A stretch of DNA of 64,000 nucleotides from an uncultured Nitrospirales bacterium (GTDB lineage: Bacteria; Nitrospirota; Nitrospiria; Nitrospirales; NS-4), in NCBI GenBank assembly GCA_964384595.1, contig CAYLLY010000002.1:16248-80247 (forward strand), written 5' to 3'. This document shows, in pieces, positions 1-64,000 of the stretch; position 1 is the stretch's first letter, and the number at the start of each line of letters is the position of its first letter. Under the pieces are notes generated by a model. It ran no database searches and was not told where the DNA came from. It worked only from the letters and a program-made list of their open reading frames with translations. The position numbers and the translations under genes are program-made.

Positions 1-800
1 GTCACCAGCGTGGTAAACCCCGTCGGCGCGGTCTCGAGGCCGAGGAGCCGCTTGGCCACATACAGGCCAGCCAGCGCGAACCCGGCGGCGCTCGTGCAGA
101 CGCCCGCCACAGTCATCAGGCGCAGCGGCTTATAGGAAAAACTGAAGATGCTGTCCAGCGCGAGGCGGACCAGCCGGCCGAAGCTCTGCTTGGGCGCGCC
201 GTTTGCGCGGTCCTGGCGGTCGTAATACACCGTGCGCTGGTCGAATCCGATCCAACCGCGCAGGCCGGGGACGTAGCGGTTCTTCTCCACCAGGCTGTTG
301 AGCTCCCGCAAGGCCAGACGGTCGAGCAGCCCGAAGATGCCGGTATGCGCGGGCATGCGGACGTCGCTCAACCAGTCGAAGAGCTTGTGGAAAGCCTCGA
401 AGCCCATGCGGCGCAGGCCGCGCTCCTGGCGGGAGCGGCGGACGGCGAGCACGACCTGGCCGCCGTCGCGCCAGCAGGCCAGCAGGTCCGGGATCACTTC
501 CGGCGGATCTTGCAGGTCACCGTCCATGGTAATTACGGCGTCGGCGTCCGCGTGGGCCAGCCCCGCCGAGATGGCCGGATGCTGCCCGAAATTGCGCGAG
601 AGCTGGACGAGGGCGAACCGGGGGTCCTTCTTGTTCTGCTCGAGGATGATCTTCACCGAATCGTCGCGGCTGGCGTCATCGACGTAGATGACCTGCCAGT
701 TGACGTTCTCGACGCGATCAAGGACCACGGTTAGTCTTCTGGACAGTTCAGGAAGGTTTTCCTGCTCGTTGTAGATCGGGATAACGACCGTGAGTTTCAC
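1..800 (-). CDS. GT2 polyprenyl-phosphate sugar transferase (ArnC/GtrB/DPM1-like); 3' end runs off the window
   Basis: Not in the ORF track because there is no stop inside the window. My translation from GTG 800-798 reads VKLTVVIPIYNEQENLPEL..VIYVDDASRDDS..LSRNFGQHPAISAGL..TMDGDLQDPPE, followed by a hydrophobic C-terminal part. This is the GT2 lipid-phosphate sugar transferase pattern. GTGA overlap with the upstream stop at 797. Confidence 0.85.
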   Translation of the reverse strand, partial: MKLTVVIPIYNEQENLPELSRRLTVVLDRVENVNWQVIYVDDASRDDSVKIILEQNKKDPRFALVQLSRNFGQHPAISAGLAHADADAVITMDGDLQDPPEVIPDLLACWRDGGQVVLAVRRSRQERGLRRMGFEAFHKLFDWLSDVRMPAHTGIFGLLDRLALRELNSLVEKNRYVPGLRGWIGFDQRTVYYDRQDRANGAPKQSFGRLVRLALDSIFSFSYKPLRLMTVAGVCTSAAGFALAGLYVAKRLLGLETAPTGFTTLV

Positions 801-1921
801 GCAGCGTTTGCCGTATAGAACTTTCTGATCGTTTCGACGACGTAGGCCTGCTGGTCGGCGGTCAGCTCGGCGTAGATGGGCAGCGCGAGCGTTTCCTCGG
901 CCGCCCGCTCCGCCTGCGGGAACGAGCCGCGGCGATAGCCGAGATCCTGGTAGCAGACCTGAAGGTGGAGGGGCGATGGATAGTAGATTTCAGTCCCCAC
1001 GCCCTGTTCTTGCAGGAATGTTCGGAGCCGATCCCGCCGAGGGGCACGGATCACGTACTGGTTATAGACGTGCCGGTTCTCGGCGATGACCGCAGGGAGG
1101 GTCACGCGATCGAGCAGATTGGCGTCCTTGAATAGCGACTCATAGCGCGCGGCGTTCCGCTGCCGCCCCTTTGTCCACTCCTCCAGGTACTTGAGCTTGA
1201 CGCGCAGCACCGCCGCCTGGAGCGCGTCCAGCCGGCTGTTCAGCCCGATCACTTCGTGGACGTATTTCACACGACTCCCGTGGACGCGCAGCATGCGGAC
1301 GCGGTCGGCCAGCGCCTGGTCGTTCGTGACGACCATGCCGCCGTCCCCGAACCCGCCCAGGTTCTTGGAAGGGAAAAAGCTGAAGCAGCCGGCCTGGCCG
1401 AGCGTGCCGGCCTTGCGGCCCCGCCATTCGGCCCCGATCGCCTGGGCCGCGTCTTCGATCACCGGCACCTTGCGTGCAGCCGCCAGCCGCAGGATGGGCT
1501 CCATCTCCGCGCACTGGCCGTACAGGTGGACCGGCATGACGGCCTTGGTCTTCGCCGTGACGGCCGCCTCAAGGAGCACCGGATCCATATTGTAGGTGTC
1601 CGGCTTGATGTCCACGAACCGCGGCCTGGCGCCCAGCCGGGAAATCGAGCCGGCGGTGGCGAAGAACGTGTACGGCACCGTCACCACCTCGTCGCCGGGC
1701 CCCACCCCGCACGCCATGAGCGACAACAAGATCGCATCGGTGCCGGACGCCACACCGACGGCATGGCCCGCGCCGACATAGCCCTGAATGTCTTTTTCCA
1801 GGTCGGCCACGCGCGAGCCCAGAATGAACGCCTGGTCGTCGCACACCGACTCCAACGCGGCCATGATCTCCGCGCGGATCGGCCGGTATTGCGCTTTCAA
1901 ATCCAGTAACGGGACCTTCAC
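797..1921 (-). CDS. DegT/DnrJ/EryC1-family PLP sugar aminotransferase (ArnB-like)
   Basis: 374-aa ORF with family motifs GSRVADLE, HLYGQ, IEDAAQAIG and FSFFPSKNLG (PLP lysine). GTG start at 1921 overlaps the upstream stop (GTGA). Confidence 0.9.
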   Translation of the reverse strand: MKVPLLDLKAQYRPIRAEIMAALESVCDDQAFILGSRVADLEKDIQGYVGAGHAVGVASGTDAILLSLMACGVGPGDEVVTVPYTFFATAGSISRLGARPRFVDIKPDTYNMDPVLLEAAVTAKTKAVMPVHLYGQCAEMEPILRLAAARKVPVIEDAAQAIGAEWRGRKAGTLGQAGCFSFFPSKNLGGFGDGGMVVTNDQALADRVRMLRVHGSRVKYVHEVIGLNSRLDALQAAVLRVKLKYLEEWTKGRQRNAARYESLFKDANLLDRVTLPAVIAENRHVYNQYVIRAPRRDRLRTFLQEQGVGTEIYYPSPLHLQVCYQDLGYRRGSFPQAERAAEETLALPIYAELTADQQAYVVETIRKFYTANAA

Positions 1922-3081
1922 GCGACCCTCCTGTCGGAATCGGCCAACAGCTTATCATAAAGCTGCTGGTATCGCCGCACCATCTCATGGATTTCGAACT
2001 CGTCCGGCAGATCGCCCCCGCCGCGGCCCGGCGCGCCGTTCCCGCCGGCCTTCAGGACTTCGCACAGGCGCTCGGCCAGACCGTCAAGATCGCCGGCCTC
2101 GCACAGCCGGCCATGGCGCCCGTCCGCAATCGCTTCGGCGGCGCCCCCGACCCGCGTGGCGACGACCGGCACCCGCGCCGCCCGCGCCTCCAGCCATACC
2201 CGCGCCAGGCCCTCCCAGTGAGAGGTCAGCAGAAACGCGTCGAGCGCGCGCATCACGACCGGCACGTCGCGTCGCCAGCCTACGAGCCGGACGCGTTCCC
2301 CGAGCCCGGCGGATCGGATGTCCTCGTCGACCTCCGCGCGCAGTTCCCCGTCGCCGATCAGCACGAAGCGGGCCGCCGGCAGCCGCGCGCAGACGCGGGC
2401 CGCCACCGCCACAAAGTCATGCGGGGCCTTTTGCGGTTTCAGGCAGGCCACCATACCGACCAACTGGTCCCCCGGCTCCGCGCCCAACTCCGCGCGCGCC
2501 CGGTCCCGCTCCTGCGTCGGGAGCGGCGCCTGGAACGGCCGCGGATCAATCCCGGGACGGATCACGGCGGCCCGTTGCCGGTCGAAGAGCCCCCAGCGCA
2601 GCCCCTCCTCGATGTTGGCGTCCGCCACCGCGATCCAATACGTGGTAATGAGACCCGTGACCCGCTCCAGGCCGATCAACAGGGCGCGCAGCCACGCCGG
2701 CTGACTCGGCGTGATCCCGAATCCATGGACGGTGTGGACGATGACCGGCACGCCGGCGAGCCAGGCCGCCCAGCGGCCCAGGATCCCCGCTTTGGAGCTG
2801 TGCGTGTGGACGATCTGCGGCCGGTGGCGCCGGAGCGCACGGAGCAGTTCGACCAGCGCGCGGAGATCGCGCCAGGGCCGGATCGGCCGGCCCAGGGACG
2901 GGATGATCTCGACGTCGACTCCCGGCAAGGCCTGCGCCTCTTCCGTCAGCAGACCGCCGGGACCGGTCAGGAGAACCGGGCGGTACTTCACCCGGTCCAG
3001 GTTCGCGACCGTGAAGAGCGCCACTTCCTGGGCGCCCCCCAGCTCCAGCATGGTGATGATGGTGCAGACCGTCGCCGTCAT
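1918..3081 (-). CDS. GT4-family (GT-B) glycosyltransferase
   Basis: 387-aa ORF with N-terminal ELGGAQ, HTHSSKAG and C-terminal LLTSHWEGLARVWLEARAARVPVVAT (E-x7-E region). ATGA overlap at 3078-3081. Confidence 0.85.
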   Translation of the reverse strand: MTATVCTIITMLELGGAQEVALFTVANLDRVKYRPVLLTGPGGLLTEEAQALPGVDVEIIPSLGRPIRPWRDLRALVELLRALRRHRPQIVHTHSSKAGILGRWAAWLAGVPVIVHTVHGFGITPSQPAWLRALLIGLERVTGLITTYWIAVADANIEEGLRWGLFDRQRAAVIRPGIDPRPFQAPLPTQERDRARAELGAEPGDQLVGMVACLKPQKAPHDFVAVAARVCARLPAARFVLIGDGELRAEVDEDIRSAGLGERVRLVGWRRDVPVVMRALDAFLLTSHWEGLARVWLEARAARVPVVATRVGGAAEAIADGRHGRLCEAGDLDGLAERLCEVLKAGGNGAPGRGGGDLPDEFEIHEMVRRYQQLYDKLLADSDRRVA

Positions 3082-4370
3082 CCCGCCGCCCGCAATTTCT
3101 CCGCGAGTGTCTTGCCCTGAGCCATGGCATCCTCCATCGAGGTATGCTCCCAGCGCCCGTACCGGCCGATCGAATGGATGCCGCAGCGCTCCAGCTCGCC
3201 GAGGATGGCCGGAAGGGCGCGCGCCCGGTGCTTGTCGAACAGGACGTACGCGTACCGGATATCGCGCACGTCGGCCACCACGATCTCATCCGCCGGCCGG
3301 AAAATGCCCGCCCGCTCCAGGCCCGCGCGGATCCGCCTGAGCAGCTCGGCCGGGGGAATGATCTCCGACGGCTGGTGCGACACCTCGACGTACAGGGAGC
3401 TGCACCCCGGACGCCCCAAGGCCGGCGAGAAGTTCATCGGAAACCCGGCGCGGTAGAAGGGATACTCCGGCTCCGGGAAATAAATCCAGTGATGATTGGA
3501 GACGCGCTCCCTTGCCACGCCAAGGTTGACGTTGTAGACCGACACGCACCGCAGGCCGGCCGCGGCATCGCGGATCGCCTGCGGAAGATCCGTGCAGCAG
3601 CGGACCAGTTCGGGCACTGGGATCGTCGAGACGAGGGTCTCATAGTCCTCCACCCGCCCGTCCTGGAACAGGGCCCGGTGGCGCTGAGTGTCCACCTCGA
3701 CCAGTTCGCTGCCATAGACAATCTCCCGCAGGCCCGGCAGGAACGCCTGCGGCAAGACGCCGATCCCGCCCTGCGACGGATAGAGAAACGAGGGGTTGTA
3801 GCCGAACGCCTTGTCCTTGATGCCCAGCGCGCCGTTGATCACGTCCTTGAGCTCCGGCTTGGGCACCAGCCAGGACACCCAGTCCGAGGTCAATTCGTCC
3901 AGCGGGACCTGCCACAGCTTCTCGTTGAACGGCACCATAAAGTGCCTGGCCAGCCCCTCGCCGAGGTTCTCCAGAATCCAGGCCTTGAAAGACCGGTCCT
4001 CCGGCCGGGTCGAAGCCGGGTTCGTCAGCGTGGCGATGAAGCCCAGCAGGCACTCGCGCACCACCTCCGGAGGCAGCCCATAGGTGTTCACCTGGAACGG
4101 GTACTCCGTATACGTCCGGTGGGAGTAGATGAAGGAGCGCCGGCTGTGCTTCTCCAGCCGGCCGGCCAGCAGGCGCTCCACCAGGGCCTTGATCTCGGCC
4201 TGGCGGAAGTGCAGCAGATGCCCGGTCATGTCGAAGGTGAACCCGTCCATCCGATAGGACCGGCAGAGCCCGCCCGCCTCCTTTTCCTTCTCCAGCACGC
4301 GATAGGGCCGGTCGCCCAGATGGTAGGCCGTGCTGAGCCCGGCCAGGCCCGCCCCCACGATGACGATCAT
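3078..4370 (-). CDS. FAD/NAD(P)-binding oxidoreductase, UDP-galactopyranose-mutase/amine-oxidase-like
   Basis: Track ORF 3078..4817 trimmed to ATG 4370 (ATGA overlap with the upstream stop at 4367). Starts MIVIVGAGLAGLSTAY..LEKEKEAGG (GxGxxG dinucleotide fold). C-terminal IGRYGRWEHTSMEDA resembles the Glf-type tail. The reaction is not assignable from sequence. Confidence 0.65.
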   Translation of the reverse strand: MIVIVGAGLAGLSTAYHLGDRPYRVLEKEKEAGGLCRSYRMDGFTFDMTGHLLHFRQAEIKALVERLLAGRLEKHSRRSFIYSHRTYTEYPFQVNTYGLPPEVVRECLLGFIATLTNPASTRPEDRSFKAWILENLGEGLARHFMVPFNEKLWQVPLDELTSDWVSWLVPKPELKDVINGALGIKDKAFGYNPSFLYPSQGGIGVLPQAFLPGLREIVYGSELVEVDTQRHRALFQDGRVEDYETLVSTIPVPELVRCCTDLPQAIRDAAAGLRCVSVYNVNLGVARERVSNHHWIYFPEPEYPFYRAGFPMNFSPALGRPGCSSLYVEVSHQPSEIIPPAELLRRIRAGLERAGIFRPADEIVVADVRDIRYAYVLFDKHRARALPAILGELERCGIHSIGRYGRWEHTSMEDAMAQGKTLAEKLRAAG

Positions 4371-5398
4371 GGCGTCCTCTCCTGCAGGAGCGCGTCTTCC
4401 GCCGGCTTGGACATGTCCACACGCTTGAGCAACAACGCCGCGACGAGCGCCAGGACCGCAGTCGCCCCGATGAGTCCGGCAGCCACGCCGAGCGACACGA
4501 ACATCGAGAGCACGCCGACGCCGCCCAGGAGCAGCGCGGCCGCGTAGCTGATGACCACCACCTGCGGCACCGACAGGGACCACCGTCGCATGCGAAGCGC
4601 GAAATGGTCCGGGCTGCCCCAAAAGACCGGCGCCCCCCGCATCCAGCGGACGTACATCACGAACAGCGTGTCGAACACCGGCACGCCGAGAATGAGGACC
4701 GGTGCCAGCACGGCGACGTGGTTGACCATCGTGTACTTGCCGATCATCGCCAGGGAGCCCAGCATGAGCCCCACGAACAGGGACCCGGCGTCGCCCAGGT
4801 AGATCGAGGCCGGGCAAAAGTTATACCGGAGAAATCCGACGAGACTGCCGGCCAGCGCCGCCAGCATCACGGCGACCATCGTGTCCTGATTCACCACCGC
4901 CACGATGAAGAGCCAGAGGCAGGCGATCACGCCGACCCCGCCGGCCAGCCCGTCCATCACGTCGATGATGTTGAAGGCATTGATGATGCCGATCATCCAG
5001 ACGACCGTCAGGAGGAGGTCGAGCCAGTCCGGCAGCGCCGCGATCTCGATGCGGATCCCGCTCCGGATCAGGACAAAAACCGCAATGAGCTGACCGATCA
5101 GCTTGGGCCCCGGCGTGAGCACGCCGAAGTCGTCGATCAGGCCCATCATGACCATGAGGGTCCCGGCGAGGACGACTCCCAAGACGTCCTGCCTGAACTC
5201 GACGGTCAGCGCCAAGCTGACAAGGAACGCCAGATACACCGCGAGCCCGCCGAAGTACGGGACCGGTTCGGCTTGGCGCTTGAGCCGCCCGTCCGGCCGA
5301 TCCACGACGTTAAACCGCAGAGCGGCCCGGCGCGCCAGGGGCACCCCGTAGAGAGCCAGCAGCAGCGCGAGGATGAAGATCAGGAGATACAGGAACAT
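4367..5398 (-). CDS. WecA/MraY-family polyprenyl-phosphate hexosamine-1-phosphate transferase (initiating enzyme)
   Basis: 343-aa polytopic ORF with motifs GLIDDF, NAFNIIDVMDGLAGG and IYLGDAGSLFVG. Confidence 0.88.
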   Translation of the reverse strand: MFLYLLIFILALLLALYGVPLARRAALRFNVVDRPDGRLKRQAEPVPYFGGLAVYLAFLVSLALTVEFRQDVLGVVLAGTLMVMMGLIDDFGVLTPGPKLIGQLIAVFVLIRSGIRIEIAALPDWLDLLLTVVWMIGIINAFNIIDVMDGLAGGVGVIACLWLFIVAVVNQDTMVAVMLAALAGSLVGFLRYNFCPASIYLGDAGSLFVGLMLGSLAMIGKYTMVNHVAVLAPVLILGVPVFDTLFVMYVRWMRGAPVFWGSPDHFALRMRRWSLSVPQVVVISYAAALLLGGVGVLSMFVSLGVAAGLIGATAVLALVAALLLKRVDMSKPAEDALLQERTP

Positions 5399-5401
5399 TG
5401 C

Positions 5402-6007
5402 TTACCCTTCGATGGTCGACCAGACGGTCTTGATGGCCTCGTAGACAAACGTCTTGGCATCCTTCCGGCGCGTCCACCAGCCGTCGGGGTTGAAATAGCC
5501 GTCGTCCACGGGGGAGGCGAGAAAGCGTGGGCCCGAGGGACCGGCGGCTTTCACAAAGATCCGCTTCGCGCGGCCGGTATGGTAACTGGATGTCACGAGA
5601 ATCGTTTCTTTCACGCCTCTGCGCTGCAGAACCGTCACGATCACACCGGCTTCTTCTCTTGTGGACTCGGAGTCATGTTTCACCGCCAGGATGTGGTCGG
5701 CGGGGACGCCGAGAAATTCGGTGTGCCGCTGCATGATATCCGCTTCATGCGTCCTGAACCCCACCGGCGTGCCGCTGAGCACCAGCAACGGCGCCAAGCC
5801 ACGCTTGTACAGGCTCGCCGCGTGCCGCACGCGATCGCCTTCCCGCGTGTCTCCGGCCAGCACCAGAATCGCATCGGCTGGGTGGAGCGGGTCCTCCACG
5901 ATCAGCGCCCGCCCCGCCGCATCCAGACCAAACGCGGCCGCCGCCGCCAGCACGAGGAGGATCACGGTGACCCAGAGCAGCCGCCGCCCTTCCCGCGCGC
6001 GGCTCAC
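5402..6007 (-). CDS. DUF218 / YdcF-SanA-like membrane-anchored protein
   Basis: Track ORF 5402..6109 trimmed to GTG 6007 (GTGA overlap with the stop at 6004). One N-terminal TM helix, then ILVLAGDT..LLVLSG..VTSSYHTGRA. Confidence 0.7.
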   Translation of the reverse strand: MSRAREGRRLLWVTVILLVLAAAAAFGLDAAGRALIVEDPLHPADAILVLAGDTREGDRVRHAASLYKRGLAPLLVLSGTPVGFRTHEADIMQRHTEFLGVPADHILAVKHDSESTREEAGVIVTVLQRRGVKETILVTSSYHTGRAKRIFVKAAGPSGPRFLASPVDDGYFNPDGWWTRRKDAKTFVYEAIKTVWSTIEG

Positions 6008-7137
6008 GCGCTCACCCTCGCATAGAGCGAATCGAGATACGCGAGGTACCGCTCTTCCAAATGCTGCTCCATCACCCGCCGACGGGCGGATTGCCCCAAG
6101 CGCTCGCACCGCTGCGGGTCCTTCAACAGCTGGATTACCGCGCTGGCGATGACGTCCGGATTCGGCTTGACCCGGATCCCTGTCGTCTCGTCTACCAGCT
6201 TCCAGGTCAGCCCGACGTCCGTCGCGACCGCCGCCACCCCGCAGGCCATGGCCTCAAGCAGACTCTGGGACGGGTAATTGTCCTGCCGCTGCAGGGACAC
6301 GAAGACGCGCGCCGGACCGAAGATCGGCGCAAGGTCCGAGAGAAAGCCGGTTGTGACCGCGGCCCGCACGCCTGATCGCTCCACCGCCTGCTCAACCGCT
6401 GGTCCGAGCGGCCCTTCCCCCAGAAGAAAAATTCGAGCAGTCGGAACCGCGCGAAGGATGGCGGGGACCGCTTCGACGAAAAGCAGCGGGTTCTTCTCCT
6501 CAACCAAGCGGCCCGCAAACACAACCCATGGCTGCTTCTTCGACGCGGACTGGAACCGGTCCACGTCAATGGCGCTGCCGGGCGACACCAGAATCTTCCC
6601 GGCGTCGATCCCCCGCCTGATCGCATCTGCGCGCGCGGCCTCGCTCAGGGCATCGACGACCGTCGCGCGTCTGAGGGCATACCGGTACACCGGCAGAGCC
6701 CGGGGCGCGCCGACCAGCAGCGCCAGATCGGCGCTCACGACCGAGATCACGATCCGATGATCCGGGCGCAGCAGCATGAGGGGCAGCGCGACATACGCGC
6801 CGCCCAGCACCAGGTGTAACACACGCCGACGAGCCAGGCCGTAGCGCGCCAGCAGCAGGGCGCAGAACAGGAGATAGTCCAGCTTGCGCAGCCAGAACGC
6901 GGGCGCGCCGCGCAGCCCGACTCCCTCCGCCAGCCGTCCGCAGGGCTCGGCGAACCGCCGTACGCGCCGTTCGCCTCCGGTCACGACGCCGGCGGCCAGC
7001 AGCTTCTCCCAAAGCCCGGCATTAACCACCAGCAGCGTATCGGGGTCTTGCTTGGTCATGTGCGAGAAAAGTCGGCCCAGCCGTCTCTCCGCCCCGCCGA
7101 TGCCGCTGTTGTTGATCAGGACAAGGACGCGTCGCAT
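6004..7137 (-). CDS. GT4-family (GT-B) glycosyltransferase
   Basis: 377-aa ORF with N-terminal NNSGIGGAERR and C-terminal FVSLQRQDNYPSQSLLEAMACGVAAVATDVG. Confidence 0.85.
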   Translation of the reverse strand: MRRVLVLINNSGIGGAERRLGRLFSHMTKQDPDTLLVVNAGLWEKLLAAGVVTGGERRVRRFAEPCGRLAEGVGLRGAPAFWLRKLDYLLFCALLLARYGLARRRVLHLVLGGAYVALPLMLLRPDHRIVISVVSADLALLVGAPRALPVYRYALRRATVVDALSEAARADAIRRGIDAGKILVSPGSAIDVDRFQSASKKQPWVVFAGRLVEEKNPLLFVEAVPAILRAVPTARIFLLGEGPLGPAVEQAVERSGVRAAVTTGFLSDLAPIFGPARVFVSLQRQDNYPSQSLLEAMACGVAAVATDVGLTWKLVDETTGIRVKPNPDVIASAVIQLLKDPQRCERLGQSARRRVMEQHLEERYLAYLDSLYARVSA

Positions 7138-7138
7138 T

Positions 7139-8341
7139 TCACGCTACTTTCTGCAGGCTGGAGCCCTTTCGCTCGCGAGCGCAGGCGAGCCAGACCTTCT
7201 CAAGCGCGAACGCTCCGAAGAGGAGGAGCGCCGGCTCGATCGGCGCTCGGAACCGGGTCGAGCCGTACAAGATCAGCGCCATGAGGCAGAAGTTCAGAAT
7301 CCAAAAGAACAGCAGCCACGGCGTCTGAGGCATTTTCAAGGACAGGGCCATCCCCCCCACGAAGAAGGGCAGCAACACTCCATAGGAGCAGAAACTAATG
7401 AGCGTATCCCGGAACGTCGTCCGGGAGGATGTGGGAACAATGCTCCAGAAACGGTGGAGCTTGTGAAACTCGAGCCGCACCAGCTCCAGCGGCTCGTGGA
7501 TCACGGTGCGCCGGATGAAGGCCAGATACTCGGAGCGGTAGTCTTCCCCGCCTTGCGGCTGAATCCAGCCGCCGATCTTGTCGGGGTCCTGGAGGATCTG
7601 CCGGTTGTTCGCAGCGTACAGGGCCGCCCAATGGTGATCAGCGATGAGAATGAAAGAGTGCCTGACCAGATAGTTCCGCACCGTCCACGGTAGGATGGGC
7701 ACGAGCATCCAGCACGCCAGCGCGGCGGCGATCACCGCCGCCCGCCGCCTGGTCCCCATCTCCACCCAGAGCCAGCAGAAGAGCAAGACAGGCAGGAACA
7801 GAGTCGCCGGGCGCGTGAGGTTCATCACCCCCAGCAGCAGCCCGGCGACGGCCACCCACCGCCACGAGGAGTCCTCGCGGAACCTGACCAGCGCATAGAG
7901 GAACACCGTCGAGAGAAACACAAACAGCGTTTCGGACAGGACGAAGCCCGTATAGACGATGAGAAACGGATAGACGGCGGCGATCGCCCCCGCGATCACG
8001 CCGACTCGCCTCGTGAAGAGACGTTCCCCGATGAGCAGGATCATGACACAGGTAGCCGCGTCGAGGATCGATTGGAGAATCTTCACGACAGCGATACTGT
8101 GCCCAAAGAGCGCGTACACGGCGGCTAGGAACAGGGGGTAGCCCGGTGGGCGATAGGTGTCAGGGCTCTGATTCTGGGCGTAGCCGGATCCCTCCGCGAG
8201 CGACAGCCCAAGGGCGTCGTACTCCTTCCCGTCGGGAAAGAGCTCGAGACCACTGTTCTCCAGCCCCATCACGAAGATATTGAACAGCAGCCGCACGAGC
8301 AGGGCGACCGCGAACAGCGCGAGAGGCATCCTCACCCGCAT
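7139..8341 (-). CDS. GT-C membrane glycosyltransferase, ArnT/PMT_2 (COG1807)-like
   Basis: Only the last ~400 codons of the 917-aa track ORF look coding. ATG 8341 (alt 8329) abuts the stop of the AsnB gene at 8332. Many TM helices; first loop is PDGKEYDALGLSLAEGSGY..YRPPGYPLFLAAVYALFG, typical of lipid-linked-sugar GT-C enzymes. Confidence 0.75.
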   Translation of the reverse strand: MRVRMPLALFAVALLVRLLFNIFVMGLENSGLELFPDGKEYDALGLSLAEGSGYAQNQSPDTYRPPGYPLFLAAVYALFGHSIAVVKILQSILDAATCVMILLIGERLFTRRVGVIAGAIAAVYPFLIVYTGFVLSETLFVFLSTVFLYALVRFREDSSWRWVAVAGLLLGVMNLTRPATLFLPVLLFCWLWVEMGTRRRAAVIAAALACWMLVPILPWTVRNYLVRHSFILIADHHWAALYAANNRQILQDPDKIGGWIQPQGGEDYRSEYLAFIRRTVIHEPLELVRLEFHKLHRFWSIVPTSSRTTFRDTLISFCSYGVLLPFFVGGMALSLKMPQTPWLLFFWILNFCLMALILYGSTRFRAPIEPALLLFGAFALEKVWLACARERKGSSLQKVA

Positions 8342-10296
8342 ACCGGTCGATCCACAAAGCGGCGGCACCAGAGCTCCAGGTTGAGCCACCGCCAGATCGT
8401 GAAGCTGAGATTTTTCCGGCCGGCCACGTGGGCGTCGAACTCGCGCACCGCTTCCTCCACATTCAGGTACCCCCGCGCGCGCGTCCGGGAGTCCGAAAGG
8501 ATGTCCCGCGCCATCTCGCGCAGGGACGTGCGGAACCACACGTCCCCAGGCGTGACGAATCCCATCTTGTCGGAACGCCGGCGAACCTCCTCCGGCAGGA
8601 CGCCGTCCATCGCCTGGCGGAGCACCGCCTTGGTCCATCCCCGCTGAATCTTCAGCTCCGGTCCCAGGCCGTAGAGAAACTCGACCAGGCGGTAGTCCAG
8701 GAACGGCAGCCGCGTCTCGATCCCGAATGCCATTGAATTGCGGTCTTCGCAATGAAGCAACGCCCTCAGGCCGTTGCTCGTCAGCAGCTGATGTTGCATG
8801 GTGTGAAAACGCGAGCCTTGCGTTCCCGGGAGCGCCGTGATCGGGCCCCACAGCCGCCGGAAATCCGCCGCGATCCAGTCTGCGCTGCCGGTCAGATGGC
8901 CCCGCATAGCGCGCACCAGCAACGTCGGCATGAAGGCTCGCGCGAGGTTCGCGTAGACGTACCGTGGCAGCGGCCCGTGCAGACGACGGTACGCGGCCAC
9001 CTCCCTCGCTAATGACACCCATTGCCGGCGGGCAGTGAGGTCGGCGAAGAACGCGCCGAAGAAGCCGTGGTAGCCAGCAAGCAGCTCGTCGGCGCCCTGC
9101 CCGTCCAGCAGCACCTTGACGCCGCGCTGCGAGGCCAGGCGCATGACGTTCCATTGCGCGAAGATGCTGGTCGAGCCGAAGGGCTCGTCCTGCTGCCACA
9201 CCAACTGCGATACCGTTGCGGCCAGTTCCTTCGGATCGGGAAAGGTGTAGTGCGCGTCTGCGCGGGTCCGATCCAGCACCGGCTGGATGAACCGTCGCTC
9301 GTCGTAGGCCGGATCTTCGAAACAGGACGAAAAGGTTTTTTGCCGCTGCCCGACCAGTTCGTGCGGAACGGCCTGCTCGCCGAACATCAGGTCGTTCGCC
9401 ACGCAGACAATCGAGGAAGAATCGAGCCCTCCGCTGAGACACGTGCCGATGGGAACGTCGCTGCGGAGGCGAAGGCGGACGGCGTCGCGAAACAGTTCGC
9501 GGAAGCGGCCGGCCGCTTTCTCCATCGAGAGTGGCGCCTGGCCGGCGGCGGCGGGCAGATCCCAATACCGTTGGATCGTCACACCCGTCTCCACCGTCAG
9601 AACATGGGCGGGCGGGAGCTGCCGGATGCCCTCGAAAAACGTGCCGTCGAAGTAATCGAGGTAGGCGCCGTCGAGGTAATCGAATACGGCGCGATGATCG
9701 GAAGCCGGCCGGATACCGGCCGCCAGCAGACCCTTGATCTCGGACGCGAAGGCGAACCGCGTCCCGTCCCAGGAATAGTAGAACGGCTTCACCCCCAAGC
9801 GGTCCCGCGCGCAGAAGAGCTGGCGGCGGTCTCCGTCCCACAGGGCGAAGGCAAACATTCCGTTGAATCGCGAGACGCAGGCCGCGCCCCATTCCCGGTA
9901 AGCCGCCAACAGGACCTCGGTGTCGGATGTCGAGCGGAACCGGTGACCTCTCCCCGCAAGTTCCTCACGGAGCTCGATGTAGTTGTATATCTCCCCATTG
10001 TAGGTGACCCAGCAGCGGCCGTCCTCGGTGGCCATCGGCTGATCGCCGAGCGGCGAGAGATCAAGGATCGCCAGGCGGCGATGCCCCAGGCCAATCGAAT
10101 AGCGGTGGCTGGCGGCGGGCACGGCCTGCGCCGGCGCCGCCCTGATCGCGAGAGGCTTCTCCTTCCCGTCCTGAGTCAGCAGCACATAGCCCTCCCCGTC
10201 CGGGCCTCGGTGCGCCTGCACCCGGGTCATCGCCTCCAAGGCATGGAGATCCACCGGCTTCCCGGCCGTGCTGTACATTCCCGCGATGCAGCACAT
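8332..10296 (-). CDS. AsnB-type glutamine-hydrolysing amidotransferase, paralog 1
   Basis: 654 aa with MCCIAG (Cys2 nucleophile), HRGPDGEG, YNGEIYNY, SDTEV and PP-loop LSGGLDSS. Confidence 0.9.
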   Translation of the reverse strand: MCCIAGMYSTAGKPVDLHALEAMTRVQAHRGPDGEGYVLLTQDGKEKPLAIRAAPAQAVPAASHRYSIGLGHRRLAILDLSPLGDQPMATEDGRCWVTYNGEIYNYIELREELAGRGHRFRSTSDTEVLLAAYREWGAACVSRFNGMFAFALWDGDRRQLFCARDRLGVKPFYYSWDGTRFAFASEIKGLLAAGIRPASDHRAVFDYLDGAYLDYFDGTFFEGIRQLPPAHVLTVETGVTIQRYWDLPAAAGQAPLSMEKAAGRFRELFRDAVRLRLRSDVPIGTCLSGGLDSSSIVCVANDLMFGEQAVPHELVGQRQKTFSSCFEDPAYDERRFIQPVLDRTRADAHYTFPDPKELAATVSQLVWQQDEPFGSTSIFAQWNVMRLASQRGVKVLLDGQGADELLAGYHGFFGAFFADLTARRQWVSLAREVAAYRRLHGPLPRYVYANLARAFMPTLLVRAMRGHLTGSADWIAADFRRLWGPITALPGTQGSRFHTMQHQLLTSNGLRALLHCEDRNSMAFGIETRLPFLDYRLVEFLYGLGPELKIQRGWTKAVLRQAMDGVLPEEVRRRSDKMGFVTPGDVWFRTSLREMARDILSDSRTRARGYLNVEEAVREFDAHVAGRKNLSFTIWRWLNLELWCRRFVDRPVCG

Positions 10297-10312
10297 ACGC
10301 TAGCGCACGCCT

Positions 10313-11428
10313 CTAGGTCCGTCTGCGCTCTGCCAAACGGAGATACCACTCTTCCATGCGCGACATCTCGCGGTCCTGGTCCGCCGCCGCCGCAACCTTC
10401 GTGCGGTTGGCCCGGGCGATGTGTTCCTTCACGGCGGGATCGGACAGCGCCCCGACGAGCGCGCCCACGAGATCGCCTTGCTCCGGATCCGCCAGAAAGC
10501 CGTTCTCGCCGTGACTGATCAACTCCGCGTACTGCGGTAACCGGTTCAGCACCGGCACCGCGCCGCAGGCCATCGTCTCCAGCAGCGTATTGGGCAGCGC
10601 GTCCGACGGCGGCACCATGACCACAACATCCGCGAGGTTCATCCAGAGCGGCATGTCCGGATAGGGGATGCTGCCGAGGAACCGCACACGGTCGGCGACC
10701 CCGAGATCGGCAGCCAGCCGGCGCAGCCCCGTGATATAGTTCCGATCCGGAAAATGCTCCGCCACCAGGAGCAGCGCTCCCGGGACCTTTTCGCACACGG
10801 CCGGGAGTGCCCGGATGACCCGGTCGTGGTTGTAAAACGGCTGGGCCAGTCTCGGGCTGAAGATTACCCGCTGGTCCGTTCCGATCCCCCACTGAGTCCG
10901 GAGAGGCAGGACGTTCAGCCCGCCCCGAAACCGCTGGAGATCGACGCCCGGGCCGATTCGCGCGACGGGCGGCGCAGCCGGCAGCAGCACGCGAATCCTC
11001 CGCTCGAGGTACTCGGAGGGAATTGCCAACAGGTCCGCCCGACCGAGTAACGCACATGTCAACCGCCGGCTGTACCATTCGCGAAAGGCGCCCTGTTCTT
11101 CGAGCACATCGCTGCCCCAGGGCATCACCACGTACGGATGAAACCGGGCCAGCAGCAGGCCCCAGGCCAGGCCCCGCGTGTAGTGCACGTGGACCACGTC
11201 CGGGCGGAGCCGACGGATCGTGAAGGCCAGCCGCGCGGCGGAGAGAAGCCGGCCCAGCTTGCGCGGCACACCGTGCGCGCTCACGTCGATCTGGCGGAAC
11301 GTCGGTGCCTCGGCGGGCTCCACGGTGATAACCGTCGTGTCGTGTCCGCGCGCCGCGAACCACTCGACCCAGCGCCGCGTCGTCACGGAGGCGGCCGGCC
11401 CGACAAAGCAGAGCCGCAACGATTTCAT
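10313..11428 (-). CDS. GT4-family (GT-B) glycosyltransferase
   Basis: Track ORF trimmed to ATG 11428 (MKSLRLCFVGP..). That start overlaps the upstream TGA by 1 nt. C-terminal VMVPPSDALPNTLLETMACGAVPVLNR is the EX7E-type region. Confidence 0.8.
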   Translation of the reverse strand: MKSLRLCFVGPAASVTTRRWVEWFAARGHDTTVITVEPAEAPTFRQIDVSAHGVPRKLGRLLSAARLAFTIRRLRPDVVHVHYTRGLAWGLLLARFHPYVVMPWGSDVLEEQGAFREWYSRRLTCALLGRADLLAIPSEYLERRIRVLLPAAPPVARIGPGVDLQRFRGGLNVLPLRTQWGIGTDQRVIFSPRLAQPFYNHDRVIRALPAVCEKVPGALLLVAEHFPDRNYITGLRRLAADLGVADRVRFLGSIPYPDMPLWMNLADVVVMVPPSDALPNTLLETMACGAVPVLNRLPQYAELISHGENGFLADPEQGDLVGALVGALSDPAVKEHIARANRTKVAAAADQDREMSRMEEWYLRLAERRRT

Positions 11429-12588
11429 CACGCACCCCGCCCGCAGGACGCTCCAGGCGGGCCGGCGAGAGACCGTACCAATACCTTCAAGGCCTCCGCC
11501 GACTTGTTCACGTCGTGATGCTGCCGCGCATAGGCGAGGGCCTGGCGGCCCCATTCCGCGCGAGTGGTCGCGGAGGCGCATAGCTCCTCGGTAGAAGCGA
11601 GGAGGCGCTCGAAGGACCCGCCGGCGGAGGCGCCGATCCCGTGCCTTGCCAGCACGCCGTCCGGGTCCACCTTCCAGGAGAGAATCGGTGTCCCCTGCAT
11701 GGCGGCCTGCACGAACGTGTTGGGAAAGCCCTCGTACGTGGAGGTGTTCACGAGCAACTTCGCCTGGGCGAAGAACCCATCCATCTCGCTCAAGGGAACG
11801 TCCTCGCGCATCGTAACATTGGGCAGCATGGAGGCCCGCCCGCGAAGCGCGCCCATGAGATACTCGTGGGATTGATCCTGCCTGATCACCATGACGAACC
11901 GCTCCTTGGGGAGACGTTCGGCCAAGTCCAGAAACAACTCGGGCTGTTTCAGCGGGTGCATCCTGCCCACCCAGAGAACAGTCGTTTTCTCATGCGGGAC
12001 CGGCTCCGCCGGCCGGTGCCCGGTGCGGATCAGGACGCCCTCCCGGCCGTACCGGTCTCGGAGCCAGGCCAGTTGTTCGTGGCTCCGACAGACCACCGCA
12101 TCCGCCAGGCGCATACCCCACGGGAAAAGCCAGGCCAGCGGTCCCTCTACCTGCCCGTTCGGCCTGCAGAGATCGACCGTCGACGCCACCACGTAAACGA
12201 ACCGCCGACGCAGCAGCCGGCAGATCAGGGCGTAGGCTCCCACTTCGACACCGGCCGTGGCGTGCAGGTACACATCGGCGCTGATATTCCCCATGACGCG
12301 CCACATGTCGAGAAAGGCCGCCACGTACCCTCGCAGCGAGCGGTGCGCGAGCCGATTCTTCCCCTGCCGCTTGACGAGCGTCAGCGAACCATGGTGCTCG
12401 ATACCAGGAGATTTCCGGACCGTCGTCAGCACGATCACCTGAAAGTCCGGATCGGAAGCCAACGCGCGCGCGAGCAGGAAGAACTGCACCTCCGCACCGC
12501 CGAACGGATAGCCGCTCGTGGGGTTATAGAGCCCATAGCCGAGCGGCGAAATGAAGCACACCCTCAGTGGATCACCGCTGAGCATCAT
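11428..12588 (-). CDS. GT4-family (GT-B) glycosyltransferase
   Basis: Track ORF trimmed to ATGATG at 12588 (MMLSGDPLRVCFISPLGYG..GGAEVQ). C-terminal NTSTYEGFPNTFVQAAMQGTPILS. Confidence 0.8.
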   Translation of the reverse strand: MMLSGDPLRVCFISPLGYGLYNPTSGYPFGGAEVQFFLLARALASDPDFQVIVLTTVRKSPGIEHHGSLTLVKRQGKNRLAHRSLRGYVAAFLDMWRVMGNISADVYLHATAGVEVGAYALICRLLRRRFVYVVASTVDLCRPNGQVEGPLAWLFPWGMRLADAVVCRSHEQLAWLRDRYGREGVLIRTGHRPAEPVPHEKTTVLWVGRMHPLKQPELFLDLAERLPKERFVMVIRQDQSHEYLMGALRGRASMLPNVTMREDVPLSEMDGFFAQAKLLVNTSTYEGFPNTFVQAAMQGTPILSWKVDPDGVLARHGIGASAGGSFERLLASTEELCASATTRAEWGRQALAYARQHHDVNKSAEALKVLVRSLAGPPGASCGRGA

Positions 12589-13267
12589 AGGCCGTCCTTT
12601 CGAATCGCCAGAGACAGATCGGGCACCAGCGTGACGCCCGAGAGGGATCTGAGGATGGCCAGCACGTGTTTCAAGAGGCGCTTGGTCCTTCGATAGCGGT
12701 TCGGACTCAACGTCGAGTACCACAGATCGATCCGATCGCGCAGACCATCCCTGCACGGCTCCAGAAGGATTGGGCGGTGACCGCCGTCGCGAGACAGCAT
12801 GCGCAGGATTTCCCCTTCCGTCGCTCCACTGAGGCCGTAGCGTAAGAGATTCTCCCACGACTACCCGCGTCGAACCCGCTTCGAGCACGCGCGCGCAAAG
12901 GCCAGCGCGAGCCGATGATGACGGACCAGAGCAACGGCAAGACCTGCGCGCGCTCGTGCGTGAGCAGGTGCTCGTACACCGCGCTCATCACAACGCCATC
13001 GAATCTTCCCAGGTCGGGCGGAAGTTCCATCGGCGAGGGCGAACAGGCCAGCGTCACATTGGGGAATTGATAGTTCTGGACCCGCCGTCGAGCCAGTCCG
13101 AGCAAGCGTTCGTCTACCTCGATCCCGACGATGGCCACATCCGGAAACAGCCAGGCCAGGCACATCGTGGACGCGCCGGCTCCGCAACCGAAGTCCAGCA
13201 CGCGCCTGCCGTTGGACGCTTCATCGATCTCAACGATTCCTTGAGGATGTCTCAATGTCTCCGCCAT
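12585..13267 (-). pseudogene. Class I SAM methyltransferase, apparently frameshifted (or indel error)
   Basis: The N-terminal frame from ATG 13267 reads MAETL..VLDFGCGAGAS..VMSAVYEHLL and then decays into an Arg/Cys-rich tail ending at 12707. A second frame (~12857-12585) reads SWENLLRYGLSGATEGEILRMLSRDGG..RTKRLLKHVLAILRS, and its TGA forms an ATGA overlap with the next gene start at 12588. The span is 683 nt, which is not a multiple of 3. Confidence 0.55.
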
Positions 13268-13277
13268 GCCATTCCGA

Positions 13278-15173
13278 TCAACGCACGGCCGCGCAGGCGG
13301 CGTGGGCCACCGTCGCATCGGCATATTCGCGGTGCCAGAGCTCGAGCATCAGTAGCGCATACAGACGGTAGCCGTCGTTAGTGCGACCAGCCTGGTGGTC
13401 GTCGAGAATCCGTCGAACTGAGTCGGGCTTGAAGTAGCCACGCTGCAGACACTGCGGCGACAACAGGAGGTCACGGATGAAATCCCGACACTCTTCTCGA
13501 AACCATCGGCCGATCGGCACCGCGAAGCCCCGCTTGTCCCGATTGAGAATCCGCTCTGGCAACGTGCCGCGCATGGCCGCTTTCAGGAGATATTTGGGCT
13601 CCCCCCGGCGGACCTTCAGGCGCACCGGCAGTGAGGCGGCGAACTCGACGAGCCGATGATCCAGAAAGGGCGATCGGGCCTCGAGCCCGTGCGCCATGGT
13701 GGCGCGGTCCATCTTGACGAGCAGGTCATCCGGCATGTAGCTCCGCGTGTCGACCCCCAACAGCCGGTCGAGCAGATCGGCAGCCGGCACCTCCTCGAAC
13801 CAGTTGGTCAGCAGCTCGTACGAATCGTGGTCCCGGACCGTCTCGCTGAAGTCAGGGGTATAGAGCCACTCCTTTTCGGCCGGGGAGAAATAGCTGATGC
13901 GGCCGAGGTACGTATGGCTGAACGGCGCCAGCAGGCGCTCCAGCCGACGCCGAGCCCCGCCTAGGCCCGGCAGGCGGGCAAGTCGCGCGCGGATGCGCTC
14001 CCGCGCCCAGTCCGGCAGCACGCGAGCGGTGAGGCAATCCAACGGGCTGATCCGATATCGGGGATAGCCGGCCAGCAATTCATCGCCGCCATCGCCGTTC
14101 AAGACCACCGTCACGAATTGCCGGCTGAGTTGGGAGACATAGTAGGTCGGGATCGCCGAGGCGTCCGCGTAGGGCTCATCGTAGACGCGCACCAGGGTGG
14201 GCAGGATCTCGACCGCGGACGGCTCCACCATGAACTCCCGGTGGTCGGTCCCGAACCACTGCGCGACGTCGCGGGCGTACGGGAGCTCGTTGAAGGCGCC
14301 GTCCTCGAAGCCGATGGAAAAGGTCTTCACTGGCTGGGCCATCAGCCGGCTCATCAGCGCCACCACGCTGCTGGAGTCCAGGCCGCCGCTCAGGAACGCC
14401 CCGAGCGGGACGTCACTGATCAGCCGCTTCCGGACCGCGTCCTGCAGCAACGCCTTGAACTCTTCGCGATAGTCCTCCTCGGTCCGGTCAGAACGCTTCT
14501 CATCATACCGTAGCGACCAGTAGGCGCTCTCGGCGACCTTCCCGTCTTCATAGACCAGCACGTGCCCCGGGCGGAGTTTCCGGATGCCGCGGAAGATCGT
14601 CAGCGGAGCGGGGATATATTGAAACGTCAGGTAGTGGTGCAGCGCCACCGGGTCGATGTCGGGCGTCTGGCCGCCCGTCAGCAAGGCTTTCAACTCGGAG
14701 GCAAAGGACAGGCCTTCGTCGGTCACCCGGTAGAAGAGCGGCTTCTTCCCCAGACGATCCCTCGCCAACACCAGACGCTGGGCCCGCTCGTCCCAGATCG
14801 CGAAGGCGAACATGCCCCCCAGCATCGGAACGCACCGCACGCCGTGGTCTTCGTACAGATGCAGAATCACCTCGGTGTCCGTGCGCGAACGGAAGGCGTG
14901 CCGGGGACGGAGGGTCTCACGGAGCTCTTGAAAGTTGTAGATCTCCCCGTTGTAGACGATCCAGACGGTGCCGTCCCCGTTCGCCATCGGTTGGCGGCCG
15001 GCCGCGCTCAGGTCCAGCACGCTCAGGCGCCGGTGCGCCAGCCCCACGCGGCCCTTGACGTACAGGCCGTGATCGTCAGGCCCCCGGTGGCGCAGCCGCT
15101 CCCCCATCGCAGCGACCAGCCGCTCGTCCACCGGCCGACGGTCCGCGCTTACCTGTCCAGCAATCCCACACAT
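13278..15173 (-). CDS. AsnB-type glutamine-hydrolysing amidotransferase, paralog 2
   Basis: Track ORF trimmed to ATG 15173. MCGIAGQVS, HRGPDDHG, YNGEIYNF, TDTEV, FLSGGLDSSS. Confidence 0.9.
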   Translation of the reverse strand: MCGIAGQVSADRRPVDERLVAAMGERLRHRGPDDHGLYVKGRVGLAHRRLSVLDLSAAGRQPMANGDGTVWIVYNGEIYNFQELRETLRPRHAFRSRTDTEVILHLYEDHGVRCVPMLGGMFAFAIWDERAQRLVLARDRLGKKPLFYRVTDEGLSFASELKALLTGGQTPDIDPVALHHYLTFQYIPAPLTIFRGIRKLRPGHVLVYEDGKVAESAYWSLRYDEKRSDRTEEDYREEFKALLQDAVRKRLISDVPLGAFLSGGLDSSSVVALMSRLMAQPVKTFSIGFEDGAFNELPYARDVAQWFGTDHREFMVEPSAVEILPTLVRVYDEPYADASAIPTYYVSQLSRQFVTVVLNGDGGDELLAGYPRYRISPLDCLTARVLPDWARERIRARLARLPGLGGARRRLERLLAPFSHTYLGRISYFSPAEKEWLYTPDFSETVRDHDSYELLTNWFEEVPAADLLDRLLGVDTRSYMPDDLLVKMDRATMAHGLEARSPFLDHRLVEFAASLPVRLKVRRGEPKYLLKAAMRGTLPERILNRDKRGFAVPIGRWFREECRDFIRDLLLSPQCLQRGYFKPDSVRRILDDHQAGRTNDGYRLYALLMLELWHREYADATVAHAACAAVR

Positions 15174-15198
15174 CGAGGCACCCTGGGATTCCCTTGGG

Positions 15199-16395
15199 TC
15201 AACACGACGGCAGCCCATCGGCAAGCACGGTCGTGAGCAGGCTGTCCACGCGATGCCGGTAGGTATGCCCGCGCAAGACGTACCCATAGGTCCGCTCGAC
15301 CATCGCCTGCCGATACTCACGATCATGAAACCGCTGGATGGCCTCAGCCATGTTCGAAAAGTCTTTCTTGACGCTGATGTAGTGCTCGTCCGCCTTGAGG
15401 ATCCCGTTGTAGTGCCCTTCGAGCAGGATCTGACAGGTGTGAGTCCCGATCGGCTCGAAGTGCCGGGATGAAATCGCCTTCCCCGAGACCGGGTCGGCAT
15501 AGTTCTTGAAGAAGCGATCATACACCTCCGGGAATCCGGCCTCGGGATGGCAATCGAGATGCCGCTTAACGGCCTCCTGAGTACGATCGTCCCGCTCCAG
15601 GTAGTACGTGCCGGACTCCGCTCCCACGACGCCCTTGCACGAAGCAAGAAACCGGCTCCACTCGTCACGGGTGTGCCGCACGAACCGGATGTCGGCGACC
15701 AGTCCCCACGTCGCCGCCCGCTCGGCGACGTATCGAAGCACTTCGGTGCGCTCGATGTCGCCCAGCGAGTAGGGATGCGCGTACACGTCGCCGCGAAAGC
15801 CGAGATCGATGGGGCGCGGACCGGCCTGCGGCTGATAGAGCTTGGGATTCAAGGCCGGGGGCGCCGGCAGGACTTTGGACTGGAGGCATTCGGCATATAG
15901 CCATCCGGCTGCCGCGGCAGGAAGCTGACTCGCGATATAATCGGCCGCCACCGCGCGGGCGAACCCGATTTTCTCCGGCATGCGGTTGTATTCGTTGCCG
16001 AACATGACCAGCAGCTTGCCCCGGCGGTCCTGAAAGTGCCCCGTCGCGCGACGCAGCAAGCTCATGTTGTCCCCGGCCGCCGAGTGGAGAACGATGATGA
16101 GGGCGTACCGCTTGAGCCGTCGCAGCGCCGCGCCGTACTCAACGAGATTGTTGATGTTGCACAGGCGCTCATCGAGTATGGAGGCCTCGCAGAACGCTTC
16201 CTTCCAGTCCATCAGATAGGACAACGTGCGGTATTCCTCGGCAAACAGAAACCGGACGCGGCGGAGCCCACGCAAGCGGGGCGGGACCATGGACAGGTTC
16301 AAGCCCAGCCCTCCGACCAGCGTGTCCGCCACCACCCGCCTCCAGTGGGGCTGGCTCTTCGCGTAGAAGATGATGGTGGGGATGCGCTCGGTCAT
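15199..16395 (-). CDS. Hypothetical glycosyltransferase-like protein (CgeB / Glyco_trans_1_2-like C-terminal half)
   Basis: 398-aa ORF with good coding character. C-terminal SSRHFEPIGTHTCQILLEGHYNGIL..ISVKKDFSN resembles CgeB-type GT-B halves. The assignment is tentative. Confidence 0.5.
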   Translation of the reverse strand: MTERIPTIIFYAKSQPHWRRVVADTLVGGLGLNLSMVPPRLRGLRRVRFLFAEEYRTLSYLMDWKEAFCEASILDERLCNINNLVEYGAALRRLKRYALIIVLHSAAGDNMSLLRRATGHFQDRRGKLLVMFGNEYNRMPEKIGFARAVAADYIASQLPAAAAGWLYAECLQSKVLPAPPALNPKLYQPQAGPRPIDLGFRGDVYAHPYSLGDIERTEVLRYVAERAATWGLVADIRFVRHTRDEWSRFLASCKGVVGAESGTYYLERDDRTQEAVKRHLDCHPEAGFPEVYDRFFKNYADPVSGKAISSRHFEPIGTHTCQILLEGHYNGILKADEHYISVKKDFSNMAEAIQRFHDREYRQAMVERTYGYVLRGHTYRHRVDSLLTTVLADGLPSC

Positions 16396-17339
16396 GTGCT
16401 GCTTTCTTCAACCAGCTTCAGGTGCGTGTAGGTTTCCGTGATGCCGGCCCGTCGGTACCACTCGACCGCTCTCGCGACGCCGGTTTCCAACGGCGTGCTG
16501 GCCGTCCACCCGAACACGTCCCGCGTCTTCGCGGGGTCGAGCAGGATCGTGTAGGCGTCTTCTTGGCCCCGCGGCCGGACTTCCACGTCGGGAGCCGGCT
16601 GGATTCCCAAGGCCTTGACCGTCGCATCGAAAAGGTCCTTGATCGCGCAGTCCCGGCCGGACGAGATGTGGTGCACACCTCGCTCGCCTTTGCCCGCCAG
16701 CGCCAAGAGCACCACCTCTACCAGATCATCGATGTAGATGAAGTCCCGACGAGTGTCCATCACGAAACAGCGCTTGTTGCTGGTGAGGCGATGATAGAAC
16801 GTCGGGAGCGGCCCGCTGAGATTTCTCGGCCCGTAGGCGTTGGCCAGCCTGAAGGACATGTAATCGAGCCCACCCAGCATCACGTACTGCTCACCCGCGG
16901 TCTTGCTGATGGCGTAACTGCTGCCCTCGGGGCGGATCGGGTGCGTCAGCGTGATCGGCTGCTCCACCGGGTGCAGGCCGTAACAGAGCGCCGTCTGAAA
17001 ATAAATCAACCGCTGGACGCCCGCCTGCTTCGCGGCCTGGACCACGTTGGCGGTCCCGACGACGTTGGTCAGACTGTCCTCCGTCCAGTTCGCGGGGTCC
17101 TTGTAGGACGCGGCCGCATGCACCACCTGGTCGGGCTTGAACTCGCCGAACACACGCTGCACCAACGCGCCGGCCGCGATCGTGCCTTCGACGATGCGCA
17201 GATTCGGATGCGGCGTGAGGTTGTCCCGCCGGCCGGTCGCGTAATTGTCGACGACTAGGATATGCTCCCCGCGCGCCAGCAGCCGATCGGCCAGATGCGA
17301 GCCGATGAAGCCCGCGCCGCCGGTGATCAGGACTCTCAC
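16392..17339 (-). CDS. NAD-dependent sugar epimerase/dehydratase (extended SDR)
   Basis: 315 aa. (M)RVLITGGAGFIGSHL, catalytic YAISK. GTGA overlap at 17336-17339. Confidence 0.88.
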   Translation of the reverse strand: MRVLITGGAGFIGSHLADRLLARGEHILVVDNYATGRRDNLTPHPNLRIVEGTIAAGALVQRVFGEFKPDQVVHAAASYKDPANWTEDSLTNVVGTANVVQAAKQAGVQRLIYFQTALCYGLHPVEQPITLTHPIRPEGSSYAISKTAGEQYVMLGGLDYMSFRLANAYGPRNLSGPLPTFYHRLTSNKRCFVMDTRRDFIYIDDLVEVVLLALAGKGERGVHHISSGRDCAIKDLFDATVKALGIQPAPDVEVRPRGQEDAYTILLDPAKTRDVFGWTASTPLETGVARAVEWYRRAGITETYTHLKLVEESST

Positions 17340-19261
17340 CGCAAGACCTCCGCGCGGGTTGGCGCCTTGAACGACGCGGCCCGGTCATGAAAGGTCTGCT
17401 GCCATAGTTCCAGGCACAGCAGCCCCCAGAGTTTCCGGCCGTACTGCGGCTCCCGCGCGAGGCCTTCCAGCACCTTCCGGTTGTCGACGAGGTCGCGGGT
17501 CCGCGCAGCACGGGAGGACAAGACATCTCTGACGAACTCCTGCACGATCCCCGGCTGTGTCAGCCATTCCTGGAACGGGACCGGGAACCCCATCTTGTCG
17601 GTCCGGTCGGCGATGGACGCCGGGAGCAGCCCCTGCACGGCGTTCTTCAGCACGTGTTTCATCCTCCCGTTCATGAACTTCACGTTGGAGGGAATGGTCG
17701 CCGCCAGTTCGACCAGCGGATGATCCAGGAACGGTACCCGCGACTCCAGGCCGTGGGCCATGCTCACCCGGTCCTCCACCTGAAGCAATGCGGGCAGCAG
17801 GGTTTTGAAATCGAAATGCGTCATGCTGTCGAAATAAGACTCCTTCTGCACGTTCTGGCCGCGGAAGATGGCGCGGAACGTGTCGTACGGGGCGAACTTC
17901 TCGATCGCCGCCCAGTTGATCTCGGGGCCCAGGTCCCTGGCCCGGTTGATCAGGCGGAAATACCGCCGATCCAGGTCCTCGAACAGGCCGTCCCGCCAGA
18001 ATTCCTGGAGCAGCGGCTTGTACCGGCGCAGGGCCTCGAGGTTGGGGATGATCGATTCGTAGGTGACGATGAAATTGCCGTTGTGTATCGTGCCGTCGAT
18101 GGCCGCCTTGATGCACTGTTCAAAATACGCGATGAGATACCGGACATAGCCGCCGAAGACTTCATCACCGCCCTGGCCCCCGAGCACGACCTTCCGGTGG
18201 CGGCTGGCCAGCCGCGCGACCATGTACTGGGGAAAGGACCCGGGCCCCGCCGTCGGAAAATCCAAGTGGTAGACAACCTGCTGGATCTGCTCGACGAAAT
18301 CGGACGCGGTGATGTCCGTCTCGTACAGCTCGAACCGGCGCCATCGGGCGAAGTCGCGCGCGTAGCGGCTCTCATCGTACTCGTCGCCCATCGCGAACCT
18401 GCCGCTGAAGCCCAGCAACCCATCCCCCAGCCGTTCGGCCGCCGAGGACGCCACCACGCTCGAATCCAGTCCGCCGCTCACGTACGCGCCTACCGGCACA
18501 TCGCTCCGCAGATGGAGCGCGACCGAGTCTTCCAGCAGGGCCCGAATCCGCTCTTCGAAGTATTTGGCGGTGTGGTCGAAGTCGAGGGTGTAGTAGACCT
18601 CCCAGTAGCGGCGGGTCTCAATGGCGCCGTTGCGCACGATGAGCGCATGGCCCGGCGGCAGTTCGCGGACCCCCTTGAACAACGTCCGGCCGGGCAGGCA
18701 GAACTGAAAGGTCAGATACTCCTTGAACCCTTCGAGATCGGTTTCGATATCGGGCACAAAGGGGAGGAGCGCCTTGACCTCGGACGCGAAATAGAGCGCG
18801 CCGTCCACGACCGTATAGTAGAAGGGCTTGATCCCGAAACGGTCCCTCGCGCAAAAGAGGGTCTGTTGCGCCTCATCCCACAGCGCAAAGGCGAACATGC
18901 CCCGGAAATGACTGACGCACTCTTGGCCCCACTTGCGGTAGGCATGCAGAATCACTTCGGTGTCGGACTGCGTCGCGAACGCCCCGGGGCCGAGCTCGTC
19001 CCGCAGCTCGCGGTAGTTATAAATCTCCCCATTGTAGGTCACCCAATTGCCCTGTCTGTCGGTCATCGGCTGCTGCCCTGTCACGAGATCGATGATGCTG
19101 AGCCGGCGATGCGCGAAGCCGACCACCCCGCGCGGGTGCTGCCAGACGCCCTCGCCGTCCGGGCCGCGATGCCGCTGCAGCGTGTTCATGACCGCCAGAC
19201 CTCGTTGCAGGTCCGCGATCTTGTCACCACTCGGGCTCAGAATGCCTGCGATTCCGCACAT
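17336..19261 (-). CDS. AsnB-type glutamine-hydrolysing amidotransferase, paralog 3
   Basis: Track ORF trimmed to ATG 19261. MCGIAGILS, HRGPDGEG, YNGEIYNY, SDTEV, YVSGGLDSS. Confidence 0.9.
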   Translation of the reverse strand: MCGIAGILSPSGDKIADLQRGLAVMNTLQRHRGPDGEGVWQHPRGVVGFAHRRLSIIDLVTGQQPMTDRQGNWVTYNGEIYNYRELRDELGPGAFATQSDTEVILHAYRKWGQECVSHFRGMFAFALWDEAQQTLFCARDRFGIKPFYYTVVDGALYFASEVKALLPFVPDIETDLEGFKEYLTFQFCLPGRTLFKGVRELPPGHALIVRNGAIETRRYWEVYYTLDFDHTAKYFEERIRALLEDSVALHLRSDVPVGAYVSGGLDSSVVASSAAERLGDGLLGFSGRFAMGDEYDESRYARDFARWRRFELYETDITASDFVEQIQQVVYHLDFPTAGPGSFPQYMVARLASRHRKVVLGGQGGDEVFGGYVRYLIAYFEQCIKAAIDGTIHNGNFIVTYESIIPNLEALRRYKPLLQEFWRDGLFEDLDRRYFRLINRARDLGPEINWAAIEKFAPYDTFRAIFRGQNVQKESYFDSMTHFDFKTLLPALLQVEDRVSMAHGLESRVPFLDHPLVELAATIPSNVKFMNGRMKHVLKNAVQGLLPASIADRTDKMGFPVPFQEWLTQPGIVQEFVRDVLSSRAARTRDLVDNRKVLEGLAREPQYGRKLWGLLCLELWQQTFHDRAASFKAPTRAEVLR

Positions 19262-21663
19262 GAACGATTCTTCCGGTTTTGCCCCACCGCCTCTCGGACC
19301 TGGTTCAGCAACGTATGCTCCTCTGCCTCCCACGTGTAGCGATGCTTCATCGCCCGACGCTGCTCCTTGGTCCCGGCGGCATCGGGATCGACTAGCAGCC
19401 GCCGGACAGCCGACACAATGGAACTCGGTTCCTGCGGGTCAACACAGATACCGGCGCCCTGCGCCTGCATGAGCGCAGCTATTTCCGGAAGGTTCGGATA
19501 GAGAATGGGAAGTTCCGCGGCAAGACTTTGAAACAGTTTATTGGGCAACGCGGCTGAATAATTTATCGAACGGGGATAATAGCTGATGAGGGAAGCATCT
19601 GCTCCCCGCACAGCCGGCACAAGTTGGTCAGGCGGAAGAAAACCCGCGAGATGGACCCGTTCGGCCAGTCCGAGTTCCCGGATGGCATCACAATACACAC
19701 TATACCCATCGCCGACGAGCGCCAGATGCACGGACTGCGGCAGTTTCACTAACGCCTCGAGCGCCCCAGGAATGTTCTGGCCATTCTTGTGGTTGCCGAT
19801 GACGACGAGCAAGAACGTGTCGTTGTGCAGTCCCAGGCGGTGGCGCAGACCTTGCCCGACTGCTCTGTCCAGACGAGCATCATGACAATTGCGAAGGACC
19901 ACGGGCTTGGCCCTAAATTCTCGGTGCAAGAGGTTTGCGACTCCGTCACTGACCGTGAAGACGCTCGCCGCACGCGCGATGCAAGCCCGCTCCAATCGCA
20001 ATTGGAACGGCTTGATGTACCGCCGCGTAAACTCGGACCGTTCCGCCTCGGTTTCCATGCCTGAATAGAAATCATGGGCGTCATAGATGACGGGCACCCG
20101 GCCCCATCGTGACGCCAACCACACGGCAGGAAACGAGCTGAATTCATGCATGTAGAACAGCGACGCCGACGGCAACCGGACGTACAGCCGCCAGACATAA
20201 CGATACGCAAAGACCAGCAGCCACACCGGAAAGTAGAGCCGTTGAACAAGGCCATTGCGAGCAAGCCAGCCCCAACAGATCCGACCCCCACGAGGCGCGT
20301 CCTGCTTGGAACCTCCAACGGGACCGGAGGAAAAGTCTAACGGCGGTTCTGGAGAGAGCTCCCACCGCCTGCAATCCGCGAGAACAATCGAGCGATACCC
20401 ATGACGCGCCAGCGTCATCGCCTGCTTGAGCGTCCGACTGTCCCGGCCGAGAGGCAGGGGGGTCACGGAAACGACTGTCACAGGCCTTGACTGCTCAGAG
20501 CGTGACACGGGTCGGCGCTTGCTCTCCCAGATGGCTTGGTAGTCCTCGGCCACTTCGTGGGCGATACGAGCCGGATTGTGCCACGTTTCGACGTAGGCCC
20601 GACCGCGTCGGCCCAACTCGGGGAGTTCGGCTCGGCGTGTCGTCAGCAGGGCTTTGAGCGTGTCATAGATCGTCTCCGGAGTCGCGTTGACGACGGGAAG
20701 GGCCCGCCTCATCGCCTCGGGGACAAAGGTCAGATCTTCCTCACGGACATAGCACACAACCGGTTTCTGGAGGGCCATACATTCGACCGCGACACCGCCG
20801 TACCACCCGACCAACAACTGATCCACCAAAAGATCGGCCCGTTCGTATGTTTTCCTGGCTTCCTCCTGCGTCATGTTCTCGACCAGGACGAATTCACACG
20901 GGATCGCCTCGCGACGGAGACGTTCGACGGCCTGCACAATGAAGTGCGTGCCTTTGGCCTGTCGATGAGTGGGCGCGTGCACGATGACCGGAACAGGGTT
21001 GCCCGGGACAGGCCGAGGAACCCAATCCCCCGGATCAATATTGGCATAGGGCAGGAACCGTGCGTTCCGGGGTAGGACATGCAACAGGTCCGGATTGAGC
21101 GCATATATCCGGTCCGCGTACTGCGCCACCTGCGCGATAGCCCGACGTTTCCACTCGTCCGTCACGGCCGAGTAATAGTCCGCTCCCACGACGTTGGCCG
21201 CCGTAATGGCAAACCGGCGCCGGCACTCGTCCCCTTGCCGCGCATCATCACCCTGGTAGGTCATGACGATGCCCTTGCCCAGCCGTTTGAGCAGCGGCAG
21301 ATCAGCCATCCAGCAGGAGGACCAATAGCGCTCCAACAAGCGGCCACGCCACGAGCCCGATCGGGTGCGACTCCGGTCCGGATAGGCCTGCCCCATCAGG
21401 ATGGATTGGCCGAAATTGAAGTGGATGATGTCGTACTCGCGCACGGCGCGCCAAAGCAGACGCCAGCGATAGACTTCCTGCATGAGAGAAGACACGCCCG
21501 GGGGAAAAAGCGTTTCGTCCGCCTGGAATTGATAGCGACTGCCGGTCAACTGGACCGAATGACTGCGCAAGCCCACGCCCCGTTCCGCCCGCGCGAGGCT
21601 GGCAGGATTCCCGGCCACATTCCACGGGCAATGGAGGACGCGGGGGGGCCGCTTCATCTGCAC
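19237..21663 (-). CDS. Fused two-module glycosyltransferase (N-terminal GT-B-like module + C-terminal GT4 module)
   Basis: 808 aa; GTG 21663 or ATG 21657. The N-terminal half (..IVHAPTHRQAKGTHF..LLVGWYGGVAVECMALQKPVV) is paralogous to the 24823..26022 product. The C-terminal half has GNHKNGQN..SYYPRSINYSAALPNKLFQSLAAELPIL. Confidence 0.75.
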   Translation of the reverse strand: MQMKRPPRVLHCPWNVAGNPASLARAERGVGLRSHSVQLTGSRYQFQADETLFPPGVSSLMQEVYRWRLLWRAVREYDIIHFNFGQSILMGQAYPDRSRTRSGSWRGRLLERYWSSCWMADLPLLKRLGKGIVMTYQGDDARQGDECRRRFAITAANVVGADYYSAVTDEWKRRAIAQVAQYADRIYALNPDLLHVLPRNARFLPYANIDPGDWVPRPVPGNPVPVIVHAPTHRQAKGTHFIVQAVERLRREAIPCEFVLVENMTQEEARKTYERADLLVDQLLVGWYGGVAVECMALQKPVVCYVREEDLTFVPEAMRRALPVVNATPETIYDTLKALLTTRRAELPELGRRGRAYVETWHNPARIAHEVAEDYQAIWESKRRPVSRSEQSRPVTVVSVTPLPLGRDSRTLKQAMTLARHGYRSIVLADCRRWELSPEPPLDFSSGPVGGSKQDAPRGGRICWGWLARNGLVQRLYFPVWLLVFAYRYVWRLYVRLPSASLFYMHEFSSFPAVWLASRWGRVPVIYDAHDFYSGMETEAERSEFTRRYIKPFQLRLERACIARAASVFTVSDGVANLLHREFRAKPVVLRNCHDARLDRAVGQGLRHRLGLHNDTFLLVVIGNHKNGQNIPGALEALVKLPQSVHLALVGDGYSVYCDAIRELGLAERVHLAGFLPPDQLVPAVRGADASLISYYPRSINYSAALPNKLFQSLAAELPILYPNLPEIAALMQAQGAGICVDPQEPSSIVSAVRRLLVDPDAAGTKEQRRAMKHRYTWEAEEHTLLNQVREAVGQNRKNRSCAESQAF

Positions 21664-21665
21664 CT

Positions 21666-22562
21666 CTATCTCCGATCAGTCGGTTTCTGGCAGATTTCAG
21701 CGATGGCGTCGGCAAATCGGACTTTCGGGACACCCAGTTCACGCGCCATAAGCGTCACATCCGCTACCAGATGCGGCGGAGGATCCGGCAGGTCCAGCAC
21801 CTGGAAGACCGGCGGGCGGTTCAGCGCCCGGCCGATCTCGCACGCGAGGTCGCGCATGGATACGATCTCCAGCCCGGCCACGTTCGCCACCAACGGCCGG
21901 CTCCGGTCCAGCGCCTGGAGAATCACCCCCACCATATCGCTGACGTGAAGCGGATTGATCCGAATGCCCTGTTCTCCGTGCAAGGTCACGGCCTGCCCGG
22001 TTGCGATCCGGGCGATCAGGCGCGGAATCAGCATGGCGGGATGTTGGCCGGCCCCATAGATGAAGAACGGGCGCAGAATGACCGGGGTAAACAGGGCCGC
22101 ATAATTCGCAAGGAGCAACTCTCCGACATATTTGGTTGTGAAATAATGGCGCAGCTCCCCGATCGGACGAAAGGGATCGGTTTCCTTGAACGGCTCCGGC
22201 CCGTTCCCGTAAATCCCGCCGGAGGACACATAGACGAACACCCGGGCCCCCGCCCGGCGCGCATAGTCCAGTAGACCCTGTACTCCCAGACAGTTGACCT
22301 CGAACAGGCTGACTGCGCTGGCGGGAAAATCCCGAAACCCCGGCGATTGCGCCAGATGGACGATCGCCTCGACCTCACGCGGCATATCCGGCGGCCATTC
22401 AGATGACCGCAAGTCATGCTTCACCCAACGAACGGGCCCCTGTGACTCCCGCTGATGAAACGCCCGCCTGGTCAGACCCCAGACTTCATGATTGGCCACG
22501 AGCGCGCGGCAGAGCACTTGTCCGACCAATCCTGTCGCGCCGGTCACGAGGACTCGCCTCAC
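21666..22562 (-). CDS. NAD-dependent sugar epimerase/reductase (SDR)
   Basis: 298 aa. (M)RRVLVTGATGLVGQ, catalytic-type YFTTK. Confidence 0.8.
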   Translation of the reverse strand: MRRVLVTGATGLVGQVLCRALVANHEVWGLTRRAFHQRESQGPVRWVKHDLRSSEWPPDMPREVEAIVHLAQSPGFRDFPASAVSLFEVNCLGVQGLLDYARRAGARVFVYVSSGGIYGNGPEPFKETDPFRPIGELRHYFTTKYVGELLLANYAALFTPVILRPFFIYGAGQHPAMLIPRLIARIATGQAVTLHGEQGIRINPLHVSDMVGVILQALDRSRPLVANVAGLEIVSMRDLACEIGRALNRPPVFQVLDLPDPPPHLVADVTLMARELGVPKVRFADAIAEICQKPTDRR

Positions 22563-22587
22563 ACCGACTCCCCGCGTGACATTGGGG

Positions 22588-23589
22588 TTAAAACTCCTTC
22601 ACCCCGAGGATCTGAAATGCCCAGCTTGCACCGCGATCCGCTCCGGATTTTGCCTCAGCGTGCAGACACTGCCGAATGCATCCGCGGAGACGATGTACGA
22701 TGCCCCGCAGACCGGTCGGAGGGGCCGGCAGCACCTGGTTGGCGCGTATGCCGTAGCCGGCCAGCGTAAGCTCCACTTGCTGAGGATGGAAGCCCCGCTC
22801 TATGAGGACCCCGCTCGCTCGAGGGTTCGTGGGACAGAGGCCTGGGCGAAATGGGCGCTCGACCAGGCGTCCGCTTCGCACGTACTCGTCGACCGTCGCG
22901 AAAAAGAACGCACCGAACAGACCGAACGTATGGCGCGCCAGATACTCGACCTTCTCGGCCGGCAACTGGGGATATCGCGCGCGGATCAAGTCCCGCCGCG
23001 ATTCCCAAAAGGCTGGATCGACCACATCCCGTCCCGTATGCCGTCCGGCCGGGCCGTTCTCCCACGCGTCATACACGTTGAGGAGATCACGGCGACACTC
23101 CTCGTTGGCGATGTTGTTGCCGTCGGAGATCAGCAGATACCCGCCCGGCTTGAGGATGCGAGCGACTTCGGAATACAGGTTGTCGAGATACATCGGGTTG
23201 ACGTGGCTGATGACCTCGTTGAGCATGACGAATCCCACCGACGCCGGAGGAATCGGCAAATAGCCTTGGTCCGACTTTTCAAACTCCAGGGTGGGATAGA
23301 GCTTGCCGAGAATACGGCGGCCGGCCTCCAGGTACTCATCCTCCACGTCCACGCCGATCGCCCGACTTGCACCCCTGATGAGAAACAGAGGCAAGACATG
23401 GCCGTACTTGCAGCCGACATCCACCGCTGCTTGGCCCGACAACGAAACAGGAACCAGCGAGAGCAGCCAGTCGTAGCTTTTCCAGATCGCGTCTTTCGAG
23501 AACTGGCGCGACAAGGTGATACACGGGTCCGGCGCGGCCGAGGTTTCACACTCCGCCAACAACCGATCGTATTCAGCCTGGATGTCCAT
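22588..23589 (-). CDS. Class I SAM-dependent methyltransferase
   Basis: Track ORF trimmed to ATG 23589 (MDIQAEY). AVDVGCKYG motif I, LNEVISHV, ILKPGGYLLISD. Confidence 0.8.
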   Translation of the reverse strand: MDIQAEYDRLLAECETSAAPDPCITLSRQFSKDAIWKSYDWLLSLVPVSLSGQAAVDVGCKYGHVLPLFLIRGASRAIGVDVEDEYLEAGRRILGKLYPTLEFEKSDQGYLPIPPASVGFVMLNEVISHVNPMYLDNLYSEVARILKPGGYLLISDGNNIANEECRRDLLNVYDAWENGPAGRHTGRDVVDPAFWESRRDLIRARYPQLPAEKVEYLARHTFGLFGAFFFATVDEYVRSGRLVERPFRPGLCPTNPRASGVLIERGFHPQQVELTLAGYGIRANQVLPAPPTGLRGIVHRLRGCIRQCLHAEAKSGADRGASWAFQILGVKEF

Positions 23590-24826
23590 TCGAAACGAGC
23601 TGCTGCAAGAGCATGTCGAGTTGGGCGACGCAATCCGGCAACGCATGACGGCGCCGGACATACTCGCGCAGGTTGGCGCCGCACTTCGACGCCATGCCGG
23701 GATCGGCGCGGAATCGCCGGGCGGTTTCCGCAAGCCGCTGTATGTCGCCGCCGGCAACCACTCCCGCTTGATGGCGCGCGAGGATCAGGTCGGGATCGAC
23801 CTCGAGCGACAAAACGGGAATTCCATATTTGCCGGCTTCCAGGAAGGTATTGGGGAACCCTTCGCATCGCGACGTGTTGATCAGCGCGAACGCATCGGCA
23901 TAGAGCCTGCCGATCTCTTCCGGGACAACCTGTTCGACGATCTGGAGATTGGCCGGACGCCGGGCCATGACCTGTTCAAACACGGCCGGGTTGGCTCGAT
24001 TCAGGACCATCACGAACGGCACCTCGGGACACAGTCGTGCCAGCTCGACCATCAGTTCTGGACGCTTGACCGTATCTGATTTTCCCGCCCAGAGTCCTAT
24101 CCGGCGAACTTGCGCGGCGCTGGAGTCCTGGGCGCTCTCAAGATCGATTGGGTTGGGAATGACAATGCCCCGGCGACCGAACCGCTCGGCAAGCAAGCGG
24201 ACCTGCGTGTTCGTCTGCACCACGACGACGTGGGCGCGTACGACGGCGTCATAGCACCAGGCGCATCGGCTGCCCCAGACGTTGGTGTCCTGTGAATCGG
24301 GACGATAGTCCGCCGAAAAATCCTGATCGCTCCCCGCGAACAGCACCAGCGGCCGATCCACCGAGCGGCACCAGTTTGCCAGTTTCGACGTGTAATCCGA
24401 GGCGCCAAAGGTGCAATACACGTCCGCGTCGGCAATCCTCCACGCCTCCGATTCACTCGGTCCGAGCAGTGTCGTGATCGGCCGGCGAAACCAGTCTCTG
24501 ATCGCCTGCGCGACTCCGTCGAAGCAGGACGATTCTTGTGGTTTGCGTTCGCGCAGGCGATGGAAATCATCCCGATACACTGTCAGGACGTCATAGCGTT
24601 CGACCTTCGGCTGACCATAGTCATAGGCCACGGCCGATACGGCGTATCCATTCAGCCCGGCCAGCCTCCTTGCAAAGGTCAACGCACGGATCTCCGACCC
24701 GCCGATCCCTCCAGGGATAGACCGATTGAGCAACGGATAAAATCCGGGAACCGCAAAGCACACCTTGAGGGACCGCCGGCGCGGCTCGTTCCCACTGCGC
24801 AAGGCTCCATCAGCAGTCACGATCAT
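23573..24826 (-). CDS. GT4-family (GT-B) glycosyltransferase
   Basis: Track ORF trimmed to ATG 24826 (ATGA overlap with the stop at 24823). GGIGGSEIR; C-terminal INTSRCEGFPNTFLEAGKYGIPVLS. Confidence 0.8.
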   Translation of the reverse strand: MIVTADGALRSGNEPRRRSLKVCFAVPGFYPLLNRSIPGGIGGSEIRALTFARRLAGLNGYAVSAVAYDYGQPKVERYDVLTVYRDDFHRLRERKPQESSCFDGVAQAIRDWFRRPITTLLGPSESEAWRIADADVYCTFGASDYTSKLANWCRSVDRPLVLFAGSDQDFSADYRPDSQDTNVWGSRCAWCYDAVVRAHVVVVQTNTQVRLLAERFGRRGIVIPNPIDLESAQDSSAAQVRRIGLWAGKSDTVKRPELMVELARLCPEVPFVMVLNRANPAVFEQVMARRPANLQIVEQVVPEEIGRLYADAFALINTSRCEGFPNTFLEAGKYGIPVLSLEVDPDLILARHQAGVVAGGDIQRLAETARRFRADPGMASKCGANLREYVRRRHALPDCVAQLDMLLQQLVSNGHPG

Positions 24827-26022
24827 CCGCGGGCGGGCGCGAATTGCTGATAGATCCCGATCAGGTGCTTCGCCAACCGGTCGTTGTCGTGCAAGGCCAG
24901 GATGGACCGTCTCGCCTTGACCCGCTTCTCGGCGAGTTTCTCGGGGTGCTGGAGGTAGCATTCGATGGTGGTCTCCAGCGTGGGCAGCGTGGCAAAGATG
25001 AACCCGGAATTTCGCAATTCGTCTGTCATAAACTCGTCCCGAACGTACGTAATAGTGGGCACACCCATTGCCATCGCTTCAATTTGAAAGTTGGCATAAT
25101 AGCCCATTTTCATCTTGCCGATAGCGAGGTCAGCATCGCGAAGGGCATCGATGACCTTATTATGTGCAACCATATGAAGAAACTCATACTGCAGCGGCCA
25201 GCCTCGTTCCTGTAAACGTCGTATCGTCGCCTCGATTTGCGCCGATCCTTCGATACCAGGATGGACGGTCGCATGGACGATTTTGAAGACCGGCTTAGCC
25301 GGCCAGTGTGGCGAGGACGGACCGCTGGGCTCAGGCAAGTCAGGCGGGGCGAAAAATGGAAAATGGATGCCGTCAGGAACAAAGTCCCGCATATCTGGTG
25401 TACTCACTAACGTAATAGCCCCATATTTTTTCGCCATGCGCCGACGCGCATTGTTCACCGGGCTTTGGCAGATTGAGGCATTGTAATCACATTGTTCGCA
25501 AATGTTCATCAGCGGGTGAAGCCGCATGTTGAAATCCCGGTCTCGAATTTCGCATCCCGCCCAATACACGACCAGCGCCCGGTTCATACGTTTCAGGAAT
25601 GGCAGCTCCCACTGCGTTCTCGTATGCGTGATCATGAAATGCGCATGCACCACTTCGTACCGGGCGACAATGGTCCAGAAAGTCCAAAACTCTGTGAGGG
25701 CCGCAAGAAACGGCAAGCCCTGGGGTTGAAACTGATAATCGCATTTATCCCAATATGGGCTACTGCCGACGGCCAGGAACGCCGCATCGACGCCATGCCG
25801 GCGCAGGATGCGCACCCAGTTATACGGAACATGGTTCATGTAGTTGACATGCAGCACCGATCGCGGACGCACCCGATAACGGAGCACCACCGCCAGCAGG
25901 ACATTCACGGGATACAGTAACGCGATCGCGAGCTCGTAGTTCAACCGCCATACTGGTCGGAGGGCTACTTTAATTGGGTATAGGGGGAGTCTCAAAAAAC
26001 GCTGCATGTTCAGCCAGATCAT
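24823..26022 (-). CDS. GT-B-like glycosyltransferase (paralog of the N-terminal module of 19237..21663)
   Basis: 399 aa. IVHATVHPGIEGS..MGYYANFQIEAMAMGVPTITYV aligns by eye with the fused GT. First gene of the lower-GC block. Confidence 0.6.
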   Translation of the reverse strand: MIWLNMQRFLRLPLYPIKVALRPVWRLNYELAIALLYPVNVLLAVVLRYRVRPRSVLHVNYMNHVPYNWVRILRRHGVDAAFLAVGSSPYWDKCDYQFQPQGLPFLAALTEFWTFWTIVARYEVVHAHFMITHTRTQWELPFLKRMNRALVVYWAGCEIRDRDFNMRLHPLMNICEQCDYNASICQSPVNNARRRMAKKYGAITLVSTPDMRDFVPDGIHFPFFAPPDLPEPSGPSSPHWPAKPVFKIVHATVHPGIEGSAQIEATIRRLQERGWPLQYEFLHMVAHNKVIDALRDADLAIGKMKMGYYANFQIEAMAMGVPTITYVRDEFMTDELRNSGFIFATLPTLETTIECYLQHPEKLAEKRVKARRSILALHDNDRLAKHLIGIYQQFAPARG

Positions 26023-26052
26023 CCGCGCCAGTGCCTCGATCGTAATTTCACA

Positions 26053-26961
26053 TCACGTTCGTATGCGCATTGAAGCGAGCATAGGAGACAAGGTAAAGGT
26101 CCTAAAACGCCTAAGCCTCAGGACGATCCTCATTAGCGGATCGGCAAAGGAAACGAACCACTCCCATAAGCGGGGGGACGCTTTCTGGAAACCAGCGACG
26201 ATTTGACTCCCGTCATCGTGCCAGAAGACGCGCCTGAAACCATGGCGTCTTCTGAGGGAAAACAGAAAGTCTGGCATGACGGTCAGGAGCCACGGTCTGT
26301 TTCTCTTATCGGCCAAATAGGTTACTGAAACGACGAATATGCCCCCCGGCTTCAAAGCCTTGCTTAATGTCTTGACTGTGGCCTCGCAATCCACAATTAG
26401 CTCGAACACAGCAAATGCAGTTATGAGATCAAAATAATTGCTCGGAATAACCTCGTCGGAAAGAGAAATAGTATTTATTTTCAGACCGCGTTTCTGGGCC
26501 CGCCATTTTGCGAACTCCAAAAGACTGGCTGAGATTTCTGCTAACCAGACTTCACTCGCCCCATTCTTTGCGAACAAAATGACGGTATTCCCTATGGCGC
26601 CGCCGAAATCCAGGACAGTTTTACAGTTGAACCGCTGCATCAGGCCAAGCGCTTTGATCCTATGTTCAGCCAACAGTGCCTTGGCGCATGACTGCAGGTT
26701 GATCTCCACAAACAAAGGACTTGTACCGAACTGAGCTATCACGTCCTCTTGATTTCTGCGCCGCTGTCCGGCAATCCATTCAGCTAGGAGTTTTTCGTTA
26801 TAGGAAGGATCAAAGATCAGGCTACGTGCCGTCGAAGGATCGGCGCCGAAATACTCTGAATATTCATATACGACTGACTCGGCCACAGTTGGCAGTGAGT
26901 CTAGCTTTAAGGATTCCTCCCATAGCATCCTGGCGTCCTCTTTAAGATCCTGTTCGATCAC
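26053..26961 (-). CDS. Class I SAM-dependent methyltransferase
   Basis: 302 aa with GTG start. VLDFGGAIGN motif I, FAVFELIVD, ALKPGGIFVVS. Confidence 0.8.
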   Translation of the reverse strand: MIEQDLKEDARMLWEESLKLDSLPTVAESVVYEYSEYFGADPSTARSLIFDPSYNEKLLAEWIAGQRRRNQEDVIAQFGTSPLFVEINLQSCAKALLAEHRIKALGLMQRFNCKTVLDFGGAIGNTVILFAKNGASEVWLAEISASLLEFAKWRAQKRGLKINTISLSDEVIPSNYFDLITAFAVFELIVDCEATVKTLSKALKPGGIFVVSVTYLADKRNRPWLLTVMPDFLFSLRRRHGFRRVFWHDDGSQIVAGFQKASPRLWEWFVSFADPLMRIVLRLRRFRTFTLSPMLASMRIRT

Positions 26962-26981
26962 AGACGGCTACCTCGCAACCA

Positions 26982-28265
26982 TCATTTGCATTCCAATGAA
27001 GCAACAGGCTGCGCAAAATAGGCATCGGCATCGAAGGGGTAATGCCGCTTCGACACGCGGAAACGCCCGACATCACGATATTCCGCGACTGTTTTGCAGG
27101 TCTGGGCGTCCTGGAACCAGATCCACAGGGAAAAGACGCCATTCAGCATGACGAGACTGTCGATTTTGATGGTGATCGACTGATGCGGGTAAAGCGCGCG
27201 CGTCTCTATTCTGTTACCAATGAGCATATTTTCTGTATCGATGTGACCGACATACTGGTTTCCCATCATGAATCCGATAAAGGCGTAGAACTCAGCCCCA
27301 GGCGTGCGACGATCGACCTTTATTTCAATCGTCATCGGGCCGCCGGTGAAGAAGATGTTACTTGGCTGTCCCTTTTCGTCCTTGAAAATCACCTCCCTGA
27401 TCGAAATGCTCCCATCCCCATTGACGAGCGCGTAAGCCTCGTTTTTCTGAAGAGCGGCGAGCCGTTCATTTTCGTGAGTAAGATAGAGTTCGCGGTATTT
27501 GTTAAACACCTCAAGTGGGGTGCCGGAAATGGCGAACTTCCCCTTCATGAGCAATATCGAGCGGTTACACAGTTTCTGGATCTGCGTCATGTTGTGAGAG
27601 ACGAACAAAATCGTCGTGCCGCTTCGACACATCTCGCGGATTCGACGTTCACATTTCTGGACAAACGCCATATCTCCAGTCGCTAGCGCCTCGTCCACAA
27701 TTAGGATATCTGGGTTGATACTCATCGAGATTGAAAACAGCAACCGCGCCCGCATGCCGGCAGAATAGGTGCGGAACGGTTGGTCGATGAAATCTCCGAT
27801 CTCGGCAAATTTGATGATCGATTCCATCTTAGCGGCGATCTCCTGCTTCGACATGCCCAGCAGGAGACCACCGAAATAGATATTCTCCCGACCGGTGAAT
27901 TCGGGGTGCACGCCGGCACCGAGCACGAGCAACGCCGTCAATTTTCCGCGTACCGTGATGGCTCCGGAATCGACCGGTAGAAGCCCGGCGATCATCTTGA
28001 GCAATGTCGATTTCCCCGCACCGTTTGGGCCCACGATCCCGACCACCTCGCCGCGATGCACCGTTAGCGAAACGTCATCGACGGCAAGAAAGTCCTTGTG
28101 GAACTTGCCGCGTTTCCAGAAGAAGAAAAAGTCCTTAAGTGGCCCAGTTATTGCGTTCTGGTAAAGCTTGAAGCGCTTCGAAACATTGTGCACCTCAATG
28201 GCAGGAAGATCCGCAGTAGGCTTGGCGACTTCGACCGACTCTCGGTCAAAAGTGGTCAGTGTCAT
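26982..28265 (-). CDS. wzt: Polysaccharide ABC exporter ATP-binding protein Wzt with C-terminal glycan-binding-type domain
   Basis: 427 aa. Walker A GPNGAGKST, signature YSAGMRARL, Walker B ILIVDEALATGD. A ~175-aa beta-rich C-terminal extension follows (ISIREVIFKDEKGQ..GGPMTIEIKV..LNGVFSLWIWF..FRV). Confidence 0.88.
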   Translation of the reverse strand: MTLTTFDRESVEVAKPTADLPAIEVHNVSKRFKLYQNAITGPLKDFFFFWKRGKFHKDFLAVDDVSLTVHRGEVVGIVGPNGAGKSTLLKMIAGLLPVDSGAITVRGKLTALLVLGAGVHPEFTGRENIYFGGLLLGMSKQEIAAKMESIIKFAEIGDFIDQPFRTYSAGMRARLLFSISMSINPDILIVDEALATGDMAFVQKCERRIREMCRSGTTILFVSHNMTQIQKLCNRSILLMKGKFAISGTPLEVFNKYRELYLTHENERLAALQKNEAYALVNGDGSISIREVIFKDEKGQPSNIFFTGGPMTIEIKVDRRTPGAEFYAFIGFMMGNQYVGHIDTENMLIGNRIETRALYPHQSITIKIDSLVMLNGVFSLWIWFQDAQTCKTVAEYRDVGRFRVSKRHYPFDADAYFAQPVASLECK

Positions 28266-28897
28266 GTCGGGTACCGATAGAGGCCAACTTGCTGACCGGA
28301 TGGATGCGCGATATCCAGCTTCTCGAAAATAGCACCATGCCGCTTGCCGAGTTCGGAGAAGAAATCCGGATCGGTCATTGCAAAGCGGCGCATCGGCTGC
28401 ACCGCGCTGTAAAGGAGACCTTGCGTCCGGGGAGCCCCGATCAGATAGGTGAAGAGAAAAATGGAGTCGGGTTTCATCACTCGGCGAATCGCTGCCATGC
28501 AGCGATCACATTCAGCGCCCGATAAATGCGTGAAGACCGACTGTGCGTTGGCGTAATCAAACCTGGTATTGAACTGGTCAACGGCGAAATCTCCCGAGAC
28601 CAGCAGCGAGAATGTTTTCTTGATGCCGGTCCTGATCGCAAGCTCCCGAGCGACGCTGATGTAGGGCGGAAAGGCATCGATACCGAAATAATTTCCGTTG
28701 TCGAGATATTCGACCGCGCTTAAACCCAAGCGCATGGCGCCGCATCCGACATCAAGCAAGCGGTGGTGTGGTTGCAATCCCACTTTGCGCAAGGCATCGA
28801 GCTGCCAATCTCCGTAATCGTCCCAAAGCGAGAAGTATTCGTCCGGTGCGAGGTTGAACTCGACAGCAACATCTACTAGAAGGCGCAAATCCATCAT
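28262..28897 (-). CDS. Class I SAM-dependent methyltransferase
   Basis: 211 aa. LLDVGCGAMR motif I, QSVFTHL, VMKPDSIFLFTY. ATGA overlaps at both ends. Confidence 0.8.
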   Translation of the reverse strand: MMDLRLLVDVAVEFNLAPDEYFSLWDDYGDWQLDALRKVGLQPHHRLLDVGCGAMRLGLSAVEYLDNGNYFGIDAFPPYISVARELAIRTGIKKTFSLLVSGDFAVDQFNTRFDYANAQSVFTHLSGAECDRCMAAIRRVMKPDSIFLFTYLIGAPRTQGLLYSAVQPMRRFAMTDPDFFSELGKRHGAIFEKLDIAHPSGQQVGLYRYPT

Positions 28898-29859
28898 GGT
28901 TCCATCAAGCGACGGGCGAAAGCTTTGCCTCGTCGAAGGAGCGCACCCGGCGCCCGACGCGCCAGCGATTTCCCGACATCCACCAAAGCTTTGCCTCGTC
29001 GAAGGAGCGCACCCGGCGCCCGGCGCGCCAGCGATTTCCCGAAATCCACCAAGGAAGCGAGCGTGATACTGTCTTCAATCTGAGCGGGAAGAATGTCTTC
29101 GGGTGGATAGATTATCCTCATGAAGCCGAGTTGGTCTGAATTAGACTGCACCTGTGCAACGCTGTGCAGGTTGTTATATTTCCAGATCACTAAATCGCCT
29201 GGAGCCACAGACACATCGGTGCCAAATACGACAAAGCTGCCGTCATTGCATTCCAAACGGAAACCAATGCCGTTGTAGTCAACACCTTTCTCGCTGAGAA
29301 ATAATGTCGCTTGCAGACGCGAAGGGTCGAACTGATTCTTTTCCATGCGGCGTTCATACTCTGCATAGTCGCGATGAGCTGTTATCTCAAACGTGGGATT
29401 GCGCGAGATGATGAGACGGTAGCTTACTGCCTTCGCCCCGCCAGGAAGCATCTCAGCAAAGGCATTACGTCCGGAGATCCTGTTCCGCAGCATGTGAACC
29501 GATATAGATGCTTCCTGCGTAACTTCATCCAGCGGCGGGTTCCACAGAAAATTGTAAAATACGCGACTGCCATCAGGGTATTCATAGGAGAAATTCTGGC
29601 ATCCGACCCTAAACTGCTCTTTGCTGCGGAATCCCTGATGCGCGAACTTGGGATCGACGCTTGTCCACATTTCCCGGATATGGGTCACTGCCTCGGGAGT
29701 TAGAAAGTTCCGGAAAATAAAATAACCGTCCCCAGTCGAATGGTAGATTTTCATGCGGATTTCGTGCAGTTGCGCATCAGGAATGCAAAGGCTCGTCGCG
29801 GTAAAGATCGGTGTCTCGGCTGCTATTAGCGATCGTTCAATTGATTTAGATATACTCAT
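28894..29859 (-). CDS. Putative 2OG/Fe(II)-oxygenase-like (cupin-type) protein with duplicated basic C-terminal tail
   Basis: 321 aa. Candidate facial triad H-R-D in EITAHRDYAEY plus a distal His in YNNLHSV. The tail ..VDFGKSLARRAPGALLRRGKA is repeated twice. The family call is tentative. Confidence 0.45.
   Translation of the reverse strand: MSISKSIERSLIAAETPIFTATSLCIPDAQLHEIRMKIYHSTGDGYFIFRNFLTPEAVTHIREMWTSVDPKFAHQGFRSKEQFRVGCQNFSYEYPDGSRVFYNFLWNPPLDEVTQEASISVHMLRNRISGRNAFAEMLPGGAKAVSYRLIISRNPTFEITAHRDYAEYERRMEKNQFDPSRLQATLFLSEKGVDYNGIGFRLECNDGSFVVFGTDVSVAPGDLVIWKYNNLHSVAQVQSNSDQLGFMRIIYPPEDILPAQIEDSITLASLVDFGKSLARRAPGALLRRGKALVDVGKSLARRAPGALLRRGKAFARRLMEP
28919..29050. repeat. Perfectly adjacent 66-bp tandem duplication (2 copies, 2 mismatches)
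   Basis: 28919-28984 and 28985-29050 both read aaagctttgcctcgtcgaaggagcgcacccggcgcccg(a/g)cgcgccagcgatttcccga(c/a)atccacc. The duplication is in frame (22 codons) within the 3' end of 28894..29859 and is GC-rich relative to its surroundings. Confidence 0.95.
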
Positions 29860-30646
29860 TGATCAATACCTTTGTGCGGTTGACGACCCAGGCGCCCGTG
29901 ACAAGAGCAGCGCTTGTAATGCTCACGAAAATCAACCAACTGATGGGATGAAAGGTACCTAGGAGCACATCGCGAAACGCGATGACCACATGCGCCAGAG
30001 GGTTCAACAAGATGAATTGCCAGAACCGTTCGCCGACCATTTGCTCGGACAACAATACAGGCGAGAAATAGATCATTAGACCCAGCAGCACCGAGACGAT
30101 CTCACGCAGATCCTTGAGTAGCACACCAGCGATCATCAGTATCCAGGACAGTCCGAACATCAGCCCCGCAAGCAGTAGTAGGGGCAGCGGTATTAGAATA
30201 ATACTCCAGGCCAAATGACCGGTCACTGAAGCAAGCAGCAGATAAACGACAAGTACGATCGCAGGACTGAGTGCACTTGCCAGCAACGCCGTCAACGGCA
30301 AGGTTTCGATGGGATAGATGACCTGCTTCAAGGTCTCCATTCGGTCTCGCACCAGGGACGGTGCTTCCTCAAGAGCTCGCTGCAGTATCTGCCAGGCAAC
30401 GATGCCAGAGAGTACATAAAGAGCATAGTCGAACGCTCCAGCATTCGGCGCCAAGCGCGCACCAAAAACGTAGGATACAATGACAACGTAGGCAACAACC
30501 TGCACAAATGGTCTGAACAGCAGCCAGCCCAAGCCGAGGATCGCTCCTTTATTGGCCACCTTGAGTTCGCGCGCCGCCATAGCACGAGCAAATGGCCAGT
30601 TGTTCACAAGCGACGAAAAGACGCGGCCTGCCGCTCCCGCAGTCAT
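29846..30646 (-). CDS. wzm: Polysaccharide ABC exporter permease Wzm (ABC-2 type)
   Basis: 266 aa with ~6 TM helices. N-terminal ARELKVANKGAILGLGWLLFRPF is typical of Wzm/TagG/KpsM. Confidence 0.85.
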   Translation of the reverse strand: MTAGAAGRVFSSLVNNWPFARAMAARELKVANKGAILGLGWLLFRPFVQVVAYVVIVSYVFGARLAPNAGAFDYALYVLSGIVAWQILQRALEEAPSLVRDRMETLKQVIYPIETLPLTALLASALSPAIVLVVYLLLASVTGHLAWSIILIPLPLLLLAGLMFGLSWILMIAGVLLKDLREIVSVLLGLMIYFSPVLLSEQMVGERFWQFILLNPLAHVVIAFRDVLLGTFHPISWLIFVSITSAALVTGAWVVNRTKVLINEYI

Positions 30647-32256
30647 GGCGCACTCACTTCATCAACCGCAATTGGAGCAGGCTGGGCAACCGCTGGCACA
30701 GCGTAGGCAACGTAATAGTCCGATTCCGCGACTTTCCGAAGCTGCGTGTAGTCGTAATCCCAGCCGACGATATTACGCAGTTGTTTGGTTATCACAGTCA
30801 ATCCGATCACATAGGTGACGCCATATTCTTCAAATAAAGGCCACCAATTCTTCTTAAGAAGTGGAACATCTTCAACGAATTTTTCATACAAGGAAGGCGT
30901 AACCGCAGCCCCCTGGTACATCAGCACACGGCAGGCTGGAGCCCGCATCCAGATACTGCCCCCCAGTGTGAAGGGTATCGGAAACACGGTATCTTTATCG
31001 CGGAGCCCCAGTGGGGCGAGAAAAGTTGCCAGTTCATCATGCTTGGGGCAAGGGAAACACTGCCATTGGTAATAAAACCACAACGTGAGCAAGCCAACTG
31101 AACAGAAATAGGCCGGTATCAGCAGATGATTGAGTTCCGGGCTGACTATCTTTACCGCATAAAGAGCGAGGAAGAACGGAACACCCAGGGCCAAGTTGAA
31201 TTCGATGTAACGCGCTGCCTCACCGAAATGATTGAACAATTTAGTCGAGGTTAGAAGGTAGACGGCAAGCGTCGCCAGCACAATGGCAAACAGAGGCGGT
31301 GCCGCCAGCACAGGCCATATGAGAAAAACGCTGACAAATAAAATGATATTGGGATGTTGCAGGAGTAAGCGAGTCGGCTCACCGGTCGCTAGTTCGTTGA
31401 GGCGAGCTTGCAGAGCGATGCCGCGCCCGAAGACACGCCGCCAATTCACGAATCGGCTGAGCGCCGGTTGAATGAAGGCGCTTCGCTTGGTATGGCGATT
31501 GTAGGCTTGGGCTAATGTTACCATGTGCCGCAGGCCCCGTAGAAAATATCCGCGATCGAGCAGCAGCGCGCCGACAAAGGCCGCAGCCAAGACTAGCAAA
31601 GGCGTCCCGTCGAACAAGAACAGGGCAACAAGCGGTGTAGTGAAAGTAACCGTTTGACGACCGAAGATCGAAGAGATGCCCACAAGCGCGCCGACGAACA
31701 CTGCCAAGGCCAGGGACAATTTGTCGCCGAAGCCGACCCCAACGGCCAGCAACAAAAAGAACCAGCTGCAGCTCAATTGCGCAAGCAGGCGCTCTGACAG
31801 CGAAATATAGAGGATCGCATTTGCGTTGAAGACCAAATTTGAAACCGAGACAAGATAAAAGGCTGCAGCCCACACCACGAGATTGTGTTCTTGAGTCAGA
31901 AGAAGATTCTTTTCGATATAATGCACGTACATAACAAAACCGGCAAACGACACCGCAAAGATACCGAGGCTGGGCAGATACTGATACCTTTTGATCCAGT
32001 CCAGCGGCAATAGCGAAGCCAGGCGGTGAAATGCGATGGGATAACTGTCTGGTTCCTCTTGCATGAGGAAGGCCGGCACTCCTGAATACCGTCCGTTTTG
32101 TTTGAGGGTGTGGATGACGGCATAATGCAGCGCTGAATCCCACACGATGCCCTGCCTGAACCATTTGCGATAAATGAAAATAATGCACCCACGGACCAGT
32201 AGAGATGCCACTGCTGCATAAATGGCGAGGCTTCCGTACTCAATAACTGAATCCAT
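30643..32256 (-). CDS. Large polytopic membrane protein of unknown family (about 12 TM) with a ~120-aa soluble C-terminal domain
   Basis: 537-aa ORF. Hydrophobic throughout until ..FPCPKHDELATFLAPLGLRDKDTVFPIPFT..KNWWPLFEEYGVTYVIGL. Its stop forms an ATGA overlap with the wzm start. Confidence 0.6.
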   Translation of the reverse strand: MDSVIEYGSLAIYAAVASLLVRGCIIFIYRKWFRQGIVWDSALHYAVIHTLKQNGRYSGVPAFLMQEEPDSYPIAFHRLASLLPLDWIKRYQYLPSLGIFAVSFAGFVMYVHYIEKNLLLTQEHNLVVWAAAFYLVSVSNLVFNANAILYISLSERLLAQLSCSWFFLLLAVGVGFGDKLSLALAVFVGALVGISSIFGRQTVTFTTPLVALFLFDGTPLLVLAAAFVGALLLDRGYFLRGLRHMVTLAQAYNRHTKRSAFIQPALSRFVNWRRVFGRGIALQARLNELATGEPTRLLLQHPNIILFVSVFLIWPVLAAPPLFAIVLATLAVYLLTSTKLFNHFGEAARYIEFNLALGVPFFLALYAVKIVSPELNHLLIPAYFCSVGLLTLWFYYQWQCFPCPKHDELATFLAPLGLRDKDTVFPIPFTLGGSIWMRAPACRVLMYQGAAVTPSLYEKFVEDVPLLKKNWWPLFEEYGVTYVIGLTVITKQLRNIVGWDYDYTQLRKVAESDYYVAYAVPAVAQPAPIAVDEVSAP

Positions 32257-32364
32257 GCCCTGTCTTCGATTGGATCGACTGTGCAGCTTGCCTCAGGCAA
32301 ATCTGCGTAGCTTGACTTCGTGAAAGAAAGCAGGATCTAGAAACCTGGTGCGAAGAGCTGGATT

Positions 32365-33465
32365 TCAACCCCCACGATGGCTTGGTGCATGCATCAGAAA
32401 GTCGGTTAGCTTGACGCGGCTATAGGCAAAATGTCCGTCGGCATTTCTCTCCCAAACGTTGGTGTAAGCATCCCATAGATCGCAACGTTGACAAACTGGG
32501 TAGTCATCGAGCTCAAGCTTGCGGTGAGCTTCGCGAAACTTGCGGAAAGCCGCGGATTGCCAAATCACATCGAGCGGTTGTTCGTTGATGTTGCCGATGA
32601 TTTCGTCCTTAGTTTCTTTGTGCCAATGGTATATGTAGCACGGCATCACATCACCGTTCGAGCGGATTGCAGTCGAGTACCAAGGCTGGATACAGGGATA
32701 CCGATTCTCGTTTTTCGTCTTTTCGTGCAGCGGCGTCATGCCATCGATCTCGCGCCCGAGATTGTAAAGAGGTCGCACAAAGGCATAGTCAACGTACTGA
32801 GACCAGTGTTCCAGAAATGCCTCGAGCGTGTACTTGCTCTCCTTGGACTCCATCATAAAGGTCTGGATGTAAGGTTTATCCGACTTCAGTTCCTGCCTGA
32901 TCTGCCACGCGCGCCGGATGTTTTCACAAATTCGATCGAAAGACTTAGCCCCAGTTATCATCTCGTGATCCTTGGCGTTCTGAGCGAACAGGCTGATCTG
33001 GAGGTTGTCTAGGCCACTGTCGACAAGCGCACGAAATATTTCCTCAGTCAACATCAGTCCGTTGGTGGAAATAACCGAATTCACCAAAGGACGCTGCTGC
33101 TTCATGTATTTGACGAATTCAGGCAAGGATTTGAACAGTAGCGTCTCGCCAATCGCCGAAATGTCAAAGCTGTAATAGGAATCGTTGGGAATACAGGCAA
33201 CGATGTTCTTCAGAGTCTCGAAGCTCATCTCTGAGCCCTGTCTGTACATGTCCCGCACTTCCGTTTCGGCATACGGACACATTTTGCATGCGAACATGCA
33301 TGTCTCTTCATTAAAGGAAATATTGATTACTCGAGGTAGCCACTCGTTGTAAAGGAAGAGCTTTTGTCCAGCCATCGTCTGCCTCAGGAAGTTCGCTGCA
33401 AATCCCTTCAACGATCGTGTGGACACCAACTTCTCGAACACACTCGTTTCCTTAACGTGGCTCAT
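32365..33465 (-). CDS. Radical SAM enzyme with twitch/SPASM-type auxiliary Cys motif
   Basis: 366 aa. CX3CX2C reads CMFACKMC (..EETCMFACKMCPY). C-terminal CIQPWYSTAIRSNGDVMPC fits CX12GX4C, followed by a CQRC pair. Confidence 0.85.
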   Translation of the reverse strand: MSHVKETSVFEKLVSTRSLKGFAANFLRQTMAGQKLFLYNEWLPRVINISFNEETCMFACKMCPYAETEVRDMYRQGSEMSFETLKNIVACIPNDSYYSFDISAIGETLLFKSLPEFVKYMKQQRPLVNSVISTNGLMLTEEIFRALVDSGLDNLQISLFAQNAKDHEMITGAKSFDRICENIRRAWQIRQELKSDKPYIQTFMMESKESKYTLEAFLEHWSQYVDYAFVRPLYNLGREIDGMTPLHEKTKNENRYPCIQPWYSTAIRSNGDVMPCYIYHWHKETKDEIIGNINEQPLDVIWQSAAFRKFREAHRKLELDDYPVCQRCDLWDAYTNVWERNADGHFAYSRVKLTDFLMHAPSHRGG

Positions 33466-33546
33466 TTAAAACCCTTTCTATCCAACAAGGACTTATTCTC
33501 TTTGTTCTCCCAGAAGACCCGGACTGGAGACAGTGTTCAAGAACTT

Positions 33547-34401
33547 TCACCCTCGCTTGGCGATGATTTCGTAGACACCGGTTTCTCCCTCGTATTCACC
33601 CTGAAAGAATGGAGGAGTGGTCATCCCACTAATTTCTTCACGGCCCAACATTCCCTCAGCTGCACACCGAATGTCTCGGAAACCCAGATCCCTCAGCGCG
33701 CTCTCAAGCCCTGCGGGCTCGATAAGCACATCCAGGCCTTCTTCTGCAGGATATCCAGCATTATATAACCACGTATTATGTAGAACTTTTCCGGCTCTAC
33801 ATTTGGGGTCGTAGCCCTCCACCTTGTTGTACTCTGAAGACCAGAGATGCTTGTACCACCCAAGTCCATTCGCATTCAAATAAAGAATACCCCCGGGGCG
33901 CAGTACACGAGTAAGTTCCGCCAAGCTTTCCCGCCATCGTGTTAGGAAGATAACACCGTAACAAAATGCCGCATCAAACCTACCGTCACCGAATGGCAGG
34001 GCTTCAATGCGCGCCCAGCGTATGTCCATGTTTGCCAGTCCTAACACGCGAGCCAGGGTCCGCAAAAAATGCAGCCGGTCGCCGGCGGTATCCACTGCGG
34101 TGACATGACCGTTTGCTTCTGCCAACGCCAGCGACCACTGCCCAAAACCGCAGCCTGCATCAAGGACTCTTGTATGGCCGATGAAACCATATTGCTTGAG
34201 CCGCGCGGCGTACTTATTCGTGTCGTCTGTGTAAACGCGCTCAAGGAATGACGCCGAATTCTGATCAAGAAGCGGCCTTGCTTCCTCGATCACTGAAGCA
34301 ATGGTCCGCATCCTCAAGGCACTTGGAGTCACAGCAACAACCCCTTTCGATTTTTCTTGATCGGCGACGTCAGGCACCGCGCACCATCTTCTCCCACTCA
34401 A
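33547..34401 (-). CDS. Class I SAM-dependent methyltransferase
   Basis: VLDAGCGFGQWS motif I, FCYGVIFL, VLRPGGILYLN. The start is either TTG 34401 (TTGA overlap) or ATG 34311. Confidence 0.8.
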   Translation of the reverse strand: MSGRRWCAVPDVADQEKSKGVVAVTPSALRMRTIASVIEEARPLLDQNSASFLERVYTDDTNKYAARLKQYGFIGHTRVLDAGCGFGQWSLALAEANGHVTAVDTAGDRLHFLRTLARVLGLANMDIRWARIEALPFGDGRFDAAFCYGVIFLTRWRESLAELTRVLRPGGILYLNANGLGWYKHLWSSEYNKVEGYDPKCRAGKVLHNTWLYNAGYPAEEGLDVLIEPAGLESALRDLGFRDIRCAAEGMLGREEISGMTTPPFFQGEYEGETGVYEIIAKRG

Positions 34402-35495
34402 TCGGCGCGCAGCCGGGAGTACGATGGCGAGTCAGGTGTTGTAGCGAACGCTTGACAGATAGGATGCATCAACGCCTCGGCCTCTGCATCCGTCGCGGCA
34501 AGACCTCGACCTCTGGCTCTCGCAAGCAGTTCTCCGACTTTCAGACCACCTAGGTGTAGATCGATAAGTGGCTGTGGTCCAACATAGGCTGTCGTCACGC
34601 TCATGTATCCGGCTCGCGCGAAATATTGGGGTGCTACCAGGAGGCCAGCTGCGACCAAGTCCGCCTGATCAACCTTTCCAGCGATGTGGATGACCGCCAA
34701 ACCAGGATTCAAGGTTGCGAGCATCCGTCCATCCAGGTGTCCTTTGGGTCCCAACAGAAGACTCCGGTTACGATGCTCCGCCACTATCAAGGCATCGGCC
34801 TCAGCAATTACCGATTCCATCTCCGGTGTATCAAGGCGATCTCCACCGAAGGGATCGATCTGTCGCACGTCCGCAGCAAGTTCCGACAAGGACTGCGTGA
34901 GGGCTAGACCGAAAGCGCCCCCGCCAACGACGACGAGACGACACCGCACGAGCTCTATACCGCACTCGAATAACAAACGCATCGCGACAGGACCCAAATA
35001 AGACATAGTTCCCAACTCAGGTACTCTTTCGTTGGTCCCGAGCACTGGGATTCCAAGCTGCCGGCAGACCGACAGATCAACATCTTCCTCGCGCAATTCC
35101 CAGGTCTCGAACATCAGCGAGACGACAGCGGTGGACTTGAGCCGCCCTAATAACGTAGCATCGAGCGGACGAACGAAGCCCAGATTGGTGACGATGTCGG
35201 CCTCTGAAACGCCGGGGTGGTCGCGTATTGAAATGACTTTGACACGTCCTCCTAAGCCCCAGGCTTCCGCTATCTCCATCGTTTGCGCTTGCGCCTCCTC
35301 AAGCGTACCGTACCAAGACTCGCGAGAGAGTGCATATACACGCCGTGCTCCGGCCAATGCAGCGAGAGAGGCAGTCAGGGCGTAGGGTCCCGTCGCTGCC
35401 TCGGTTAGTACGACGAGATCAGTCAAATCTAAATGCAGTGCCTCGATGCTACGCCGGGCGAGACGCCAGCAACGTTTGACATTCAGGCTATGCAT
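34398..35495 (-). CDS. Two-domain Rossmann/NAD-binding dehydrogenase-like protein, family not recognised
   Basis: Track ORF trimmed to ATG 35495 (MHSLNVKR). RLVVVGGGAFGLAL..DVRQIDP fits a GxGxxG plus acidic beta2 end. I recognise no other family motif. Confidence 0.5.
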   Translation of the reverse strand: MHSLNVKRCWRLARRSIEALHLDLTDLVVLTEAATGPYALTASLAALAGARRVYALSRESWYGTLEEAQAQTMEIAEAWGLGGRVKVISIRDHPGVSEADIVTNLGFVRPLDATLLGRLKSTAVVSLMFETWELREEDVDLSVCRQLGIPVLGTNERVPELGTMSYLGPVAMRLLFECGIELVRCRLVVVGGGAFGLALTQSLSELAADVRQIDPFGGDRLDTPEMESVIAEADALIVAEHRNRSLLLGPKGHLDGRMLATLNPGLAVIHIAGKVDQADLVAAGLLVAPQYFARAGYMSVTTAYVGPQPLIDLHLGGLKVGELLARARGRGLAATDAEAEALMHPICQAFATTPDSPSYSRLRAD

Positions 35496-37419
35496 GGATC
35501 CAGTCTGGCCCGAAGGCATCGTGAGCGACACCCACTGGCCGCTCGCCGCCGAGAAAGGTTCGGCACCACTGCTCAACGCTGAGCAGTGACCAGATCAGCA
35601 ACCGGCAGTTTACCTTGCCTTCCAAATGCTCGGACACCAGGCCCTGCACGGTATCCCGGTCAAGAAAGTTGTAGATGGCCGCGTCCCGCCCCATTAACCG
35701 GCGGCGAACGTACTCGATACTCTCCCCGCGGAACCAACTGGCGTCGGGAGCGGAAAATCCCTGTTTGATCCCGTCGGTGACTTCGGCCGGGATATAGCGC
35801 TGCATCACCTGGCGTAAGAGCAATTTGCCGTCGCGGGTCTTCTCGAAATAGATGCGCGACTTATCGCCAGGTTGGTTCTCGTTGATGCGGATCACTTCGC
35901 CGATCTTGCTCAGCTTGAGTCGAACCGGCAGGCGCATGACAAAATCCACCAGGTCGTTGTCGAGGAACGGCACCCGCGTCTCGATCCCGTGGGCCATACT
36001 CAGTTTGTCCTCAACGACCAGCAGACCGTGCAGGAAGGTCTTGGCCTCGAAATAGAGCGAGTGATTGATGTAGTCCTCAGGGCGCGTGAGTTCCTTGGCA
36101 TGACGGTGAAACACGTCGCGGAAGATGTCGCGCGTCCAGACCTTTTCGACCTGCGGCCAGATCGGCCGGAAGACCTGGCGGATGATGGAATTGGGAATCA
36201 ACCGCTGCCAATACGCGTAATACTTGTCAATATAATGTTCGAAATCCTCGTTCGCGACCGCACGGTAGTACCGCCAGGGATAGCCGCCGAACAACTCATC
36301 ACCGCCCGTGCCGGCCAGCACCACTTTGCCGAACCGGCTCGCTAACCGGGCGGCATAGAAATTGGGATAGCTCTGCCCGACACGCGGTTCATCGAGATGC
36401 CACATCATAAGAGGCAGCACGCGTTCCATATCGCCGGCCTTGAGCACCATTTCGTAGTGTTCAGTGCCGAACAGGTAGGACATATGTTCGGCCTTGTCGC
36501 GCTCATCAAAGGCCAGCTCAAGGCCGGAGGCTGAGTGCAAATCGAAGCCGACCGTGAAGGTTTTCATGCCAGGGAACTGCCGCGCGGCAATCGCCGCAAT
36601 GGAGCCGGAATCCATCCCTCCCGAGAGATACGCGGCCACCGGGACGTCGCTCACCAGTTGGCGGCTGACTGCCTGGCGGAACAGGCGGTCCAGCTCTTCG
36701 GCGTATTCCTCCTCCGACGCCGTTTCCGCCGGCTCGCCAAAGCCATAATCCCAGTGCCGCTGGACGATCGGCTCGCCCTTCTGCGCATCAATCGTAAGCC
36801 AGCAGCCGGCCGGCAGCAGCTTGACGCCTTTGAACAGGGTGCTGTCGGTGAAGAAATTCTGAAACGTCATGTACTCCAGCAAGGCGTCCGGATCCATATC
36901 CACCCGCATGGCCGGATGCGACAGCATGGCTTTGATCTCCGAGCCGAAGAGGAACACACCGGGCCGTTCGGCATAGTAGATGGGCTTGATGCCATACCGA
37001 TCGCGAGCGAGGACCAGTTCTCTCTGCCGGCGATCCCAGATCGCAAAGGCGAACATGCCATTCAGCAGTTCCAGCGACTTGGGGCCCCAGGCCGCCCAGG
37101 CATAAAGCACGACTTCGGAATCGGTGCGCGAGCGGAATTGATAGCCCATCGCTTGCAGCTTGGCTCGCAACTCCTGGAAATTGTACACTTCGCCGTTGTA
37201 GCTCAGGACAAACCGGCCGTCGGCGCTCAGCATGGGCTGGTGGCCAGCGGCGGACAAGTCGATGATCGCCAGCCGCCGGTGGCCGAGGCCGACCGGGCCG
37301 TCAAGAAACTTCCCCTCCCCGTCAGGTCCCCGGTGACTGATCGCGTCCGTCATCTGCTTCAGCAGGACGGGCGATGCCGATTCATCCGAAAAATTCATGA
37401 TTCCAGCGATACCGCACAT
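35488..37419 (-). CDS. AsnB-type glutamine-hydrolysing amidotransferase, paralog 4
   Basis: Track ORF trimmed to ATG 37419. MCGIAGIMN, HRGPDGEG, YNGEVYNF, TDSEV, YLSGGMDSGS. Confidence 0.9.
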   Translation of the reverse strand: MCGIAGIMNFSDESASPVLLKQMTDAISHRGPDGEGKFLDGPVGLGHRRLAIIDLSAAGHQPMLSADGRFVLSYNGEVYNFQELRAKLQAMGYQFRSRTDSEVVLYAWAAWGPKSLELLNGMFAFAIWDRRQRELVLARDRYGIKPIYYAERPGVFLFGSEIKAMLSHPAMRVDMDPDALLEYMTFQNFFTDSTLFKGVKLLPAGCWLTIDAQKGEPIVQRHWDYGFGEPAETASEEEYAEELDRLFRQAVSRQLVSDVPVAAYLSGGMDSGSIAAIAARQFPGMKTFTVGFDLHSASGLELAFDERDKAEHMSYLFGTEHYEMVLKAGDMERVLPLMMWHLDEPRVGQSYPNFYAARLASRFGKVVLAGTGGDELFGGYPWRYYRAVANEDFEHYIDKYYAYWQRLIPNSIIRQVFRPIWPQVEKVWTRDIFRDVFHRHAKELTRPEDYINHSLYFEAKTFLHGLLVVEDKLSMAHGIETRVPFLDNDLVDFVMRLPVRLKLSKIGEVIRINENQPGDKSRIYFEKTRDGKLLLRQVMQRYIPAEVTDGIKQGFSAPDASWFRGESIEYVRRRLMGRDAAIYNFLDRDTVQGLVSEHLEGKVNCRLLIWSLLSVEQWCRTFLGGERPVGVAHDAFGPDWIHA

Positions 37420-37424
37420 TCGGA

Positions 37425-38477
37425 CTAGGATCTCCCGGCGATGACCGTGATACCGGATTCCTGCAGATGCTCGCGCTCGATGGTCAATCCGGCTGCCTGG
37501 CACCAGGCGCGCACCTGTTCCGGCGTCTGCCGGTGCGCGTTGGCCGGCGCATACCAGTCCAGGTTGATGTGATTCAGTTCGTCGAGGCTCAGGTCGTGAT
37601 GATGGAAGGCCTTGACCACATGCCAATAAAAAAAGCGCTGGAGGTCCATCTTGCCGGCCGGAATGTTCAGCAGGGTGATCGGCTCCGGAACCTCGATCTC
37701 GATCTTCAGGTCGCCCAGCAACTTCCCCAGCTTGGTTAGCGGCAACATCGACGCCCAGGCCTGCTCCGGCGACATGCCTTGTAACTTGCCTCGCACGTAG
37801 TCATCGGTGAATTCGCGGATCGGCCCCTTGCGACGATAGACGTAGAAGAGGATGCGTCCCCCGGGCTTGAGCTTACGGGCCAGCGCGCGCAGCGCCGCTT
37901 CCGTGGAATCGGTGTGGTGCAGCACCCCCTGCGCATAGACCACGTCCACGCTGGCGTCAGGGATCGGTAGATCCATCAAGCTCGCCTGCAGGAACGCCGC
38001 ATCCACTCCCTCTTGCGCGAAGCGTTCCCGTGCGGCTTCGACGGCCGTTGACACGTCCACGCCCAGATAGCGAACCTGCCGCAGCCGGCCCTCGAACAGC
38101 CCGAGCGCAGAGTGCCCGACGCCGCACCCCGCATCGAGCAGCAGCGGCCACGGCCCGTAGTCGCGCCACCAGGCCGCATCCGCGACGTCGCCGTAATGGG
38201 CTTTAAACCAATCGGCCAGCAGCGTGAAGCTATCCTGACGAAACCGGTCCGTCCCGCTCCAGATGAAGCTAAAGGCGTCTCGTGTCTGCAATTGGTTGTC
38301 CGTTAACAGTCCTTCTGACCGGGGAATGCCGTTGTGCATGACAAAGGTGGCGTCGCCGACGTGGAACCGTTCTCCCTCACCAGGCAGGCCGATGCCGAGC
38401 AGCTCATGCAGCCAGGCCGGTGGATGCAGTGGCCCTTTAGAGGCTGCGGAGGGCTTCAGCGACATAGGCGAAATCAT
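37425..38477 (-). CDS. Class I SAM-dependent methyltransferase
   Basis: 350 aa. LLDAGCGVGHS motif I, YAQGVLHH, KLKPGGRILFYVY. The start is uncertain (38477 or 38465). Confidence 0.8.
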   Translation of the reverse strand: MISPMSLKPSAASKGPLHPPAWLHELLGIGLPGEGERFHVGDATFVMHNGIPRSEGLLTDNQLQTRDAFSFIWSGTDRFRQDSFTLLADWFKAHYGDVADAAWWRDYGPWPLLLDAGCGVGHSALGLFEGRLRQVRYLGVDVSTAVEAARERFAQEGVDAAFLQASLMDLPIPDASVDVVYAQGVLHHTDSTEAALRALARKLKPGGRILFYVYRRKGPIREFTDDYVRGKLQGMSPEQAWASMLPLTKLGKLLGDLKIEIEVPEPITLLNIPAGKMDLQRFFYWHVVKAFHHHDLSLDELNHINLDWYAPANAHRQTPEQVRAWCQAAGLTIEREHLQESGITVIAGRS

Positions 38478-39609
38478 CTTGTGTCATACGGTTGTGGAGC
38501 GGAATCGCCATCGTGTTCCTATCGCAGTCACGCGCAGCGGGAAAATCCTCGGGACGAATGCCGTACCGATTTCGGTAAAAGCCCAGCATGTGCACGGCAT
38601 GGGTTCCCGGCCGTGTCGCAATCCCGCGTTGTTGGAGAGATTCCATGATTTCGTTGCGCGGCTTCGGCGCAGTGCCCGGATCGACAGTGGTCACAAAGGC
38701 CTGCCACGCATGCCGGCCATCAGCCGGCTCCTCGGGCAGTTGCAGCCACTTGAGGCCGGCCAATTCGCGGCGGTAGAAGGCGGCCCCCGCCGCGCGTTCT
38801 TGAATGAACCGGTCGAGCTTGCTGAGTTGTGCGAGTCCGACCGCTCCCTGGAGATCAGTCATTCGATAGTTGAACCCCAGCATGTCAAATTCAGGGAGCA
38901 GGTAGGGCTTAGGCCCGCCATGGCGGATTTCTTCCGGGACCGACGCGCCGTGGTTGCGGAGCGCCCGCACCCGCTCAGCTAAGGCATCGTGGTTAGTGGT
39001 CACCATGCCTCCTTCGCCGGTGGTGATCACTTTCCGCGGATGGAAGGAGAAGACTCCGATCTCGCCGAGGCCGCCGGCGGAGCGGCCTCGATAGCTTGCA
39101 CCGGCAGCGCAGGCTGCGTCCTCAATGACGGCGACGCCTTTGGGTAACACGGAACGGATCGCGTCAATGTCGCTGCACAGGCCAAACAGATGCACGGAGA
39201 CGACGGCTCGCGTCCGCGCTGTGAGCCGACCGGCGACTTCCTCGGCGGTCACGTTAAACGTTCTCCGATCGACATCGGCAAAGACCGGCCTCGCCCCACA
39301 ATAGAGCACCGCATTGACGGTCGAGACCCACGTGAACGCCGGCACGATGACCTCATCGCCTGGGCCGACCTCCAGAGCGCTGAGGGCCAGATGCAAGGCC
39401 GTCGTACAACTCGTACAGGCAATCGCATGACGGACGCCGTGTTTCGTTGCAAAGGATTTCTCGAACGCTAATACCTTCGGTCCCTGTGTCAGCCAACCGG
39501 TGGAAATCGGGTCCCGAAGGGCCAGCCATTCCTCCTCACCCAGGCAAGGGGCAGCAATCTGAATTTCGCGGGCCTTATTCGCCCCAGATTCCACTCCACA
39601 GCCCTCCAC
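38437..39609 (-). CDS. DegT/DnrJ/EryC1-family PLP sugar aminotransferase, second copy
   Basis: 390 aa with GTG start. CTSCTTALHLAL, VHLFGL, IEDAACAAG and FSFHPRKVITTGEGGMV (PLP lysine). Confidence 0.9.
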   Translation of the reverse strand: MEGCGVESGANKAREIQIAAPCLGEEEWLALRDPISTGWLTQGPKVLAFEKSFATKHGVRHAIACTSCTTALHLALSALEVGPGDEVIVPAFTWVSTVNAVLYCGARPVFADVDRRTFNVTAEEVAGRLTARTRAVVSVHLFGLCSDIDAIRSVLPKGVAVIEDAACAAGASYRGRSAGGLGEIGVFSFHPRKVITTGEGGMVTTNHDALAERVRALRNHGASVPEEIRHGGPKPYLLPEFDMLGFNYRMTDLQGAVGLAQLSKLDRFIQERAAGAAFYRRELAGLKWLQLPEEPADGRHAWQAFVTTVDPGTAPKPRNEIMESLQQRGIATRPGTHAVHMLGFYRNRYGIRPEDFPAARDCDRNTMAIPLHNRMTQDDFAYVAEALRSL

Positions 39610-41529
39610 CTAGAATTGGTTCCCGTGCCTGTTCATCTTGACCAAAGGCCTGTACCGCACATGCATCGTGTCCGCTGAAACGCCGAATCTCATGAGGGAC
39701 TCGCCGATGACACCCCACACCGGATCATCCGGCTCGATCGGCGCATGCACATCTCCAACCTTATATCCGTCAACCACACCCCACCAGTTCTCCCCATGTC
39801 CTTGGGGATGGATATTCACAACAAACTTGCGCCCTTTCGCATACACGTTCAAGAAATGCTGGCGGTATTTCTGGCTGGGAATGGTCAGAACGGGCACATA
39901 CGACTTATCGACACCGCTCGAGATGAGCGATGTAGCCATCCCGTCTGGGCCTCCGTCAATCTCGAAATAGTCGAGCAGCGTTCGTCGCACGTCTCTGGTA
40001 TCTGCTAAGCGGTGCTTGTGGCCTAGGGCGCCAGGGCCAAAGATGACTAGCGGAACGCGGGTGACTTCTTCCTCATTGTGATAGCCATACCAGATCTTGC
40101 CCTTGGAAAGGATACTGCCATGATCAGCCGTCATAATCACCAATGTGTTCGAACTCCATCCATGCTCGCCAAGGTAATCCAGTACCTGTTGGATCCTCTT
40201 CCCATACTCATCAGCTCGGGCTCGATACTCTTGCCGTACGTGCTCCACCAACGGTTCATCTTCCGGCTGATATCTGTAATCGTTCTTGATCGCCCTTTGG
40301 TAGAAATCGAACAGTGTGCTTGCCCCCTCCGACTTATCAGCCAAAGCCTGCACATTTTGCTCCCCAAAGGAAACATGCACGAGCAGAAAGGACTTGTTGC
40401 TGTTGGAATGTAACTCCGCCACCTGTCTGGGGATGTTTTGACTCCATAGAATATCTTCGTTCAATCGTCCATTGGTTAGGCGATACAATAGCTCGGTGCG
40501 CTCACCCATATATTTACGTGAATCTTCCCATGCAACGAACGTGTGATAGTTCAATCCCAGGTAGGCCGGCAGCCAGTTCCAATTTTCTGTAACAAACGCG
40601 GATCGCAAACCCGTGTACTGAGTTACGCTGTTGGACTCAGGAAGGCCGCTTGCGTGAAAGGATATCCAGCGCGTGGTTACTCCGTGCTCTTGTAGAACAT
40701 TCAGAAGGTTGTGCCTGAGCCCCCCTTCACCACGACCACCTATCGAGAGGTTCATTCGTCCCGAGTACAGGACGCTAAAAAACCCGTTTGTATACACTTT
40801 GTTAGTGCGCACGTTTGTGAACACTAATCCTTGCTTCATCACGCGATCAAGCGCCGTCTCCTCGGCCCCCTGGTTGTATGTACTCAGGAGCTGAGAGGGC
40901 ATTCCGTCGATGACCAGGAGGATTACATGCTTTTCCATCCCATCTGGATTTGTCCTCTTGGCCAGATTGGAAAGCGCCGCATACGCGAGCCCGCCGGCAA
41001 AGACTACGAGTCCGACTGCGGTTGCAATTCCCGCAAATTGCCTCACACGGTTACGCACCGTAGGTATATCCCGTAAGCTTCTAAGGATCAGGCTTCCGAA
41101 AACGATACTTCCAATTAGCAATGCGCTAAGCCACCGAATGTCCTCGATTTTTCCCGATATGGTCTCCACGCCGAAGACCACACATCCTGCGAGGGTCACC
41201 ATGACAACCGCACCGTCCAGCGCCTGGAGAGCTTTGTGCCTCCAGATCGCTGGCAGCAGCCTTGTTCCTAATACCACGCCAACGATCAAGATGAACAGGA
41301 GGAGTACCAGCGCCGAAGTAAAATAGAGATAGCTCAGCCAATCGCTGTGAAAAAGTAGGAGATCATCAGAGAGCCCTTGGAGGAAAACGACCAAAAGCAG
41401 CGCAACGGTATAGAGAGTGGCGATACGTCCGGGTTCAAGCATGACCGCAGAGGAGGATCCTTCGGGTTGGCCGATCAGAGTCATATTCCTGGATGGTACG
41501 GAAATATCGTCCCAATGCTTGTTTGACAT
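39610..41529 (-). CDS. Membrane-anchored alkaline-phosphatase-superfamily ('sulfatase-like') transferase/hydrolase
   Basis: N-terminal TM bundle followed by HVILLVIDGMPSQ..KVYTNGFFSVLYSGR..LVIMTADHGS. No C/S-x-P-x-R formylglycine motif. The true start is probably internal (ATG 41484 or 41442), because 41529 would overlap the upstream gene by 95 nt. Confidence 0.75.
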   Translation of the reverse strand: MSNKHWDDISVPSRNMTLIGQPEGSSSAVMLEPGRIATLYTVALLLVVFLQGLSDDLLLFHSDWLSYLYFTSALVLLLFILIVGVVLGTRLLPAIWRHKALQALDGAVVMVTLAGCVVFGVETISGKIEDIRWLSALLIGSIVFGSLILRSLRDIPTVRNRVRQFAGIATAVGLVVFAGGLAYAALSNLAKRTNPDGMEKHVILLVIDGMPSQLLSTYNQGAEETALDRVMKQGLVFTNVRTNKVYTNGFFSVLYSGRMNLSIGGRGEGGLRHNLLNVLQEHGVTTRWISFHASGLPESNSVTQYTGLRSAFVTENWNWLPAYLGLNYHTFVAWEDSRKYMGERTELLYRLTNGRLNEDILWSQNIPRQVAELHSNSNKSFLLVHVSFGEQNVQALADKSEGASTLFDFYQRAIKNDYRYQPEDEPLVEHVRQEYRARADEYGKRIQQVLDYLGEHGWSSNTLVIMTADHGSILSKGKIWYGYHNEEEVTRVPLVIFGPGALGHKHRLADTRDVRRTLLDYFEIDGGPDGMATSLISSGVDKSYVPVLTIPSQKYRQHFLNVYAKGRKFVVNIHPQGHGENWWGVVDGYKVGDVHAPIEPDDPVWGVIGESLMRFGVSADTMHVRYRPLVKMNRHGNQF

Positions 41530-42838
41530 CGGCCAAGCTATAGCGAATTGGCCGAACCGTTTCTAGCAAGTCTATATTCGAATCGCGTTGGTCTATGTAT
41601 TCAAAGATGGCGAACTGTGTTCCGAGCTGACTCAGCAAAAAAGCGATGCGATCCAGCGACTGCCGTCCGTTTATGTATAGGTGATGCATGAGACCCAGGC
41701 AGAAGACCATGTGCGAACGCGCGCGCTCAATCACACCAGGGTATTGATTGCCAAGGAAGCCGCACGGGGGAGTGGGAGCGAGCAAGTCCACCACCAACGG
41801 CAGTATGTCTAAGCCCTGCCGCTTCGCGTAAGCGTACAAGTGCGCAATGCATGCTTCACTTTTATCGAGAGAGATAACCCTGGCGCCGCATTCCGCGGCT
41901 AAGACCGAGAAGGCTCCTGTATTGCAACCGAGGTCAACCACGGTCGGAGGCTGAAGACGGATTAGCAACTCACGCACTGTGGAGAGCTTCCTTTGTTTAT
42001 CTATTCCTGGTTCGACCTGAACATAATAGTTACTCCACGCATCTTTCACGCCACTAAATTCTAACCGCTCCAAGCGTTTGAGGAGTCCCCTGAAGAATCG
42101 TTTCCTCACCGCCACATCGATCTCGCTGCCTTGGCCTGCCGCAAGCTCCCGAACCGCTTTCTTGAGCTTTCTGTTTGTCTGAAGCAAGCGATCCAGGAAC
42201 GGTGTGATAGCCAGATAGGAGTGTCTCAACAGGTATCCAAGTCCAACGTTCGTTACGAAGTCCTGTAACGTTATTCCGTTGATTGTGTCATAGAGTAGCG
42301 CTCTCCCGACTTTGCCCTTGTTGATCGCAGCCAAGTGCAGGGGACGCATGAAAAAGCTCTGGAATTGGCTGTACGCCGGCCAAAGCAGCCGCGCCTGTGT
42401 AGGCACAATGGACGTGAAGTCAATGAACCTTGGCCGTGTACCTTGAAACCTGACATTCCAAGGAGAAGCGTCTTGAAGCATCATGTGCTGTGAAGCCAAC
42501 TCGATGGACAATTCTAGATGTAGGCGCGCCGCATCCCGTAGCATCGAGGGGCACCACTCGACACAGTATGTGGCAGGCTCGACCACCTCATGTTGGACCA
42601 CAAGGTCACATCCCACATCGGCCAGGTATAGCTCGCTAAGCTCAGTGCGAACCAGCCCGAACCTCTCGTGCAGCCGTTGAGCGATTCCATCGCTGATCAT
42701 GCGTCGATAGAAGTCTGCGCTCTCTTTAAATATTGCCCGGAATATGCCGCGGTCCGTGTGAAAAACAAAACCGTGTGGGTCCACATAGGACGACGGATCG
42801 ACACGCCAAGCAGAGTGCCCACTGTCAAGCTGAGTCAC
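41435..42838 (-). CDS. Bipartite protein: kinase-like N-terminal module + C-terminal class I SAM methyltransferase
   Basis: 467 aa with GTG start. Residues ~120-142 read MLQDASPWNVRFQGTRPRFIDFTS (D-x4-N ... D pattern). The C-terminal part has VVDLGCNTGAFS motif I and FCLGLMHHL. Confidence 0.7.
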   Translation of the reverse strand: MTQLDSGHSAWRVDPSSYVDPHGFVFHTDRGIFRAIFKESADFYRRMISDGIAQRLHERFGLVRTELSELYLADVGCDLVVQHEVVEPATYCVEWCPSMLRDAARLHLELSIELASQHMMLQDASPWNVRFQGTRPRFIDFTSIVPTQARLLWPAYSQFQSFFMRPLHLAAINKGKVGRALLYDTINGITLQDFVTNVGLGYLLRHSYLAITPFLDRLLQTNRKLKKAVRELAAGQGSEIDVAVRKRFFRGLLKRLERLEFSGVKDAWSNYYVQVEPGIDKQRKLSTVRELLIRLQPPTVVDLGCNTGAFSVLAAECGARVISLDKSEACIAHLYAYAKRQGLDILPLVVDLLAPTPPCGFLGNQYPGVIERARSHMVFCLGLMHHLYINGRQSLDRIAFLLSQLGTQFAIFEYIDQRDSNIDLLETVRPIRYSLADVKQALGRYFRTIQEYDSDRPTRRILLCGHA

Positions 42839-42907
42839 CGCTGCCCTCTCAGGTCCCGGTGCCCTGCATCAGCCGGATACTCATACTCCCCAGAGAAGCT
42901 AGCACAG

Positions 42908-43186
42908 CTATTTGACCTCTTCTTCCTCAATCTTGTTGGAGGACACCGGCCGGCGAAAAGTACGCTCGAAGAGAACTTTAAGGTATCGCCATGGTCTCAA
43001 TAGCCATGCGACGAGGGTGCCAAAAAAGAACACATATACAAGCTGGTACAAAACTCCTAAGATGCCAGGGTCAACGTATGCCCAGGCCAGAGTTGGCGTA
43101 ACAACAAACAACACAACCAGTACAACCAACCTGCCCCATTTAGCCACACTGCTGCCTTTCTTTTCATATCGATGAATTTCTCTCAT
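42908..43186 (-). CDS. Small membrane protein (2 predicted TM helices), unknown function
   Basis: Track ORF trimmed to ATG 43186, 2 nt after the upstream stop. MREIHRYEKKGSSVAKWGRLVVLVVLFVV..AYVDPGILGVLYQLVYVFFFGTLVAWLL, with an acidic tail EEEEVK. Confidence 0.55.
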   Translation of the reverse strand: MREIHRYEKKGSSVAKWGRLVVLVVLFVVTPTLAWAYVDPGILGVLYQLVYVFFFGTLVAWLLRPWRYLKVLFERTFRRPVSSNKIEEEEVK

Positions 43187-43187
43187 G

Positions 43188-44246
43188 CTATTCGTCGAAA
43201 TCCCTGGCAATACCTTGCATCCCTCCGGAAGAATCTGCCGATTCCCGCCTAATTACCTGACGGCTCACGAGGCTCTCTGCCTGAGGTCTGCATTTTTTTT
43301 CCGCTCGCCAGGCAATCAGCTTTTCGAGGCCATCACGTAATTCCGTCCTGGCCTCGAATCCAATCACTCGTTGGGCCTTCTCCGTGCTGCCAACACGATT
43401 CTTCACGAAGGTCAACCCCGCCGGCTCGTATTGGACTTGATGGTCCGACTTGGTGATTTCGAGTATCAACTCCGCGAGTTCTTTTATGGTCGTCCGCACA
43501 CCCTTACCCACATTGCAAAACGTGTCGGTCTTGTCGGCCTTGGCCGCGCAGATGTTGGCGCGTGCGCAGTCGCCGACGTAGACAAAATCATACGCCTGAG
43601 AGCCATCACCGAAAACGACCGGGGGTTGCCCCCGGTCAAGATTGTCCAGAATCTTCATGATGACCGCGATATAGGCACCGCGATAGTCCTGGCGCGGCCC
43701 ATAGACGTTCATGTACCGAAGCCCGAGGTAATCGAGCCCATACCGGTGGTGAAAGGCCCGACACATCTGCTCGCCCGCGATCTTGGTCGCTCCATAGAAG
43801 TTTGTGTTGTGGAACGGATGGTTTTCTGTCATCGGCTCTTCGACGGCATCCCCGTATACCGACGCAGACGATGAGTAGACCAGTCGGCCCACCCGATTCG
43901 CCACGCATGCTTCCAGCACGTTGAACGTGCCCCGAATGTTGACCTCAAAGGCCGACCGCGGATACTCGTGGCAGTGCAGCAGCCACAGGGCGGCAAGGTG
44001 GAACACACAGTCAACCTCCTGCATCGCCTTGTTGAGGATGTCGGTATGCAGGATGTCTCCGCCCAGTTCGTAAACCCGGACACGGGAGTCTCGGAGCGCC
44101 GCGGTCAGGTTTTCATATCGGCCTCGACAGAAATTGTCGTAGACGATGACTTCGGCCACATCTTCGTTGAGCAACTCTTCGGTCACATGGGACCCAATAA
44201 AACCTGCGCCACCGATGACCAAGAGCTTCTTGCCCCTTATGTCCAC
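43188..44246 (-). CDS. NAD-dependent sugar epimerase/dehydratase (extended SDR)
   Basis: Track ORF 43188..44348 trimmed to GTG 44246, which is preceded by AAGGAG at 7-nt spacing. (M)DIRGKKLLVIGGAGFIGSH, SSSASVYGD, catalytic YGATK. Confidence 0.85.
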   Translation of the reverse strand: MDIRGKKLLVIGGAGFIGSHVTEELLNEDVAEVIVYDNFCRGRYENLTAALRDSRVRVYELGGDILHTDILNKAMQEVDCVFHLAALWLLHCHEYPRSAFEVNIRGTFNVLEACVANRVGRLVYSSSASVYGDAVEEPMTENHPFHNTNFYGATKIAGEQMCRAFHHRYGLDYLGLRYMNVYGPRQDYRGAYIAVIMKILDNLDRGQPPVVFGDGSQAYDFVYVGDCARANICAAKADKTDTFCNVGKGVRTTIKELAELILEITKSDHQVQYEPAGLTFVKNRVGSTEKAQRVIGFEARTELRDGLEKLIAWRAEKKCRPQAESLVSRQVIRRESADSSGGMQGIARDFDE

Positions 44247-44377
44247 CAGTTCACTCCTTGCTCTCTGGCTTTCACCACAGCTTGGACACGGCCAGCGGTA
44301 GAGGTCGTACGCGATGGGGCGTCCCCGGGCATGGCTTCGCCCTCTCACTTACACGATCGAAAACGACACCGCCCCTT

Positions 44378-45493
44378 TTAATTCCTGAAGACCGGAACAG
44401 GGTCTCCCGACCGCACGAGCATGTCCAAGATCCGCTCTGCAGCGCGACCATCGCCCGGGAGCGCGCTCGATGCCCTGGGACCACCCTCAAGCGCTGCACG
44501 GACAGCGGCAACGATTCGTTCCGGCTGTGTACCGGCCAGGCGGTTCCAGCCTTCATCCAAAGTCTCAACCCACTCGGTCTCATCACGCAATGTGACACAG
44601 GGAACATGCAACCAGAATGCTTCCTTCTGCACCCCCCCAGAGTCGGTCAGGACCAGTCGCGCGTGCCGTTCGAGCATGAGCATCTCATGATAAGAAACGG
44701 GCGGAATCAAACGAATCGAATCCGAGAGCCGGGGCATCCCATTTCGCTGTAACACCACCTTGCTCCGAGGGTGGAGCGGCACCACCACCGAAAGACCAAT
44801 AGCGCCCAACGCCTCGAACAGTGCGTTCAGGGCTTCAGGGCGATCCGTGATTTCGGCTCGATGCACTGTCGCTAACGCATACGCACCGGCACGGAGTCCC
44901 AGCATGGCCAGAACCTCGCCACCTCTGTCAGCTTGGTCGAGGTGATACAGAAGCGAGTCGTGCATGACGTCACCTACTAGATGCACCCCTTTGAGGATAC
45001 CTTCGCCATGCAGGTTTTTCACGGAGCGTTCCGTCGGGCAGAACAGGAGGGAAGAGAGATGATCGGTCACCACGCGGTTGCTCTCCTCAGGCATGACGCG
45101 GTTATGGCTGCGCAGCCCGGCCTCTACATGCGCAATCGGCAGCCCGAGCTTGCTGGCCGCGAGCGCGCCGGCCAGAGTGGAGTTTGTATCGCCATAGACA
45201 AGCACCCAGTCCGGCCGCTCGCGGGCCAGGAGGGGCTCGAGTCGCTCCAGCATCCGGCCGGTTTGCTGTCCATGCGGCCCGGACCCCACATCCAGGTGGT
45301 AGGCCGGAGCCGGAATGCCGAGTTCGCGGAAGAAGACCGCCGACATGTCCTCGTCGTAGTGCTGTCCGGTATGGATCAACACCTCCCGGATCGGGCGGCG
45401 ACCCATCCCCTGATTGAAGCCCGGCAGAGCGCGAGTGACCGCCGCCGCCTTGATGAACTGGGGACGCGCGCCGACGACCGTCACCACCTTCAT
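44378..45493 (-). CDS. wecB: UDP-N-acetylglucosamine 2-epimerase (non-hydrolysing)
   Basis: Track ORF trimmed to ATG 45493. MKVVTVVGARPQFIK, HTGQHYD, VYGDTNSTLAGALAA, HVEAGLRS, PEE.NR. Confidence 0.9.
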   Translation of the reverse strand: MKVVTVVGARPQFIKAAAVTRALPGFNQGMGRRPIREVLIHTGQHYDEDMSAVFFRELGIPAPAYHLDVGSGPHGQQTGRMLERLEPLLARERPDWVLVYGDTNSTLAGALAASKLGLPIAHVEAGLRSHNRVMPEESNRVVTDHLSSLLFCPTERSVKNLHGEGILKGVHLVGDVMHDSLLYHLDQADRGGEVLAMLGLRAGAYALATVHRAEITDRPEALNALFEALGAIGLSVVVPLHPRSKVVLQRNGMPRLSDSIRLIPPVSYHEMLMLERHARLVLTDSGGVQKEAFWLHVPCVTLRDETEWVETLDEGWNRLAGTQPERIVAAVRAALEGGPRASSALPGDGRAAERILDMLVRSGDPVPVFRN

Positions 45494-45503
45494 CGTCGCC
45501 CCT

Positions 45504-46271
45504 TCACTTAAAGTCCCGCCTTTGGAAGACCACACATGCCATGATCAGGATGACGGCGCTGTAGAGCATCCCGTACGCCACTGCAAAGACGAGGTACGAG
45601 GTCTCGATCGGAAGTCCATGCACCGCCTGCCCTTTGACGTTGAAATATTCGAGATTGGGGAGCAGATAGTAGAGCCCGTCGAGAATCGCCGTGGTCGCCT
45701 CACCCTTCAGTTTGGCGCCCAACAGCCTGAGATCGGCGGTCATATGACCGATCACATAAATCGCCATGCTGAAGGTGGCGCTCAGGGTCGTGGTGGTGAA
45801 GGTGGAAAACATCACCGCGACCGCGACGATCACCAGCAATTCGACCACGATCATGGCAATGGCCTTGAAGAGCCCCGCGTCGAACCCGATCCTCGCCACG
45901 AGAAGAATGAGCACATACCCCACCACCATGATCGCGGTGTTCACCAGAAGCGTGATCGTCAGACCGAAGTACCGCCCCAGGAGAAATTGATAGCGCGGCA
46001 CAGGCTTCGCGATGATGGTGTAAATCGTCCGTTTCTCGATTTCCTTGCTGACCAGCCCGATCCCCACGAAAATGGCGATCAAGACGCCGAACAGGTTGAT
46101 GCCGGCCAACCCAAGGTCCTTGATGATCTTGGCCTGCTCGCCCATGCTGAGCGTGCTCAGGAGGGTCGAACTGCCGATCATGAGCAGCCCGAAGAACACC
46201 AGGTTATACAGAATCTTGTCCCGGATGTTCTCCTTGAAGGTGTTGAGGGCGATCACGGTGATCCGGTTCAC
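45504..46271 (-). CDS. ABC-2 family transporter permease
   Basis: 255 aa with ~6 TM helices. NTFKENIRDKILYNLVFF..SKEIEKRTIYTIIAKP. GTGA overlap with the ATPase gene stop. Confidence 0.8.
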   Translation of the reverse strand: MNRITVIALNTFKENIRDKILYNLVFFGLLMIGSSTLLSTLSMGEQAKIIKDLGLAGINLFGVLIAIFVGIGLVSKEIEKRTIYTIIAKPVPRYQFLLGRYFGLTITLLVNTAIMVVGYVLILLVARIGFDAGLFKAIAMIVVELLVIVAVAVMFSTFTTTTLSATFSMAIYVIGHMTADLRLLGAKLKGEATTAILDGLYYLLPNLEYFNVKGQAVHGLPIETSYLVFAVAYGMLYSAVILIMACVVFQRRDFK

Positions 46272-47200
46272 GCGCGGCTTCCCTCCATCTCATTGAGAAA
46301 AAGGTCCTCCAGGGACCGTTTGTGCGGCACGAGCGACACCAACCGGCCCGCATGCCGACGCACGATGTCGAGGAGCGCGCTCACTCCCGCTTCGTCTTCC
46401 AGCTTGATCAACGCCTGATGGCCTCTTCGGACCACTGTCCCGCCCAAACGGCTCGCCTCCTGGATGCCGGCTTCCGCCAGCCCTTCCACGACGATCTCGA
46501 CCGACGTCACGGAAGCGGCTCCCACCAGTTCATGGACGGCCCCCACGGCCCGGAGGCGGCCCCGGACGAGGATCCCGACTCGATCGCAGATCATCTCGAC
46601 ATCCGGCAGGATATGGGTGCTGAAGAAGACCGTCTTGCCTCCCTCGCGGAGCCGGAGAATGATGTCCCGGACATCGCGCCGTCCGATGGGGTCCAGCCCC
46701 GACATCGGTTCGTCCAGGATGACCAACCGCGGGTCGTTGATCAGCGCTTGGGCCAGGCCGATCCGTTGAAGCATTCCTTTCGAAAATTTCCTGAGCGGAA
46801 GGCGCCGGGCATCGACCATGCTGACCATCTCCAACAGTTCATCGACCTTGCGTGCCAGCGGCGCGCCCCCGAGTCCGAAGAGTTGCCCGTAGAAGAGCAA
46901 AAACTCTTCGGCCGTCAGGTATTCGTAGAAGTAGGGCGATTCGGGGAGAAACCCCACGTGCTGCTTGACGGCCACGTCCTCGATCGGCCGTCCCAGAATG
47001 CGCGCCGTCCCCGCCGTCGGCGCAAGCAAGCCCATCAGCAGTTTCAGGGTCGTGGTCTTGCCGGCTCCATTATGCCCCAAAAACCCGAAGATTTCGCCCT
47101 GCTCCACCTCCAGGTCCAGCCGGTCGAGGGCCAGCACCCGCCGGCCCCGCAAGCCGAGACGAAACTCTTTCATCAAGCCAATGATCTGAAGCGGTTTCAT
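46268..47200 (-). CDS. ABC transporter ATP-binding protein (partner of the ABC-2 permease)
   Basis: 310 aa. Walker A GHNGAGKTT, signature FSKGMLQR, Walker B LVILDEPMSGLD. Confidence 0.88.
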   Translation of the reverse strand: MKPLQIIGLMKEFRLGLRGRRVLALDRLDLEVEQGEIFGFLGHNGAGKTTTLKLLMGLLAPTAGTARILGRPIEDVAVKQHVGFLPESPYFYEYLTAEEFLLFYGQLFGLGGAPLARKVDELLEMVSMVDARRLPLRKFSKGMLQRIGLAQALINDPRLVILDEPMSGLDPIGRRDVRDIILRLREGGKTVFFSTHILPDVEMICDRVGILVRGRLRAVGAVHELVGAASVTSVEIVVEGLAEAGIQEASRLGGTVVRRGHQALIKLEDEAGVSALLDIVRRHAGRLVSLVPHKRSLEDLFLNEMEGSRA

Positions 47201-48075
47201 CGCGGCATCCGTGTGCCGTAGAGCTTCATGCGCTCTTTCACCTCGCTGCTGCGGACCGTCTGGGTCTGCGGATCGTAGAGGTAGCGGCCGCCGAATGGCT
47301 CACGCGGGAGCTCGCGCAGGAGACCCGGCCTCACCAGATCCTCCAACCGCGCGGGCGCCCTCTTATGGAGCGCTCGGTACCGGTGAATGGTTTCCTCCAG
47401 CAGCAGGAGGTCCCGCTCCACCACCACCTCCTTGATCCGCTGTTCCAGCACCCGCCTGACATTTTCGTCCGCGGTGTGCTCATACACCTGAGCGAGAAAC
47501 ATGAGGGCGTCCTGCGGCGTATGGGCCGAGACGTAGAGCCTCGCCGCCAATCCCGCCAGATACGCCGGCGCCTCAGGCAGCCGGGACGCGCTGGCGATGT
47601 ACTGGGCCGCCTTCGCGTCGTCATAGTCATTGTAATAATAGTTGAATCCCAGGAGAAAGGGCAGATACCAGTCGTCCGGATTGTGCTCGATGCCCTTGAG
47701 CAGCAGCCGATTGCTTTCCGCAGGGAGCGGAACCAGGGTGGTAAGGGCGATCCCGCCAGCCCGGTACACGCGCACAAACCACGGGTCCAGCGTCGTGATC
47801 ACGTCCAGCGCATGCGCGATCCAAGCCCCCGCCTCCAGCGAGACTTTGCGTTCTCCCATGGCCTGGATGGCCTGCAGCCACAACACATCGGCCGCCACCT
47901 GGTGGTAGCCCAGGACCGCCATCCTGAGCTGTTCGCCGCTGGGCAGGTACATGAACCGCTGCAGCTTCGGAACGGCGGCTCGCTGGCGATCGAGCCCCAC
48001 CTGAAGGGCGTGCAGCCCCAGGATGAGGACCGCTCCGCCCAGCCACAAAAGCGCCAGTCGAGTCGTGCGGCTCAA
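47197..48075 (-). CDS. Membrane-anchored helical-repeat (TPR-like) protein, unknown function
   Basis: 292 aa with TTG start (TTGA overlap). One N-terminal TM helix (LALLWLGGAVLILGL), then helical-repeat-like sequence. Translationally coupled to both neighbours. Confidence 0.55.
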   Translation of the reverse strand: MSRTTRLALLWLGGAVLILGLHALQVGLDRQRAAVPKLQRFMYLPSGEQLRMAVLGYHQVAADVLWLQAIQAMGERKVSLEAGAWIAHALDVITTLDPWFVRVYRAGGIALTTLVPLPAESNRLLLKGIEHNPDDWYLPFLLGFNYYYNDYDDAKAAQYIASASRLPEAPAYLAGLAARLYVSAHTPQDALMFLAQVYEHTADENVRRVLEQRIKEVVVERDLLLLEETIHRYRALHKRAPARLEDLVRPGLLRELPREPFGGRYLYDPQTQTVRSSEVKERMKLYGTRMPR

Positions 48076-50027
48076 GGGACATCCACCGACGCGCGCAACC
48101 GCTTCAGCGCGGCGTCGTCCACCTCCAGGAACTGGCGTTCGAGCGGATTCAGCGTCCCCCCCCGGTAGCGCTCCATCACCTTAACAATCTCGCCGTATTC
48201 CGCACGCGCCGCCTCCGTCAGCCCTTCCCGCAGCGCGAGTTCGGCCAGCCGAACTCGCGCCGGCAGAAAGTTGGGCTCGTAGCTTTTCGCGAGCACGAGC
48301 CAGGCGATCGCCTCCTGGTCGCGGGCCTGAACCAACCGGACCCGGCTGAGGTCATAATAATAGAGCGGTGCGTAGGGATCTAACTGGAGCGCGTGTTCGT
48401 AGGCGGCCGCCGCCTGTTGCAGCAGCGCCCCTCGCTTGTCCCCGTATTCGGGGCGCTCGGCTAACAGCACGCGGACATTGCCTTCTCGGTGGGCAAGACG
48501 CGCATCTTGCGGATTCAGGTTCAACGCAATCCTGAATTCCTCCGCCGCATCGAGCAGCCACCGAACATTGCCGGATTGCTCGTAGAGCCGGATCTTCGTC
48601 AGGGCGATGGCGTCCCGGTAGGCGGTCGTTCCGGGTTCAATGCGCGTCGCCCATTGATACCAGCCCCAAGCCCGCTCCACCCGTCCGGCCGTCATCTCGG
48701 TTTCCCCTCTGTCGAACGCATACCAGGCGGCAGCCGGCCTGACGATGAGCACCGTCGCCAGAACGGCCAGGACAACGACCGACGCCGTGCGGGCTGGATG
48801 GGAGGCGAACGGAACCCTCCACACTGCCGACTCGTTGGGCGAACTCCGCCGTTTGACGACCACGATCAAGCCCGTAAACAGCACGCCCAACATCGCCAGG
48901 GCCGGCTGATGAAATACCGAATCCATGGCGGCATGCGTGAGCAGGCTCAGGAGGCCTCCGGCCATGCCGACTAAAAGTCCCTGTTCCCGGACATCCGGAG
49001 AGCGGCCGAGCGCGCCGCGCCACTCGGCGCCCACAAGCCATACCCCCGCCACGAAGACCGCCAGTCCCACCACGCCGAGTTCCACGCCCATTTGGAGATA
49101 TTCGTTATGCGCGGATTCTGCTCGCTTGGCGTAGCGGGCAACCGTACCCTCAACGGGGAAGCGGTACCGGAACGAAGTGTATTTATACATGCCGAGCCCC
49201 GCACCCCACGGATGATCGAGGATGCGCTGCAGGGAGTTGTGCCAGATATCCAGCCTCGTATAGGCGTAAGGGTCCTGCGCCCCGACGGTCTGCAGGCGTT
49301 GCCTCATGGGGTTCGGGACCAACAAGAGCACCAGCACACCCAGCAACAGCACTCCGAGAAACGCGCGTCTGAACCGGAAACATCCCACGAACGCGAGGGC
49401 GACTACGCATGATACCAAGGCTCCCCTGGACTGAGACAGAAGGAGTCCGAAGAAGCCGAGACCGGCCGACAGCCATACCCCCGCCCGCTCCCACCGTCGC
49501 CCTTCCCATTCGCAACCGAAGCAAAGCAGACCCAGTGCGACCGCAAGCACGGCCGATTCATACGCGGCAAAGAAGTTGGCATTGAAAAACGTCCCGGTGG
49601 CCCTGGACTGTTCCATCCAGACCACCTGGTACACACCCAGCACGGCCCCCAATGACCCAACGGCCAGCACAACGAAAAGCAACTTTCGGACATGCTCGAT
49701 GGATTCGATCAGATGGAGCACCAGGAAGAACAGCACGGCGTAGCTTATCAAGCTGAGCATCCACTGCAAGGCCGGGGCGGTATAGGGCGCACGCACGGCG
49801 CAGATAGCCGCCCATGCCAAGAATGCCAGAAGCGGCGTGAACAGGCGTGTCGTCCGGGTTACCAGTGCGCCGGATTTCATCGAAACAAGCCCCCACCCGG
49901 CAAGCATGGCAACGAGCGTGAAGCGGATGATGAGAACCGGAAGGTGAGTCGTTCCCCCTTCGATCAGCGGGGCAAAAGCGTACACCCCTCCCAGAACGAC
50001 GATCGGGAGGGGCATCTGGCGGGACAC
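48072..50027 (-). CDS. Wzy_C / O-antigen-ligase-family polytopic membrane protein with C-terminal TPR domain
   Basis: 651 aa; start is GTG 50027 or ATG 50015. LSQSRGALVSCVVAL..RLDIWHNSL..AHNEYLQMGVELGVVGL is the Wzy_C pattern. The last ~200 aa are TPR-like. Confidence 0.8.
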   Translation of the reverse strand: MSRQMPLPIVVLGGVYAFAPLIEGGTTHLPVLIIRFTLVAMLAGWGLVSMKSGALVTRTTRLFTPLLAFLAWAAICAVRAPYTAPALQWMLSLISYAVLFFLVLHLIESIEHVRKLLFVVLAVGSLGAVLGVYQVVWMEQSRATGTFFNANFFAAYESAVLAVALGLLCFGCEWEGRRWERAGVWLSAGLGFFGLLLSQSRGALVSCVVALAFVGCFRFRRAFLGVLLLGVLVLLLVPNPMRQRLQTVGAQDPYAYTRLDIWHNSLQRILDHPWGAGLGMYKYTSFRYRFPVEGTVARYAKRAESAHNEYLQMGVELGVVGLAVFVAGVWLVGAEWRGALGRSPDVREQGLLVGMAGGLLSLLTHAAMDSVFHQPALAMLGVLFTGLIVVVKRRSSPNESAVWRVPFASHPARTASVVVLAVLATVLIVRPAAAWYAFDRGETEMTAGRVERAWGWYQWATRIEPGTTAYRDAIALTKIRLYEQSGNVRWLLDAAEEFRIALNLNPQDARLAHREGNVRVLLAERPEYGDKRGALLQQAAAAYEHALQLDPYAPLYYYDLSRVRLVQARDQEAIAWLVLAKSYEPNFLPARVRLAELALREGLTEAARAEYGEIVKVMERYRGGTLNPLERQFLEVDDAALKRLRASVDVP

Positions 50028-50055
50028 GCGCTCACTTCCCCACAGACTCGCCGGG

Positions 50056-50092
50056 CGAAAAGCGCACGGGGGATCGGAGCGCCCCCGCGCGC
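50056..50092 (-). terminator. Candidate intrinsic terminator/attenuator downstream of pilin gene 1
   Basis: Minus strand reads GCGCGCGGGGG-cgctccgat-CCCCCGTGCGC followed by TTTTCG. That is an 11-bp GC-rich stem with one G.U pair, a 9-nt loop and a 4-U tract, about 30 nt after the pilin stop. Confidence 0.5.
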
Positions 50093-50121
50093 ACTTGCCA
50101 CGAACAGGCGACGATCCGAAC

Positions 50122-50616
50122 TTACGTGGAAACGTCGTTGGTGGTGTTCACCAGCAGCCGGCCATTGTCGATTGTCCACTGATCGCATACGGTAGTCTCG
50201 CCGTCGACATCCCCAATCGCCCCCGCCGTGAAGGCGGAAGCGGTGACCGTCACGTTGACGCCCGCCGAGTCCTTCGGCGGGTTCGTTCCGTGGCAGCCCG
50301 AGGTGGCTGAGTTGGAGCCGGTGTTGATGCGGAATGCCCCTGTACTCCCGCCATAATAGAACGAGTACCGCGGCGCGCCGCTCGGCGCATAGCCGATCTG
50401 GGTGGCCGACGTTACCGTGAAGGTGCTGTTTTCGGCAAAGTAGGCCGTGGCGGAGGTGAAGATACCTCCGAGCCCGACCTTGGCTTCCGACTGCCGCGCC
50501 TTGGCCTGGTAGGTCATAAAGTTCGGAATGGCGATCGCCGCCAAGATCCCGATGATCGCCACGACGATCATCAACTCAATCAGCGTAAAACCCTGTTCCT
50601 TTTTCATAGGCTGCAT
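50122..50616 (-). CDS. pilA: Type IV (type IVa-like) major pilin
   Basis: 164 aa. Leader MQPMKKEQG then [24 protein letters not shown] (Gly-1/Phe+1/Glu+5). C-terminal Cys pair. AAGGAGGG sits 6 nt upstream of the ATG. Confidence 0.92.
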
Positions 50617-50704
50617 CGCAAGCCCTCCTTTAGTTTAAACTTTCAGCCGCATCCACATCGTACTCAAAACTGAATTTTCCCAGACTGCAAACCTTAATTC
50701 TATA

Positions 50705-50720
50705 AGCAAAATGCGTGCCT
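50705..50720 (-). promoter_or_regulatory. Sigma-54 (-24/-12) promoter for pilin gene 1
   Basis: Minus strand reads AGGCACG-CATT-TTGCT. It matches TGGCACG-N4-TTGCW with correct GG/GC spacing, about 90 nt upstream of the ATG at 50616. Confidence 0.65.
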
Positions 50721-50885
50721 TGCATCGATCTTGAAATTTCAAGCTAATATTGTGAAATACTTACAGGTGCCTGTATGCACTTATCCCTTTTGTTAATGGC
50801 GTGTGACATTTTTCTGTCAAGAGGAAGCCGTAAATTGTTCCTTCCTGTCCGGCACCCCTCAAAACGGCACTCCAGAGTCGCGCCC

Positions 50886-51392
50886 TCAGTTCAAGACATC
50901 GTTACTGGTATTCGTCAAAATTCTTGCGTCGTCGATAGTCCAATCATCACAGGCGGCATCCCCATCGGCGTTTCCACGGGCCGCCGCCGTAAAAGCGGAC
51001 GTCGAAGCCGCGACTTCTGCTGGAGCGACAGTCACATTGCAGGGGGTCGTCGCCGTACTCCCCCCTGAGATAGCAGTAGCGGTGCCGCTAACCGCAAACC
51101 AGTAAGAGTATCGCGGAGTTCCGCTCACCAAAAAGCCGAGGTTGCCTATGCTTGTGATGGCATACGTCCCGTATTGCGCAACCATCGTCGACGTCGCCGC
51201 CGTGAAAATCCCCCCGAGATTCACCTTGGCCTCCGACTGCCGCGCCTTCGCCTGATAGGTCATAAAGTTCGGGATGGCGACCGCCGCCAGAATCCCGATG
51301 ATCGCCACCACGATCATCAACTCGATGAGGGTAAAGCCTTGCGCTCCCGTCAGCTTGCGATTGGGCAACGGCAATCCTCGCTTCAGAATCAC
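50886..51392 (-). CDS. Type IV pilin, second tandem paralog
   Basis: ..NRKLTGAQG then [25 protein letters not shown]-terminal Cys pair. No ATG start is available. GTG 51392 (GAGGT upstream) or TTG 51368 (GAGGA 6 nt upstream) are candidates. The track start 51455 lies at or above the predicted transcription start. Confidence 0.85.
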
Positions 51393-51463
51393 GCATACCT
51401 CAACCCCACCCTTAAAAACACGCACCCAGCAGACCAGGGTCGAAGCGCTAGGCAACGAATACA

Positions 51464-51479
51464 GGCAAGTCTTCTGCCA
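51464..51479 (-). promoter_or_regulatory. Sigma-54 (-24/-12) promoter for pilin gene 2
   Basis: Minus strand reads TGGCAG-AAGAC-TTGCC. GG and GC elements are at consensus spacing, 75-100 nt upstream of the candidate starts. Confidence 0.55.
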
Positions 51480-51585
51480 TCGCGGACATACAAAAATTCT
51501 AACTATATTAATGACTTAGATTCATCATTTCTTGCCCGCAATCGAGTCGGAGTCGCTTTTCGTCAATGCGCAGGGCAAAAATTGT

Positions 51586-53412
51586 TCAAAGGGTTTTGCT
51601 GGACTGCTTGTGCTGCGCTTTGCGGATCCGCTCATCAGCGGCCGGGTCCCAGAACCCCTTTGCCTTGAACCGATCCGTCAACTTTATGTTCGCCGGATCG
51701 AGCTCCAGCGAGCGAAGCCAGGCTTCGCGGGCATCGTTCGGGAGGTTGTTGGTGAGGCAGATCTCGCCGAGGTGCTCGAAGAAGATGGGGTCGTCGGGCA
51801 CCACGGCGACGGCTCGCTTCATCTCCTCCAGTGCTTCCTGCAGCCGCCCCATTTTGAAATAGGCCCACGCGAGACTGTCGAGATAGTAGCCGTTCTGCGG
51901 CTTGACCGCGAGCGCTCGTTGAATCAGCCCGACGGCCTCCTCCAGCCGCATGTCACGCTCCGCAAACGTATAGCCGAGATAGTTCAGCGCGTCGGCATGC
52001 TTGGGATCCAACCGGATGGCTTCCTGCATCTCGCTGACCAGTTCGTCGAACCGCCCCAGCTTGTCATAGGCGGTGCCCAGGTTGAAGTGGAAGTCGGCGC
52101 TGTCGGGATGCCGCTGCAGGCCTTCGCGAAAGACGGCGACCGCTTCTTCATGCCGCGAGGCCTGCAGCAGGGTCAGGCCCAGCATGAGGTAGGCGTCCGG
52201 CAGCTTGGGATTCAGGGCGATCACCTGGCGAAAATGCGGCAGCGCCTCCTCAGTTCGCTTCAGGCGATACAGCAGGTACCCGAGGTGGAGATGCGCGTCG
52301 GTGAACCGCGCATCAGCCTGGATGACCGCCCCGTATTCCGCAATGGCTTTCTCGTAGTCCTTCATCTCCTCATAGAGGTAGGCCAGGTGGTCGCGCACCC
52401 GCAGTTCGTTCGGCCGCAGCGTCAGCACGAGTTTCATCTGCTCGACCGCTTTGGGGAACTCCTTCATTTCGCCGTAAATCAGGCCGATGCGAAGCTGGGC
52501 CTCAACGTCCCCGGGAGACGCCTCGACGGCTTCACGCAACAGCACAAGCGCCGACGCATAGTCCTTCTGCGTCAACAGCATCCGGACCAGTCGGTGGCGC
52601 ACTTCACGATTGCCCCGATTGATCTCCTGGAGATACTTTCGGAGCGTCGCAATGGCTTGCGGGGCATCGCCCTGGGCCTCGAGCGCCGTCGCCAATCCCA
52701 GATAGGCCGGATCAAAGCCGGGATTGCCGGCCAGGGCATCCCGATAGGACTGTATGGCCCGATCCCATGCCTTCTGCTCAACCAGCACGTGACCGAGATA
52801 GAGGTAGCCGGTCGGCGACGAGGCCGGCGCCAGCGCGATGCCTTGACGGAGTCTCCGCTCCGATTCCTCATACCGCTTCTGCCCGGCCAGGAGCATGCCC
52901 ATCGAATAATAGGCCTGCGGTTCTTGCGGCCGTAGCGCCACGATCCGCTCGTAGTACCCGAGCGCGCGATCTGAATGGCCCGTGGCCACCGCGATGGCGG
53001 CCAGAATGTTCAGGGCCGGGAGGCTGGCGGTGTCTCTGGCAAGCACAGCTTCGGCGTGCGCCTGGGCTTTTCCATGCTCGCCCCGGGTGTGGTAGAGGGT
53101 CGCCAGGCGGAGGTGGAGCACCGCCGAGGTGGGATCAAGCGCAAGCGCCTTGAGGTACTCCTCCTGAGCCGTCCCGGCGTCATTCGCCACTTCGGCCTGG
53201 TACCCGCGCAGGAAATGGAAGTAGGCCTTCGGGTCCGGAACTCGCTGAACGGGGGGGGAGGCGGCACCCCGCTCCGTGGCCTGAACAACAGACGGCACAC
53301 CGGCCGTCACGGCCAGAAGGCAGGAGGCCCATGCGCTCACTCGTAGTATGGCAGTGGGAATGGCCGCCTCCAGAAGCGTGACGCGAATTTCACCGGGTAT
53401 GGCTCTCGGCAA
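51586..53412 (-). CDS. Secreted/periplasmic multi-TPR repeat protein
   Basis: 608-aa track ORF with more than 12 TPR-like units (..A.YY..G......A...Y..AL.L.P..). The start is more likely GTG 53340, giving the signal-peptide-like N-terminus SAWASCLLAVTAGVPSVVQA. Confidence 0.8.
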   Translation of the reverse strand: MPRAIPGEIRVTLLEAAIPTAILRVSAWASCLLAVTAGVPSVVQATERGAASPPVQRVPDPKAYFHFLRGYQAEVANDAGTAQEEYLKALALDPTSAVLHLRLATLYHTRGEHGKAQAHAEAVLARDTASLPALNILAAIAVATGHSDRALGYYERIVALRPQEPQAYYSMGMLLAGQKRYEESERRLRQGIALAPASSPTGYLYLGHVLVEQKAWDRAIQSYRDALAGNPGFDPAYLGLATALEAQGDAPQAIATLRKYLQEINRGNREVRHRLVRMLLTQKDYASALVLLREAVEASPGDVEAQLRIGLIYGEMKEFPKAVEQMKLVLTLRPNELRVRDHLAYLYEEMKDYEKAIAEYGAVIQADARFTDAHLHLGYLLYRLKRTEEALPHFRQVIALNPKLPDAYLMLGLTLLQASRHEEAVAVFREGLQRHPDSADFHFNLGTAYDKLGRFDELVSEMQEAIRLDPKHADALNYLGYTFAERDMRLEEAVGLIQRALAVKPQNGYYLDSLAWAYFKMGRLQEALEEMKRAVAVVPDDPIFFEHLGEICLTNNLPNDAREAWLRSLELDPANIKLTDRFKAKGFWDPAADERIRKAQHKQSSKTL

Positions 53413-53437
53413 ATTATACGGGCGCCCTTGAGGAGAG

Positions 53438-54835
53438 TCAAATCTGCTCCCGAATGTAGTTCCCGAATTTGGCGTACTCCGGCAGGAACGTCAGATGCAC
53501 GACGCCCGTCGGTCCGTTGCGGTGTTTGGAAATGATGATATCGGCGACATGGTCGGGCGCCACGTCCTCTTCAACTTCACCCGTCTGGTTCGCGTACATG
53601 TCTTTGCGGTAGATCATCATGACGAGATCCGCGTCCTGCTCGATGGCCCCCGACTCCCGGAGGTCGGCCAGCAACGGCCGCTTGTCCTGGCGGCTTTCCA
53701 CCGCCCGGCTGAGCTGCGAGAGCGCCACGACCGGGATGTTCAATTCCTTGGCGACGGACTTGAGCGACCGGGAGATGTCGGAAATCTCCTGCTGCCGATT
53801 CTCGCTGTCGCCGGCCCCGGCCATTAATTGGAGATAATCCACCACCACCAGGTCGAGACCGGTTTCCGCCCGTTGCCGGCGGATCTTCGCCCTCATTTCC
53901 AGCGCCGTGATGCCCGGCGTGTCGTCGATGTAGATTTTGCTGTCGGTCAACGCGCTGGCGGCGCGGGTCAGGCTCGACCAGTCTTCCCGGTGCAGTTGGC
54001 CGGTCCTGATCCGGTGCATGTCGAGAGAACCGGCCGCGCTCAGCAGCCGCATGCAGAGTTGCTCCTTGGACATTTCCAGGCTGAAGATGGCCACCTTGTA
54101 CGACTTCGGTTTGTGCAGCGCGGCATTCAAGGCCATGCCCAGCGCCAGGCTGGTCTTGCCGGTGCTCGGCCGACCGGCGACGATGATGAGATCGGACGGC
54201 TGGAGACCGGCGGTCTTATCATCAAGGTCTGCAAAGCCTGTCGGGATGCCCGTGATCTTTTCCTGCTGCTCGTACAACTTGTTGATGTGCTCGACCGTGC
54301 GGTTCACCACGTCCTTGATCGGGCTGAATGCCTTCTTCAGCCGGCTCTCCGCGATCCCGAAGATGCTCCGCTCGGCGTAATCCAGCAACTCGTCGACGCG
54401 CTTCGTGCCCTCATACCCCCGGGTCACGATCTCCGTCGCCACCCCGATCAGTGCGCGGTTGATCCCGGTTTCGTGGATGAGCTTGGCGTGGTGGGTCACG
54501 CTGGACGCGGTCGCGACGGACTGCGCGAGATCGGTCAGATAGGCGCTGCCCCCGATCCCTTCCAGGGTCCCGGCGTGTTGCAAATGATCCGTCAGGGTCA
54601 CCAGGTCGACGACCTGATTCTGCTCCGACAACTCGATCATGGCCTCGAAGATCCGGCGGTGCGCGGGCCGGTAGAATTCATCCGGTCCGATGATTTCGAG
54701 CGCCTTGTAGAGCGCCTGGTTGTCCAGGAGAATGGCCCCGAGCACGGCTTGCTCCGCCTCGATGTTCTGCGGGGGCAGCTTGAGCGCCGCGGGATCGGCG
54801 CGAAGGGCGCGTTCGGACCGGCCACCGGGCGTCAT
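53438..54835 (-). CDS. dnaB: Replicative DNA helicase DnaB
   Basis: Track ORF trimmed to ATG 54835 (ATGA overlap with the hisZ stop). PPQNIEAEQAVLGAILLDN, Walker A GRPSTGKTS, SLEMS, VVDYLQLM, ALSQLSR. Confidence 0.95.
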   Translation of the reverse strand: MTPGGRSERALRADPAALKLPPQNIEAEQAVLGAILLDNQALYKALEIIGPDEFYRPAHRRIFEAMIELSEQNQVVDLVTLTDHLQHAGTLEGIGGSAYLTDLAQSVATASSVTHHAKLIHETGINRALIGVATEIVTRGYEGTKRVDELLDYAERSIFGIAESRLKKAFSPIKDVVNRTVEHINKLYEQQEKITGIPTGFADLDDKTAGLQPSDLIIVAGRPSTGKTSLALGMALNAALHKPKSYKVAIFSLEMSKEQLCMRLLSAAGSLDMHRIRTGQLHREDWSSLTRAASALTDSKIYIDDTPGITALEMRAKIRRQRAETGLDLVVVDYLQLMAGAGDSENRQQEISDISRSLKSVAKELNIPVVALSQLSRAVESRQDKRPLLADLRESGAIEQDADLVMMIYRKDMYANQTGEVEEDVAPDHVADIIISKHRNGPTGVVHLTFLPEYAKFGNYIREQI

Positions 54836-55869
54836 CGGCGCGTCCCCTTCCTGCCGGCCGCCGCCGCCCGACCGGCCTGCACGGCACGAAGCTGCAGGAG
54901 CCGGTCCAGATCGAACGCGAATCCGGTTGACGGGACTTCGCGCCCGAACCGGCCGATCAAATGGTCGTATCGTCCCCCGCCCCCGACTTCCGCGCCCAGC
55001 CCGTCGGCGTAGATGTCGAAGACCAGTCCGGTGTAATACTCCATCCGCCGGATCTCTCCCATGTCCAGCAGGAGATGATCCCCTAAGCCCGCCACCGTCA
55101 TCCGCTCCCACACGTCCCGCAGCCGGGCCAGCGGCCGACGGCAGTCCTCGCTCCGGGGGGCCAGCCGGCCGGCCGCCTCCAGCATCTCGTAGCCCCCGAA
55201 GAGCTCGGGGACCGCGCGGAGCGCTTTGGCGTCGCGTCCCCGTACGCCGGCTCCACGAAGCAGGACCTCCATGCGAGGGATGTCCTTCCGCGCCGCCGCT
55301 TCACGGAGGCTGCGCTGCACGGACGCCGACACGCCGGTCCGGCGCAGCAACGCATTGAAGAACGCCCCTTGCCCGATGGCGATGGTAAAGGCGGTGATCC
55401 CCAGACGCCGGAGGCATTCCGCCGCCACCATGATCGGCTCGACATCGGCCGCCGTGCCCCTGGGACCGATCAGCTCGATCCCGATCTGGAAGATCTCACG
55501 ATCGCGGCCGGCGTGCTCCGGCTCGTAGCGAAAGACATTGGCGCTGTAACAGAGCCGTAGGGGAAAGGGCTGGGCCACCATGCCCATCGCCACCATCCGG
55601 GCGATCTGGGCCGTGACGTCCGGGCGCAGGACGAGGATGCGCCCCGTCGCCCGGTCCACCACCTTGTAGGACTTCTCGATAAGCTCGGCGTCCAGGCCGG
55701 GGGCCAGGACGTCCAAGTATTCAAACGTGGGAGGGATGATTTCGCGATAGCCGCGCTCCGCGAAGACCGCCAAGGCGATCTCCTCCACCGCGCGCTTCTC
55801 TTCCGCCGCAACGGGCAGAAACGTGGCGACGCCTTGCGGTATGGGAGAACGGGAGGGCTTCATCATCAC
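54832..55869 (-). CDS. hisZ: ATP phosphoribosyltransferase regulatory subunit HisZ
   Basis: ~343 aa with a class II aaRS-like core and no anticodon domain. FEYLDVL..YKVVDRATGRILVLRPDVTAQIARMV..FRYE..GRDREIFQIGIELIG. Confidence 0.85.
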   Translation of the reverse strand: MMMKPSRSPIPQGVATFLPVAAEEKRAVEEIALAVFAERGYREIIPPTFEYLDVLAPGLDAELIEKSYKVVDRATGRILVLRPDVTAQIARMVAMGMVAQPFPLRLCYSANVFRYEPEHAGRDREIFQIGIELIGPRGTAADVEPIMVAAECLRRLGITAFTIAIGQGAFFNALLRRTGVSASVQRSLREAAARKDIPRMEVLLRGAGVRGRDAKALRAVPELFGGYEMLEAAGRLAPRSEDCRRPLARLRDVWERMTVAGLGDHLLLDMGEIRRMEYYTGLVFDIYADGLGAEVGGGGRYDHLIGRFGREVPSTGFAFDLDRLLQLRAVQAGRAAAAGRKGTRR

Positions 55870-55890
55870 GGGACCAGCCGGCGGGGCCGG

Positions 55891-57471
55891 CTACAGACGC
55901 ACGAGTTTGACCGAAATGATGTTCTTGGCGACGGTCACGGCGCGGAGCACTTCCACGGGCAGCGGCGCGTCCACCCCGACGATGAGCAACGCCTGGCCCC
56001 CCTTTTCTTCGCGCGAGCACTGCATGCGGGCGATATTGATCTGGTGCTCGCCGAGGATCTGGCCCACCTGGCCGATCACGCCGGGGCGATCGTAGTTCAG
56101 GATGAAGAGCATGTGCCCTTCGGGCACGATCTCCACGCGGAAATTATCCAGTTGGACGATCCGGGGATCGCGCCGGCCGTAAAGCGCCCCCGCGATCCGG
56201 CTGGTCTTCTTCTCGGCCTCCACCTGGATCGTGACCAGGCTGGTAAAGTCCCCCGCGTCGCTGCTCTTCACTTCCTTGACTTCGATCCCCCGCTCGCGCG
56301 CCACCACGGGCGCGTTCACGTAGTTGATCGTTTCCTCCAGGATCGGCGTCAGGAGCCCTTTCAGGGCCGCAATGGTCAGCGGCGCCACATTGACGCCCGC
56401 GACCTCGCCTCTGTACTCGACCGTGACGCGCTCGATCCCGCCCTCGTACAGCTGGGAATGCAGCAGCCCCAGCTTCTCGGCGAGCGTGATGTACGGCTGG
56501 AGCCGCGGCAGCAACTCGGCCGGCACCGACGGGATGTTGACGGCGCCCCGCGCAATGCCGCGCGTCAGGTAGTCCACGATCTGCTCGGCGATCCCGACCG
56601 CCACGTTCTCCTGGGCTTCCGTGGTGGACCCGCCGATGTGCGGCGAGCAGATGAAATTGTCCAGCGTCAGCAGCGGATGGGCGGGCTTGACCGGCTCCTC
56701 CTCGAAGACATCGAAGGCGGCGCCCGCGACCTTCCCGCTCTTCAGCGCATCGTAAAGGTCCTGCTCATTGATGATGCCCCCGCGGGCGCAATTGATGATG
56801 CGCACGCCCTCCTTCATTGTCGCAATCGTCGTGCGGTTGATGATGTTCTGGGTCTCGGCCGTCAGAGGCGTATGGACCGTGATGATGTCGGCGCGACGGA
56901 AGAGCTCGTGCAGGCCCATGATCTCGACGCCCATCTTGCGGGCGCGCTCCTCCGCCAGGTAGGGATCGTAGGCGATCACGCTCATCGTGACCCCTTGGGC
57001 CAGCTTGGCGAGATGGCTCCCGATCTGTCCCATCCCGACGATGCCGAGGGTCTTGTTGTAGAGCTCCACGCCCATGAACTTCTCTTTTTCCCACTTGCCG
57101 GCTTTCATGGAAGCGGTGGCCTGCGGGATCTTGCGGGCCAGCGCGAAGATCATCGCGAAGGTATGCTCGGCCGTCGTGACGGTATTGCCGCCCGGCGTGT
57201 TCATCACCACGATGCCGCGTTTGGTGGCGGCGGCGGTATCTACGTTGTCCAGACCGGACCCCGCCCGTCCGATGATCCGGAGCCTGTCGGCGGCGGCAAT
57301 CACCTCCGCCGTCACCTTCGTCCCGCTGCGGACGATGAGCCCCTCGTAATTCTTGATCTCGCGGAGCAGTTCCTCCTTGGGCATCTTGGTCTTGACGTCC
57401 ACGGTCAGACCGGCCTTCTGGAGAAGCTCGACTCCTTGCTTGGAGAGGTTGTCGCTGACGAGGATTTTCAT
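55891..57471 (-). CDS. serA: D-3-phosphoglycerate dehydrogenase (long form with ACT domain)
   Basis: 526 aa. MKILVSD.., NAD motif GIVGMGQIGS, catalytic R/E/H region (NCARGG, SPHIGGST) and a C-terminal ACT-like region. Confidence 0.93.
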   Translation of the reverse strand: MKILVSDNLSKQGVELLQKAGLTVDVKTKMPKEELLREIKNYEGLIVRSGTKVTAEVIAAADRLRIIGRAGSGLDNVDTAAATKRGIVVMNTPGGNTVTTAEHTFAMIFALARKIPQATASMKAGKWEKEKFMGVELYNKTLGIVGMGQIGSHLAKLAQGVTMSVIAYDPYLAEERARKMGVEIMGLHELFRRADIITVHTPLTAETQNIINRTTIATMKEGVRIINCARGGIINEQDLYDALKSGKVAGAAFDVFEEEPVKPAHPLLTLDNFICSPHIGGSTTEAQENVAVGIAEQIVDYLTRGIARGAVNIPSVPAELLPRLQPYITLAEKLGLLHSQLYEGGIERVTVEYRGEVAGVNVAPLTIAALKGLLTPILEETINYVNAPVVARERGIEVKEVKSSDAGDFTSLVTIQVEAEKKTSRIAGALYGRRDPRIVQLDNFRVEIVPEGHMLFILNYDRPGVIGQVGQILGEHQINIARMQCSREEKGGQALLIVGVDAPLPVEVLRAVTVAKNIISVKLVRL

Positions 57472-58610
57472 TTTGCGAGCAGCAGCTCCTCGGCTTTGCC
57501 GACGCCCGCGCCCAGTTTCACCGGATGCCCGAGCCCTTTCAGCACCATCTCGGTGGCGGCGAGCGCCTGGATGACGTCGAAGGTGTCCATGTAGCCCATG
57601 TGCGCGATCCGGAAGATCTTCCCCTTGAGGTGATCCTGCCCGCCGGCCGCCGTGATCCCGTACTGTTCGCGCAGATTCTTATAGACCGCCTGCCCGTCCA
57701 CGCCGGTCGGCGTCGAGACGACCGTGAGGGCATCGCTGGGGCTCTGTTTCGGAAAGAGCGCCAGGCCGGCCGCCTTCATCCCCTCCCGCATCGCGTGGGC
57801 CATCCGGGCGTGGCGCGCGAAGACGTTGCCGAGGCCTTCGGCTTTCAGCATTTTCAGCACTTCCTGGAGCCCGACCATCAACGAAACACCCGCGGTGTAC
57901 GCGGTCTGGTTCTTCTGCTGGGCGTCGCGTTCCTTCTTGAAGTTGAAATAGAAGGCCGTGTTCTTGGCCTTCTCGGCCAGCCGCCAGGCCTTGTCGCTCA
58001 CGCTCGCGAACGCCAGGCCCGGAGGCAGCATCATCGCTTTCTGGGATCCGGCCACCACCACGTCGATCCCCCACTCGTCGGTCTTCAGGTCGAACACCCC
58101 CAGCGCCGTGATGGCGTCCACCACCAGCATCGTTTCCTCGCAGGACCGCACGATCTCGGCGATCGCCCGTGTATCGTGGGCGACTCCGGTGGACGTCTCG
58201 CTCGCCTGGATGTACACCGCCTTGATGGCGGGATCCTTCTTCAGGGCGTCGGCCACGGCCTGGGGATCGACCGCTTCTCCCCATTCGACTTTGATCTCGA
58301 TCCCATTGACCCCGAACGTCTTGCAGAGCTTTCCCCAGCGTTCGCCGAACTTACCCCCATTGACGTACAAGGCTTTGTCGCCCTGGGAGAGAAAATTGGA
58401 CACCGCCCCTTCCATGGCGCCGGTTCCCGACGCGACAAGCGTCAGGACGTCGTTACGGGTCTGAAAGAGCCATCGGAGGTTCTCCCGAAGTTCCGCGAAC
58501 ATGGCGGCAAATTCTGGAGCCCGGTGGTGGGCCATCGGCCTGGCCATGGCCAGCAGGACTTCGGGGGGAACTGGGGTCGGCCCTGGAGCCAACAGGTACC
58601 GTTTCAGCAT
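57468..58610 (-). CDS. Class V PLP aminotransferase (serine-glyoxylate/alanine-glyoxylate/phosphoserine aminotransferase family)
   Basis: 380 aa. LLAPGPTPVP, VVAGSQKAMMLPPG (PLP lysine). ATGA-coupled to serA, which suggests a phosphoserine aminotransferase role. Confidence 0.8.
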   Translation of the reverse strand: MLKRYLLAPGPTPVPPEVLLAMARPMAHHRAPEFAAMFAELRENLRWLFQTRNDVLTLVASGTGAMEGAVSNFLSQGDKALYVNGGKFGERWGKLCKTFGVNGIEIKVEWGEAVDPQAVADALKKDPAIKAVYIQASETSTGVAHDTRAIAEIVRSCEETMLVVDAITALGVFDLKTDEWGIDVVVAGSQKAMMLPPGLAFASVSDKAWRLAEKAKNTAFYFNFKKERDAQQKNQTAYTAGVSLMVGLQEVLKMLKAEGLGNVFARHARMAHAMREGMKAAGLALFPKQSPSDALTVVSTPTGVDGQAVYKNLREQYGITAAGGQDHLKGKIFRIAHMGYMDTFDVIQALAATEMVLKGLGHPVKLGAGVGKAEELLLAK

Positions 58611-58804
58611 GCCGCGCCTCTCCTTCTTCAGGGAAATTTAATGATGGCTGAATGCTCGGCCACGCTATCATACGGTCAGAAACGTGTCAAGGTGACCAAA
58701 AGGCCTAAGTGAATGGGAAATCAGCCGATTGCGGCACCGAAAATGTCCACGCAGGGCCCCGCCGCTTGCTTTCGGCAGGCTCTTCGTCTACAGTAGGTGG
58801 CTCT

Positions 58805-60079
58805 ATGGAAGGACACGTGCCGGCGCGCATCCGGATCACCGCTCTGGGGGGGGTTCTCCTGGCCTCGGCCGCCCTCACGGCCGAAGGGTGGGTGTATGCC
58901 GCCGCGGAGCCGTTCCCGGAGGCCGATCACCGCTCCGGCATCGCCTTCACGGCGGCGCCGTCCGAAAGCCTCGCCCCCCTCGCGAGCAGCGAGGCGCCGG
59001 CCCAGCCAGCCGCACAACCGCCTGAGCTCCCGGCCGCGGCGCCTCTCGCCGTCGAGCCGACGGCCGAGACACTCGACCAGCCGGAGACCCTGGACTTCGA
59101 CGTCCCGATCATCAGAACCGCGAAGGTGGACAAGCACGTGCAGTTTTTCTCGTTCCACATTCGCGACCGGTTCGAAATCTGGCTGAGCCGCCTGGAGCGT
59201 CACCGGCCGATGGCGGAGCAAATCTTTGCGGAGTTCAACCTCCCCGGCGATCTGGTCTTCCTGTCTCTGGTGGAAAGCGGGTTTAACCCACGCGCCGTCT
59301 CCCGCGCCAAGGCGGTCGGACCGTGGCAGTTCATCAAGTCAACCGCCAAGGCCTACGGCCTTCGGGTGGATAACTGGATCGACGAGCGGCGGGATCCCGT
59401 GAAGTCCACGCTTGCCGCCGCCCAATACCTTCGGGACCTGTACCAGCTTTTCGGATCATGGCCTCTGGCCATGGCGGCCTACAATGCGGGAGAGCGCAAG
59501 GTCGGACGCGCGCTCGTCCGCGCACAAGCCGACGACTTCTGGGATCTCACCGACACCAAGCTGCTGAAAAGAGAAACGAAGGAATACGTACCTCGGTTCC
59601 TGGCCGCCGCCCTGATCGCCAAAGACCCGACTCGTTTCGGGCTTGCCGTTCCTGCTCAAACGCCGGTGGAATACGACGAGGTGATCGTCACCCGCCCGAT
59701 CCATTTGAGGACGGCGGCCAAGGCCGCGGGCGTGTCCTACGAGGAATTTAAGGCGCTCAACCCGGAACTCAAAAAAGACCTGACCCCGCCGGACCCGGCC
59801 TACCACCTCAAAGTCCCTGCGGGCCGCAAGGACGCCTATCTCGCCAACCTGGCGACCTACCAGGACTGGAAGCGGGTCCACGCTGTGCGGTATAAAGTCC
59901 GTCGCGGTGATACCCTGCCGCTTCTCGCGTCACGGTACGGCACCACTGTCGCGGCGATTCTCGAAGCCAATGCCATGACCAAATCCGAGAAGCCCAAGCC
60001 GGGCGACTGGCTGCTTCTCCCTCAGGCGGTCAAGCCCGCAGCCGGCACGCCGCGCGCACCCGTCAAAGCGTCCCGCTGA
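58805..60079 (+). CDS. Lytic transglycosylase (SLT domain) with C-terminal LysM, MltD-like
   Basis: ATG 58805 gives a signal peptide (ITALGGVLLASAALTA). SLVESGFNPRAVSRAKAVGPWQF and AAYNAG form the SLT motif. LysM reads YKVRRGDTLPLLASRYGTTVAAILEAN. Confidence 0.88.
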   Translation: MEGHVPARIRITALGGVLLASAALTAEGWVYAAAEPFPEADHRSGIAFTAAPSESLAPLASSEAPAQPAAQPPELPAAAPLAVEPTAETLDQPETLDFDVPIIRTAKVDKHVQFFSFHIRDRFEIWLSRLERHRPMAEQIFAEFNLPGDLVFLSLVESGFNPRAVSRAKAVGPWQFIKSTAKAYGLRVDNWIDERRDPVKSTLAAAQYLRDLYQLFGSWPLAMAAYNAGERKVGRALVRAQADDFWDLTDTKLLKRETKEYVPRFLAAALIAKDPTRFGLAVPAQTPVEYDEVIVTRPIHLRTAAKAAGVSYEEFKALNPELKKDLTPPDPAYHLKVPAGRKDAYLANLATYQDWKRVHAVRYKVRRGDTLPLLASRYGTTVAAILEANAMTKSEKPKPGDWLLLPQAVKPAAGTPRAPVKASR

Positions 60080-60081
60080 AA

Positions 60082-60849
60082 TTATTTGGAAGGAGCCGCG
60101 GGAGACGCCGCAGGCGCGGCCGGCGGAGCGGAGGCTTTCCGCGCATCGAGCGTCTTGATGCGCACGGCGGCTTCAGCCGCAAACGGCGACGAGGGATGAT
60201 TTTTCACGATCTCCTGGTAGCGAGCCAGCGCGCCTTCCGGACGATTCATGATCTCGTCGATTTTTCCGAGCTCGAACAAGGCCTGGTCCTTGTTGGGCGC
60301 GCCGTTGATCTGGACGACGGCCGCGAGCGTCTTTTCCGCCTCTTCGACCTTGCCCTGGGCCAGTTGGGCATAGGCCAAGCGCTGGTAGACCAAGGGAACG
60401 AGGGCGCGCTGGGTCCCGAAGCGGGCGAGAAACTCCTGGTAGGCCTTGACGGCGCCCTCCCAGTTCTTCAGATCGCTGAGCGCATTCCCTAACAGGTAGG
60501 CGGCCTGGGGCGCGACCGCGCTGCGGGGAAAATCAGCCAGAATTCTTTGGAAGACTTCGACCGCCTTTTTCAGCTCCTCTGGTTTTCGCGCCGAAGACGT
60601 CCCTCCCATGAAGGAGCGCTCGGTGACGCTGCGCGTCGCCTCGTGCAGGAGATCGGCTGCCGCGCGGTCATCCTGCTGACGCATCCAGAGAAATCCGACG
60701 ACGGCGGCGCCTGCAATGACTGCCACGGCCACACCGGCGAGCAGCCATCGAAAATTCTCGCGCGCCTGCCGCGCGGTCTGCTCGACCGAATCAACCAGGT
60801 GGGCCGGATCCGTCGGGGACTCTTTGCGGGGTTTTCGTATCTTGAACAT
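60082..60849 (-). CDS. Membrane-anchored TPR protein (YfgM/CpoB-like)
   Basis: ATG 60849 (MFKIRKPRK). One TM helix (WLLAGVAVAVIAGAAVVGFLW), then TPR-like repeats and an Ala/Pro-rich tail. Confidence 0.7.
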   Translation of the reverse strand: MFKIRKPRKESPTDPAHLVDSVEQTARQARENFRWLLAGVAVAVIAGAAVVGFLWMRQQDDRAAADLLHEATRSVTERSFMGGTSSARKPEELKKAVEVFQRILADFPRSAVAPQAAYLLGNALSDLKNWEGAVKAYQEFLARFGTQRALVPLVYQRLAYAQLAQGKVEEAEKTLAAVVQINGAPNKDQALFELGKIDEIMNRPEGALARYQEIVKNHPSSPFAAEAAVRIKTLDARKASAPPAAPAASPAAPSK

Positions 60850-60974
60850 CTCACGACCGCGCACGCATCCAAACGCCGTTCCTTATACGCAAGGCCTCCG
60901 GCAAATGTCAAACGACCGGCAACGACATCCCACCAGTTTGCGCTTGCCTCTTCGCAGGCCCACGCCTAGAATCC

Positions 60975-61739
60975 GTGACCATCGCCGCCGGACCCATGAT
61001 GCCGCAGACGAAATACGACCGCCTGGTTTCCGACCTGGAGTCCCTGGTCGGGTTGGCGAACTATCACGCCTGGATTCTGGACGAAATTCGCCCCTACCTG
61101 AGAACCCGCCTGGTTGAAATAGGCGGAGGTCTCGGGACCTTTACGAAATTGCTCGTGCGTGCCCATGTCCTGCCCCATCCCGCCGCAAGGTTGGAGGTCT
61201 TCGAGCCCGCGAACGCGCTCTGTATGCGATTGCGGGACGACCTGCAACACGCCTACCCCGACTTGATGCGAGGCGGCCGCCTTGCCGTGACCGAGCAGCG
61301 CTTCGAGCCTTCTCCCGATCAGTGCGACACCGTCATCATGATCAACGTGCTCGAGCATATCCAGGATGACCAGGAACTGGTCCGCGCCGTGTATCATTCC
61401 CTGTCTCACGGCGGTACGTTCATCGTTTACAGCCCCGCGATCCCCTGGCTGTATAGCCCGCATGACAAAATCGTCGGCCACTACCGGCGCTATGAAATGA
61501 ACCAGTTGGAGCAGATCTTGCGCAAAGAAGGCTTTGCGGTGGTCAAGGCCAAGTACATGGACTCCATGGGAGTCCTCCCCTGGTATCTCTTGAACGTCAT
61601 CGGAGGCTCCACATCCATCAATCCTCATCTCGCACGCTTCTACGACACGTGGTTCGTCCCGATCACGAGATGGATGGAAGGGCGGGAAGGCCGATGCATC
61701 GGGAAAAATATTCTGATGGTTGGACGGAAGGTGGTGTAG
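60975..61739 (+). CDS. Class I SAM-dependent methyltransferase
   Basis: LVEIGGGLGTFT motif I, MINVLEHIQDD, SHGGTFIVYSP. The start is GTG 60975 or ATG 60996. Confidence 0.8.
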   Translation: MTIAAGPMMPQTKYDRLVSDLESLVGLANYHAWILDEIRPYLRTRLVEIGGGLGTFTKLLVRAHVLPHPAARLEVFEPANALCMRLRDDLQHAYPDLMRGGRLAVTEQRFEPSPDQCDTVIMINVLEHIQDDQELVRAVYHSLSHGGTFIVYSPAIPWLYSPHDKIVGHYRRYEMNQLEQILRKEGFAVVKAKYMDSMGVLPWYLLNVIGGSTSINPHLARFYDTWFVPITRWMEGREGRCIGKNILMVGRKVV

Positions 61740-64000
61740 TGGACGGACCAGGTCACGGGATCGGGTACCGGACAGGGTGGCGCACGTGGCTCCCCGCAAC
61801 CGCGCTCGTCAGTCTCACGCTTGCCTTCTACCACGGACTCTGGCTGCCCGGCCTCGTGCTGATCAAACGCGATGCGTTCCGGTTTCACCTTCCAATCAAG
61901 CAGTACCTGATCGAGCAGCTCTCGGCCGGCGAGTTGCCGCAGTGGTTCCCCTATGAAGCACTGGGCCGTCCGTTCATCGGGGGAACCCACACGGGCGTCT
62001 TCCACCCGTTCACCGTGCTCTATTTCCTTCTCCCCGTCCCTGATGCGTATCGCGCCTCGACGCTGATCTCCTACCTGCTGGGGGCGCTAGGCGCCTATAT
62101 GCTGGGGCGTGTGCTGCACCTGTCGCGCCCAGGGGCGCTGATCGCCGGCATCGCCTTCACACTTTCAGGGTACGTCGTGTCGATGACCGACAACATTGTC
62201 TACCTGTACTCCATCTGCGCACTACCGCTCTTTTGCGCCGCGCTCGAGAAGGCCCTCCTCGACCGGCGCGCATGGGTCATCGCACCCGCGGCCGTCTGGG
62301 CCACGGTCTTTCTGAACGGCGACGTCCAAACGGGGTACTACTACATCTTTATTGCCGTGGCCTGGACCCTCGCACGCGCTCCCGGTTCCCGCCTGGAAGC
62401 AGTCCGACGACTGGCTCTAGCCGGCGTCCTGGCGGCGCTCCTTGCAGGCATCCAGCTCGGCCCGGCATGGGCGGTCTTTGCAAGCAGCGACCGCACGCAG
62501 CCCGCGCTCTTTCGAGAGCAGGCCCTGCATTGGTCCACCCATCCGCTGCGGTTGGTGACCATGCTGGCCTCACCGGTCGGCCAGTACAAGGACCTCCCTG
62601 CTATCGGACGGTTCTTCTTCGGCAACCCCCTGCGCCCTTGGAGCGTATGGGCGGAGAGCCTCTACCTGGGCGTGCCCGTCGTGGGTCTGGCGTTCCTCGG
62701 CGCGTGGCGGCGCCACGATCTGCGGGTGTTTGCCTTGCTGGGAATGCTCGCACTGGTGCTCACGCTCGGCCGGTACGGAGGGCTCTACGAACTCTTTTAT
62801 CAGGTGGTGCCGCTCTGGTCGGCGTTCCGGTACCCCGAGAAGCTCATGGGCGTCGTTTCGTTCGCCGTCGCGATGCTCGCGGGCGCAGGGCTCGATGTCC
62901 TGCGGACCGGAAGTCCGCGACCGACAGCCTGGCTTGTAACGGCGGCGGTCTGCGCCGGCACCTGGATGGGCCTTCGCACCGACGCAGCCGGCGTGTGGGC
63001 GGCAGCAAGCTTCGGGGCGCCTGAGACCCTGGCCCGTTCAGTGACGGAATCGGCCGCGCATGCCTGTCTTTTCAGCTCGGCTGCGTCGCTGGGCATATGG
63101 CTGGCCGTCTTCGGCGCCCGTCATGAACGGCTCCGGGGCGCCTGGCTTGCCGTGACCATCGTGGCGATCGCGACGCTCGACCTGGCCCGGGCGAACTTCG
63201 CCGCGTACCACACAGGGCCCGCGGAAGCCGCCACGTTTACCCCACCGCTTGCCCAGGCGATTGCCGGCCGTGAAGGAACATTGGATCCCGGCCGGTTCCG
63301 CCTGATCTCGCTCCGTGATTCCCAATACATCGCGCCGGAAGACATCGGCCGTCTCTATGGCCACGATGTGCAAGCAATCGAGCGCCGGCAGGCCCTCGGC
63401 ATGACACACAATGCCGAATTTCACATCGAGACAGTCTATTATTATCTCCCCGGGCTCAACGCAGCCTTGCCGCCGAACTTAGGGCTGGAGGCGGCAGCTC
63501 GGTTCAACGTAGCCTATTATATTGGTCACAGAGACCACTTCCGGAATCAGCGGTTTGACGGCGCCTTCATCGCCGAGCTCCCCGACTACGGCCTGGCACT
63601 GTTCCGAAACCCCGTGCAGGCCAAGCCGCGCGCGTATCTCTCATTGCGCCCGGAGCCCGCGACTGCGCCGGTGGATCTTCAGGGCCTACTCCTCCGGCCC
63701 GATTTCCTGAACGGCCAGGTGGACATGATCGAGACGTCGGCCGAGACCCTGCCGGGCCCCGCGACCGGCGGCACGGCCCTGATCGAACGGTATGCGCCGG
63801 AAGAAGTCCGGGTGCGCGTAGATACGCCGCAGCGGGCCGTGCTGATCCTGCTCGACGCCTTTTCTGCAGGCTGGACGGCCACACTCGACACCGGCGGCGA
63901 GGTCCCGATTCTGCGCGCCAACGTCCTGACGCGGGCTGTCGTCGTCCCGGCGGGCGCCCACACCATCACGTTTCGCTATGAGACGCCGCTGCTCAAGGCG
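61739..64000 (+). CDS. Large polytopic membrane protein, YfhO-like (GT-C-type); 3' end runs off the window
   Basis: Not in the ORF track because there is no stop inside the window. My translation from GTG 61739 stays open for 754 codons to 64000: ..WLPATALVSLTLAFYHGLWLPGLVLIKRDAFRFHLPIKQYLIEQLSAGELPQWFPYEALGRPFIGG... It has multiple TM helices and a C-terminal soluble part. The start overlaps the upstream TAG by 1 nt. Confidence 0.6.
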   Translation, partial: MDGPGHGIGYRTGWRTWLPATALVSLTLAFYHGLWLPGLVLIKRDAFRFHLPIKQYLIEQLSAGELPQWFPYEALGRPFIGGTHTGVFHPFTVLYFLLPVPDAYRASTLISYLLGALGAYMLGRVLHLSRPGALIAGIAFTLSGYVVSMTDNIVYLYSICALPLFCAALEKALLDRRAWVIAPAAVWATVFLNGDVQTGYYYIFIAVAWTLARAPGSRLEAVRRLALAGVLAALLAGIQLGPAWAVFASSDRTQPALFREQALHWSTHPLRLVTMLASPVGQYKDLPAIGRFFFGNPLRPWSVWAESLYLGVPVVGLAFLGAWRRHDLRVFALLGMLALVLTLGRYGGLYELFYQVVPLWSAFRYPEKLMGVVSFAVAMLAGAGLDVLRTGSPRPTAWLVTAAVCAGTWMGLRTDAAGVWAAASFGAPETLARSVTESAAHACLFSSAASLGIWLAVFGARHERLRGAWLAVTIVAIATLDLARANFAAYHTGPAEAATFTPPLAQAIAGREGTLDPGRFRLISLRDSQYIAPEDIGRLYGHDVQAIERRQALGMTHNAEFHIETVYYYLPGLNAALPPNLGLEAAARFNVAYYIGHRDHFRNQRFDGAFIAELPDYGLALFRNPVQAKPRAYLSLRPEPATAPVDLQGLLLRPDFLNGQVDMIETSAETLPGPATGGTALIERYAPEEVRVRVDTPQRAVLILLDAFSAGWTATLDTGGEVPILRANVLTRAVVVPAGAHTITFRYETPLLKA

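Follow-up and report, generated by a model that had tools for sequence, protein, structure and literature searches.

The closest characterised relative of the protein described here, for both of its domains, is WbdD of E. coli O9a and Klebsiella O3 (PDB 4AZS, 4AZW, 4UW0), a 708-aa protein whose soluble catalytic domains use ATP and SAM and are arranged as a methyltransferase and then a kinase, with a C-terminal coiled-coil ruler of about 250 residues, a membrane-binding region and a WbdA-recruitment site. Its product is a methyl phosphate at the chain end, which halts polymerisation and clears the chain for export. The WbdD kinase is eukaryotic-kinase-like and yet phosphorylates a sugar; the D351A/E substitutions abolish activity, N356 binds Mg, and H132 and H133, which adjoin the SAM methyl, are needed for phosphate methylation, with methyltransferase activity lost in both H132A and H133A (PMC3482155). 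The bifunctional N-terminal terminator of Klebsiella O7 ORF6 adds phosphate and then methyl to the glycan terminus in vitro, which means that phosphate/methyl terminators exist with non-WbdD kinase folds and varied module arrangements; a coiled coil and a membrane anchor have been called consistent features of the known terminators (PMC11231755).

Two-domain proteins of this kind have also been predicted by comparative analysis. Krysinska et al. (2022, Sci Rep 12:21782; PMC9758233) described the NoeA/Lani_1194 family as a predicted kinase and methyltransferase and compared it with WbdD. Its members consist of an N-terminal kinase-like and a C-terminal class I methyltransferase domain joined by an extensive interface, carry Arg in place of PKA K72, lack the ion-pair Glu, keep equivalents of PKA D166, N171 and D184, and occur in Actinobacteria and Archaea as well (PMC9758233). 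The same study likened to WbdD a separate and distantly related coiled-coil family, Lcin_0519, a predicted kinase and methyltransferase found beside Wzm/Wzt (PMC9758233).

The window analysed here, a 64,000-nucleotide stretch of DNA from an uncultured bacterium, contains a glycan cluster of about 50 kb with Wzm and a Wzt that includes a C-domain. On its minus strand, an open reading frame with a GTG start (41435–42838) encodes a 467-aa kinase-like/methyltransferase fusion that is 100% identical to an independently called gene, P0001, on public contigs. Its sequence assigns it to the NoeA/Lani_1194 family and not to that of Lcin_0519. Its architecture is therefore not new, the family having been described in 2022 (PMC9758233). 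Against the annotated noeA of Ensifer canadensis, the fusion protein aligned with 27% identity over residues 17–422 (87% of the query, tblastn E 3e-28), and a tblastn search of plasmids gave matches in 65 records, the majority of them Sinorhizobium pSym. Family membership by itself supplies no function for the protein. Reportedly, in the work of Ardourel in 1995, no change in Nod factors was attributed to noeA or noeB.

Domains and catalytic residues of the fusion protein

The AlphaFold model of the whole protein (pLDDT 90.5, pTM 0.90) is a single body in which a protein-kinase-like domain (residues about 10–260; 42059–42811, minus strand) precedes a class I SAM-dependent methyltransferase domain (residues about 262–467; 41438–42055, minus strand), the reverse of the order in WbdD. 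When the N-terminal domain alone was modelled (pLDDT 92.5) and compared with the PDB by Foldseek, the best 50 matches were all protein kinases (E 6.5e-5 to 4.9e-4, probability 0.99–1.00, TM 0.31–0.42), with CK2, Csk, DYRK2 and PKA the nearest. The models point to an atypical protein-kinase-like fold of two lobes that includes a catalytic loop and the metal-binding Asp of a DFG-type motif. Both elements lie in the stretch MLQDASPWNVRFQGTRPRFIDFTS (residues 120–143), which contains D123, N128 and, 12 residues further on, D140. The catalytic-loop equivalent, L121-Q-D123-A-S-P-W127-N128 (42455–42478, minus strand), aligns with WbdD so that D123, W127 and N128 correspond to D351, W355 and N356, and the DFG-motif equivalent, D140-F-T (42413–42421, minus strand), aligns with WbdD I-D369-F-G, placing D140 on the Mg ligand D369. 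Among 42 full-length homologues of 40–57% identity, Q122, D123, W127, N128 and D140 are invariant, and D123, N128 and D140 are also invariant in Ensifer NoeA and in the Wzt-linked sister subfamily discussed below.

Other hallmarks of protein kinases are missing. The invariant R34 occupies the position of the β3 Lys, and no conserved Glu is present in helix 38–49, so that the β3 Lys/αC Glu pair is absent from the family. WbdD, in contrast, has K252 at the β3 position (assigned from its Y-V-C-K motif, not by tool alignment), and its E274 has no counterpart in the target. The sequence S-S-Y-V-D-P-x-G stands in the place of the Gly-rich loop (GxGxxG), and the kinase-like domain has no typical activation loop. 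Because the Lys–Glu pair is missing, ATP use by the protein is only plausible on the basis of its sequence.

In the C-terminal domain, VVDLGCNTGAFS (residues 300–311) holds the SAM-binding motif I, V300-V-D302-L-G304-C-N306-T-G308 (41915–41941, minus strand), which aligns with L-D-L-G-C-A-Q-G of WbdD. The H385-H386 pair (41681–41686, minus strand) corresponds to WbdD H132/H133 in hmmsearch and hhalign alignments, and D302, G304, N306, G308, D325, H385 and H386 are invariant among the 42 homologues. Pfam methyltransferase models match residues 300–354 slightly below their cut-off (Methyltransf_25, E 1.5e-5, 26 bits against a cut-off of 27), and the corresponding part of the AlphaFold model matches solved class I methyltransferases, including ChlM, WbdD and TehB (Foldseek E 9e-9, probability 1.00). 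These matches, with hhalign, indicate a class I methyltransferase with a Rossmann-like fold and the acidic D325 following β2. The His-His pair is no proof of phosphate methylation, because NodS and RebM, which methylate sugars at N or O, have it too (PMC3482155).

The best sequence match to both domains among solved structures is E. coli WbdD, with E values of 1.3e-5 for the single sequence and 7.8e-11 for the family profile. In these HMMER searches the kinase motif falls on the catalytic loop and the DFG motif of WbdD, and WbdD is the sole kinase-containing PDB entry among the matches listed. Using hhalign, the kinase region aligns with WbdD residues 333–402 (40% identity over 68 columns, probability 80%) and the methyltransferase region with residues 55–184 (probability 96%, E 1.6e-9); the N-lobe gave no sequence alignment to WbdD. 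In the reverse search of WbdD against all open reading frames of the window, the target gene was the best match (E 3.4e-8), and it is the only WbdD-like protein with both domains among them. The two proteins share the kinase D/N/D residues, motif I, the His-His pair and, by prediction for the target, soluble catalytic domains that use ATP and SAM, although the similarity is remote, at 29–40% identity over only 68–116 aligned columns. Topology prediction for the whole protein found no hydrophobic segment or transmembrane helix, which suggests a cytoplasmic location, and the protein sequence has no lipid-binding feature. There is no coiled coil: the longest helix in the AlphaFold model has at most 16 residues and the chain stops at residue 467, where the methyltransferase domain finishes, so the ruler, the membrane-binding region and the WbdA-recruitment site of WbdD are all without counterpart. 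Klebsiella O7 ORF6, compared by description, differs in its parts, with the methyltransferase first, a kinase that resembles AmiN and not protein kinases, and a fusion to coiled-coil and GT2 polymerase modules.

The reading of the 467-aa protein from its letters was accurate with respect to the C-terminal class I methyltransferase, the D-x4-N motif with an Asp twelve residues on, the kinase-like fold with nucleotide-binding-type residues (catalytic Asp, Mg-binding Asn and DFG-type Asp) and the inverted domain order. The remark that this N-terminal module turns up repeatedly among long methyltransferases was also borne out. A profile of residues 1–262 retrieved 4,220 cluster representatives at E ≤ 1e-3, and most of the best 150 of these are 430–490 aa long with the kinase-like domain at the N terminus.

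Gene neighbourhoods of the two subfamilies

The target is the middle gene of a three-gene module on the minus strand. Upstream lies a called gene for a 79-aa membrane protein (42908–43147), consisting of a signal-peptide-like segment ending in A-W-A, the sequence Y-V-D-P-G, a single transmembrane helix and a basic tail; a family search with this small protein gave no match, and in an alignment of such partners A-Y-x-D-P-G is invariant and the tails are not conserved. Downstream, a gene for a 610-aa NoeB-like protein (39610–41442; Pfam Sulfatase, E 2e-20) overlaps the 3′ end of the target by 8 nt. The NoeB-like partner is predicted to have five transmembrane helices, with its N terminus inside and its alkaline-phosphatase/sulfatase-superfamily domain outside the cytoplasm. 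Its profile matches choline sulfatase in the PDB (E 6e-13) as well as LtaS and YejM, and D179-G180 and D440-H441-G442 are invariant in an alignment with six homologues, including Ensifer NoeB. The formylglycine motif of sulfatases, C/S-x-P-x-R, is absent from the NoeB-like partner, which instead has Y-T218-N-G-F 39 residues after its first metal-binding Asp, D179, and Thr occupies the site of the formylglycine Cys in six of the seven aligned proteins. Because Thr218 replaces this Cys, the chemistry of NoeB is probably phosphoryl rather than sulfuryl.

This arrangement is widespread. The small-protein and NoeB-like genes flank the target homologue in all six of the first loci examined (including L003–L007). 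Of 47 genomes spread over many phyla, 36 have the small-protein gene next to the homologue and 28 have a NoeB-like gene there, and in metagenomes the small-protein gene lies upstream in 35 of 80 loci; a recognisable NoeB is missing from about a third of the evaluable loci. The order small open reading frame, noeA and noeB (with its alkaline-phosphatase fold) is found on one strand in Ensifer too, and the nodulation protein NoeA of Sinorhizobium/Ensifer further resembles the target in domain order, the Arg at β3, the lack of an αC Glu and the D/N/D residues. The settings differ: the rhizobial gene lies in a nod operon by nodL, whereas the target lies in a large Wzm/Wzt-type glycan cluster. The module also occurs without nearby glycan genes, as in L005, where it stands between a ribosomal-protein operon and rho.

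Within the window, the Wzm-type ABC-2 permease (29846–30646, minus strand; PF01061, E 2e-10) and the 427-aa Wzt-type ABC ATPase (26982–28265, minus strand; ABC_tran E 2e-23) belong to the same minus-strand gene array as the target, 11–14 kb away from it. Residues 282–405 of this Wzt form a Wzt_C-like domain that matches model positions 5–130 of 143 at E 1.2e-5, with 25.7 bits against a cut-off of 30.4. Stand-alone methyltransferase genes (28262–28897 and 26053–26961) adjoin wzt and are rival candidates for the terminator. In E. coli the gene order is wzm-wzt-wbdD, with wbdD directly downstream, unlike the target, which is not adjacent to wzm-wzt. A sister subfamily does follow wzm-wzt(+C domain) directly in at least 12 independent loci; it does so in L046, L049 and L054, from three phyla, and in at least 10 further metagenome loci. 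The subfamily of the target is marked instead by having the small YxDPG protein and NoeB beside it, and was never directly adjacent to Wzt in the genome and metagenome loci examined. The two context classes separate cleanly in a nearest-neighbour analysis, in which 66 of 67 small-linked proteins, and none of the Wzt-linked proteins, had a small-linked protein as nearest neighbour.

Proposed function and alternative readings

What is observed of the protein is its fold, its conserved residues, the family to which it belongs, its gene neighbourhood and its topology; its substrate and product, and any role in chain termination, we infer. The reading that we favour, with a probability of roughly 0.55, is that it is a two-domain cytoplasmic enzyme of the NoeA family that phosphorylates and methylates an envelope glycan in the manner of WbdD, coupled to an external NoeB. 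Working on the cytoplasmic side of the membrane, it would first transfer phosphate from ATP to a sugar hydroxyl on a lipid-linked envelope glycan and would then methylate the phosphorylated product with SAM, the simplest target being the new phosphate, as in WbdD. It would act as the middle member of a conserved, translationally coupled module with the small YxDPG protein and NoeB, whose alkaline-phosphatase-type domain with its Thr nucleophile may act on the phospho-group after export, by transfer or hydrolysis. The catalytic residues common to the target subfamily and the wzm-wzt-linked sister subfamily support a glycan-capping role, as does the glycan cluster of the window with its Wzm and C-domain Wzt. 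Counting against this reading are the missing Lys–Glu pair, the His-His pair in NodS and RebM, the N-lobe that does not align with WbdD, the modules apart from glycan genes, the loci that lack a recognisable NoeB, and the reported lack of a Nod-factor change attributed to noeA or noeB.

A bolder version, which we consider doubtful, would make NoeA-family proteins coiled-coil-less analogues of WbdD that install methyl-phosphate-type caps, read by the Wzt C-domain in one subfamily and passed to periplasmic NoeB in the other (the target and rhizobial noeA). The phosphodiester might then be used or remodelled by NoeB, for instance in a transesterification that moves the glycan-phosphate to an acceptor and releases methanol. 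If so, noeA and noeB, known for 30 years as host-range genes, would gain a biochemical function, and periplasmic phosphodiester links would have a newly defined route of formation that needs no ATP.

The original prediction was that the protein could terminate the window's ABC-transporter-dependent glycan, its methyl-phosphate cap stopping polymerisation and serving as the export signal for the Wzt C-domain. We regard this as a partly supported, tentative alternative, somewhat less than a one-in-three prospect in ordinary terms. The window does supply Wzm and a Wzt with a C-domain in the same array and no other WbdD-like protein with both domains, and the sister subfamily, with identical catalytic residues, sits in the E. 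coli order. Direct adjacency to a C-domain Wzt is a trait of the sister subfamily and not of the target's own subfamily, which the nearest-neighbour analysis sets apart and which had no Wzm/Wzt within 10 kb in five of the six first loci. A Latescibacterota locus (L016) has both the NoeA module and a Wzt that is 51.7% identical to that of the window (33.5% in the C-domain), and L026 likewise has such a Wzt and the module, within 10 kb; the similarity between the window and L016 may, however, reflect common ancestry of the entire cluster. In the window, wzt is 13 kb off with two stand-alone methyltransferases at its side, and the target has neither the coiled coil nor the membrane anchor that are consistent features of terminators (PMC11231755).

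The other alternatives move the chemistry away from the glycan. The protein could instead make, at the inner leaflet, a donor with a modified phospho-head-group, such as a methylated phospholipid or polyprenyl phosphate, for NoeB to transfer to a periplasmic acceptor. LtaS, EptA and BcsG use phospholipid donors, and the translational coupling to NoeB, with its five-helix LtaS/EptA-like topology and Thr nucleophile, would suit such a role, as would the modules outside glycan clusters. The family is also not LPS-specific, because Actinobacteria and Archaea have members (PMC9758233). We nonetheless find this unlikely: WbdD acts on a sugar, the sister subfamily lies inside wzm-wzt operons, and the target has no lipid-binding feature or membrane segment. 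Least probable of all, and very much so, is that the kinase-like domain is a kinase acting on proteins, or else a pseudokinase scaffold without activity, and that the only reaction is a conventional O- or N-methylation of some sugar or small molecule. Its nearest structures are indeed protein kinases, the Lys–Glu pair, typical Gly-rich loop and activation loop are missing, and the His-His motif is shared with NodS and RebM. Against a protein kinase stand the example of WbdD, eukaryotic-kinase-like and yet a sugar kinase, and the lack of conservation in the small-partner tails, the only obvious cytoplasmic peptide nearby. A dead kinase-like domain, in turn, would not be expected to keep D123, N128 and D140 unchanged between distant phyla and in the two subfamilies, as is seen here.

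Kinase-like and methyltransferase halves of the target

The gene at 41435–42838 of the window (minus strand) begins with GTG and encodes 467 aa, and it was called independently on public metagenome contigs with an identical product (P0001). The original prediction had singled out a methyltransferase and a D-x4-N...D motif in this protein, and the reading frame, the identical called gene and conservation confirm both. The methyltransferase motif, VVDLGCNTGAFS, spans residues 300–311, and D123, N128 and D140 are supplied by MLQDASPWNVRFQGTRPRFIDFTS (residues 120–143). These motifs do not occur by chance, because the same residues (Q122, D123, W127, N128, D140, D302, G304, N306, G308, D325, H385 and H386) are invariant across 42 full-length homologues of 40–57% identity. 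Pfam gives only near-threshold methyltransferase matches (residues 300–354) and none in the first 290 residues; NCBIfam is no more informative. The protein has no hydrophobic segment, and the methyltransferase is its end, so that it also has no coiled coil.

The kinase-first fusion, put forward as a domain order unlike that of WbdD, is not new: in 2022 Krysinska et al. described the Lani_1194/NoeA family, in which a class I methyltransferase comes after a newly predicted kinase domain, and compared the arrangement with that of WbdD (PMC9758233). In that family the position equivalent to PKA K72 is Arg, the ion-pair Glu is absent and the equivalents of D166, N171 and D184 are kept; of about 2,000 homologues, 94% have the methyltransferase, and the conserved neighbours are Lani_1193, in 65% of neighbourhoods, and Lani_1195/NoeB, which has an alkaline-phosphatase fold, in 38% (PMC9758233). 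The window protein has every family feature listed there and belongs to the NoeA family. In a tblastn search against plasmids it matched 65 records, mainly Sinorhizobium symbiotic plasmids. The match in Ensifer canadensis (27% identity over residues 17–422, E = 3e-28) is annotated as nodulation protein NoeA; noeA there follows nodL and the gene of a 71-aa hypothetical protein containing A-H-A-Y-L-D-P-G-T-G-S, and noeB (‘sulfatase-like hydrolase/transferase’) comes next. A profile of the N-terminal domain found 4,220 cluster representatives (50% identity) at E ≤ 1e-3 and 3,179 at E ≤ 1e-10, and its best 150 matches are mostly 430–490 aa long with the domain at the N terminus. The family that includes the host-range nodulation gene noeA is large, and it is spread across many bacterial phyla and some archaea (PMC9758233).

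Among all PDB sequences, phmmer ranks E. coli WbdD, the O9a chain terminator, first for the target (E = 1.3e-5), through two separate matches that pair residues 296–333 with WbdD motif I and residues 114–175 with its kinase catalytic loop and DFG motif. The family profile reaches WbdD at E = 7.8e-11 and gains a third stretch, which covers the His-His motif. For residue-level comparison the WbdD gene was taken from an E. coli O9 genome (gene order wzm-wzt-wbdD-wbdA) by blastn of a back-translated fragment, and its numbering was checked; a 62-aa fragment of WbdD had no match when proteins were searched by word index. When this WbdD was searched against all ORFs of the window, the target was the best match (E = 3.4e-8). 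Aligned by hhalign, the two proteins share 40% identity over 68 columns of the kinase stretch (probability 80%) and 29% over 116 columns of the methyltransferase (probability 96%). Target D123, W127, N128 and D140 correspond to WbdD D351, W355, N356 and D369, respectively, and H385/H386 to H132/H133. WbdD loses its kinase activity in D351A/E mutants, coordinates its two Mg ions through N356 and D369, and no longer methylates the phosphate in H132A or H133A mutants (PMC3482155). The anticipated resemblance to WbdD is therefore supported at the level of single residues in both domains. Because the His-His motif is also present in NodS and RebM (PMC3482155), it does not prove that the target methylates phosphate.

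An AlphaFold model of the target made with the family alignment has a pLDDT of 90.5 and a pTM of 0.90, and Foldseek with this whole model returned class I methyltransferases only, WbdD among them. The kinase fold was seen once residues 1–262 were modelled apart (pLDDT 92.5): the best 50 PDB matches are all protein kinases, including CK2alpha, Csk, DYRK2, Syk, PKA and Src (E from 6.5e-5, probability 0.99–1.00, TM 0.31–0.42). Because the best 50 matches contain nothing else, the N-terminal module is, as modelled, a diverged protein-kinase-like fold, as had been proposed. It is atypical in three respects: R34 is invariant at the β3 position that is Lys in kinases, no conserved Glu was found in the helix after R34 in the homologue alignments, and S-S-Y-V-D-P-x-G stands in place of the Gly-rich loop. 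The near-invariant S-Y-V-D-P-x-G probably takes that loop's part (compare Y230-A-G-A-G of WbdD); its Tyr is not kept in the Wzt-linked subfamily described below.

A module with a small membrane protein and a NoeB-like enzyme

A small ORF precedes the target and likewise its close homologues at five further loci, and a 600–650-aa sulfatase-family gene overlaps the 3′ end of each; gene callers missed the small ORF in two of these six loci. Members of the small-protein family, 70–90 aa long, lie at 42908–43147 (minus strand) of the window and, in loci with target homologues, at L003:9747–9998, L004:9655–9921, L005:9775–9984, L006:9727–9990, L007:9744–9989 and L008:6745–6960. In alignment they share a hydrophobic leader ending in A-x-A, an invariant Y-x-D-P-G, one transmembrane helix and a basic tail, and the family has no match in Pfam or NCBIfam. 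The tails are not conserved, and we dropped the idea that the cytoplasmic tail is a substrate of the kinase. The small protein is found upstream of NoeA-like genes in most loci, and at rhizobial noeA it is an unnamed hypothetical protein. Residues 17–24 of the target (window 42766–42789, minus strand), the S-Y-V-D-P-x-G stretch, resemble residues 24–28 of the small protein, an invariant Y-V-D-P-G.

The downstream partner of the target (39610–41442, minus strand) has five transmembrane helices and a charge distribution that puts its catalytic domain outside the cytoplasm. D179-G180 and D440-H441-G442 are invariant in an alignment of partner proteins, and Thr218, within Y-T-N-G-F, sits where type I sulfatases have the Cys of C-x-P-x-R. 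The best solved relatives are choline sulfatase, phosphonate monoester hydrolase, LtaS and YejM. From these features the partner is likely to be a phosphoryl-transfer enzyme (a phosphotransferase or phosphodiesterase) of LtaS/EptA-like topology and not a sulfatase. Since NoeB of the target's subfamily has Thr at the nucleophile position and no CxPxR, we dropped the idea that it acts there as a genuine sulfatase, on sulfated Nod factors for instance. Analogies with BcsE/F/G and with the Neisseria pilin phospho-form transferase PptA, the latter raised because two pilin genes lie nearby, were also set aside, since they share the alkaline-phosphatase superfamily alone and many module loci are without pilins.

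The distribution of the module was followed with our own ORF calling and HMMs in 47 genome loci, from phyla that include Pseudomonadota, Nitrospinota, Planctomycetota, Bacteroidota, Bacillota, Chloroflexota and groups of the candidate phyla radiation. The small protein adjoins in 36 of the 47, and a NoeB-like or sulfatase-family gene in 28.

Two subfamilies and their linkage to Wzt

Three homologues 30–33% identical to the target, from Acidobacteria (L046), Verrucomicrobia (L049) and Chloroflexia (L054), have neither the small protein nor NoeB; Wzm and a Wzt with a Wzt_C domain lie immediately upstream on the same strand (L046:7786–11380, L049:7853–11389, L054:7910–11185). With these three as seeds, 80 loci were collected from metagenomes. 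In 13 of them (two being copies of L046) a C-domain-bearing Wzt ends just before the kinase-methyltransferase gene, and in 35 the small protein is present in place of Wzt; none of the 80 has both. Loci L097 and L098 have identical gene coordinates and are apparently one sequence, in which Wzm and a 413-aa Wzt end about 900 nt upstream; the C-domain of this Wzt was not matched by our own HMM.

By nearest neighbour, 66 of 67 small-linked proteins are closest to another small-linked protein, and no Wzt-linked protein has a small-linked nearest neighbour, which shows, at the level of sequence, that the two contexts are separate subfamilies. The target falls in the small/NoeB-linked group (nearest L010, 51% identity; best Wzt-linked match, 33%). 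R34, E94, W95, D123, N128, D140, D302, G308, D325, R372, H385, E413 and Y433 are invariant in both subfamilies and in Ensifer NoeA, and because the catalytic residues are among them, all three probably share their chemistry.

The sister subfamily (further loci L061, L062, L069–L072, L079, L081, L082, L104 and L105) spans several phyla and keeps a strict order of wzm, wzt with Wzt_C, and kinase-methyltransferase. Its proteins have no coiled coil and may terminate chains without a ruler. L046, L049 and L054 have mutually related Wzt C-domains (27–48% identity). Neither the two-subfamily split nor the direct linkage to wzm-wzt with a C domain was found in the literature searched, where we met no description of a link between the NoeA family and C-domain Wzt proteins; we regard both as new. 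Co-occurrence with C-domain Wzt proteins is seen as adjacency in the sister subfamily but never in the target's own. Two NoeB-type loci, L016 and L026, also have such a Wzt within 10 kb. L016 and the window have in common the Wzt (51.7% identity; C-domain, 33.5%), the three module genes, an epimerase and a GT-like protein, a likeness that could reflect functional linkage or common descent of the cluster.

The glycan cluster and the question of chain termination

Between about 1 kb and 53 kb of the window, a gene array on the minus strand forms one large glycan cluster, with a WecA-like initiating transferase, many GT4 glycosyltransferases, four AsnB-like amidotransferases, aminotransferases and epimerases. 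A view of ±10 kb had suggested that the window has no Wzt, which was wrong: Wzm (29846–30646, minus strand; PF01061, E = 2e-10) and a 427-aa Wzt (26982–28265, minus strand) lie further along the same array, the latter with a Wzt_C-type domain at E = 1.2e-5 and 25.7 bits, below the cut-off of 30.4 (model positions 5–130 of 143). The ABC ATPase near the target (46268–47200) is of DrrA/GldA type and belongs to a second system distinct from Wzm/Wzt (45504–48075, minus strand), together with an ABC2_membrane_2 permease (45504–46271) and a 292-aa protein without a family match (47197–48075).

The target, predicted to be cytoplasmic, has intact active sites of the kinase type and of the SAM-methyltransferase type, each closest to its counterpart in WbdD, and it is tightly coupled to an extracytoplasmic membrane enzyme of alkaline-phosphatase type and a small membrane protein within a Wzm/Wzt-type glycan cluster. 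We propose that it would first phosphorylate a hydroxyl group on a sugar in a lipid-linked glycan, next methylate the product, most simply on the phosphate, and that after export NoeB would transfer or hydrolyse the phospho-group. There is precedent for such a relay on a single LPS-core sugar, where the cytoplasmic kinase WaaP is followed by periplasmic phosphoethanolamine transferases of the alkaline-phosphatase family.

The original prediction went further, suggesting that the target could be a terminator analogous to WbdD; in full, this reading would have its modification end polymerisation and be recognised by the Wzt of the window. Termination is a plausible role in the family, and synteny supports it well for the sister subfamily, but for this gene we consider it the less likely reading: no member of its subfamily adjoins Wzt, the coiled coil described as a consistent mark of terminators (PMC11231755) is missing, and rival methyltransferases sit at wzt. 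These are two stand-alone class I enzymes flanking wzt (26053–26961 and 28262–28897, minus strand), which might add a methyl-type cap to the chain end as O8-type WbdD does; phmmer found no significant WbdD similarity in either. The Wzt C-domains of the window and of NoeA-linked loci are unlike that of E. coli O9a, which is no evidence either way on the epitope.

The analysis of this window adds two handles, the residue-level equivalence to experimentally essential WbdD residues in both domains and the clean split of the family into wzm-wzt(+C domain)-wired members versus those wired to NoeB and the small YxDPG protein. Chemistry of the WbdD kind would mean that chain ends can be capped with no coiled-coil ruler, that an external alkaline-phosphatase-type enzyme might process a cytoplasmic cap, and that noeA/noeB of S. 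meliloti become a tractable test system; with other chemistry, the target is just another uncharacterised homologue of NoeA within a glycan cluster.

The four asparagine-synthase-like glutamine amidotransferases (35488–37419, 17336–19261, 13278–15173 and 8332–10296, minus strand) and a PrsT-like TPR protein (51586–53412) suggest an exosortase-type EPS flavour; the one amidotransferase tested, at 35488–37419, scores best in NCBIfam against the model for the XrtA/PEP-CTERM system amidotransferase, though below its cut-off. In the region 48072–51455 (minus strand), PilA-type pilins (50122–50616 and 50886–51455) lie directly upstream of a 651-aa Wzy_C protein, which is O-antigen-ligase/PglL-like with a TPR region at its C terminus; this arrangement may serve pilin O-glycosylation or a ligase step for the cluster glycan. 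Between the NoeB module and wzm (30643–33465, minus strand) lie a radical SAM/SPASM protein (32365–33465) and a 537-aa protein without a family match (30643–32256), an unusual pair for a polysaccharide cluster.
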